DNA of 33,164 nt from Prevotella sp. GTDB lineage: Bacteria > Bacteroidota > Bacteroidia > Bacteroidales > Bacteroidaceae. Each line of letters opens with the position of its first letter. Within the stretch, counting starts at the first letter, position 1. The notes beneath the pieces are model-generated. The model made no database searches. It saw only the letters and a program-made list of their open reading frames with translations, and was not told where the DNA came from. The translations under genes and the position numbers were made by a program. Positions 1 through 33,164 of this stretch are shown here, piece after piece. The stretch covers positions 1-33,164 of the forward strand of contig JAJPZE010000055.1 in NCBI GenBank assembly GCA_021204565.1, given 5' to 3'.

Positions 1-310
1 AGCCGTAGAACGTGCCTTGCATATTCGTTACCAGGCTTGTGTCCCAGTTAGCAAGTGCGCTAATGTCCGTTAGCCCCGTACAGCCGTAGAACGTGCAGTA
101 AAGCGTCGTTACTTGGCTTGTGTCCCAGTTAGCAAGAGGGGTCAAGTCCGTTAGCCCCGTACAGCCGTAGAACGTGCCTTGCATATTCGTTACCAGGCTT
201 GTGTCCCAGTTAGCAAGAGGGGTCAAGTCCGTTAGCCCCGTACAGCCGTAGAACGTGCCTTGCATATTCGTTACCAGGCTCGTGTCCCAGTTAGCAAGTG
301 CGCTAATGTC
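1..310. repeat. 81-bp coding tandem repeat, about 4 near-identical units, with a degenerate unit extending to ~395
   Basis: AGCCGTAGAACGTGC starts at 1, 82, 163 and 244. Confidence 0.95.
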
Positions 311-898
311 GGTTATCCCCGTCTGATAGAAAGCATAATAAAGCGTCGTACAGCTCGACACATCCCACGTCGAACAGAAGCTAATATCGTGCAACAGCGT
401 ATTCATAAACGCCCTGCCCAAGTTCGTCCACACTCCGCCATACATCGCAACGCGCGACAGCGACGTACACCGGCAGAACATCTCCCAACCGTAAGAACGG
501 TGTGAGGACGACAGCAAACCAACCGCCGCACGGAGATTCGTATTGTCTCCGAAATTAAGCACCACGTCGCCGCACCAGTACGCCCCGATAAGGTTGCTCC
601 CGTCCGCCAACGCCAACGTATCACACGTGCCGCGAACCGTCTCCCCCGCCGCAATAACCTCGTCGCTCCCGTCAACAGTAAGCACGCTCTCGCCGCCGTC
701 CCCGTTCACAAACACATACGCTATCGCCGCCCCCGTCGCCGCCCGCACCGCCGCTAACAACGACGCAACAGCACCCGCATCCGTAGCCACACTCGGCACA
801 AGAGACAAGAGCGTTTCCGCGTCAAACGACAAGCCCTTAATCCGCTCGCAGATGTTCTCCACCGCACCGCGCGTTATATGCGTTATCTTATCCGCCAT
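1..898 (-). CDS. DUF285/BspA-type leucine-rich-repeat protein, probable receptor-binding or surface protein (3' end outside the window; absent from the ORF track)
   Basis: Manual translation from ATG 898 (MADKITHITRGAVENICERIK...) is open to the edge and ends in 27-aa repeats such as LTDLTPLANWDTSLVTNMQGTFYGCTG, matching the WDTSxVTxMxxxFxGC pattern. Confidence 0.88.
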   Translation of the reverse strand, partial: MADKITHITRGAVENICERIKGLSFDAETLLSLVPSVATDAGAVASLLAAVRAATGAAIAYVFVNGDGGESVLTVDGSDEVIAAGETVRGTCDTLALADGSNLIGAYWCGDVVLNFGDNTNLRAAVGLLSSSHRSYGWEMFCRCTSLSRVAMYGGVWTNLGRAFMNTLLHDISFCSTWDVSSCTTLYYAFYQTGITDISALANWDTSLVTNMQGTFYGCTGLTDLTPLANWDTSLVTNMQGTFYGCTGLTDLTPLANWDTSQVTTLYCTFYGCTGLTDISALANWDTSLVTNMQGTFYG

Positions 899-916
899 AA
901 CCAAACATACTAATAA

Positions 917-1444
917 TTATTCAAACATTGCGTCTATCTCGTCCGCCGTTATCTTCTCAAAGTCGCTCTCGGTCAAGAAGTCGGAAAGGTCGTCTTTCTT
1001 CGCGTAATCTTCAAGCTCCGTCTCCTTTGCATAAGCGTCAAGGTCGGTTGTTTTCGCGTAGCTCTCCAACTCCGACTCCTTAGCATAATCGCTCAAATCA
1101 GTACTCTTGGCGTAGTCGGCAAGGGTATCATTCAACGCCTTCGTAACAGCCGCGTCCGCCTCCTCTTTAGTGTAGTAGTCCGAAAGGTCAACGTCAAGTT
1201 TCACCTCGCCTAACTTCTCCCATGCGTTGTTGGCGTAGACGTACTCCGTATAGATATTGTTATCTTCGGTGTTCTCCCCCGCCACAAGGTAAATCTTATT
1301 CGCCTCGCCCGTCTCCGGCAACTCGCTGACCACCGTCGCCAATTCAATACCCGCCACCGCGCTCTGCGCCGCCGCTGTCGCATATGCCTTTACCTTTGTT
1401 ACAAGCTCCTGCGTTCCCGCCATTCTTAAAATCTTTGTTGCCAT
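917..1444 (-). CDS. Short phage fibre/decoration protein with 9-aa LxDYAKxxD repeats
   Basis: VVSELPETGEANKIYLV...EYVYANNAWEKLG small beta-type module, DLSDYYTKEE motif, about six 9-aa repeats, C-terminal ITADEIDAMF. Confidence 0.75.
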   Translation of the reverse strand: MATKILRMAGTQELVTKVKAYATAAAQSAVAGIELATVVSELPETGEANKIYLVAGENTEDNNIYTEYVYANNAWEKLGEVKLDVDLSDYYTKEEADAAVTKALNDTLADYAKSTDLSDYAKESELESYAKTTDLDAYAKETELEDYAKKDDLSDFLTESDFEKITADEIDAMFE

Positions 1445-1472
1445 AGTCGTGTGTTATAATTAAATTAATGAA

Positions 1473-3320
1473 TTAAAACCAAAGTGTAATCTTCGTGCCG
1501 TCGTCGTACCCGTCAAGGTTATAGTCCGCGTCGAACGGCACGACAATATCATAATACCCTATATACGCCTCGCCGCACTTCACGGGCAGGAGTATCGTTC
1601 CCGCGTCCGAAGAGGACTCTCCCGAAAGACGGATAACAGCTTCACTGCTATTTCCCTTTATCGTGAACCGTATGACGCACGTGCCGATGTAGCCCGCGTT
1701 CGCAAGGTCGTCGGGCAAGGTATACGTCTCCGCGTCTACAATACGCCCCTGTATCACTTCCGCGTCGCTCACTCCCGACATATCAAACCACTTGTCCGCA
1801 ATGGAAACAAGGTCTTTGTTCGCCTTACGTAACGAGTTGAGCAAATCGCCGTCGGACAGGTCAATGGTGTTCGTGGTAAAGGTTAAGACGTATTTGATTG
1901 CAATGCTGTTAGCGTCTTTGCCGTATGCAACCTTATACGTGCTTATCTCCGTGCCGTCGACACTGATAAAGGTTACCGCGTAACCGTAGGTCTCCTTTAC
2001 TATCTCGGCAACGAACAACGTCTTATATGTGCCGCTCCCCGTCGCGTCTTTTACTACCGCGCCGGGATACAGCTCCGCCTCGACGAAATCATCAAACGAG
2101 GTGTACGTGTTGTCGTTCTCCGTAGTCGTTTCGTCCTTGTCAAACGCTAACGCTACCTTTATCGCGTCTTCCGTTGCACTCGCGGTAAGGACGGTTAGAT
2201 TGTTCGTTACCCACGCCGCATTGCCCGTCGCCGCTTCCGCTATCATCTCCGCCACCGTTTCTTTGGAGCAAGGATCCTCTTCTACAAAAGCGTTTAGTAT
2301 GGCGTTATCCGCGCTCGTATGCGCTACCGTCCAAGCCGACCACTCTCCAATCTCCCCATCAAGGTCGCACTCCTTTACCTTATAATGCCTTACGTATTGG
2401 TATACGATATTGTCGTTGTGCTTATTACCGTCAATCACACCGTCGTCGTTAGGCATCTCGTGGGTGGTGAAGACCTGCGTTATCAGGTGAATGGAGTCGT
2501 CGGTGAAAACGTCAAGCACACCGACGTTCTTCCATACTGTGCCGGCTACGTTTGGTGAAATAACGACGTACCGCGACGTAACGCCGCTATACGGGATGTC
2601 GGTCAACGTATCCAAATCGGTTATCGCCACCGTTTTCTCCGCCACGAGCGCGTCCGTCTCGTCTTTGGTGTAGAAGTCCGATAAGCTAATGGTCTTTTTC
2701 GTAAGAACAAAACCAACCGCCCCGTCGTCCGTCGTCGTCTCTTTAAGCTCAAAGCTTTGAACGTGTCCTTCGGGCGAAATGGTCGCGAAGTAAACAGCCG
2801 GGCTCGAAGAACTACTGTCGACATATGTAACAAGCAAATTACGGCACCCGTCGCCAAAACACAGGTCGCGGATTATCGCCCCTTGCTTCAATACCGTAGA
2901 GATGAAGTCGTTGAAACTGCCGTACTTCTCAACAATCGCGATATAATCCCCTAACGCTTGATTGTAAAGGGTCTCCGTCGGGTCGAACGTTATCGTCTCT
3001 TCATCGTTGTTCAGCTCGGTCAACCCGTTCACCTGCCACACTGCCGCACAAGAGGCTATCGCCGTGCTTATTGCCTCCGCCACCTCATCCTTAGTATTGT
3101 AATTGGAGAAGTCGATGCCCGCTATCAGTTGCTGAATGAGTTGCAACGCTTCCGTTTTGGTGTAGTAGTTGCCGGCATCGGAAAGCCCGTGTGCGACGAG
3201 TATCTTTCCCGACAACTTGGAGAGGATATACGCCAATCCGTTCTTATCTAACAATTCGTTTGCCGCTTCGATCGCGCTCGTATCGCATTCCGTGCCGGCG
3301 AGGGTTATCTGTGTTGCCAT
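1473..3320 (-). CDS. Acidic fibre-associated structural protein with an internally duplicated domain
   Basis: 615 aa; YYTKTE, YNTKDE and FYTKDE stalk-type motifs; lies in the fibre cluster. Confidence 0.65.
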   Translation of the reverse strand: MATQITLAGTECDTSAIEAANELLDKNGLAYILSKLSGKILVAHGLSDAGNYYTKTEALQLIQQLIAGIDFSNYNTKDEVAEAISTAIASCAAVWQVNGLTELNNDEETITFDPTETLYNQALGDYIAIVEKYGSFNDFISTVLKQGAIIRDLCFGDGCRNLLVTYVDSSSSSPAVYFATISPEGHVQSFELKETTTDDGAVGFVLTKKTISLSDFYTKDETDALVAEKTVAITDLDTLTDIPYSGVTSRYVVISPNVAGTVWKNVGVLDVFTDDSIHLITQVFTTHEMPNDDGVIDGNKHNDNIVYQYVRHYKVKECDLDGEIGEWSAWTVAHTSADNAILNAFVEEDPCSKETVAEMIAEAATGNAAWVTNNLTVLTASATEDAIKVALAFDKDETTTENDNTYTSFDDFVEAELYPGAVVKDATGSGTYKTLFVAEIVKETYGYAVTFISVDGTEISTYKVAYGKDANSIAIKYVLTFTTNTIDLSDGDLLNSLRKANKDLVSIADKWFDMSGVSDAEVIQGRIVDAETYTLPDDLANAGYIGTCVIRFTIKGNSSEAVIRLSGESSSDAGTILLPVKCGEAYIGYYDIVVPFDADYNLDGYDDGTKITLWF

Positions 3321-3335
3321 ATATATAACAATGTA

Positions 3336-4787
3336 TTAAAAGAGTTGGTCAATATCTTCTGCGGAAATCTCGTCGAGACCGTCGGCATTCACGCTCCCCG
3401 ATATTTTCACGGTGTTGCCCGTGCGCTCCGCCGTAAGGTTCAGCGTGTCGGTGTCGGCGGTGTTTATCTCCGTTATCGCGTCGCCGCCCGCCGTACTTGT
3501 AGAGCTACCCGTGCCATCGCCCGCGTCCGTGTTGTCAAACATCTCGTCTATCTCGTCCGCCGTTATCTCTTCAAGATTAAGAGCCTCCGTTATAGCGTCG
3601 CCGTCAATAAGCGTAAAGCTATCCAACAACTCGTCAATCTCCTCTTCGGTTATCAGGGAGTACTCCGACGTGCCGCCGACGCGGTTAAGCACCTTGTCGC
3701 ACCGCACCCAGACATATACGCCTCCGCCGTAGATATACGCCTTGTCCTGCCATAGCCCCGCCTCTTCGCCGGGCGACGACATATACTTATCCACCGTGTC
3801 CCAAAGGGTATAGAACGTGAACACCGGCACAAGCTCCGTGCCGACAATCACCGCACTTCCTACGTATGCGGCAAATATCTTCTTGTCGGTCAGCCACGCT
3901 ATGCCGTCGTAGTTGTCGGGTGCGGTCTCTTCCTTTAATATTCCGCCCGTCTCTTCGAGACTCTGTATCGTGTCGAACCGCATCGTGCCATTGGTTGCCG
4001 AGCCGTCGGCAATGCTCTCTTTCAACTCGTCTAACGCGCTTGTTAGTTGCGGGATATAGCTCCCCGTGATGTTGTTCACGGTCGTGAGCAACGACGTGAT
4101 TTTCGACGTGTTGTTCCCCACGTCCGACTGCAACGTGGTAATATTGGTTGCATTAGTCCCCGCCGTCTCTTTCAACTCGTCTAACGCACTTGTTAGTTGC
4201 GGGATATAGCTCCCCGTGATGTTGTTCACGGTCGTGAGCAACGACGTGATTTTCGACGTGTTGTTCCCCACGTCCGACTGCAACGTGGTAATATTGGTTG
4301 CGTTCGTCCCCAACGTCTCTTGCAAATCGGATACGTTGCTTTGCAGGGTCTTTACCGCCGCTACCGCTTTCTCTTTATACCCTTCTAACGTATCCTTTAA
4401 TTCTTCTACGTCCGAAGAGATGTCGTCTAACGCCTCTGTCGGGTATGCGGTGATGTTGACGGCGTTGCCGGTGTTAATCCATACGGGGCGGTTATAGTCG
4501 TCGGTTTGGCAAACGATTAGCGTGCCGGACGTATCCGCCGCGCTGTCCGTTATTATTGCCCACCAGCCCGGAACGGGACGGGGGTACGACGCTATCAGCG
4601 TATCCATAGAGGTGAACACGCCCTTACCCGCGCCGCGAATGTTCGCCACGTCGGCATAACCGCCTACACGCAAGGTTTTGGCGACATCGGCTTTCCCCTG
4701 CGCATCGATGTCTCTCTTCGCCGTCAGCGTCTTTTCTACAACCAACGAGCCTTGAACTATTACGTCTTCACTTATTATTTTCGTCAT
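3336..4787 (-). CDS. Fibre/stalk protein with coiled coil and triplicated C-terminal acidic motif
   Basis: Beta-rich N-terminus, YPxPxPGWWA module, heptad-like stalk with a 50-aa duplication, ITEEEIDELL / ITADEIDEMF / ISAEDIDQLF near the C-terminus. Confidence 0.7.
   Translation of the reverse strand: MTKIISEDVIVQGSLVVEKTLTAKRDIDAQGKADVAKTLRVGGYADVANIRGAGKGVFTSMDTLIASYPRPVPGWWAIITDSAADTSGTLIVCQTDDYNRPVWINTGNAVNITAYPTEALDDISSDVEELKDTLEGYKEKAVAAVKTLQSNVSDLQETLGTNATNITTLQSDVGNNTSKITSLLTTVNNITGSYIPQLTSALDELKETAGTNATNITTLQSDVGNNTSKITSLLTTVNNITGSYIPQLTSALDELKESIADGSATNGTMRFDTIQSLEETGGILKEETAPDNYDGIAWLTDKKIFAAYVGSAVIVGTELVPVFTFYTLWDTVDKYMSSPGEEAGLWQDKAYIYGGGVYVWVRCDKVLNRVGGTSEYSLITEEEIDELLDSFTLIDGDAITEALNLEEITADEIDEMFDNTDAGDGTGSSTSTAGGDAITEINTADTDTLNLTAERTGNTVKISGSVNADGLDEISAEDIDQLF
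4016..4321. repeat. 150-bp in-frame tandem duplication (2 copies)
   Basis: TTCAACTCGTCTAACGC at 4021 and 4171; the copies differ at only a few positions. Confidence 0.95.
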
Positions 4788-4799
4788 AATGTCTGCTTG

Positions 4800-5447
4800 T
4801 TAATCGGTTAATGATTGTGCCCTCGACTGCAACGCCTGTGCCGTGTCCGCCGCGCCGCGCTCCAATGCCGTCAACGCCGCTATCTCGCACACGCACGCCC
4901 GGTATAAACGGGTCGGGATGTCGATAACCTCGTCCCCGTCCTCACCGGTTACGATGTACGGCAACGGGATATACGCCGCTTCGGCTACGGTTGCGTCTTC
5001 GCTGTCCGACGAGTAAAACTCCAACGCCTTGCCCTGCGCCCGCTGTATGATAAACACCTCAGGACGCTCCGCCGTGCCGCGCAACGCCTTAACAGGGCTT
5101 GACTGCAAGGCGTAACGCGGGTCGCTGTCGAAAGCCGCCGGTGATACGCCGCGCGCCCAGTCGCTCATACGGAACGTTATCAGACGATAGAAGTCGGCGG
5201 GGAGTATAACCGCGCCCGCACCCTGATTGCCCCAAAGAACGCCGCCGGTGAAACTCTTCCCCTCGCCCAACGCTATCACGGGCGCAACGGAGAGTATCGT
5301 CCTTACGCCGTCGGTGATGTTGCGGTGTATTGCCTCGTCGAGCATGCGCGTGTTGATGTCAACGGCTAAAAGGTCGTTGTTGACGCGGTTGCGGTCGAGA
5401 GCGATGCGCACGTCGGGGATAAGCTTGTCGCTAACGGCTGCAATCAT
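4800..5447 (-). CDS. Phage structural protein, putative head-tail adaptor
   Basis: 215 aa; helical N- and C-termini around a beta-rich core (ILPADFYRLITF), as in podovirus adaptors; second gene after the capsid gene; TAATG-coupled to the upstream gene. Confidence 0.55.
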   Translation of the reverse strand: MIAAVSDKLIPDVRIALDRNRVNNDLLAVDINTRMLDEAIHRNITDGVRTILSVAPVIALGEGKSFTGGVLWGNQGAGAVILPADFYRLITFRMSDWARGVSPAAFDSDPRYALQSSPVKALRGTAERPEVFIIQRAQGKALEFYSSDSEDATVAEAAYIPLPYIVTGEDGDEVIDIPTRLYRACVCEIAALTALERGAADTAQALQSRAQSLTD

Positions 5448-5971
5448 TACTCTTTCACAACGAATTTAATGCCGTTAGCCTTTGCCTCCGCTAATACCGC
5501 CGCCACGCTTAACAGTTTCTTCGACGGCACGCCGCACTCCTTTACAAGGTATTGCTTGCCGTCGCTCTCGATGTCCGACACCTCTACCGCTATCAGCCCG
5601 TCGGCATCCGTTGCCGTCTCTGCGGGGCTCTCTTCCGCCGTCGTTGCTTCGGCTATGGGGGTAACGGGCGTTTCCGTTACGGTATCCGCTTTGGTTGCCG
5701 TCTTGACGGTCTTGGCGGTTGCAAGTTTCTGCGCGGTCTTATACGTCTTTAAGAGTTTTATCTTCCCCGACTTAAACTCTTCCGAGCTTTCGATTAAGTC
5801 TTGTATGGCAAGGTTCGACGTGCGGTACTGTGCGGGAGTAATGCCGCCAGTGTTTATCGCCCCGTCGGTAAACGACAACCGAAGCGTGATGTTCTGCTTG
5901 CAATGCAACGCCGTGTGCCACTCCGTCATGCCCGGCACACCGTATATCTTTAATGTTGCGTTCGTTTCCAT
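5447..5971 (-). CDS. Hypothetical phage protein following the capsid gene (two small domains joined by an Ala/Thr/Glu linker)
   Basis: 174-aa ORF, ATG with AT-rich leader, coupled to the next gene. Confidence 0.8.
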   Translation of the reverse strand: METNATLKIYGVPGMTEWHTALHCKQNITLRLSFTDGAINTGGITPAQYRTSNLAIQDLIESSEEFKSGKIKLLKTYKTAQKLATAKTVKTATKADTVTETPVTPIAEATTAEESPAETATDADGLIAVEVSDIESDGKQYLVKECGVPSKKLLSVAAVLAEAKANGIKFVVKE

Positions 5972-5987
5972 ATTTCAACTGAGAATT

Positions 5988-6021
5988 AAAAAAAACGGCG
6001 GATAACGCGCGTTACCCGCCG
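5988..6021 (-). terminator. Intrinsic terminator after the major capsid gene
   Basis: Minus strand CGGCGGGTAAC-GCGC-GTTATCCGCCG followed by T8. Confidence 0.85.
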
Positions 6022-6031
6022 CCGTAATGTC

Positions 6032-7591
6032 TTATCCCTGAACCGCTACGCCGGTGTAGAGCTTCCACGTCTCGTCGGAGTAAACTAACATATCGCCCGT
6101 GTTAACGGTCGTGCCGTCGGAAAACGTACACGGATTGAGGAAGTAATAAACGGTGTTCTCGTCCGGGCTGTCCGGCTCGGATGTAACGAACTCGAAGAGT
6201 GCCGCGCCGGTTGACCCTGCCGTGCCAATGGTCGCCGTGTCGTCGTCGCCGCCGTCAACCCAGATATGACAATTGCCTTTAAGTACTAAGGCATCCCAAT
6301 TGATGATACCGCTGCGGCTCGCCTCCGCACCCTCTATACGCTCGTTGAACGAATGCTCCGACGAACGGACATAACGAACAAGACGGTTCTCGCCGATGAT
6401 GGCAAACGAGTTGGAATATCCCAAACGGTCGAGCGTCGGCTCACGCTTGAACTCGAAATCGCCGAACACGGTGTGTATCTTCGTTATGCTCCATCCGAGC
6501 GCGTTGGTGTTCTGCGACACCATCACCTCTTGGTGCTTGCTCCAATCTATCTTCTGTATGGACTCGAGCGCGTTCTTGCCGCAAAGACAGATACCCGTCT
6601 TAGGCACATCCTCGCCCGTGTAATAAATCTTCGCCAAAGCAATGAAACGGTCGTAGTCCCAAGCTTCCGTCTGTTTCACTGCGCGTTTGAACTGCCAGAG
6701 AATACCTTCTGAGAACCATATATACTCCATACCGCCCGTTTTCGGCGCACGCACTTGGAACTTGCCCTTGCGTCCCGCCCAGAGGGAGCGGTTGGTGCGC
6801 ACCTTGTAGTTCGCTATCGCCTGCTCGGCAATAAGTGCCTGCGTGAACGCGGGGTTGTGCTTCTTCTGGTCGGCGAAATAATCGGAAACAACGCTGTTCA
6901 TTATCCTCTTTTGGAGATAAACAACTTCCGACTTCGGCGTAATCAAATCCGGCGCAACATTCTTCTGCGTCTCGTGGCACGCATTACTCATAATAATGCA
7001 CTCCGTCCCCGCAGGTATTTCAGGCATCGTGCAATACTCGTCGGTGGCGTTCGTCTTCGGACCATTCACCGCCCGCACTATCGGATAACCCGTCGTGGCG
7101 TCAAACCCGGTAACGAACAACATCAGATACTTGCCCTGCGTCTCCGTTTGTCCCGTGATGTCGTAGCCGTTCACACCCTTAACCAATAACGTGCCGAACT
7201 CCTGCGGTATACGCGCGTCGGTTGCGCTCAACGGCAACGTCGCTTGTGCCGCGCCGGAAGAAACATCCGCCGTAGTGGTTACTTTCGCTTTCGGCTCGTC
7301 AATCATACTATGCTCCACCTCCGGCGAATTTACCTTAATAGTCTTCGCCACTAATGCCAACTGCATAAGCGGAGTGTCGTCGCTCTGGAACTTAAATAAC
7401 TGTTCGTCTACATCCGGTTCAATGAGGTTGCCCGGTTTGATATCGCCCGTTGCGCTCGCCGCCGCACTGACGGTTGTCGCCTGTCCCGGCACTTGCGTCT
7501 CCAAGCCCGCCGTACCCGTACCCGGCTCGATGTCCCCCTGTTGGAGTTGCACTCTCTCGCCGTCAATCTTGGTTACATTCTCTACTGCCAT
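6032..7591 (-). CDS. Major capsid protein (HK97 fold inferred) with an appended C-terminal module
   Basis: 519 aa; follows a scaffold-like gene and precedes a strong terminator; TPLMQL and YLQK segments resemble Bacteroidales phage capsid proteins. Confidence 0.8.
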   Translation of the reverse strand: MAVENVTKIDGERVQLQQGDIEPGTGTAGLETQVPGQATTVSAAASATGDIKPGNLIEPDVDEQLFKFQSDDTPLMQLALVAKTIKVNSPEVEHSMIDEPKAKVTTTADVSSGAAQATLPLSATDARIPQEFGTLLVKGVNGYDITGQTETQGKYLMLFVTGFDATTGYPIVRAVNGPKTNATDEYCTMPEIPAGTECIIMSNACHETQKNVAPDLITPKSEVVYLQKRIMNSVVSDYFADQKKHNPAFTQALIAEQAIANYKVRTNRSLWAGRKGKFQVRAPKTGGMEYIWFSEGILWQFKRAVKQTEAWDYDRFIALAKIYYTGEDVPKTGICLCGKNALESIQKIDWSKHQEVMVSQNTNALGWSITKIHTVFGDFEFKREPTLDRLGYSNSFAIIGENRLVRYVRSSEHSFNERIEGAEASRSGIINWDALVLKGNCHIWVDGGDDDTATIGTAGSTGAALFEFVTSEPDSPDENTVYYFLNPCTFSDGTTVNTGDMLVYSDETWKLYTGVAVQG

Positions 7592-7649
7592 AAATTAATT
7601 TTGTATTTACTGTCTGTTAAAAAATTATACTTTACTGTCATATCTCTCC

Positions 7650-7799
7650 TTATCCTTTGTCCCGTTCCGCCTGTGGCGGGTCTGCGCGGAACAACACGCT
7701 TGCCGTCATACATTCTCCGGGCAATTGCGTCGGCAACCCCGCACTGCCCTGCGACGCTTTAATGCGTCCCGTACCGAACACTATCGTCTCGCCGTCCAT
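7650..7799 (-). CDS. 49-aa microprotein paralogous to the capsid N-terminal arm (below the ORF-track cutoff)
   Basis: MDGETIVFGTGRIKASQGSAGLPTQLPGECMTASVLFRADPPQAERDKG; ATG overlaps the scaffold stop (TAATG); 16/38 ungapped identities to capsid residues 10-47. Confidence 0.75.
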   Translation of the reverse strand: MDGETIVFGTGRIKASQGSAGLPTQLPGECMTASVLFRADPPQAERDKG

Positions 7800-8545
7800 T
7801 ACTGTGCCTGTGCCGCGAGGGCGAAGATGTCGTTTGCAGGTTGGCGGTTGCGCACAGGCGTGTTCGCTCCCGATGCCGGTCGGGGTATGCCGTCGCCTTT
7901 CGCTTGCCGCAACCGCTCGGTAATCTTCGCGTTGCGTCCCGCCACTTCGCCCTCACGCTGCGCTTGCGCCACATCGTCGTCGTGGTTCACCGCCTTAAAC
8001 ACCATCTGCAACGTCTCAGGAGTAATCTTGCCCAACACGCCGTCCTTAATGATAGTGATGATGGTTGTCATCCCCTCGTTCACTTCGTCGTCCGACAAGC
8101 CCTCTTGCTGTTGCAACGCATTGATGTCCTCTATCGACTTCTTGAGGTTCTTGGCGTACTGCTCTTCAAGCTTCTTGCCTTCCGTTACGCGCTCCAAGTA
8201 CTCTTTGTTCGCCGCCTCTATCTCTTTAAGCCTCTCCGGGTCGTCGATAGCGTCCTTTATCTCCATACCGTATTGGCGGACTAACTCCACCGACGGGTCG
8301 CCGCCGTGCCGCCATTTGTCAAGGAACATCGCGCTTCGCGGGTCGGCATCCATCATATCCACCAACCCCTGCTCGCGGTCTTTATACCCCTTTTCGCGCT
8401 CCGCCCAGTCGGCACGCTCCTTATCCGCCGCGTCGTAGTCGTCGTTTACCGCGCCGTAGATTTCCTCGTCGTCGTCAAATGATTTGTCGGGGTACTTGCC
8501 CCGCAAGCGTTCCTGCAACGCCTCGCGTTTTGTCTTTACTGCCAT
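7799..8545 (-). CDS. Putative capsid scaffolding protein
   Basis: 248 aa, highly charged and helical, upstream of the capsid gene, flexible tail ending DIFALAAQAQ. Confidence 0.7.
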   Translation of the reverse strand: MAVKTKREALQERLRGKYPDKSFDDDEEIYGAVNDDYDAADKERADWAEREKGYKDREQGLVDMMDADPRSAMFLDKWRHGGDPSVELVRQYGMEIKDAIDDPERLKEIEAANKEYLERVTEGKKLEEQYAKNLKKSIEDINALQQQEGLSDDEVNEGMTTIITIIKDGVLGKITPETLQMVFKAVNHDDDVAQAQREGEVAGRNAKITERLRQAKGDGIPRPASGANTPVRNRQPANDIFALAAQAQ

Positions 8546-8580
8546 ATAAAAGATGTACTTTACTGCCTTAATGTTTGCCG

Positions 8581-8623
8581 CAAATTTAATACGTGCCGCT
8601 ATGCATAATGTGTTATCCGTTAA
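8581..8623 (-). promoter_or_regulatory. Putative late promoter for the scaffold-capsid-fibre operon
   Basis: Minus strand TTAACGGATAAC (8623-8612), 23 nt, TAAATTTG (8588-8581). Confidence 0.8.
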
Positions 8624-8651
8624 TAAAGTGCGCCCTTATATGCTTATTATG

Positions 8652-8694
8652 TTAACGGATAACCCTTTTTGCCGCACAAGACGCATTATTTTTG
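8652..8694 (+). promoter_or_regulatory. Putative late promoter for the 8718..9014 gene
   Basis: TTAACGGATAAC (8652-8663), 23 nt, TATTTTTG (8687-8694). Confidence 0.8.
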
Positions 8695-8717
8695 CGGCGA
8701 AAAGAAAAGAAACGCTT

Positions 8718-9014
8718 ATGATAAACAAGAAGAGTCCGACCAAACGGTTCATATCCGAATACATACAACGCGAATTGCAGGGGCAGGTGGTGGGGTACTT
8801 CGCCACGCAATTCAAAGACGACTTTAAAGCCCTTGACCCGAAAGAACGCATCGATACGATGATACGTCTCGCACCTTACGTATATGCACGTTTGGAAGCG
8901 ACGAAGATGAGTGCCGACCGGGCGGACACCCCCACAACGGCAGAGAAGAAAAACTACCTGCGCGAGCAATCACTCCTCTACGAGAACAAGACGCAAGACG
9001 GCATCGCTTCCTAA
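8718..9014 (+). CDS. Small helical phage protein, putative terminase small subunit (start moved from 8553 to ATG 8718)
   Basis: 98 aa with DFKALDPKERIDTMIRLAPYVYARL, a pattern I recall from small Bacteroidetes phage proteins near terminases; ATG follows the promoter and an A-rich leader; function is inferred. Confidence 0.55.
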   Translation: MINKKSPTKRFISEYIQRELQGQVVGYFATQFKDDFKALDPKERIDTMIRLAPYVYARLEATKMSADRADTPTTAEKKNYLREQSLLYENKTQDGIAS

Positions 9015-9037
9015 AAACTTACTTCTTCCATACTGTT

Positions 9038-9078
9038 AGCCCCCGCCACGTGATTAACGCGCGACGGGGGCTTTATTA
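9038..9078. terminator. Hairpin terminator between convergent genes
   Basis: AGCCCCCG (9038-9045) pairs with CGGGGGCT (9065-9072), followed by TTATTA. Confidence 0.7.
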
Positions 9079-9097
9079 TAATATCAAGCAACGGCTA

Positions 9098-12000
9098 TCA
9101 TTTCTCTTTCCCGATAGCGTCCATCCGCTCGACAAGCTCGCGTTGCAACTCCGTCTGCTCGCGTTGCAAATCCTTGCGGTCTTCATCGTCTGCCGCCTCT
9201 TTCAGCTCTTTCTTTATGTCGTTCAGCATGCGCTCGTACACATCCCTATACCGCTCATAGCGTTTGTATTCGGGGCTGTTGTAAAGATAATTCAGCTTCT
9301 CCGCATATTTCACCGGGTCGGCATCGTTCGCCTTCTCGTATTTCCTTACCGTCTTTGCCGTGTTGTCAAACTCGTTCATATAATCATAAAAGCGGTTCGT
9401 TACGGCGCGGTCGGCGGTGCTTTCGTCGGCGGTTGCATTGAAACGGTTCGCCAACGGCAAGTAACGCGCGTTCATCTCCTTGTCGCCCCAAATAACGTTC
9501 GCGAGGTTGTCAATTTGTTTGGCTAACGGCATAAACGGCACATACGAGTCGAGCAACGTCTCCCATACGGCGGGGTTCGTCCATTTGCCCGTCGGGTTGA
9601 GGAAGCCTTTCTCCGCTTTCCCCTTTATCCCGACAACGTTGTCCCCGCCCGTCGCCTCATTGAGCCAAGCGGAAAAGCGTACAAGCTCCTTGTTGGTATA
9701 AGAATACGCCTTTGTCCATTCCGGCATATCCTTATTGTACTGCGTGTCCTTGTATATCGGCGTGCCGAGATAGTTCGTGTTCTGCGCAATCTGATACAAT
9801 GGTTGCCCCGCAGACGGGACTAACGACATCAGCGGGTCGAAGTCGCCCGGCTTCTGCCCCTGCATAAAGTCAAGCGGCGACAACTCCATAAACATATCGA
9901 GGAGCTGCGTCGGGTCTATCTTCTGCCCCGTAGCTATCGCCGTGCCTATCATCTCCCCCAATCCGTACATGGGTACGAACTCGTGCGGTAACGGGTCTTT
10001 GAGCCACGTACCGTCTCCCGCCCGCGTGATGAAGTTCCAACGGCGCGTGTGTTCGGGAATGTCGAAATAATCCGCTATCCTCTTGTCGTCATCATCATCG
10101 CCACCGCCGCCACCGAACATCGCTGCCGCCATCGCCCTGACCAATGCCGCCGCTATTGCAAGCAAACTTCCGCGAAGCACGCCTTTCGCCATACCCGTTG
10201 CCGCAAGCGTACCCGCCAATGCCGCCGCCTTGCGGGGATTGCGCGCACTATAACGCGCGAGGTTAGCCACGCCCTGCACGCGCGCATTCCAGAAGATATA
10301 CAACGCTCTGCCCGCGCCGGAGACAAAAGCCGCCATATTCCCCGCCCACGTCTGTCCCGTAGCACTAAGGAACTTATCGCCCGCGCCCTTGCGGTTGAAG
10401 TTCACGCTCGCTTCTTTCGCGTCCCAGATAGCGCGCCCTATCGTTCGCCCGCGCTCCCGCGACGTGGCGTATGCCGCAAAACGCATACTCATCTCCGCCG
10501 CTCTGCCCATCTCGCCCGCAATCTCCATCGCGTCCTGTATCTGTTCGCGCGACAGCAGACGGCTCTTGCGTGCCTTGTCAAAGGCGCGTTTCTTTATCTC
10601 CTCTATATCCATCATACGCGCGTACCCCGTCTCGCCGCCGTTGAGCATAAACTCCTTAAACAACCGGTGGGAGTGCTTGCTGTCGTCCAATACGCCGCGA
10701 CGGTACATATCTATCAGGCGCACCATTGCCGGCGGGAAGTACTTCGCCGAGTTCACCGCAAACCGTTCGGCGTACTGCGGACTCTCTTTCACCCACATCA
10801 TAGCGTTGGCGTATTTAAGGTCGCGCATATAGTTGGATACCATAAAGTCGGGGTTCAGAGTGGTGTATATCGCGCTTATCGCCCTGTTTAGTCTCCCCGT
10901 GAAGTTGAATACCGACGAAATGAAACCCGTTGTTTGGCTGTCGGGGTTAGTGCGTCCGTTCACCGCCATTGCCGCACGCGGGTTGCCGTTGACGGTTATC
11001 ATTATCGGCTTGCCGCCGGAATAAACCAACACCTGATGCTGACGCGCGTCTTTCTTATTCACCACGCGGTACGGTATGTCTTTCGCTTGCGCCGCGTTCT
11101 TGTAATGGAACGGGTCGCTCTTCGCCAATCGCTCCATTGTCTCGTTGAACGCCTTCACCGTCTGCGCAGCTTCCTCGCCCGTCGCGTCATCGGGGATGTC
11201 GGGGAACTGCACCTCCCACACGCCCGTCGCGTCATCGTATTTCAACCATACCTTATTCACGCTTATAAGGTCGCTCGGTCGGTTCATCACAAAGTTATAG
11301 AACGGTATTTTGACGAGGCGGTTGCGGTTGCCCTCTATTATTGCCGTCTCCGCCATCTGCTCCATATTGGCAAAGGGGTTGTCGGCTTTGCTCTTCCGTC
11401 CTTTCGCTTTCTTCATTGGCGAGTTATAGGCGTTGGATATGCCGGGCAGATATGCGTACTTCTCTTCCGCCGTCGTCTCGTCGAAGCCGCGCAAAGGAAT
11501 GTAATTCTCATACATTGCCGCTATCTCGTCCGCTTTCTCCCGGCTTAACATCCCGCACCCTACCATCTTGTCGAGTATCGCCTTGTTCGCCGCTTTGGTG
11601 CGCTCCCATAGGTCGGTCGTGTCGTGCGCCGCCTCATAATCGCTCACCATCGTCCGCGCTTTGGCTTCCGCAGCGGATACGTCCTCTTCGCCGGTAAGTC
11701 CCGTCAAGCCCGCATAGTCGCGCTTACGTGCCTCCTCCCGGAAATCATCCAACGTCTTTTCCCCGTTCGGGTTCGCCGCTATGTATTCGTCGTACTTCCT
11801 TTGCGCATCGCGCTCCGCCATTAAAGCGTTACGCTCCAAGCCGTGCTTCGCCATCATATAATCGATAAGCTCCTCACGCTCTTTCTCGTTATGCGCTAAG
11901 GTATATACCGCACGGTATAACGGACGGAACACGATACGCCGCATAGCGTTTATCTCCGCCTCGTTCACGCTCGACAAACGGTTCTCGCCCAAGTACGGGT

Positions 12001-15000
12001 TCTCATTGTCCGGCACGTCCTCTATATGCTCGAACTCCTTGCCGTATATCGACTTCATCGCCTCTGCTAAGGACGCGGTGTAATCATACACCGCCTCGCG
12101 CGCCTGATACATCCCGCTCGCCACTACACGCTCGTACCGCTGACGCGCCGTCTCCTGCCTGTCCTTACGGCGGAAACGCGTCTGTTCGTCTTCTTTGTCC
12201 GTGTCGTGGTCGAGCGAGTTGAACGTATCCTCTTCGTTAAGCAATTCTTGCTCCTTTTCGCGCATACGCTCCAAACGCTCGCTCTTCGCCATATCTTCGG
12301 CACGCTCCAATACGCTCCCCTCTTTGAGTTTCTTCTCGCTCCGCCATAACAGATACTGTACGTCGCGGGGCGACAAATCCAAACGGAAACCGAGCTTGCG
12401 CAACGCCTCGCGCACCGCGCTGACTACCCGTCCCCACCACGTGGGGAGATTGTCATCCTCCGCCGTCTCCGCTAAATACTCGTCCGTCGCTATGTCTATA
12501 CGCCCGTTATATTTCTCTTTCGCTTCGGCACGCAACCGCTCCCGTATGTCTTCGGGCAACAAACCGAATATGTTCTCCATCGCCTTGCGGAAGTTCTTCT
12601 CGCCGAACAACGCCCGCAAACCCTTATGCCCTTTCAGCTCGTGCAACACCGTCCGCGCCGCGTCATCCGCATCGGTAACGTTCGGCATATAGATATATAC
12701 CTTGCCCGTCTTAGGGTCGTACCAACCCTTTACCGTGTTCTTCCCTCTCCGGCGGTCGCCCTCTATGCGCCGCCGCGCCGCCGCGTTCGTTACCTCGTCG
12801 AACGAGCCCACCGTCTCCACCTTGCTGCCCAAACGCTCTTCCAATCCGTGAATAACCTGCGACACCGCCGACGCCACACTGCCCGGAGATGCCGGCTCTT
12901 CCGCTTCTTCCTCTTCACTATCTTCTATGCGGTAAGAGTTATCGTCATCGCCTGCGTCATCATCGTCTTCCTCCGCACGTCTGATATCGTTAATATCCAC
13001 GCCTTGTATACCGGCATCCATTTCCGCGTACTTCTTCTCCTTTTCTTCCAGCTCCGTCTTCATCTTCTTTGTGTAATCATCAAGGCGTTTCTTGGCTTCG
13101 GCGAGTTTGTCGGCATCTTCAAATGGTTTCCCCTCGCGCTGTTTCAATGTAGCCAAGTCTTTCTTGACGGTTTCCAGACGGTCGGCATACGTCTGTTGCT
13201 CCCCACGCAACCTCTTGCCCGTCATCACGTTATCGAGGATGTCCTCTATCGCGCCTTTCACGAAGCCCCGACTGCCGGGATTAAAGTCCTTTATCGCCAA
13301 TTCGGGGCAGGAATACGTTACGACGCGCGTAACAACCGTTTGCAAGCTGTTGTCTTTGTAGCCCGTTGTTTTCTTAATACGTGTGTTTATCTCAAAGTCA
13401 AAGCCCCCGATATTAACCCGTATCGTTTCCTTCCTCTCGCGGTCTCCGTACGAACGGCGTATTTCATCGACTATTCCATTTATCTTTTCGTTGTAGCTCT
13501 TGAAGAAATCGCCCGCTTTTTTCCCTCCGGGAGTTACCTTTTGCCCGTCGATTGTTATCTCGCCCGTTTTGTCTTTGCCGTCAACGGCTTTCAGCGCATC
13601 GGACAGCTCCGCAAGGCGTTTCTCGCAAGCGGCTATTGCCCGCTCCTGTTTGGGAATGCTGTTGTGAACGTATATCTGGTCGTTCTCGTGCGCCCTGCGT
13701 TTCGCTTCATATTTCGTTACGTCGCGTTCCGCCTGATTCTTCAACATGGCGTACTCGCTGCCCGACAGTTGCGCTACGGTGTCGCCGAACACATCCTCGT
13801 CCTCTTCCATTACGCGGTTCTCCATAGCGTTCTTCAACAGCTCTTTGCCCCTCATAATGCTTTCAGCGATTGCACCTTTCGTCTTTAACCGTTGGTAGGC
13901 GGTAACGTCAAGAGAATCTTCCATACCGAAACGCAGCACACGTACCGGTATGCCCCACTTCTTATGCAGGTTGCCTTGCCGGAGAATACGCCCGTTGCGC
14001 TGAGTGTAGTCCATCGGTCGGTTCGGAGCGTCCATATGGATAAGCGTGTGTAACCGTTCCTGCATATTCACGCCCGTACCCAATGTCGCCGTACTGCCCA
14101 AGACGACACGTATTTGACCGGCGTTCACCTTTTCGAATATATCCGTCTTCTTCTCCGGTGTCAAACCGGAGCGAATTACTGCCACTTGCTCCGCCGGCAC
14201 ACCCGCATCAATCAACTTGCGCCGTATATCTTCGTACAGATTAAACCCGCTGCTTTTGTTCTGATAGTTATCGGCGAATACCGCCACCGTACCTTGATAC
14301 GCTTTCGAGTCTTCCAGACTACGCAAAATCTGCCTTACCGCCTCGTTCGTTTTGCTGTCCGGCTCGTCAGGAGCGTCATCGAGTACCAAGCGGGTGTCTA
14401 TCGCGGCGGCTTTCGCTATGCCGTACATCACCAGCGGAATGTGGCTGTTTTTTTTCTTCTCATCTCTCGACATATGCTCGAACGCCGCCAGTTGCTCACG
14501 GACGGTTTTCATCACACTGCGGAACGATGGAGTCTGTTTAACGTAGATGTCGGTCGCCTTACCGCCCTCCATTTCCGGGATTTGCTCTTGCAGGTCGGGG
14601 ATGTCCCGCGACAGCACGGTATCCGCAATCTCACTCCATATACGCACCAGCTCCGGCAAGTTGAAATAACCTGCGAAACGGTTATTTTCCTTAAACGCCC
14701 CCGACGTAGTGAACTCTAACATCTGTTGTATGCTGCCGAAATTGCGCACAAAGTCGTCGAAGTATTGAATACTGTACTCTTTCATCGTATTGGCGGGGAG
14801 CAGGTAGCGCATAAACGTCCATATCTCCGCCGCAGTGTTGCTTATCGGCGTGCCGGTAGAGAAGATAACATTCTTGCCCGACGACCTGTCCATCACCGCT
14901 TGACATTTAAGATACAATCCCTGCGCTTTCTTGGAGAACGACGAGTCAACACCTCTCACGCCGCGTTGCATAGCGGTGGCGAAACCCAAGTGTTTGTATT

Positions 15001-18000
15001 CGTGCGCCTCGTCAATAAGAAGAGCATCGATGCCCATATCGTCGAAGTCGGCTACGTCATCCACCTTGCGGTCGAGCATCCGCCGCGCCGCCACTTCCGC
15101 ATTCCCGCGCGTCTTGGCTTCACGCTTGGCATCGGTCTTTTTTTTCTTCTTCTTCTGTTCCGCGTCAAAGTCCTTCCGTCCTGCCTTGCTCAGAATATCA
15201 ATCTCCTTCAATACCGACTTTTCTATCCGCGCTATATCCCGCTTGTCCATTTTCGCCGCGCGCATCATTTCCATGACGTGCACGGCTTCTTCAATCTTGC
15301 TCTGTATATAGTCTTGTTGGCGTTTCTCGCTGTCGGGAATGGTGTTGAATACGCTTTGGGGGATTATTATCAGATCCCAATCGTTATATTTTATCTTGGC
15401 ATAAAATGCTTTGCGTTTCTCTTCGGAGTTGTTGCCTTTGTCAAGCGTCAGAATTTTTGCATTAGGGTATAGGCGTTTCGCGCTCTCTACAATCTGCCCC
15501 GTTGTGGCGTTCTGTACAACGAGCATAGGTTTGCGGGCAGTACCAAGACGACGCATCTCCATTGCCGCAGATATAAGCGTGAATGTCTTGCCACTGCCCA
15601 CCTCGTGAGCCAATAAAGTGTTGCGCATCGTACAGCGTATCGCCGCCGCCGCCTGATGGGGACGCAGTTTCACCGCGTGCGATGCACCGTCAAAATGTTC
15701 CGGCGCAAACTCCGCCGGCGTTTCTTCCGGAACATAATTGTTGAAACTATCGTTATACCGCCGCTCCATCGCCTTTGCCATGTCGGGGTCCGTTAGCATC
15801 TTTTGTCGCGCCCACTCCTTAAAGCTGTCTCTAATTTCTTCAATGCGGGAGGCGCATTCGGCGGTGGCGGTCGGGTCGAAGAATGTAAAACCTTTTGTTG
15901 CCTTCGAAACGGTAATGGTCTTGTTCTGCATTGCGGCGGCTATCAGCTCCGTACCATATATAACCTTATCGCACATCTCGCTCCTTACGGCAAGTTGCCG
16001 GTTCTTTTCCGTCGCTATGGCAAGCGGACGGCGGGAGCCCCTGTTATTATAATCGGATGTTGGGTAGACTATCCACGTGCCTCCGGCATTATACACCTCT
16101 ACGTCAATATCGGTTTTTTCCTTAAAGAAGTCAACGTATAGTTGCGGGTCAATATACGATGAGCCAAGCGAAAACTCTATCAGATGAGCGGGAATGTCCG
16201 GCGGGATGACTTTTTGCAACTCTCGTATGTTCTTATCATAGCGACCGTCCTCGTTGTTCTCCCGTGCCTGTCGCAACTTCTCCCGTACGTTGCCGCTCAG
16301 GTATCGAAAGCCAACCTCTACCTCCCTGCTGACGGGGTCCTCGAAACCAAGACCGCTGTCCAAAATCGCGGACTTAACGGCTTCTTCACTTTTGCCTAAA
16401 TGGTCGGCAATATAAGGCAGGTCTATGCGCCCGAACTTATAAATGCTTGTTATAACACCCTCGCGCTCGTATTTCGGTTTGGGGTTGCTTGCCTTCTCTA
16501 CAACGCGCTTGGTGAATATATCTCCTTTCGTAAACGTCTGCAAGCGGTTGCCGTCTTTATCGTTGTATTCTTTCAACGACTCCAATGCCGCAACAGACGA
16601 ATAATCTATGTCGTCCTTCAAGAATGATATTGCCGGGTTCTTTTGGAAATGACCATAGGTATCAACAAATTCATCATACGCGGCGTTGAGCTTGTCGAGC
16701 AACGGTTGCAACCCTTTGTCATCCGCGTGTTCCGCCTGATACGCCAATACGTCATCAACCGCTTTCTTTATCGCCGCATAAGCCTCAAAACACTCTCTCT
16801 TTGTGTGTCCCTTTACTTTGTTGGCGTTCGCTTGAAGCGGTATTGCCACGCCCAAAGACGCAATACACAACTCGCCCTTGTCGTTGACAAACATACTGCC
16901 TTCTCTTACGCCCTTGCCCAACTCTTCGTAAACGGCAGACGCGGCTTCTTCCGTATCCGCCGCCGCAAGAGTGCCGAGCTCCATATTAGAGAAAGACGCC
17001 GCCCACTTTTTAAGAAGTTCTTCCTGCGATATTCCCTTTTCGGGATATAGCCCTTTGCTCGCCGGGCGGTAAGTGTCCCCTTTCTCCACACCAAAGTACA
17101 TTTTGCCGCCCATATTCTCCGGGTGAGAAGCGAAGTAGCTGTTGTATGTCAGTTGCAGGGGGCGCGTCTTCGTCTCCACTTTCCCTCTGCTGTCCGTTTC
17201 CTCATACTCATACACCACCGTCCGCTCGGATATTGTGCCGTTTACGTCAATCGCCGCAGGAGACTTCTGCCTGTTCGTTCGTTTGCGGACAACAATAATG
17301 TCGCTCGTTGCCGACGTGCCGCCGAACGTCTTGTTGTTCATCCTAAACGCACCGATAAAGTCTGCATTACCCTCGCTCGTTACCCATTTCCGAAGCGCCA
17401 CCGAGTTGTCGAGAGTGCCGCTTGACGTAATGAAGATGCCGATGCCGCCGTCGCGCAACTTGCGTATGTTCTTCGCTATGCAGAAGTCGTGGATGTTGCC
17501 GAAGCGGGTCGACAAATCTTTATCGCCCGAATCATCAAACACGTGAAGTCCCGTAACGAACGGCACATTGGTGATTGCAAGGTCAACGCTCCCGTTACGC
17601 ACCCGCGTATTTTGGAAACCTTGTATGTTTACCGTAGCGTCGGGATAAAGCAATGACAATATCTGCCCTGCGGTCGGGTCAATCTCCACCGCCTGAATAT
17701 TGCTGTTCCCGCTAATCTCCGACGGCATCAAACCTAAAATATTGCCTATGCCCGCGCTTCCTTCAAGAATATTGCCGCCCTTAAAACCTAATGCCTTTGC
17801 AACATCCCACATCGCATCAATAACGCTCGCGGGGGTGTAATACGCGCTGTTGATGCTCATTGCCGCCGCCTCAAAGCCGTCATCGCCGAGCAACTCTTTT
17901 AACTCATCACGATAGGGGTTCTTCGCCTCCATCCAACCGGGCTCTTTGAACGCCTTGCCCAAGCCGCCCCAACCGCTGAACTTACGCAGTACAGCCATCT

Positions 18001-21000
18001 GGCTTGGCGTCGCTTTCTTGCCTTTTTCGGTAAGTTCTTGCGCCAGCCGGATGGCTGCGATGTTTGCTTTAATACGGGCATCCACGCCCGTAGGAGCGCA
18101 ATCAGTGCCGCGCTCCACGTGGTTGTTCCCGGAGTTCTTTACGAGTTCCAGATGTCCGCCGGTGTCCAGCACGCCTTGCGGTACTCCTCCATCTCCTGCT
18201 CCTTCTCCTCCTCCGTCATCTCCTCGACGGTCTTGCCCAGACGTTTCGCGCCCTCTTCCAGTATCGACTGTTTCGTTATTACTTTCGGGCGACAATCCGC
18301 CGGTGCGAACGACATTAGTTCTTCCAGTGTCATCGTTTTCTTGATTGTTAATAGGTTTCGGGGCAATATTACCCGGTTGCGAAGTTACATTACTTTCCCC
18401 GCTCGCTGCACTTTCGGCAGGCTTGTTTGTGCTTTCTTGTGAATTTTTAAGAACGCTAACACTTTTTACCACCTGCCGGGCGAAGTCGTGCGCCGCTTGC
18501 TCGCTGCGTATCATATACCCGCCCGCATTTTTATCGTACCAGCCTACTTGCCCTCTGCCTTTATTCCTTGCAAGCGCGTCGGCTTTCTTCTTCTGCTCGT
18601 CGGTCAGGGGCTTGTTGAACTTTACGAGGTATGTGTCAAGCGTCCTGCCGTTCTTGTTCGTGTACGGCTTTTTCTCCACCGTATAACCGAGCTTCTTTGC
18701 CGTCTCCGCTTGCGCCACTTGCTCCGCCACTTGCTCCGCCTGTTGCTCCGCCTGTTGCTCCGCCTGTTGCTCCGCCACCTTGTCCGCCGCCGTCTGCAAT
18801 ACGTCTTTATGGTCTTTGTCGAAGTTGGTAACGTCAAACTTGCTCACCTCTTCGTATGGTGTCATCTGCTTGTCTATTCCCGCCTCTATCATCTCCGGCA
18901 TATCGCGCGCGCCGTTGTACATCGCTTTCAGATAAGGGCGCACCTTATCGCCTAACGCGGCAATAACATCTTTCGCGAAGTCGATAAACTTCGGTATGTT
19001 GCGCTCTAATTTGCCCATCGCATACTCCGCCATAAGCGTAAAGAGTTCCGGGTCGATGCCCAAATTGAGATGGTACAGCTTCTCGATGATGCGCTTGCGC
19101 AGCTCTTCCATCCGCTCATCGCTCACGATATACTTGTGTTCCGGCTCTTCCTTACTCTCTTCCTTTATTTCCTCTTTGCCGGTGTCCTTTGTTTCTTCTT
19201 TTGTTTCTTCTTTTGTTCCCGTTTTCTTTTCTTCCGTAGCTACGCCGGTTGTCCCCTCCGGCGCATTTTCCGGCGTATTATCCGCATTTGTGTTTGTTGT
19301 ATCGGGATTTGTGTTTGCAGGAGTCTCGGGCGTTGTCGTTTGCGCCGCTCTTCTTTGCGGGGTCTCGGCGACGGCTTGCCAGAAGTCCGCCTTTGCTTGT
19401 GCCGCCGCGAGGGCGCGCTCGGCATCAGCAACCGCAGTCTCCGCGTCCGCCACCGCCTCGCTCGCCTTGTTTCGGTTGGCTATCATCTCCACCGGCGTTG
19501 CGCCTACCGGCGAAGACGTTACTTCTTCTAACTTCTTCTTCGCCTTAGTCAGCGTCCCTTTCGCCGCTGTCAATGTCTTTTTTGCCGCGTTTGATGCCTC
19601 GCGCGCACTGCCCGCCATTGAGTTGGCTATATTCACGGCAAAACCGGCATCGCCGCCGCTCTGCTCCGTCAGCGCGTCAAATGCAACGTCGGGACTTGGC
19701 GCACTCTCGTATATCGGGTTGCCGTCCGCGTCCGTCTTTAATTGACTTAACGCGCTCTGCGGCTGTTGTGGTTGTTGCTGTGGCTGTTGCTGTTGCTCCG
19801 TCTGTGGTTGTGCCGTACTTGCCGGTGCTGCGGTTGTCGGTTGTTGCTGCTCTTCGGGGATTACCGCTTTCGCAAACTCTTCTTTGGTAAAGGAATAAGG
19901 TTTCGGTATCTCGTCGTCCGTATGAATGACAAACGTATCGCCGGTGTCCTGCACTATCGTGCCGCTAAGCTTGTTCCCGTCTTTATCTTGAAATGTTACC
20001 TTGTCCCCGACCTTGTATTCCTTCGGCTGTGGTTGTTGCTGTTGCTGCGGCTGCTCCGTCTGTTGCGTCTGCCCTTGTTGCTCTTGCGTCTGCTCCGTTT
20101 GTTGCTCACTGCTCTCGCGAATAATCGCGGCAAAATCATCGCGGATAGCTTGCGCCGCTTTCGCCATCTCCGACTGCTTGAACGCCTCCGCATCGTTTAT
20201 CTCCTCATCTATCGACGTGATGTCCCCCGCCGATACCATCGTTACCGCTCCCGTCTGTGCGTCCGCAACGCACACCGTGTTGGAAGACGCGCCGATATTC
20301 ACCGTGCCGTCCTCGTTCTTAACAAGCATGCCGCTGACAACATACGCGGCGGAACCATCGCGTTTTAGCGTAACACGTTGCATTTTGTTGAGCGACTTCC
20401 CTTTCTCGTCTACAAGCGTCAAACGGTCGTACATCTGCCCTACATTCCGCGCCATCTGCTCCGCCGTGTCGTTCGCGCTCGTCTGCATACCCTTGCACAC
20501 CTCCGAAGCGTGTACGTATTTCACCGCCGCCTCGTATAAGTCCCAAGAGAGCGACGGATTCGAGATTATCTCGTTTTTTATCTGCCGTAGCGTCCGCACC
20601 GGGTCAGCGTCAAGGTCGTCTATCGTTTGTTGTCCGAGTTTCTTTACCGCTTCAGCCGCCGTCTGATTATATGTTTGCGCCGCCGCACGCATACTCTCCT
20701 TGTTGCCGCTGTCGTAAAAGTCATAACCGGTATTAAACGCATTCTGTGCGCGGGTTGTCTCATCCGTTAGCGCAAGACCCATCTGCCCGACAGTCATCGT
20801 GGCGTTGCACGCTTCCGCCCCGCGCATCTGCATTGACTTCTGCACATATTGCAACATTGCAGCTTTCTGCTGTTGGGATAAGGTCTTGTCCCGGAACATA
20901 CCGAGCAACGCCGCCTGTGATGCCGCGCTATCCTTATTATCTACCGCTTGTTTGAATTTCTCCCATACATCCGCCCTATTCTCCCCGAACGCTTGCATAC

Positions 21001-23002
21001 CTATTGCGTCCGCCGAAGCGAGTTCTTTCTTCAATTGCCGCGACGGCGACGTATGAGAGAAATAGCCGGCAGTGTGTGCCGCAGAGAAGAACCCCGACAT
21101 AAGGGAAACACCTAAGAATGTATCCCAGTTGTTGCTAAGGTTGAACACGCCCGTGTCTTTGTCGGTATCCATTGTTTGGTCTCCAACCAACAAAGCATTG
21201 GCAATATTGCCCAGCACCTCTTCCGAATACTCGCCGAACATACCGTTCCATTTTGCGGAATGTTCGAAGTTCTTTAATGTTTGCACCCAACCGACGGAAT
21301 TAACCCTATTGATAAACCCGTCAATAAGTTTCTCCGCTTTGCCGCGTGTTATAGCCCCCAAGCCTTTCTTAATTCCTTTGCCGGCAAGCCCCGCCAACGG
21401 TTCAAGGTACTCGCCCGCCATCTCCGACCAGTTCTCTATCGTTCGGTCGGTAAACGCTTTATATGCCGCCGTGCCGACGGTTACGCCGTCTTCCGTGCCG
21501 CCGAACGTTATTGTTCCCGTCTCGCGGTCGTAAACCGGGTTCACGTTGCCAATCATCCGTTCGTATGTGTTCCCCACCACGCCCGGCATGCCGGTGGTTG
21601 CCGACATTGCCGCCGCGCCGGCTACATCACCCGCGCCGCGCACCAAAGCTTTCTCCGCTCCGAACAAAAGCTTGTTGCCACGTGTACTTGCTTTTAGCGC
21701 ACGCTCGCCGTACCGCTCCAACATCCGCTCGGTATACGTTGCCGCTGATGCCGCTCCGCCTTTGGCAAGGAGTTGTTTGCCCTCTTTCGTTATAAGGTTC
21801 TTGCCGTATTTCTTTAACGCATACGAGACAAACTTCTTCGCCGCGTCCTCGCCGATGCCCGCCATAGGGTTTGCTATCATCTCCGCCATAAACGGCAACG
21901 ACTGCCCCGTAACCTGACCCGCCTTATATCCGCGCCCGACATTACCGGCAAACTGCGAAGAGTATGCCGTCTGCACCGCCATTGCGTCAAGCAACCGTTG
22001 TTCCCCCTGCGACAACGGTTCCCCCTTATCGAACTTCTTTATTGCTTCATACGCAAGTTGTTGTTGATCCATATCCGTCGCGCCGAACGTCCACGTGTTC
22101 TTATCCGTTCCGGTCTGCCATAAACCGCGCGCCGCACCGCCAAAGAACGTACGCTCCATATAGCTGCCCTCCGTGTTATGCACCGTCTCTTTAACGAGAC
22201 GCTCCGTATCGCGCAAGATGTTATCAGCATACGAAAGCATACGTCTTTCCTTGTCGCGCGGCAACGCGCCCCTGTTTTTGTTCGTCCTGTACGCTATACG
22301 TTCCAGCCAGTCCATCCCAGACTGCGCCTCTTTGTTGTTTGCCCGAACTTCTTCCTTGTTCTGTGCCGCTTCGCTTTGCACGACGGAACGCATATCGCCC
22401 AAGATATTAAGCACTGCACCTGCGCCCTTGTTCTGCGCCGCCTGTTCACGGTAATACTCGTCTTCAAGTTCGCCGTTCGACATCTCCGGCGACGAGCCTC
22501 GCTCGTTGCGCCACGCTTCGTGTCCGGGAGAATGATGCGCATAGTTTTGCGACCAATCCTCCGCCGCTTCCGACGGATACTCGCGCTTGTTACTCTCCCG
22601 ACCCCGCTTGCTCGCAGTCATCAACTCTTCCGGTTGCTTGTAACGCGGAGCTTCCGGCACGACGCTCTCGTTCGGCTGGTCGGTAAAGCCGTATTCCTCT
22701 GCATTGAACGTTCCTGAACCGAAGTCAAAGGGTGCACTTGCCGGCTTGGATTGTTGCGGTTGCGTTTGCACCTGCGGCGGTGTCTGCACGACAGACGAGG
22801 ATGTGCCGAAGCCTAAGTCCTTGCGGAACTCATTATAATCACTCGGCAACCTATAACCGAGCTTGTTGAGTGAGTCATAGATACCTCTCACATACGACGA
22901 GTCGGATTGGGCTTTTTTCTCGAAATCCTCATACTTTGCCGGCAATTCATAGCCGTGCTTTGCGAGAGACTGATAACAGTTCGATAATGTTATTCCGTCC
23001 AT
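9098..23002 (-). CDS. Giant polyvalent virion protein: DarB-like N6-adenine methyltransferase, SNF2/SF2 helicase, zincin-like metallopeptidase motif and LPD38-like C-terminus
   Basis: 4634 aa. AYYTP (~17840), LEGSAGIG SAM-binding motif (~17755), DLAITNVPF (~17570), AHEVGSGKT Walker A (~15595), DEAH (~15007), QRNGRILRQGN motif VI (~13985), HELKGH (~12635), ASVNFNRKG and NTNYLGTPIY near the C-terminus. Confidence 0.9.
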   Translation of the reverse strand: MDGITLSNCYQSLAKHGYELPAKYEDFEKKAQSDSSYVRGIYDSLNKLGYRLPSDYNEFRKDLGFGTSSSVVQTPPQVQTQPQQSKPASAPFDFGSGTFNAEEYGFTDQPNESVVPEAPRYKQPEELMTASKRGRESNKREYPSEAAEDWSQNYAHHSPGHEAWRNERGSSPEMSNGELEDEYYREQAAQNKGAGAVLNILGDMRSVVQSEAAQNKEEVRANNKEAQSGMDWLERIAYRTNKNRGALPRDKERRMLSYADNILRDTERLVKETVHNTEGSYMERTFFGGAARGLWQTGTDKNTWTFGATDMDQQQLAYEAIKKFDKGEPLSQGEQRLLDAMAVQTAYSSQFAGNVGRGYKAGQVTGQSLPFMAEMIANPMAGIGEDAAKKFVSYALKKYGKNLITKEGKQLLAKGGAASAATYTERMLERYGERALKASTRGNKLLFGAEKALVRGAGDVAGAAAMSATTGMPGVVGNTYERMIGNVNPVYDRETGTITFGGTEDGVTVGTAAYKAFTDRTIENWSEMAGEYLEPLAGLAGKGIKKGLGAITRGKAEKLIDGFINRVNSVGWVQTLKNFEHSAKWNGMFGEYSEEVLGNIANALLVGDQTMDTDKDTGVFNLSNNWDTFLGVSLMSGFFSAAHTAGYFSHTSPSRQLKKELASADAIGMQAFGENRADVWEKFKQAVDNKDSAASQAALLGMFRDKTLSQQQKAAMLQYVQKSMQMRGAEACNATMTVGQMGLALTDETTRAQNAFNTGYDFYDSGNKESMRAAAQTYNQTAAEAVKKLGQQTIDDLDADPVRTLRQIKNEIISNPSLSWDLYEAAVKYVHASEVCKGMQTSANDTAEQMARNVGQMYDRLTLVDEKGKSLNKMQRVTLKRDGSAAYVVSGMLVKNEDGTVNIGASSNTVCVADAQTGAVTMVSAGDITSIDEEINDAEAFKQSEMAKAAQAIRDDFAAIIRESSEQQTEQTQEQQGQTQQTEQPQQQQQPQPKEYKVGDKVTFQDKDGNKLSGTIVQDTGDTFVIHTDDEIPKPYSFTKEEFAKAVIPEEQQQPTTAAPASTAQPQTEQQQQPQQQPQQPQSALSQLKTDADGNPIYESAPSPDVAFDALTEQSGGDAGFAVNIANSMAGSAREASNAAKKTLTAAKGTLTKAKKKLEEVTSSPVGATPVEMIANRNKASEAVADAETAVADAERALAAAQAKADFWQAVAETPQRRAAQTTTPETPANTNPDTTNTNADNTPENAPEGTTGVATEEKKTGTKEETKEETKDTGKEEIKEESKEEPEHKYIVSDERMEELRKRIIEKLYHLNLGIDPELFTLMAEYAMGKLERNIPKFIDFAKDVIAALGDKVRPYLKAMYNGARDMPEMIEAGIDKQMTPYEEVSKFDVTNFDKDHKDVLQTAADKVAEQQAEQQAEQQAEQVAEQVAQAETAKKLGYTVEKKPYTNKNGRTLDTYLVKFNKPLTDEQKKKADALARNKGRGQVGWYDKNAGGYMIRSEQAAHDFARQVVKSVSVLKNSQESTNKPAESAASGESNVTSQPGNIAPKPINNQENDDTGRTNVVRTGGLSPESNNETVDTGRGRETSGQDRRGDDGGGEGAGDGGVPQGVLDTGGHLELVKNSGNNHVERGTDCAPTGVDARIKANIAAIRLAQELTEKGKKATPSQMAVLRKFSGWGGLGKAFKEPGWMEAKNPYRDELKELLGDDGFEAAAMSINSAYYTPASVIDAMWDVAKALGFKGGNILEGSAGIGNILGLMPSEISGNSNIQAVEIDPTAGQILSLLYPDATVNIQGFQNTRVRNGSVDLAITNVPFVTGLHVFDDSGDKDLSTRFGNIHDFCIAKNIRKLRDGGIGIFITSSGTLDNSVALRKWVTSEGNADFIGAFRMNNKTFGGTSATSDIIVVRKRTNRQKSPAAIDVNGTISERTVVYEYEETDSRGKVETKTRPLQLTYNSYFASHPENMGGKMYFGVEKGDTYRPASKGLYPEKGISQEELLKKWAASFSNMELGTLAAADTEEAASAVYEELGKGVREGSMFVNDKGELCIASLGVAIPLQANANKVKGHTKRECFEAYAAIKKAVDDVLAYQAEHADDKGLQPLLDKLNAAYDEFVDTYGHFQKNPAISFLKDDIDYSSVAALESLKEYNDKDGNRLQTFTKGDIFTKRVVEKASNPKPKYEREGVITSIYKFGRIDLPYIADHLGKSEEAVKSAILDSGLGFEDPVSREVEVGFRYLSGNVREKLRQARENNEDGRYDKNIRELQKVIPPDIPAHLIEFSLGSSYIDPQLYVDFFKEKTDIDVEVYNAGGTWIVYPTSDYNNRGSRRPLAIATEKNRQLAVRSEMCDKVIYGTELIAAAMQNKTITVSKATKGFTFFDPTATAECASRIEEIRDSFKEWARQKMLTDPDMAKAMERRYNDSFNNYVPEETPAEFAPEHFDGASHAVKLRPHQAAAAIRCTMRNTLLAHEVGSGKTFTLISAAMEMRRLGTARKPMLVVQNATTGQIVESAKRLYPNAKILTLDKGNNSEEKRKAFYAKIKYNDWDLIIIPQSVFNTIPDSEKRQQDYIQSKIEEAVHVMEMMRAAKMDKRDIARIEKSVLKEIDILSKAGRKDFDAEQKKKKKKTDAKREAKTRGNAEVAARRMLDRKVDDVADFDDMGIDALLIDEAHEYKHLGFATAMQRGVRGVDSSFSKKAQGLYLKCQAVMDRSSGKNVIFSTGTPISNTAAEIWTFMRYLLPANTMKEYSIQYFDDFVRNFGSIQQMLEFTTSGAFKENNRFAGYFNLPELVRIWSEIADTVLSRDIPDLQEQIPEMEGGKATDIYVKQTPSFRSVMKTVREQLAAFEHMSRDEKKKNSHIPLVMYGIAKAAAIDTRLVLDDAPDEPDSKTNEAVRQILRSLEDSKAYQGTVAVFADNYQNKSSGFNLYEDIRRKLIDAGVPAEQVAVIRSGLTPEKKTDIFEKVNAGQIRVVLGSTATLGTGVNMQERLHTLIHMDAPNRPMDYTQRNGRILRQGNLHKKWGIPVRVLRFGMEDSLDVTAYQRLKTKGAIAESIMRGKELLKNAMENRVMEEDEDVFGDTVAQLSGSEYAMLKNQAERDVTKYEAKRRAHENDQIYVHNSIPKQERAIAACEKRLAELSDALKAVDGKDKTGEITIDGQKVTPGGKKAGDFFKSYNEKINGIVDEIRRSYGDRERKETIRVNIGGFDFEINTRIKKTTGYKDNSLQTVVTRVVTYSCPELAIKDFNPGSRGFVKGAIEDILDNVMTGKRLRGEQQTYADRLETVKKDLATLKQREGKPFEDADKLAEAKKRLDDYTKKMKTELEEKEKKYAEMDAGIQGVDINDIRRAEEDDDDAGDDDNSYRIEDSEEEEAEEPASPGSVASAVSQVIHGLEERLGSKVETVGSFDEVTNAAARRRIEGDRRRGKNTVKGWYDPKTGKVYIYMPNVTDADDAARTVLHELKGHKGLRALFGEKNFRKAMENIFGLLPEDIRERLRAEAKEKYNGRIDIATDEYLAETAEDDNLPTWWGRVVSAVREALRKLGFRLDLSPRDVQYLLWRSEKKLKEGSVLERAEDMAKSERLERMREKEQELLNEEDTFNSLDHDTDKEDEQTRFRRKDRQETARQRYERVVASGMYQAREAVYDYTASLAEAMKSIYGKEFEHIEDVPDNENPYLGENRLSSVNEAEINAMRRIVFRPLYRAVYTLAHNEKEREELIDYMMAKHGLERNALMAERDAQRKYDEYIAANPNGEKTLDDFREEARKRDYAGLTGLTGEEDVSAAEAKARTMVSDYEAAHDTTDLWERTKAANKAILDKMVGCGMLSREKADEIAAMYENYIPLRGFDETTAEEKYAYLPGISNAYNSPMKKAKGRKSKADNPFANMEQMAETAIIEGNRNRLVKIPFYNFVMNRPSDLISVNKVWLKYDDATGVWEVQFPDIPDDATGEEAAQTVKAFNETMERLAKSDPFHYKNAAQAKDIPYRVVNKKDARQHQVLVYSGGKPIMITVNGNPRAAMAVNGRTNPDSQTTGFISSVFNFTGRLNRAISAIYTTLNPDFMVSNYMRDLKYANAMMWVKESPQYAERFAVNSAKYFPPAMVRLIDMYRRGVLDDSKHSHRLFKEFMLNGGETGYARMMDIEEIKKRAFDKARKSRLLSREQIQDAMEIAGEMGRAAEMSMRFAAYATSRERGRTIGRAIWDAKEASVNFNRKGAGDKFLSATGQTWAGNMAAFVSGAGRALYIFWNARVQGVANLARYSARNPRKAAALAGTLAATGMAKGVLRGSLLAIAAALVRAMAAAMFGGGGGDDDDDKRIADYFDIPEHTRRWNFITRAGDGTWLKDPLPHEFVPMYGLGEMIGTAIATGQKIDPTQLLDMFMELSPLDFMQGQKPGDFDPLMSLVPSAGQPLYQIAQNTNYLGTPIYKDTQYNKDMPEWTKAYSYTNKELVRFSAWLNEATGGDNVVGIKGKAEKGFLNPTGKWTNPAVWETLLDSYVPFMPLAKQIDNLANVIWGDKEMNARYLPLANRFNATADESTADRAVTNRFYDYMNEFDNTAKTVRKYEKANDADPVKYAEKLNYLYNSPEYKRYERYRDVYERMLNDIKKELKEAADDEDRKDLQREQTELQRELVERMDAIGKEK

Positions 23003-23011
23003 AATCTTTCT

Positions 23012-24157
23012 TTAATCTCCGACTTTTGGTCCGTTCGGGTTCAACACACCACTTTCCGCTCTTGATGTACTTACATTCGTATTTCTCCCGCCTTTTCCCA
23101 CAGTGTTTAAGACGCGCGCATTGAGTTGGTCCAAAGTCATCGGCACAGGCTCGCTATTACTACCCCGAAGCGCGGGATAATTGTCGTACCCGGTGATTGT
23201 TACTTCGTTCCCGTTTATATCCGTATACTTGCCGCCATCTTTGTATCTCTGCATATTCGGCACGGTTGTCCGCTTGTTGTGGGATTGTTGTTCATATTTT
23301 GCTTGCGCTAATGCTTCTTTTTCCGTCGCATAGTATTCAACAGTGCCGTCATAACGATATACGGCGTATTTGCCATCGGCGCTCGTAACCCGGAAACCTT
23401 CCGAGTCGTAATAGTCGCCGTCATCCCCCTTTTGCACGCTCACGCCGTGCCGGCTGAGGTTATTTATCTGCGCTTGATTGAGTTTGTGCGCGTCGTCGTA
23501 TTGTCGTTGCCGGTTGTTAGCATCAGTCTCCGCCGTGCTTGCGTTCGCCGCCGCGCTCCTTACGTTATACGGCTGCAGCTCTTTCTTGCGCGTTTCGTCC
23601 GCGCCCAGAAGTTGATTCTCGTAATCCTTTTGCGCCAGATTGGCGAGGTATTGCTGGTAGGTCAACCGCCAGTTGCGCTCGTTGGCGTTGTGCGCCTCGT
23701 CAAGTTTTTTGGCATTTTGCGCTCCCTGCGCCCATTTGTCTTTTGCCGCCGCGCGTTCGGCTTCCATCTGTTGCCAATAGGGGGCAACATGCGAGGTGAG
23801 CGTCTTTGTGTCTTGTTTATATGCCGACGGCGCGTACTTGTTCGTATAATAAAGGTTTGCCAAAGAGGAGAGTCCGTCGGCAACCGCCGCCAATACGCCG
23901 ATGTTGCGCACGCGCTTCTGCCGTCTCTGATACGCCTCGTCGCTCTCTATCGGGTTGTCCCGGTTATACTGCTCGGTGTAACTCTCGTGGTTCGCGTCGC
24001 CGTTGATGTCCTCGTCGGTGAGTACGTTCTGCGGCGGTGCGTAGTGTGGTTGCGGTGTGGTGGGTGCTGCTCCCGTGTCTGCTCCCGTGTCTGTATTTTC
24101 GCCTGCGTCTGCGCCGGTTGCTGCGCGCGTCTGCTCGTCGTCTATCGTCGTTGCCAT
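23012..24157 (-). CDS. Putative internal virion (ejection) protein 2
   Basis: 381 aa, Gln/Ala/Asn-rich and helical, amphipathic GVLAAVADGLSSLANLYY; lies between a pilot-like gene and the giant gene. Confidence 0.6.
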   Translation of the reverse strand: MATTIDDEQTRAATGADAGENTDTGADTGAAPTTPQPHYAPPQNVLTDEDINGDANHESYTEQYNRDNPIESDEAYQRRQKRVRNIGVLAAVADGLSSLANLYYTNKYAPSAYKQDTKTLTSHVAPYWQQMEAERAAAKDKWAQGAQNAKKLDEAHNANERNWRLTYQQYLANLAQKDYENQLLGADETRKKELQPYNVRSAAANASTAETDANNRQRQYDDAHKLNQAQINNLSRHGVSVQKGDDGDYYDSEGFRVTSADGKYAVYRYDGTVEYYATEKEALAQAKYEQQSHNKRTTVPNMQRYKDGGKYTDINGNEVTITGYDNYPALRGSNSEPVPMTLDQLNARVLNTVGKGGRNTNVSTSRAESGVLNPNGPKVGD

Positions 24158-24179
24158 AACTTATAATCTTGCACTTTTA

Positions 24180-24926
24180 TTAAACGTTGTTATTAATTCT
24201 GTTTTTCCCCGCATTTGAGAGGTCGTAATCTCTATATCGCAGAGCGGGGTTCGACGTGTAGTCTTCCACCGTTGCCGCGTTTGTTGCTCCCGTTGTTGCA
24301 CTTGTTGCCGGGGGGGTTACTCCCGTTGCTCTTGTTCCCGTCCCCGCGTTACTGCTGCCGCTTGCCATTGCCGCCGCTTGGAACAGACTGCCGGCGGCGT
24401 TGCCTACGCCCTGCACCGCGCTCGCAATGTTCTGCGCCCGCTGGTATTCAACGCCCGCTTTCTGTCCTAAAAGTTCCCGTTTGTTCGTCTGATAGTTCTC
24501 CTCTATCTTGTCTTTTTGCGCTTCGGCATTTGCCGCTATCTGTGAGGTTGCGTCTGCAAGCGCCGCTGCGTTCTGCGCTTTGGTTGCCGCCGTGCTTTCT
24601 TCCGTGCCGCCCTGCACCGCCTGTTGTCCCGCCATTGCACGGTTGCGGTTCTTAATATAATCTTCCGTCTGTGTGAGGATGCGTTGCGCGTCGGCACGTT
24701 GCGTCGCGTCCTCGTTCATCCGTCGGTTATACCAGCTCTCATTCTCCGATAGCTCCTTGTTGATGTACTTGTTAGCCTTCTTCGACGCCTTGCTCGAGGC
24801 TATGCCCCCCGCAATGCTGCTCCCAATGCTTGCCGCAGCACCTATCGCGCCTATGATCAACGGCAATATACACTCCTGCACGCCGAAGTCGCCGCGCAAA
24901 ACCGTAGATAAAAATAAATCCGTCAT
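24180..24926 (-). CDS. Putative internal virion (pilot/ejection) protein 1
   Basis: Hydrophobic Gly/Ala segment LIIGAIGAAASIGSSIAGG, coiled coil, second Gly/Ala segment; same layout as T7 gp14 and P22 gp7-type proteins. Confidence 0.7.
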   Translation of the reverse strand: MTDLFLSTVLRGDFGVQECILPLIIGAIGAAASIGSSIAGGIASSKASKKANKYINKELSENESWYNRRMNEDATQRADAQRILTQTEDYIKNRNRAMAGQQAVQGGTEESTAATKAQNAAALADATSQIAANAEAQKDKIEENYQTNKRELLGQKAGVEYQRAQNIASAVQGVGNAAGSLFQAAAMASGSSNAGTGTRATGVTPPATSATTGATNAATVEDYTSNPALRYRDYDLSNAGKNRINNNV

Positions 24927-24951
24927 ATACTTTACTGTCTGAATTTGCGGG

Positions 24952-24994
24952 CAAATATAAACACGAATAAAGCAATTTAAGGGTTATCCGTTAA
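24952..24994 (-). promoter_or_regulatory. Putative late promoter for the ejection-protein operon
   Basis: Minus strand TTAACGGATAAC (24994-24983), 23 nt, TATATTTG (24959-24952). Confidence 0.8.
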
Positions 24995-25003
24995 TGAATG
25001 CCA

Positions 25004-25041
25004 TATAAAAGCCCCGCTATTCTCGCGAACGGCGGGGGCTT
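25004..25041 (-). terminator. Intrinsic terminator upstream of the ejection-operon promoter
   Basis: Minus strand AAGCCCCCGC...GCGGGGCTT followed by TTATAT. Confidence 0.6.
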
Positions 25042-25085
25042 GTGTTAAACATTCTTAATGGCGAGAAAATAATTCGCTTTTTTTC

Positions 25086-25116
25086 TTGTAAAGGTAACGC
25101 AATAATGTTACCTTTG
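25086..25116 (+). promoter_or_regulatory. Bacteroidetes promoter overlapped by a perfect inverted repeat (operator)
   Basis: TTG (25086-88), N20, TACCTTTG (25109-16); AAAGGTAAC-N8-GTTACCTTT at 25090-25115. Confidence 0.8.
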
Positions 25117-25155
25117 CATTTCAAAATAAACAACTAACAAACAAACTACAAGATT

Positions 25156-25440
25156 ATGAAATTCGTAAAAGTACATTTGGTGAACAACGACAACGACAAG
25201 ACCTTTTGGCAGTCGCGGTTTGATGAATTCGGCGTAAAAGCATACAGGCACGACGAGCCTGTGAAGCCACATTGCACATACATTGTCGGCGGCGACGATG
25301 ACGTCGACGGGTTCTTGGCGAAGTACGGGCGACGTTCGCAGATGCAAATAGATGCACGTTCGCAAGAATTCGACGCGACGATATTCTATGAGTTCATTGA
25401 ATATATGCACCAATCGATGATGCCGGAGTGGTTAAGATGA
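25156..25440 (+). CDS. Small hypothetical protein, first gene of an inverted cassette
   Basis: 94 aa, A-rich leader after the promoter, ATGA overlap with the next gene. Confidence 0.8.
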   Translation: MKFVKVHLVNNDNDKTFWQSRFDEFGVKAYRHDEPVKPHCTYIVGGDDDVDGFLAKYGRRSQMQIDARSQEFDATIFYEFIEYMHQSMMPEWLR

Positions 25441-25658
25441 CGCTCACAGAATATTACAGACAAGTTTGCGCAGCACCGACACCTCGTCAAGCACTTATGG
25501 CACGCCTACAAGAGGCGACGGGCGCGAGTATGCAGACTGTGCGCACGTGGTGCGAAGGGCGTAAGGTGCCGCGTCGCGAAACCCGAACGAGGATTGCGGA
25601 ACTGCTACATTGCGATGCGGCGGTTTTGTTCCCGAGCATTTCGAAAGAAAAAAAGTGA
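25437..25658 (+). CDS. XRE/Cro-type helix-turn-helix protein
   Basis: LQEATGASMQTVRTWCEGRKVP...RIAELLHCDAAVLFP; start placed at ATG 25437 (ATGA coupling). Confidence 0.85.
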   Translation: MTLTEYYRQVCAAPTPRQALMARLQEATGASMQTVRTWCEGRKVPRRETRTRIAELLHCDAAVLFPSISKEKK

Positions 25659-25663
25659 TTTAG

Positions 25664-25694
25664 TTTGCACGATTTGGAAATTGCATTACCTTTG
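25664..25694 (+). promoter_or_regulatory. Consensus Bacteroidetes promoter with no downstream ORF
   Basis: TTTG (25664-67), N19, TACCTTTG (25687-94). Confidence 0.75.
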
Positions 25695-25697
25695 CAC

Positions 25698-25781
25698 TCA
25701 TCACGACGAGCAAGTCGTGCTTACGTGGTAAGATTGTAGAAAATCTTTGCCGGCATTGATTAAGTTCTTTGCCGGTTTTTT
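25698..25781 (+). ncRNA. Candidate ~85-nt structured small RNA
   Basis: Lies between a consensus promoter and a GCCGGCA...TGCCGGT-T5 terminator; three internal hairpins; no ATG. Confidence 0.55.
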
Positions 25782-25782
25782 A

Positions 25783-27879
25783 TCAGAAGTCGCTCTCGGT
25801 CAGCGTCCGTCCGAGATGCGGCAACCGCGCACCCCTCTTCACCGTCTTGGGTAACTCCATTTGCTCGAAGCAGACATACAAACCGATGGCGCGCGTCATC
25901 AGGCGGTCGTCGTGTCCGCCCGGCGGTGCGGCGTACTGCCCGCGCTCGTTCTGTTCGTACACCGCAAACTCGTCTAACGTCCCCTCGTCCCTCTCAATGT
26001 AAGCACCCTCTCTTATGATACGTTTCAGAGATTCTATCACCGCCGCCTTTGTCCGCGCGTTCGTATGGAAACCAATCTTTCGCGGCGCGTGCTTGATAAT
26101 GTCTTCCGTGCTTTGCTCCCGGTAATATAGGTTCGGGTATATGTCCCCTATCAGCTCCAATACGTAATACGAGCTGCCCGCCATATTCGCGCCTACGCCG
26201 CCGTTACTCTCAATCGTGTTGCTCTCAATAACTAGCAACGAGTTATTATACCACGTCGCAATACGCGCCGAACGCCACGCTAATAAGTCCATATCCGTGC
26301 GCCCTCTCCATTGCGCCACAACTACCGGTCTGCCGCCGCCTGACATCATCAATCTGTCAAATACTACTATCACGGAATAGTCCGCCTTGTTGGAAATACC
26401 CCTGCCCGGGTCAACAACAGTTAGATACCTGTCCGTTATAACGGACTCCGCGTCGTCCTCTTCCGGCTCTTCCCAAACGGACAAACAGCCTGACGGGTCT
26501 TTACGGAAATGCAAACACTCCATACACGCCTCGCCCTTGCTCTCCTTGCCGTCCAGCTCCCCAATCATAACAGGCGGTCGGCACGTCTTTCGGAATTTAT
26601 CAACAAGAGAATGGCTGAATACCGTCGCTTTCGTATGCGCGAAGCTCTCGGCATCGTCCGTCGGATACTCCCGCGCCATGTCGTCGTGCGAGGAGAACTT
26701 CTTTCGCTCCTCGATATACCATGCAATATGTTCTAACGTTGCGCCTTTCTCCCATAACCACCAAAGATACCTGCCCGGCTCTTCGCGGTCGCTCTCCGTG
26801 CGGTCGCTCTCCATCCCGTTAATCAGCTTCGCCGCAAACGCAACCTTGTCCTCTATATTCAAACGGTATATCTCTATCTCGTGCCAACCGACGAACACGG
26901 GTTTATATTGGCTACTTCCGTTCTTCGCCGCTAACCACTCCCCATGAAAGAAGTCTCCCGTGCGCTGTGCCGTCGATTCCATCACTATCATTGTGCCGGG
27001 CTTGTAAAGAATACCCCCCGCCGCGCTACGGACAATGTCCTCCGGGTCTTTCCCGTCGGTACGTTTCCATGACGCAACCTCCGAGAAGTGGGCTAATGTA
27101 TGCGACGAGCCTCTGCACGAGTCGGGATGTTCCGCTGTGCCGATCTGTATGTTACACTTCCTCTGCGGTATGTGTGTAATGTTCCGGCTGTTTCCAACCG
27201 GTCGAAATTTCACATCGCCGAAAGGTATCTTTTCGCCAATCGGGTATAACGCTTCCGTCGGATAATTAGCTATGACGCGGCGGAACATAGCCTTGATAGT
27301 GTTCGCTGTGTCTAATACCTGCGCGACAATCAGAGAGTTTAGTCCCTTTTCTCTGACAAGCTGCAACCAAGCTATATATATCTGCGTGAGGGTTGAGCCG
27401 CCCCATTGCCGAGCCTTGTCTATAATGACACGTATCGGGACATTACCCAACCGTTGCTCCTCGAACACCGCCGCGAGTTTCCTTTGCGGTGAATTAAGAC
27501 AAAAAGGTATCTCTTCGCCGCCCGTCTTGTTACTAATTGTTACTAATTCGGCGCACCAAAAAGCGAAATCGTACCGGCGGCGGATGCGCGTTAACAGCTC
27601 CGATGCGTACGCCCGTAACGCCTCGCCCTCTTCCTTTGTCGACGGCTGAATGCAATCGGTAATATATTTCGCTATGCTTCCAGCGTTAGCCACTCGCTCC
27701 ACTAAGGGTACTTTCAACATCTGTAGCGGCAACCATTGCACCGGCAAATCATAATCATCAATGACAACCCTTTCTCGGTTGAGGATACTGCCCTGCCCCG
27801 TTATGGGGTTGAAAACCGCGAATAAACGCGCCCTGCGGCGTTCATTCTCTTCTAATATAGAATTTACCGTCCCGCTCAT
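25783..27879 (-). CDS. terL: Terminase large subunit
   Basis: IIDKARQWGGST Walker A, AHFSE Walker B, MESTA coupling motif, RNase H-like VVDPGRG..ADYS and GGHDDRLM. Confidence 0.95.
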   Translation of the reverse strand: MSGTVNSILEENERRRARLFAVFNPITGQGSILNRERVVIDDYDLPVQWLPLQMLKVPLVERVANAGSIAKYITDCIQPSTKEEGEALRAYASELLTRIRRRYDFAFWCAELVTISNKTGGEEIPFCLNSPQRKLAAVFEEQRLGNVPIRVIIDKARQWGGSTLTQIYIAWLQLVREKGLNSLIVAQVLDTANTIKAMFRRVIANYPTEALYPIGEKIPFGDVKFRPVGNSRNITHIPQRKCNIQIGTAEHPDSCRGSSHTLAHFSEVASWKRTDGKDPEDIVRSAAGGILYKPGTMIVMESTAQRTGDFFHGEWLAAKNGSSQYKPVFVGWHEIEIYRLNIEDKVAFAAKLINGMESDRTESDREEPGRYLWWLWEKGATLEHIAWYIEERKKFSSHDDMAREYPTDDAESFAHTKATVFSHSLVDKFRKTCRPPVMIGELDGKESKGEACMECLHFRKDPSGCLSVWEEPEEDDAESVITDRYLTVVDPGRGISNKADYSVIVVFDRLMMSGGGRPVVVAQWRGRTDMDLLAWRSARIATWYNNSLLVIESNTIESNGGVGANMAGSSYYVLELIGDIYPNLYYREQSTEDIIKHAPRKIGFHTNARTKAAVIESLKRIIREGAYIERDEGTLDEFAVYEQNERGQYAAPPGGHDDRLMTRAIGLYVCFEQMELPKTVKRGARLPHLGRTLTESDF

Positions 27880-28289
27880 TTTCTTTCGCTCCTCGCGCGT
27901 TTTCTGTGCCTTGACAATATAACCGCCGCACTCTCCGGCGTTAAGTAAAATCTCGGTGCGCGCTGTTTAATAACCACGCGCACCGCATGCACTAACGAGT
28001 AACGCGGCTCGGTGGCTCTTAACGCGCAGACGCGCCGCCAAATCTCAACAAACATCTCCCGTTTGTTCTTCGCAAAACAACTCAACCGGTTGCCGCGCTT
28101 CATCTGACGGATAATACGTACCGCCCGGTGTTCCGATACCCAGAAACGCGCGCTCGGAACATTCACCGCACACTCCATCAGCTCCGCAACCGACGTTTGA
28201 CGGTTGCATTTCATGCACTCGTCAAACGCGCGTGCAAGGTCAGCATCACGCTCCCGTATATATTCACATCCGTCTCCTTTTCTCTTCAT
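27876..28289 (-). CDS. Basic phage protein coupled to terL, with an internal duplication; candidate DNA-binding protein
   Basis: VNVPSARFWVSEHRAVRII and IKQRAPRFYLTPESAAVIL repeats; ATGA overlap with terL; ATG 28289 preferred over GTG 28313. Confidence 0.75.
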   Translation of the reverse strand: MKRKGDGCEYIRERDADLARAFDECMKCNRQTSVAELMECAVNVPSARFWVSEHRAVRIIRQMKRGNRLSCFAKNKREMFVEIWRRVCALRATEPRYSLVHAVRVVIKQRAPRFYLTPESAAVILSRHRKRARSERK

Positions 28290-28438
28290 CAATGCGCGCA
28301 TTAATAGTTCCACACTACTCCCCGCAAAGGGTTTTCCATCTTTTCGAGCCTCTATTTAACATTTCGTATCTGTAAATGTTAATTGTGAAATTCATAGCTA
28401 TAACAATCATTTCCGATGCTTGTTAGTAGTTTCTGCCG

Positions 28439-28446
28439 CAAAAATA
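28439..28446 (-). promoter_or_regulatory. -7 promoter element for the terL operon
   Basis: Minus strand TATTTTTG followed by CGGC, just after a terminator; no clear -33 element and no TTAACGGATAAC box. Confidence 0.5.
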
Positions 28447-28481
28447 AGCAATTCATAATTACAAATACGCAATTATAACAC

Positions 28482-28516
28482 AAAAAAACCGCCGTATTTT
28501 AACAATACGACGGTTT
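28482..28516 (-). terminator. Intrinsic terminator ending the accessory operon
   Basis: Minus strand AAACCGTCGTATT-loop-AATACGGCGGTTT then a T run. Confidence 0.85.
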
Positions 28517-28543
28517 CACATCAGCACGCTTATTCGTCGGGCG

Positions 28544-28933
28544 TCACAATCGGCGAATGCTGTAAGTCATGACATCATCTGTGAACGAATCGTCGCCGCG
28601 TTTGTACATCACACAATCGTCAAAATACCAGCCCGGTCCTTCATACCATTCCGGACTGTCCGCACCGACGGGTTCGTCTATCTCCTGCATGAGTTCTCTA
28701 ATCTCCTCGTCATCACAGAAGTACCATGATAAATGATGATCCGCGTACTCCTCCAGTAAGCTCAACGCCTCAGAATGTGAATAGCCATAGCCGTCACAAT
28801 CATCGTGTATCCATTCAATGGGGGTCGCCATATTCTTTTTCAAAACTTTGCCGCCGTTATAATACTCAAGCGCATGATACGGGTCGCACGTTGCTACAAT
28901 CATATGACGTTCTTCTGTGTTCTTGCTCTTCAT
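28544..28933 (-). CDS. Highly acidic hypothetical protein
   Basis: 129 aa; by my count 29 D/E versus 11 K/R; rich in aromatic residues. Confidence 0.8.
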   Translation of the reverse strand: MKSKNTEERHMIVATCDPYHALEYYNGGKVLKKNMATPIEWIHDDCDGYGYSHSEALSLLEEYADHHLSWYFCDDEEIRELMQEIDEPVGADSPEWYEGPGWYFDDCVMYKRGDDSFTDDVMTYSIRRL

Positions 28934-28984
28934 AAATCGTTCCTTTCTATTCGTACTTTACAAAATTAATCACTTCCCCTCGTT

Positions 28985-29164
28985 TCACTCCTCTATTCCC
29001 TCCAAATCATCGCGCCAAACGTCGGAAAGCGCTCCGGCAGTAATCAGTAAGCCAAGCGCGAAAACTTTGCTTAAAACGAAAACTAACGCACTCTCCGCGC
29101 CTGAGACGGCGAGCAATAAGCCTGCCGCGCCTAATGCGCCTATGATCAGTAAATGTGTATTCAT
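28985..29164 (-). CDS. 59-aa two-transmembrane protein (not in the ORF track)
   Basis: MNTHLLIIGALGAAGLLLAVSGAESALVFVLSKVFALGLLITAGALSDVWRDDLEGIEE; ATGA-coupled to the upstream gene. Confidence 0.75.
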   Translation of the reverse strand: MNTHLLIIGALGAAGLLLAVSGAESALVFVLSKVFALGLLITAGALSDVWRDDLEGIEE

Positions 29165-29460
29165 AACTGCTCCTCCTCCTCCTCCTCTAATGTATTAATA
29201 AATTCTTTCTTCGTAATCAGCCCCGCCTTGTCGTTGCAATGTGCATAATGCTCTCGCTTCGCCGTTACATAAGCAAGAGTCACTGCATAGAATAATGCCG
29301 TCGTCGGTATGCTGCCAATGCCGCAACCGTTCACCTCTACACTGAAACGTCCCGGTATCTCCTCTACCACAAAGATGTTAATCCCGTCCGCTTTCGCGCT
29401 CTTAATCGTTTGCGCCACCGTCTCCATCAGATCCGCGCGGTTGTAATAATACCTTGCCAT
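29161..29460 (-). CDS. Hypothetical protein, tandem paralog A
   Basis: 99 aa; shares YYNRADLMETVAQTIKSAKADG with its neighbour. Confidence 0.8.
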   Translation of the reverse strand: MARYYYNRADLMETVAQTIKSAKADGINIFVVEEIPGRFSVEVNGCGIGSIPTTALFYAVTLAYVTAKREHYAHCNDKAGLITKKEFINTLEEEEEEQL

Positions 29461-29472
29461 AATTGTCTCTGT

Positions 29473-29688
29473 TCATTGATGATGCTTATCCAACAATACA
29501 TAAGCGAAACTAACTACAAAAGGCAATGCCTCCAATGGAATGTCGCAAATGCCTCTGCCTTTCACCTCTACACTGAACACTCCCGGCTCATCCTCAACCA
29601 CCAAGATGTTCACACCGTCCGCTTTCGCGCTCTTAATCGTTTGCGCCACCGTCTCCATCAGATCCGCGCGGTTGTAATATCTTTCCAT
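29473..29688 (-). CDS. Hypothetical protein, tandem paralog B
   Basis: 71 aa; 65 bp identical to paralog A; same leader sequence. Confidence 0.8.
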   Translation of the reverse strand: MERYYNRADLMETVAQTIKSAKADGVNILVVEDEPGVFSVEVKGRGICDIPLEALPFVVSFAYVLLDKHHQ

Positions 29689-29713
29689 AATTGTCTCTTT
29701 CTGCTCCCGATAG

Positions 29714-30079
29714 TTAATTAATTATTGTTAGCACGTTAACACACCACAAGTCAACAATGCCGGTCCGTCCCTTTTGTATGAGTTCGGAAAACTCTTCACT
29801 GTTCATAGTAGTGCCGGAACACTTTCCATAACGTTGCGCCAAAATCTTCACGTTCTCACCTGTGTAAGTAGGATAGATGTCAACTATCTTATAATTCAAC
29901 TTCCTGCCGACAAGGTTATACTCCGTTTCCGGGTCTTCTATATACGGGCGCGGGTTTTCATCAAAAAAGTGCGTGCAAACACGTAGCCTCTTTCCTATTA
30001 ATTCCTGCGCCCCTTTCTCTACAAGCTCCGTTACAACTCTCGTTGCCGTCTCTCCGGCTGTCTGTTTGTTCGTCTTCAT
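29714..30079 (-). CDS. Hypothetical protein, first gene of the leftward operon (LIGKR family)
   Basis: 121 aa after an A-rich leader; motifs shared with 32723..33040 and 33037..33164. Confidence 0.8.
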   Translation of the reverse strand: MKTNKQTAGETATRVVTELVEKGAQELIGKRLRVCTHFFDENPRPYIEDPETEYNLVGRKLNYKIVDIYPTYTGENVKILAQRYGKCSGTTMNSEEFSELIQKGRTGIVDLWCVNVLTIIN

Positions 30080-30120
30080 AATTCTCTAATAGGTTTAATG
30101 GTTTGTTATTTTTGATAGTG

Positions 30121-30151
30121 CAAAGGTAAAACCATTATCTTACTCTTGCAA
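30121..30151 (-). promoter_or_regulatory. Leftward promoter of the switch region with an embedded operator
   Basis: Minus strand TTG, N20, TACCTTTG; GTAA-N10-TTAC at 30126-30143. Confidence 0.8.
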
Positions 30152-30191
30152 GAGTTAGGGTAGTATTTAACACTAACTTTAACCTTGCTTA

Positions 30192-30240
30192 ATAAGATTA
30201 GGGCTTTACTTAATGGATGTTGGTAAATGTTAAATGGTAC
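30192..30240. promoter_or_regulatory. Two further operator-like sites
   Basis: ATAAGATTAGGGCTTTAC (30192-30209) and GTAAATGTTAAATGGTAC (30223-30240), each one mismatch from GTAA-N10-TTAC. Confidence 0.5.
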
Positions 30241-30267
30241 GTTTGCATTATTTAATAATGTTCTGTG

Positions 30268-30297
30268 TTGACGTTGTAAGGAAATAGTATACCTTTG
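30268..30297 (+). promoter_or_regulatory. Rightward promoter for the repressor
   Basis: TTG (30268-70), N19, TACCTTTG (30290-97). Confidence 0.75.
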
Positions 30298-30325
30298 CCG
30301 ACGAAAACTATAACATTATATCATT

Positions 30326-30610
30326 ATGGACATTTCGCGGATAATGTATGAGAAGCGAGTGAACAAGGCTGAGCTCGCCCGGCGGATGGGAATAACAAAA
30401 CAGAGTATTAATGCGGCAATGCAAAACCCTACGGAAACAACAATCAGGCGGATGGCGGACGCTCTGGGGGTTGAGGTCTGGGAATTGTTCGCCGACGAGG
30501 AAACACGCGAAAGAGGACTGCACGGACAAGGGCTGACTTGTCCTGTGTGCGGCTCTCCCCTGCGCGTTGATGTGATCACATTCTCTCCCGCGCCTGACGC
30601 AAAGGACTAA
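30326..30610 (+). CDS. XRE-family HTH repressor with C-terminal CPxCG motif
   Basis: KAELARRMGITKQSINAAMQNPTETTIRRMADALGVEVWELF plus LTCPVCG; transcribed divergently from the neighbouring operon. Confidence 0.9.
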   Translation: MDISRIMYEKRVNKAELARRMGITKQSINAAMQNPTETTIRRMADALGVEVWELFADEETRERGLHGQGLTCPVCGSPLRVDVITFSPAPDAKD

Positions 30611-30706
30611 CGCAAAGGACTAACTCCCGACGGTTGTCCGTTCGCCGGCGTTTCCCGGTGTGCATAACAAACACCACTGCCGCCGGGAAACTGCACACGC
30701 GCCTGG

Positions 30707-30790
30707 CTGCGCAAACGTTTGCACAATATAGGGCAACGCCGGGCGTGTCGGTGCAGGGACTACACGGCAACTGCGCAAACGTTTGCACAA
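30707..30790. repeat. Two identical 20-bp sites with a palindromic core
   Basis: CTGCGCAAACGTTTGCACAA at 30707-30726 and 30771-30790; GCAAACGTTTGC is a perfect palindrome. Confidence 0.9.
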
Positions 30791-30970
30791 CTCCCGGCAC
30801 GCGGGGGAAACAATACCCCCGCCGGTCTTAATCACACAACGCTCCCGACAACTCTCCTTGTGCGCCCGTCCCGGCACTTCGCGTTTAAGGGGTCTCTCGT
30901 TCGCTCTGTTGCGTTTTTCTTGTTCGGGCGTGTAGTTATAGGTCGGGGGTTGTAAAATGCGCTTAAATCG

Positions 30971-31001
30971 CAAATTTAACACACTGCCGGCAAAGGGCAA
31001 A
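30971..31001 (-). promoter_or_regulatory. Consensus promoter pointing into the non-coding region and against the repressor gene
   Basis: Minus strand TTTG (31001-30998), N19, TAAATTTG (30978-30971). Confidence 0.6.
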
Positions 31002-31043
31002 GAAAACCCCGCCGCGTATCACTACGAAGCGGGGGAATTTTTT
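30998..31043. terminator. Probably bidirectional terminator after the right-hand gene block
   Basis: CCCCGC...GCGGGG stem (31007-31034) with an A run on the left and a T run on the right. Confidence 0.7.
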
Positions 31044-31079
31044 ATAGAATATAAGAAGACACAAAAACCACGCTAATAG

Positions 31080-31487
31080 TTAAACCACTTCATCGCCGTC
31101 TCCTTCCCGTTTCGGACTATTGTCCCAAAACCGTAACGCCGCCTTAACCGTCTCCTTCTCGTCCGCCGACAGGGGCAACCCGTACTCAATCTTGATTGCC
31201 AACGCCCCCGCCGTTTGAAAGGTCTTCTCCAATACGCCCGGACAAACAGCATCAATGCACCGCAACTTCGTAACCATCTCGCCAATCGCGCGCCCCCGCT
31301 CTTTGTACATCTCCGACAAGAGGTCAACACTCTTAAAGCCCCTCGTCGCCGACGAAAAAGCAAGGATAAAGTCGCGGGGGTCGTCATAACTCGCCCCGAC
31401 TACATCATACACGTCGTTTAATAACCGCCACGCATCCGGGTTAATCGTTTCGCCCGTCGCGCATAATACATCGTGTTTCGTTATCAT
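31080..31487 (-). CDS. Hypothetical phage protein
   Basis: 135-aa ORF with ATG and AT-rich leader. Confidence 0.75.
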   Translation of the reverse strand: MITKHDVLCATGETINPDAWRLLNDVYDVVGASYDDPRDFILAFSSATRGFKSVDLLSEMYKERGRAIGEMVTKLRCIDAVCPGVLEKTFQTAGALAIKIEYGLPLSADEKETVKAALRFWDNSPKREGDGDEVV

Positions 31488-31518
31488 ATCGTTATAAATT
31501 AGAAATTTGAAAATAACA

Positions 31519-31847
31519 TCATCCGTCGTACTCCTCTATCGCCATACTCACAACGCCGGGATTGTAACGGATGTCCAACAGCTGCTCCTCGCCCATGCAC
31601 ATCTCCTGCGTAAAGTCGGCACGTATAATACGCACCAACGGCAACCATATGTTCCGTTTCCGCTCCTCGTCGTTCGTCAGTATTCCGTAGTCGCCGAACA
31701 CAATACGCAGGAGCGCATCGTAAAAGTCCCAAGCCTCGCCCAAGTAACTGCGGTCTTTATTCGCCACCGCGAACAACGCCGGTAACCGATAAACACAACC
31801 GATACGGGGACAACGCTCTTCCCGTCAAATATCTTTCTGCCTGCCAT
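31519..31847 (-). pseudogene. Hypothetical gene probably split by a 1-nt frameshift near 31780 (or a shorter gene starting at TTG 31776)
   Basis: ATG 31847 gives MAGRKIFDGKSVVPVSVVFIGYR; a -1 shift joins it to ALFAVANKDRSYLGEAW...EEYDG. Confidence 0.45.
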
Positions 31848-32058
31848 ATTCAACCTCGTCCTCCGCGTCCGTTTTCGCCTCGCGCAATATGCCGTCGGCA
31901 CGGATGTACTCCTCGTCCGACCAGCCGGCACTGTCCAAATCAACGCGCTCGCGTATATTCATCACCGCTTGCGCCTGCGCCGCTATCGGCACGAACACAC
32001 GAATAATGTCCGTTGCCCTGCGCACGTCTTTCGCGCTCTTGAAATGTATCTCATTCAT
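31825..32058 (-). CDS. Hypothetical phage protein
   Basis: 77-aa ORF with ATG, within a packed operon. Confidence 0.75.
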   Translation of the reverse strand: MNEIHFKSAKDVRRATDIIRVFVPIAAQAQAVMNIRERVDLDSAGWSDEEYIRADGILREAKTDAEDEVEYGRQKDI

Positions 32059-32089
32059 AGATTGTTCTCCTTTGCTCTTCGTAAATCAA

Positions 32090-32203
32090 TCAATCAATGT
32101 TATGATGTCCAAAGTCGTCCTCGTCGTCCCGGTACGCGCTCCGGATAATCGACACGGCAGAGAACACTACAAACACCACAAGGATAATAACCACCGCAAT
32201 CAT
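32090..32203 (-). CDS. 37-aa single-transmembrane protein with an acidic tail
   Basis: MIAVVIILVVFVVFSAVSIIRSAYRDDEDDFGHHNID; ATGA-coupled start at 32203. Confidence 0.65.
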   Translation of the reverse strand: MIAVVIILVVFVVFSAVSIIRSAYRDDEDDFGHHNID

Positions 32204-32550
32204 CTTCCGCCCCCTTCCTTCGTCTTCACCTCCATCAACTCGTAGCGCGTAACGATAACCCGCGTCATATCCGTACACTTTATAACGTCCTCGCGTTCGC
32301 ACCAACCGCGCCGGTAAAGGTGCTCACTCTCCTCGTCGGTCAGCCACAAAGTGCGCCGGACGTTGTGGCTGGAAAGCAACGAAAAGAAATAACCGCTTTC
32401 GTTACCCCGCAGTATGTCGGTAATTTTATACAACTCAAACCACGTGCCTTTCGCATATTTGTTCTTCCTCTGGCGAATGCTTATCTTCATTGTCAAATCC
32501 GACAACCGCGCCTCCATCTTCTCCAAAGAAATAATCTTCTCCTCTGCCAT
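32200..32550 (-). CDS. Hypothetical phage protein
   Basis: 116-aa ORF within a packed operon. Confidence 0.75.
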   Translation of the reverse strand: MAEEKIISLEKMEARLSDLTMKISIRQRKNKYAKGTWFELYKITDILRGNESGYFFSLLSSHNVRRTLWLTDEESEHLYRRGWCEREDVIKCTDMTRVIVTRYELMEVKTKEGGGR

Positions 32551-32561
32551 AACCTGAAAAC

Positions 32562-32726
32562 TTATAACCCGTCCTCCTCGATAATCAACGCAATCAGCAT
32601 TAACTCAATCGTATACAACGCGAGAAAAAACGTCGCTTGCCAGCCTGTCGTTCTAATCACCATAATTGCCAAGAATGCCGCCGCAACAGCGAACATCAGC
32701 AACGTAATACGTCCTAACCACTTCAT
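32562..32726 (-). CDS. 54-aa two-transmembrane protein (not in the ORF track)
   Basis: MKWLGRITLLMFAVAAAFLAIMVIRTTGWQATFFLALYTIELMLIALIIEEDGL; ATGA-coupled. Confidence 0.7.
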   Translation of the reverse strand: MKWLGRITLLMFAVAAAFLAIMVIRTTGWQATFFLALYTIELMLIALIIEEDGL

Positions 32727-33040
32727 ACCTGTTTATCTTTATCAATCAGCCTGATAATCGGCTCTGATATGTAAATCTCTTCAAACGCCGTTTCTTTCCC
32801 GGCGAAAAAATCTCTCGTCTGTTCAAAAGTGAGGGGTACGCGCACCTTGTCGCTCTCGTCGCATAAAATATACGGCGGCGGCAAAATCGGTATATTCCCG
32901 GTCGCAACATTCCGGTATTCCTCCAACGCGTCCTCGTCCTGATATACATCCGCGACGGTAAACTCGAAGTCCGCCACTTCGGTATGCACGGCAATCCTCT
33001 TGCCGATTAACTGCGCCTTAATCCACTCTTCATTAATCAT
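32723..33040 (-). CDS. Hypothetical protein (LIGKR family)
   Basis: 105 aa; ATGA coupling at both ends. Confidence 0.8.
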   Translation of the reverse strand: MINEEWIKAQLIGKRIAVHTEVADFEFTVADVYQDEDALEEYRNVATGNIPILPPPYILCDESDKVRVPLTFEQTRDFFAGKETAFEEIYISEPIIRLIDKDKQV

Positions 33041-33164
33041 ACTTGTTTATCGTTATTCGTTATCAATTTCGCCGTTCCGACATTTATCCAAAGGTCTCTT
33101 ATACAAACCTCTTTGCCCGCGAGCAAGTCCGCCGCCTCTTGAAACATTAATGCAAACTCCATCG
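33037..33164 (-). CDS. 3' end of a paralog of 32723..33040 (5' end probably outside the window)
   Basis: ...MEFALMFQEAADLLAGKEVCIRDLWINVGTAKLITNNDKQV*; same AGKE motif and DKQV ending. Confidence 0.7.
   Translation of the reverse strand, partial: MEFALMFQEAADLLAGKEVCIRDLWINVGTAKLITNNDKQV

Follow-up and report, generated by a model that had tools for sequence, protein, structure and literature searches.

Terminal peptide motifs as a candidate end-to-end joint between separately encoded fibre subunits of gut phages

We analyzed a 33,164-nucleotide stretch of DNA from a Prevotella sp. assembly (GCA_021204565.1, contig JAJPZE010000055.1, positions 1 to 33,164; hereafter the window), which belongs to a gut-type phage whose fibre genes carry matched terminal peptides, as they do in dozens of unrelated phage groups. 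An acidic C-terminal peptide (ITxxEIDxLF, the plug) and a basic N-terminal peptide ([FY]LDxxGLxxhWxKIK, the socket) probably form a chainable joint by which fibre subunits would be fastened end to end, a reading based on sequence comparison and on structure prediction. An earlier note on this DNA had proposed that C-terminal plugs dock on N-terminal sockets, and this proposal is well supported by the terminal position, co-occurrence and polarity of the motifs and by a deletion control in AF2. No model of either motif is present in Pfam or NCBIfam, and PHROGs holds only whole-protein families of unknown function. In line with the earlier note, no description of the pairing was found in the open-licence main texts of PMC and bioRxiv.

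The RBPs of uncultured gut phages are mostly unannotated, and only 27 of the 148 proteins in the cassettes described below have any Pfam match (121 have none). If the joint is real, two short profiles would flag fibre subunits among hypothetical genes, together with their order and the tip, and host-recognition modules would become directly testable. Such a joint would also explain the shuffling of fibre genes among unrelated phages and provide a very small natural connector for protein assemblies.

Plugs and sockets in the window

All features described here lie on the minus strand. The gene of the 3336 protein (3336..4787, 483 aa) directly follows that of an SU10-type head-tail adaptor (4800..5447; PF24175, E 1.4e-5), and the context also includes an SU10-type major capsid protein (6032..7591; PF17236, E 4.3e-6) with 25-27% identity to its counterparts in three Bacteroides phages. 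A likeness between the C-terminal extension of the capsid protein and the beta domain of 917 (see below) was not significant (E 1.4). The 3336 protein is a candidate fibre hub consisting of a putative virion-anchor region, a coiled coil with an exact 50-aa duplication (residues 159-208 and 209-258; a variant, P0038, lacks one repeat), and a C-terminal tail bearing three plugs. Its residues 11-269 resemble the fibre N-terminus in the equivalent slot of the relatives G051 and G112 (27-29%, E 1.5e-13 and 7e-11), which suggests an anchoring role; a homologue search with the N-terminal part returned near-identical copies only.

The three plugs of 3336 are ITEEEIDELL (residues 379-388, 3624..3653, 23.4 bits), ITADEIDEMF (residues 408-417, 3537..3566, 24.7 bits) and the C-terminal ISAEDIDQLF (residues 474-483, 3339..3368, 16.9 bits), and a fourth, ITADEIDAMF, closes the 917 protein (residues 165-174, 923..952, 22.8 bits). 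The scores of the first and third were equalled by none of 1572 host C-termini. A possible degenerate plug, INTADTDTL (residues 441-449 of 3336, 3441..3467), is uncertain, because 12 of the 1572 host C-termini reach its 7.5 bits. The copies reported by the earlier note, one ending 917 and three in 3336, were thus recovered and are unique to the window within the assembly: a slightly widened regular expression gave four matches, all in the window and none elsewhere among the 22,376 six-frame ORFs of the assembly searched (269 contigs, 1.65 Mb, 66% complete).

Sockets were scored with a profile built without any window sequence, against 1572 host N-termini. The 1473 protein (1473..3320, 615 aa) carries a socket at residues 23-39 (3204..3254, 25.1 bits), which therefore does not lie at the extreme N-terminus, and no plug by profile, as would be expected of a tip. 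It has no match in Pfam or PHROG, and its residues 228-361 resemble the single-chain 2711-aa fibre of G051 (28%, E 8e-10). The 917 protein (917..1444, 175 aa) combines a divergent socket (residues 5-19, 1388..1432, 13.0 bits) with its terminal plug around a small beta domain (residues 36-82) that is common in phage fibres, and several of its homologues also bear both motifs. Neither socket score was equalled by any host N-terminus. The best BFVD matches of the AF2 model of 917 include head-fibre and tail-fibre proteins. MSTV1 and cr131_1 share the beta domain; by eye, the MSTV1 protein has neither motif at its ends.

The third downstream gene encodes a DUF285/PARCEL leucine-rich repeat (LRR) protein (2..898; PF03382, E 1.6e-34; TIGR02167) and is cut by the contig end, so the window cassette is incomplete; neither a continuation nor an additional socket gene was found on the other contigs of the 66%-complete assembly. 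The earlier note had described a similar N-terminal helix in all three downstream proteins and regarded the LRR protein as a swappable tip held by such a socket. The socket motif is confirmed for 1473 and 917, and the LRR protein is a probable tip, but its N-terminus HITRGAVENICERIK fails the socket profile (-12.6 bits; 607 of the 1572 host N-termini score the same or higher). This N-terminus does not have the near-invariant Gly and the aromatic residue of the socket and scores higher as a plug (8.5), and a search with residues 1-150 found no homologue besides the protein itself and near-identical copies.

Distribution of the motifs across phages

Motif-only scans, in which position was not imposed, placed both peptides at protein ends. 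Of 123 distinct sockets, 122 start 2-9 codons past a start codon, and of 69 plugs for which the stop codon is visible, 51 finish no more than 10 residues before it. Among clusters selected by plug, 16 of 18 terminal plugs share their locus with a socket gene, vs 3 of 16 internal matches (Fisher p 7e-5), and among those selected by socket, 22 of 26 have a terminal plug. In 33 clusters, the gene next after a plug gene codes for a socket in 41 of 54 cases, while 5000 shuffles of gene order gave a mean of 8.7±2.4 and a maximum of 18. Cassettes are also polar: the first element is plug-only in 80 of 91 clusters and the last is socket-only in 80 of 91, counts that are partly circular since the loci were junction-selected and the profiles widened by adjacency, and that come from clusters not fully independent by descent. 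The check proposed in the earlier note, co-occurrence and terminal position of motif profiles, was thus borne out, with terminal plugs and sockets occurring together and ordered by gene. The roles that it gave to 917 (an extender with both ends) and to 1473 (a tip) are likewise well supported by motif position, co-occurrence and gene-order polarity.

The typical layout is a plug gene, a socket-and-plug gene and a socket gene, found in the tail modules of myo-, sipho- and podoviruses; half of the complete cassettes (41 of 82, from the same junction-selected loci) have two plugs and two sockets. The cassettes come from bins of several bacterial phyla and of Methanobrevibacter, and Streptococcus phage Javan112 has a cassette in the same order. 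Carrier prophages also occur in the commensals Segatella copri HF1825 (L312) and Collinsella tanakaei (L277). The upstream neighbours are Baseplate_J, Mu gp48 or Prophage_tail genes, and the socket proteins carry Gp10_C, Phage_fiber_rpt, PTR, head-fibre, BppL_N, GDSL or DUF285 domains. The closest relatives of the window phage (G051, G112 and L001) have no plug-socket cassette in the DNA examined, where G112 and G067 stop at contig edges. G051 has instead, after the adaptor, a single 2711-aa fibre, without a socket, that resembles 3336 in part and 1473 in part.

A plug, stop, short spacer and socket fit into about 70 bases. What is conserved in the motifs is the amino-acid sequence, over spacers, GC contents and host groups that differ widely. 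No natural fusion of plug and socket was detected: a stop separates plug from socket at every one of the 54 genuine junctions, and six stop-free matches proved on inspection to be chance. Over 72 pairs, the mean core charge is -2.3 for the plugs, which are acidic, and +1.1 for the basic sockets, and the net charges of paired plugs and sockets are not correlated (rho 0.02). Covariation links plug position 12 to socket position 10 (z 4.7), and plugs of the first and second junction could be separated in 47 of 50 leave-one-out assignments (null maximum 37). This junction code fails to assign partners in the window, where all four plugs are weakly first-junction-like.

The proposed joint and branching at 3336

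In the mechanism we propose, plug and socket would make a small joint of two paired strands with one helix lying on the other, by which subunits from separate genes are linked in gene order, the short strand before the plug helix pairing with the short strand before the socket helix. The pairing is predicted by AF2 in one monomer model of 917 (27-row alignment), in which the contact lies inside a single chain: two-residue strands form at residues 4-5 and 163-164, and pLDDT is 84/88 across the last 15 residues. Removal of residues 1-30, with the alignment re-made for this control, led to loss of the C-terminal strand and a pLDDT of 64/73, with the core domain unchanged. In this model and its control, the plug of 917 is therefore predicted to be ordered only when its own socket is present. 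Many structural alignments of the full model place both ends on compact helical bundles, consistent with ends that are packed together. A complex prediction with three copies each of 1473 residues 19-56 and 3336 residues 454-483, supplied as alignments, gave a score of 0.16 (mark 0.32) and speaks neither for nor against the joint. In fold searches, the 917 model matched nothing in the PDB at E 0.001 or at Z ≥5, which shows neither difference nor novelty.

Each fibre subunit is probably a trimer, in which case three of its plugs would meet three sockets of the next subunit. The 3336 protein would sit near the adaptor, held by its N-terminal anchor, and its plugs would carry 1473 and 917. The tips would bear the variable domains that bind host or surface, and recombination at the boundaries between genes could swap these tips. 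Since 1473 has no plug, the socket of 917 must use another plug of 3336, and on this sequence-level argument we see about an even chance of a fork at 3336. One arm would be 1473 and the other 917 plus whatever docks on its plug, by gene order the LRR adhesin via its divergent N-terminus; the third plug of 3336 may serve a further copy or a gene past the contig end.

The alternative that survives best, though its probability is clearly short of even, accepts the joint and takes the three plugs of 3336 as a matter of avidity or copy number, wrapping one socket trimer or holding several copies of one fibre. Dedicated scaffolds of ~70-200 aa carry variable tandem plugs (up to 6), and in the five contigs (of nine) that extend as far as a socket gene there is one such gene, which suggests additional copies of one fibre and not different tips. 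In L147 and L332, plugs outnumber sockets by one, and in the window only two sockets pass the profile. Against this alternative, the socket of 917 has no plug directly upstream and 1473 is plugless, so that, unless 917 chains to itself, two or more different proteins would dock on 3336. L607 (365PP, 179P, S256, S220P, S202) likewise has extra upstream plugs and a second socket with no plug directly upstream. Multi-plug proteins occur in 5 of the same 91 clusters, all of them double, and the linear chain is the common form; the 121 loci from a scan of DNA for double plugs contained no genuine one. The three-way hub of the earlier note is thus plausible only: the orphan socket of 917 and the L607-like layout favour it, while multi-plug proteins are rare and plug number elsewhere does not track the number of socket (tip) genes.

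It is unlikely that proteins with both ends, such as 917, instead polymerise head to tail or close on themselves, with a fibre length that varies between anchor and tip. Both ends are on one chain, AF2 packs the plug of 917 on its own socket, and the motifs are alike across junctions; however, the motifs of the first junction are systematically distinct from those of the second. Such a difference would be expected of a coded order that works against self-binding, and shared descent could also produce it. Slightly less probable still is the view that the motifs do not bind each other and are separate trimerisation or capping elements or a shared chaperone or processing signal, adjacent because one short block of DNA recombined across the gene junction, which the compact junction and the lack of fusions would allow. 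Amino-acid-level conservation over divergent spacers and chains that open with plug-only and close with socket-only genes speak against this view, and the opposite charges, together with the effect of the deletion in AF2, suggest that the motifs touch each other.

With binding as the preferred reading, a broader picture can be drawn, whose probability we put a little below even. One portable peptide-peptide connector with a residue-level order code may be common to gut phages of many bacterial phyla and of methanogens, with an architecture readable from sequence; 3336 would then be a viral scaffoldin showing three different adhesin arms, and multi-plug scaffolds would tune the number of fibres per virion.

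Comparison with known systems

In the T4 long tail fibre (gp34-gp35-gp36-gp37) and in lactococcal BppU-BppL, trimeric segments from separate genes connect the C-terminus of one to the N-terminus of the next, following gene order. The domains that make these joints are specific to their lineages, whereas the plug and socket profiles match no PDB sequence significantly, in a search to which such short motifs lend little power; 917 and 3336 themselves also had no significant PDB sequence match. In the cellulosome scaffoldin, repeated acceptors on flexible linkers recruit proteins with a shared terminal tag, and the multi-plug scaffolds come closest to this arrangement. A dockerin consists of duplicated calcium-binding repeats and a cohesin is a beta-sandwich of about 140 aa, whereas the motifs here have 10 and 17 residues, with neither the sandwich nor the repeat. 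No Dockerin or Cohesin Pfam match was found in the four window proteins (E 0.1) or in 74+74 motif stretches, so that the cohesin-dockerin likeness drawn in the earlier note holds as an analogy and not as membership. In the docking domains of PKS and the COM domains of NRPS, a short acidic C-terminal helix meets the basic N-terminal helix of the next subunit, and a few residues set the partner. The two share acidic C-termini, basic N-termini and collinearity with gene order; those systems are enzyme assembly lines with transient contacts, whereas the carriers here are phage fibre proteins, and the motif stretches, compared through Pfam only, match no docking-domain family.

PhiCrAss001 is a gut Bacteroidales podovirus with multi-protein fibres gp21-gp26, and the portion of its description available to us calls the outer tail fibres poorly resolved and names no such joint (PMC10172136). 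Neither plug nor socket was found in the nine crAss001 proteins scanned; the 917 beta domain has a weak resemblance to the two short chains of the head fibre in 7QOF, chain l (38 aa; E 0.42 by Foldseek, probability 0.84) and chain j (Z 3.6). A named helix motif of crAss001 fibres was considered and dropped, the term 'LHL' being absent from PMC10172136.

Branched RBP systems with a T4gp10-like branching domain and a conserved N-terminal peptide are described, in the parts of the sources available, for the podophages KP32, K11 and KP34 of Klebsiella and for G7C, K1-5 and CBA120, and removal of a 29-aa peptide in KP32 abolishes growth on the host of the second RBP (PMC13352976, PMC6872550). As set out there, a short N-terminal peptide of the downstream RBP docks on an upstream virion-anchored protein, with tip exchange and branching as in our proposal (PMC13352976, PMC6872550). 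The 3336 protein, with an N-terminus homologous to that of same-slot fibres, would correspond to the N-terminally anchored first fibre protein, and the sockets of 1473 and 917 to the conserved downstream peptide. Sequence searches gave no Pfam, PHROG or PDB-sequence match between 3336 and T4 gp10. As far as those excerpts go, the acceptor there is a folded domain of T4gp10-like type inside the protein, and the peptide varies from one phage group to another, whereas here the acceptor would be a 10-residue C-terminal peptide, and one motif pair is reused in myo-, sipho- and podoviruses of many host groups. Beyond that type, proteins with both ends would here extend the chains, and acceptors also occur in tandem arrays.

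Gene setting and the two terminal peptides

The window is an entire 33-kb contig from an assembly that is 66% complete, with the long genes encoded on the minus strand. By inference, it likely belongs to a podovirus-type phage that infects a member of the Bacteroidales and is probably temperate. On this strand the terminase large subunit is followed by a 4634-aa DarB-like polyvalent protein (9098-23002; with helicase, LPD14 and LPD38 domains and matching a methyltransferase-family PHROG), an SU10-type capsid protein, an adaptor, and then the genes at 3336-4787 (the 3336 protein), 1473-3320 (1473), 917-1444 (917) and a DUF285 repeat (LRR) gene truncated at the end of the contig. The capsid protein shares 25-27% identity with those of three Bacteroides phages, and matches to it are present in 20 of the 201 genomes searched, its own included. 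Its C-terminal extension of about 50 aa (6032-6200), similar to one on the capsid proteins of the closest relatives, loosely resembles the small beta domain of 917, a match that is not significant (22% over 49 aa, E = 1.4).

Several homologues of 917 carry [FY]LDxxGLxxhWxK[IL]K at their start and ITNEEIDxLF at their end, giving consensus motifs for a basic N-terminal socket and an acidic C-terminal plug. All four plugs reported in the earlier note, three in 3336 and one in 917, were found in place and nowhere else in the assembly. Using profiles built without the window sequence and 1572 host termini as controls, the N-termini of 1473 (25.1 bits) and 917 (13.0 bits) scored above every control, whereas that of the LRR protein reached only -12.6 bits, with 607 of the 1572 controls equal or better and a narrower profile in agreement. 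Thus, two of the three sockets proposed earlier hold, and the one proposed for the LRR protein is not supported. Scored as a plug, the LRR N-terminus (836-880) does better, at 8.5 bits.

Both peptides share one pattern (a hydrophobic residue, an N-cap and an amphipathic helix) with opposite charges. In the AlphaFold2 model of 917, based on a 27-row alignment, either end forms a short strand and a helix (N-terminal pLDDT 81-89, C-terminal 84-88), and the middle is poorly predicted. When residues 1-30 were deleted, the C-terminal strand was lost and C-terminal pLDDT fell to 64-73, with the beta domain unchanged and the plug columns filled about equally in both alignments. Given this control, the equal strand lengths, and structural alignments placing both ends on compact helical bundles, we infer that the two terminal strands may pair with each other.

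Distribution and gene order across phages

IMG/VR was scanned for each motif separately, with no demand on position, listing at least 140 socket and at least 113 plug loci (about 520 and 270 are estimated for these strict patterns). Among the matches listed, 122 of 123 distinct sockets begin 2-9 codons past a start. Of the 77 distinct plug matches listed, 69 have a visible stop, and in 51 of these it lies no more than 10 residues beyond the plug. Neighbours were analyzed for the 80 loci listed first in each scan, which had full flanks (148 of 160 with the match on a called gene; 55 clusters). Among these listed loci, 16 of 18 terminal plugs have a socket gene in their locus, versus 3 of 16 internal matches (p = 7e-5). 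Where a cluster has both motifs (33 clusters), a socket gene comes next after the plug gene in 41 of 54 cases, compared with 8.7±2.4 in shuffles. The co-occurrence and terminal position anticipated in the earlier note are borne out by these counts. The plug-socket feature is real and widespread, and it is most likely a peptide-peptide joint of phage fibres. In a wider set of 215 loci and 91 clusters, partly circular because it takes in junction-selected loci, the figures are 147 of 174 versus 24.7±4.2. A plug-only element comes first in 80 of these 91 clusters and a socket-only element comes last in 80, and the modal cassette is plug / socket+plug / socket.

In myo- and siphoviruses such cassettes come after genes for the baseplate or tail, and the socket proteins bear recognised fibre and adhesin domains, including DUF285 at one locus (L170). 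A scan of species genomes, mostly metagenome bins and hence with hosts at bin level, yielded 82 loci whose titles name Bacteroidota, Bacillota, Actinomycetota, Fibrobacter, Treponema, Flexilinea and Methanobrevibacter. A plug lies in the same or the preceding gene for 65 of the 72 called loci; of the 10 missed by the gene caller, eight are genuine and two are chance matches. An uncultured Methanobrevibacter bin (L283) holds a canonical cassette, 84P / S423P / S159 (protein lengths in gene order; P, plug; S, socket), which suggests, if the binning is right, that the joint spans the host boundary between bacteria and archaea.

In the closest relatives, the post-adaptor gene begins with a region homologous to the 3336 N-terminus. 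One of them (genome G051) has a single 2711-aa fibre in that slot, also matching residues 228-361 of 1473, with no socket and no plug-socket cassette after it, and the corresponding region of a more distant relative (L475) reads 382P / S441P / S152. Judged from these sequences, the window genes look like one fibre made in separate pieces, linked by a joint that only some members of the lineage appear to use. Downstream of the 2711-aa fibre lies an apparent diversity-generating retroelement (L467, G051:C7) with a 447-aa reverse-transcriptase-like gene, recognised by eye. Within the 3336 coiled coil, 50 residues are exactly duplicated (residues 159-258; 4014-4313); a database variant (P0038) carries one copy, so stalk length differs between strains.

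Possible branching and junction order

The earlier note saw 3336 as a three-way hub, a view that is no more than plausible. Since 1473 has no plug, the socket of 917 must find its plug elsewhere, and upstream of it only 3336 bears any; one locus (L607) has a similar layout, with extra plugs upstream and an orphan socket. However, a multi-plug protein occurs in only 5 of 91 clusters, and two loci (L147, L332) have a surplus plug with no matching extra socket gene. Searching 1.84 billion representatives with a profile yielded 17 matches, nine of which form one family of small proteins (P0041, P0044, P0045, P0048, P0050-P0052, P0054 and P0057; L597-L605) of about 70-200 aa. These combine tandem plugs with a conserved peptide at the N-terminus and are encoded 2-3 genes upstream of a single socket gene; where contigs are long, the phages measure about 200 kb. 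On their nine contigs (two of about 200 kb) the profile finds none to six plugs each; five reach a socket gene, one each, and only two extend 10 kb downstream. Because one socket gene stands beside variable plug arrays, tandem plugs can serve copy number or avidity. A fork of 3336 into at least two different arms is still the best reading for the window, with a roughly even chance of being correct.

Comparing 50 plug / socket+plug / socket cassettes, we found Glu at plug position 12 in 25 of 50 first but 1 of 50 second junctions, and Leu at socket position 10 in 24 and 4 of 50, respectively. Leave-one-out assignment to junction was correct for 47 of 50 plugs (null maximum 37, 300 permutations) and 41 of 50 sockets (null maximum 41). 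The two positions covary within junction class (z = 4.7 among 209 column pairs, uncorrected for descent). Junction-specific residues could restrict self-chaining of two-ended extenders. This order code assigns no partners among the plugs and sockets of the window.

Comparison with known systems

No description of the pair, motif strings included, was found in the main texts of the open-access literature searched, nor in passages of PMC10172136 or bioRxiv 10.64898/2026.05.24.727406; the pair is undescribed in these sources. A second apparent terminal code (C-termini hydrophobic-x-GG-x-A, N-termini I-x-x-R-x-D-T-x-x-x-W) accompanies the pair in three fibre operons (L597, L598, L603), and the end of gp24 and starts of gp25 and gp26 of crAss001 (L609) resemble it. 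The earlier note likened the pair to cohesin and dockerin, which by sequence it is not. Among the systems tested, the closest is found in phages of Klebsiella and E. coli whose receptor-binding proteins are anchor-branched: according to two reports, a conserved N-terminal peptide docks on a T4gp10-like domain (PMC13352976, PMC6872550). The likeness is one of working, not of shown membership: the plug-socket acceptor would be a C-terminal peptide, and the pair is chainable and common to several virion types.

Follow-up and report, generated by a model that had tools for sequence, protein, structure and literature searches.

The window, by which we mean the whole analysed stretch of 33,164 nucleotides, carries a phage head operon in which an open reading frame (ORF) of 49 codons lies between a predicted scaffold gene and the major capsid gene (Table 1). 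The first-pass annotation had described this ORF as a hidden microprotein copying the N-terminal arm (N-arm) of the capsid protein. The ORF was present as described, and its ATG overlaps the scaffold gene's TAA by one base (TAATG). Its stop codon is separated from the capsid gene by 58 nt. The word hidden did not hold, since the exact 49-aa sequence has already been gene-called in the NCBI protein collection and in NCBI nr, and WP_217317384.1, "hypothetical protein [Leyella stercorea]", is a member of the same family. No family of Pfam or PHROGs matched the window microprotein or any of its 35 relatives, and the ESM Atlas gave no usable match. Against a profile of 35 relatives from which it was left out, the window microprotein scored 33.3 bits, and a profile of 35 peptides, run against 177,635 PDB sequences, gave no match up to an E value of 10.

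Table 1. Positions of the genes and smaller features of the window treated in the text.
Feature	Position	Strand	Basis or remark
Candidate decoration protein, 174 aa, after the capsid gene	5447-5971	minus	phrog_23743
Major capsid protein, 519 aa, HK97 fold	6032..7591	minus	Pfam SU10_MCP, 26.9 bits (cut-off 24.1)
Capsid residues 10-61, the N-arm stretch copied by the microprotein family	7409..7564	minus	joint alignment
Microprotein, 49 aa, capsid N-arm paralogue	7650..7799	minus	residues 1-34 family-typical, last 15 atypical
Six off-frame codons like the conserved ATGG-x-G segment of the family	7660..7677	minus	shares its bases with the in-frame tail
Predicted scaffolding protein, 248 aa	7799..8545	minus	phrog_22323 (unknown function); position before the capsid gene; charged, helical-looking sequence
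ORF of 153 aa between the scaffold gene and the giant gene	8553-9014	plus	no Pfam or PHROG match
Giant protein, 4634 aa	9098-23002	minus	methyltransferase-like and SF2-helicase-like motifs
Protein of 381 aa	23012-24157		presumably internal-protein module
Protein of 248 aa	24180-24926	minus	presumably internal-protein module
Protein of 698 aa	25783-27879	minus	presumably terminase-large-subunit-like motifs

The AlphaFold model of the capsid protein had a pLDDT of 84, and its best structural matches were the capsids of Vibrio phage VP1, crAss001 and SU10, with VP1 at the top (9IN6; E 6.5e-18, Z 16.4, rmsd 15.0, 348 aligned). Most HK97-fold matches covered residues 58-451 of the model, starting near 58-67, and VP1 aligned from residue 32, leaving residues 10-31 outside its alignment. 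Capsid residues 1-60 thus form the N-arm, which is longer than that of VP1. The capsid profile found no match among the PDB sequences.

Among the neighbouring genes, the one before the microprotein probably encodes the scaffold, judging from its position and composition. The 174-aa candidate decoration protein has homologues in nearly all of the 93 capsid lineages compared below, whether the peptide is present or not. We take the 4634-aa protein to be DarB-like, and its gene, together with the 381-aa and second 248-aa genes, looks to us like a module of ejected internal proteins; the 698-aa product is presumably related to terminase large subunits. A Pfam match to an SU10-like adaptor suggests a short-tailed phage. 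No portal gene was recognised within the window; in the cultured phage BF1-TP2 the portal gene lies near the head genes.

Similarity of the microprotein to the capsid N-arm

The ungapped alignment of the microprotein with capsid residues 10-47 contained 16 identical residues among 38, as had been claimed. Its score of 76 was reached by none of 10,000 shuffles (mean 27), and BLASTP gave an E value of 3e-6. When all 887 stop-to-stop frames of the window were compared with the capsid arm, the microprotein was the top non-capsid match (79; next 43), and it ranked its own arm first among 93. Residues 187-219 of the product of 24180-24926 also showed a weak ungapped likeness to the arm (score 43, reached by 19 of 2000 shuffles), but the family profile does not match this product and the likeness falls in a Thr/Gly/Ala-rich stretch, so it is probably a matter of composition.

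At the DNA level, the window peptide and the arm share 63 of 114 bases (21, 23 and 19 of 38 at the three codon positions), and the same codon is used at 9 of the 16 identical residues. It had been proposed that the DNA had diverged while the peptide was kept by selection. This could not be read from the window pair alone; the selection itself was confirmed, but only through the relatives described below. The two segments with the 63 shared bases, 7686-7796 and 7451-7564, begin with 10 identical bases. Local gene conversion between the peptide and arm DNA is possible.

With all members considered, the family copies the whole N-arm (about residues 10-61), ending in the joint alignment at about capsid D60-V61, directly before the first core helix of the capsid (61-67 in the AlphaFold model). 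An end at this place would be expected if the extended arm, and not just a short motif, were mimicked. Near-invariant positions common to peptide and arm were G26, G29, Q33, G36, T40, V41 and A47, and conservation in the two was correlated (Spearman 0.62 over 52 columns).

The peptides also carry features of their own. A hydrophobic-x-Phe pattern near the start was found in 31 of 37 peptides and in none of the 37 arms, and cysteine in 25 peptides and again in no arm. The net charge was higher in the peptide than in the arm in 35 of 37 pairs, with means of +2.0 and -2.6. The peptide alone was predicted to be unstructured (pLDDT 51) except for a helix at 32-39, which corresponds to helix 41-48 in the predicted capsid model. 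When the L109 peptide was modelled together with a pair of capsid chains lacking their arms (residues 56-441), the predicted complex had an uninformative score of 0.00.

Distribution, selection and origin of the family

For comparison, 226 loci were fetched in addition to the window, in sets of 39 and 27 and as the best 80 from each of two lists of 212 and 235. Of these, 29 were excluded because the scaffold or capsid start was unrecognised or the contig was cut. Locus L201 was removed as well, for a miscalled capsid start, and the final set of 197 loci fell into 93 clusters when the capsids were grouped at 95% identity. Similarity of the intergenic frames to their own arm was bimodal (scores 62-139 versus 13-45), and by this score the peptide was present between the scaffold and capsid genes in 37 of the 93 clusters (118 loci). 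Three more clusters, represented by L087, L166 and L118, have ORFs that are divergent but intact and were recognised with the profile of the family (hhalign 90.8%, E 1.2e-6; reversed control 0.1%). A conserved ORF between the two genes, which the first-pass annotation had named as a check of its proposal, was thus found in 40 of 93 lineages and 128 of 197 loci, and it was absent from the other 53 lineages. The true share of carriers may be lower, since the ORF was found in none of 12 excluded loci that were inspected.

The relatives come from genomes labelled in their records as Bacteroidales, mainly Muribaculaceae, Prevotellaceae and Porphyromonadaceae. L148, L185, L216 and L218 lie in bins labelled Acutalibacteraceae, Lachnospiraceae and Anaerolineaceae, which is likely misbinning. 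L042 differs from L041 by homopolymer frameshifts in the scaffold and capsid genes, likely assembly errors. The search gave no close relative of the phage in the window, the best capsid identity being 61%; 4 of 60 related host genomes gave matches, at only 21-27%, and neither these four loci nor BF1-TP2 (26.5%) had an arm-like ORF before the capsid gene.

Carriers were scattered over several separate places on the capsid tree, requiring at least 6 state changes, or 9 losses under one origin (midpoint root). In L035, a deleted and frame-broken remnant of the gene was observed. Arms with fewer than 61 residues ahead of T73 occurred in 30 of 56 non-carriers, most of which belong to one clade, and in no carrier. 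In a Muribaculaceae-rich clade (e.g. L160, L168 and L190), the capsids have lost much of the N-arm, some of them lack GxAG, and the peptide is never present.

Searching protein collections with the family profile gave 205 protein clusters at 90% identity, 28-116 aa long and nearly all unnamed and some of them possibly fragments of capsids. A search of 1.84 billion representatives gave 166 matches, and 111 of the best 150 were 75 aa or shorter; removal of 12 likely capsid fragments from these 111 left 99 family representatives, and the median length of the family peptide is 54 aa. The longer matches from this larger collection turned out to be capsids or pieces of them, or else repeat proteins, and nothing scaffold-like was among them. 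A 602-aa "member" of one peptide cluster was an unrelated synthetase-like protein and was discarded as a clustering artefact. L202 (79 aa) and P0159 (78 aa) are family members with in-frame internal insertions or duplications.

Selection was examined in three clades of 8, 21 and 6 sequences, with the window copy and L202 left out. The first-pass annotation had suggested dN/dS as a check; the ratio pN/pS was 0.32, 0.39 and 0.42 in the three clades, in the same range as that of the capsid arm (0.31-0.35). Synonymous sites of the peptide were saturated (pS 0.72-0.77, against pN of 0.25-0.31), and pN was below pS in all 253 peptide pairs, which are not independent of one another. Dispensability in 53 of the 93 lineages could suggest that a duplication merely left these sequences behind as a non-coding relic, but the saturated synonymous sites, the third-position mismatch of 0.62-0.64 versus 0.22-0.31 in the peptide ORFs, and the open frames with their own starts kept across capsids down to 40% identity make this extremely improbable, short of some overlapping constraint that imitates a codon periodicity. 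By these sequence measures the microprotein is a real protein-coding gene family under purifying selection. The proposal of a free-standing paralogue of the capsid N-arm under selection was in this way borne out by significant similarity in the region before the HK97 core, by the shared conserved positions and by the family-wide pN/pS.

In the joint tree of peptides and arms, all 36 peptides fell on one side of a branch and the 36 arms on the other (support 98/94). This tree has only 54 columns, some long branches were flagged, and the longer sequence was used for some clade A capsids. The separation makes one old duplication of the capsid N-arm, followed by several losses, the simplest history. 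Scored against all arms, the peptide placed its own arm at a median rank of 11 of 37, with somewhat better scores against the arms of its own clade, and in clade A both peptide and arm have GG (8 of 8). Concerted evolution or co-evolution was not taken as proven from these observations, which may reflect one or few events, and the tree keeps the peptides together.

Capsid-sensing host defences exist, and a patchy distribution with repeated loss, as observed here, is typical of accessory counter-defence genes. The peptide could then act as a decoy or competitor for such a defence. We consider this improbable, because its slow, capsid-like conservation tracks the arm's structural positions and equals that of the arm in strength, which would fit a structural binding site better, and because the gene has a fixed place in the head operon.

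The C-terminal tail of the window's copy

The window copy sits on a long branch of the joint tree (0.89) and deviates from the family at the conserved positions T39, V41, G49 and G50. Its first 34 residues are intact, and the difference concerns the tail. The family norm, seen in 23 lineages, is a conserved Ser, four residues, and then ATGG. In the window, a segment like ATGG-x-G is found in another frame, 20 nt past the conserved Ser instead of 12. In a test chosen post hoc, none of 1500 shuffles equalled this off-frame match over 6 columns, and 13 of 1500 did so over 8. A shifted reading of the window copy bridged by X scored 50.6 bits, compared with 42.4 for the in-frame reading. Since the in-frame and shifted tails share the same bases, one of the two readings must be a coincidence.

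The in-frame tail has support from the family as well. It ends in a family-like manner (E-R-D-x-G-stop) with the spacing of the short-tail member P0324, the nearest database peptides P0377 and P0381 have the TAS variant as in the window and lack the GG segment, and the distal GG segment is missing, by eye, in at least 12 of the 99 family representatives. We lean slightly to a frameshifted, weakened allele, and an intact short-tail variant has a little under an even chance.

It is a further question whether the family is functional and the window copy a decaying, non-functional allele, so that this phage would resemble the lineages that have no such gene. The displaced ATGG-x-G segment and the higher score of the shifted reading are consistent with decay, as are the distance from stop to capsid gene, the longest among the 36 listed, and the remnant in L035, which shows that deleted copies exist. 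Yet the start, the core motif, the Phe and the Cys are all retained, the in-frame tail has the family-like features above, and an assembly error is a possible source of the shift. We consider non-functional decay a real possibility but would bet against it.

Probable coupling to the scaffold gene and putative role in the head

In the window, the peptide frame contains no stop over the 151 nt that precede the scaffold stop, and it had been suggested that a -1 frameshift near this stop could fuse the peptide to the scaffold. A scaffold lengthened at its C-terminus in this way, whether through programmed -1 frameshifting or through readthrough, would suit the 24 of 37 lineages in which the peptide lies in frame -1. 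The frame is, however, +1 in 7 lineages and 0 in 6, in 4 the peptide frame is interrupted by a stop that comes after the scaffold stop and ahead of the peptide start, slippery heptamers occur in only 2 of the 37 and in none of the -1 cases, and every lineage has its own ATG. The fusion was thus not upheld, and we regard it as highly improbable. The -1 cases are mostly TAATG or ATGA overlaps, which suggest translational coupling, and in most lineages the peptide would be translated by re-initiation after the scaffold gene.

The peptide keeps the glycines and small residues of the arm over 50 positions, is predicted to be unfolded by itself and would be produced along with the head proteins, so it most likely binds at the site of the arm. 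We propose, with a probability of roughly 45%, that this duplicate of the arm binds the arm grooves of the shell as an optional minor head protein and fills arm sites left empty, most simply those round the portal. Filling of vacant N-arm sites and tuning of assembly had both been suggested by the first-pass annotation, and both are plausible. The peptide would be unfolded alone and would fold on the shell, docking in the grooves that the capsid N-arm itself uses. New contacts through the added Phe, Cys and Lys/Arg, whether to the portal, to another copy of the peptide or to DNA, might make up for the lost covalent link with the capsid body. A pentamer is replaced at the portal vertex (PMC9509320), which would leave naturally vacant arm sites beside the portal. 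That the gene is missing from 53 of 93 lineages indicates that the head can be built without the peptide.

Two points bear on the location at the portal. Coupling to the scaffold gene would yield many more copies than the five sites of the portal vertex, which counts against it. It also presumes a capsid arm that crosses between capsomers and so may leave empty sites at the portal; the arm stays within its capsomer in phi29 (PMC11922011) and is without long-range contacts in Patience (PMC11965321).

The many copies expected from coupling could instead suit a role in the procapsid. Capsid arms are described as binding scaffold in phi29 (PMC11922011) and 80alpha (PMC5644958), and the peptide might bind scaffold as immature arms do, tuning nucleation or timing, or be a small basic internal peptide that faces the DNA. 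The overlap of its start with the scaffold stop in most lineages would agree with such a role, and so would a charge more basic than that of the arm in 35 of 37. We hold it to be a serious rival, not far below the shell-groove reading in likelihood. Against it, the copy stops short of the core-proximal helix 61-67, which by analogy with helix 1 of 80alpha would be the likelier scaffold contact, and its net charge is only about +2, with no cargo domain and no lysine tail. We favour binding in the shell groove over binding to scaffold, given that what is copied is the extended arm and that this helix is left out.

The closest precedent is LP2 of phage Milano, and the peptide may work as LP2 does, perhaps also as gp57 of crAss001 does. 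LP2 (gp128) of this Agrobacterium phage is a 38-residue copy of the N-terminal strand of LP1 and occupies equivalent capsid sites via disulfides, according to the available text (PMC10491603). Like the present family it is tiny, was first missed in annotation, and is a free-standing short copy of the N-terminal strand of a capsid protein, with Cys. The parents differ, being the decoration-protein anchor LP1 in Milano and the arm of the major capsid protein here, and LP2 was seen in the virion. No sequence relationship of LP1 or LP2 to the family was found with the family profile among the 177,635 PDB sequences (E up to 10).

In crAss001, whose capsid shares with that of the window the common HK97 fold with an E-loop insertion, the disulfide-linked gp57 replaces gp36 at the portal vertex (PMC10172136). 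It resembles what is proposed for the peptide, being a small protein of a gut Bacteroides phage that takes the place of a component occluded at the portal vertex, with disulfides. It differs in substituting an auxiliary protein, gp36; the part of that report available does not present it as related to a capsid arm by duplication, and there was no sequence match. The accessory capsid protein gp4 of Patience and Adjutor (54-102 aa), random coil alone and helical in the shell, is also small and, like the family, predicted to be disordered alone; it binds the hexamer chasm, and the accessible text does not describe it as a paralogue of the capsid arm (PMC11965321).

Two other kinds of small head protein were compared. 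CpmB of SaPI1 carries a short copy of an assembly interface, the C-terminal helix-and-hook of the 80alpha scaffold, and competes at the same site, as far as the available text goes (PMC5644958). The gene for CpmB lies in a satellite and its product reproduces the end of the scaffold, whereas the microprotein belongs to the phage's own head operon and copies the start of the capsid protein; a size redirector of the CpmB type was ruled out by this location and parent. The internal proteins of T4 are non-essential small head proteins loaded during assembly, with a short targeting leader and a cargo body. Their capsid-targeting sequence is described in PMC9958956. An internal protein of this type was also rejected, since the similarity to the arm spans the whole peptide, with a median of 54 aa and no cargo domain.

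A literature search, covering mainly freely available papers, gave no description of a free-standing N-arm paralogue of a major capsid protein or of this microprotein family. There was also no such peptide in the available parts of PMC12694917, PMC13730344, PMC9509320, PMC13450770 and bioRxiv 10.64898/2026.04.10.717836.

Arm contacts at the symmetry-broken portal vertex and the timing of the exchange between arm and scaffold are structural questions for HK97-type shells. A natural mimic of the arm of about 50 residues, present in some phages and absent from their close relatives, offers a natural comparison for head assembly. Such a mimic would also give a name to a small family of hypothetical genes (205 clusters at 90% identity) in common gut prophages, and would explain unassigned peptide densities if such phages were imaged.
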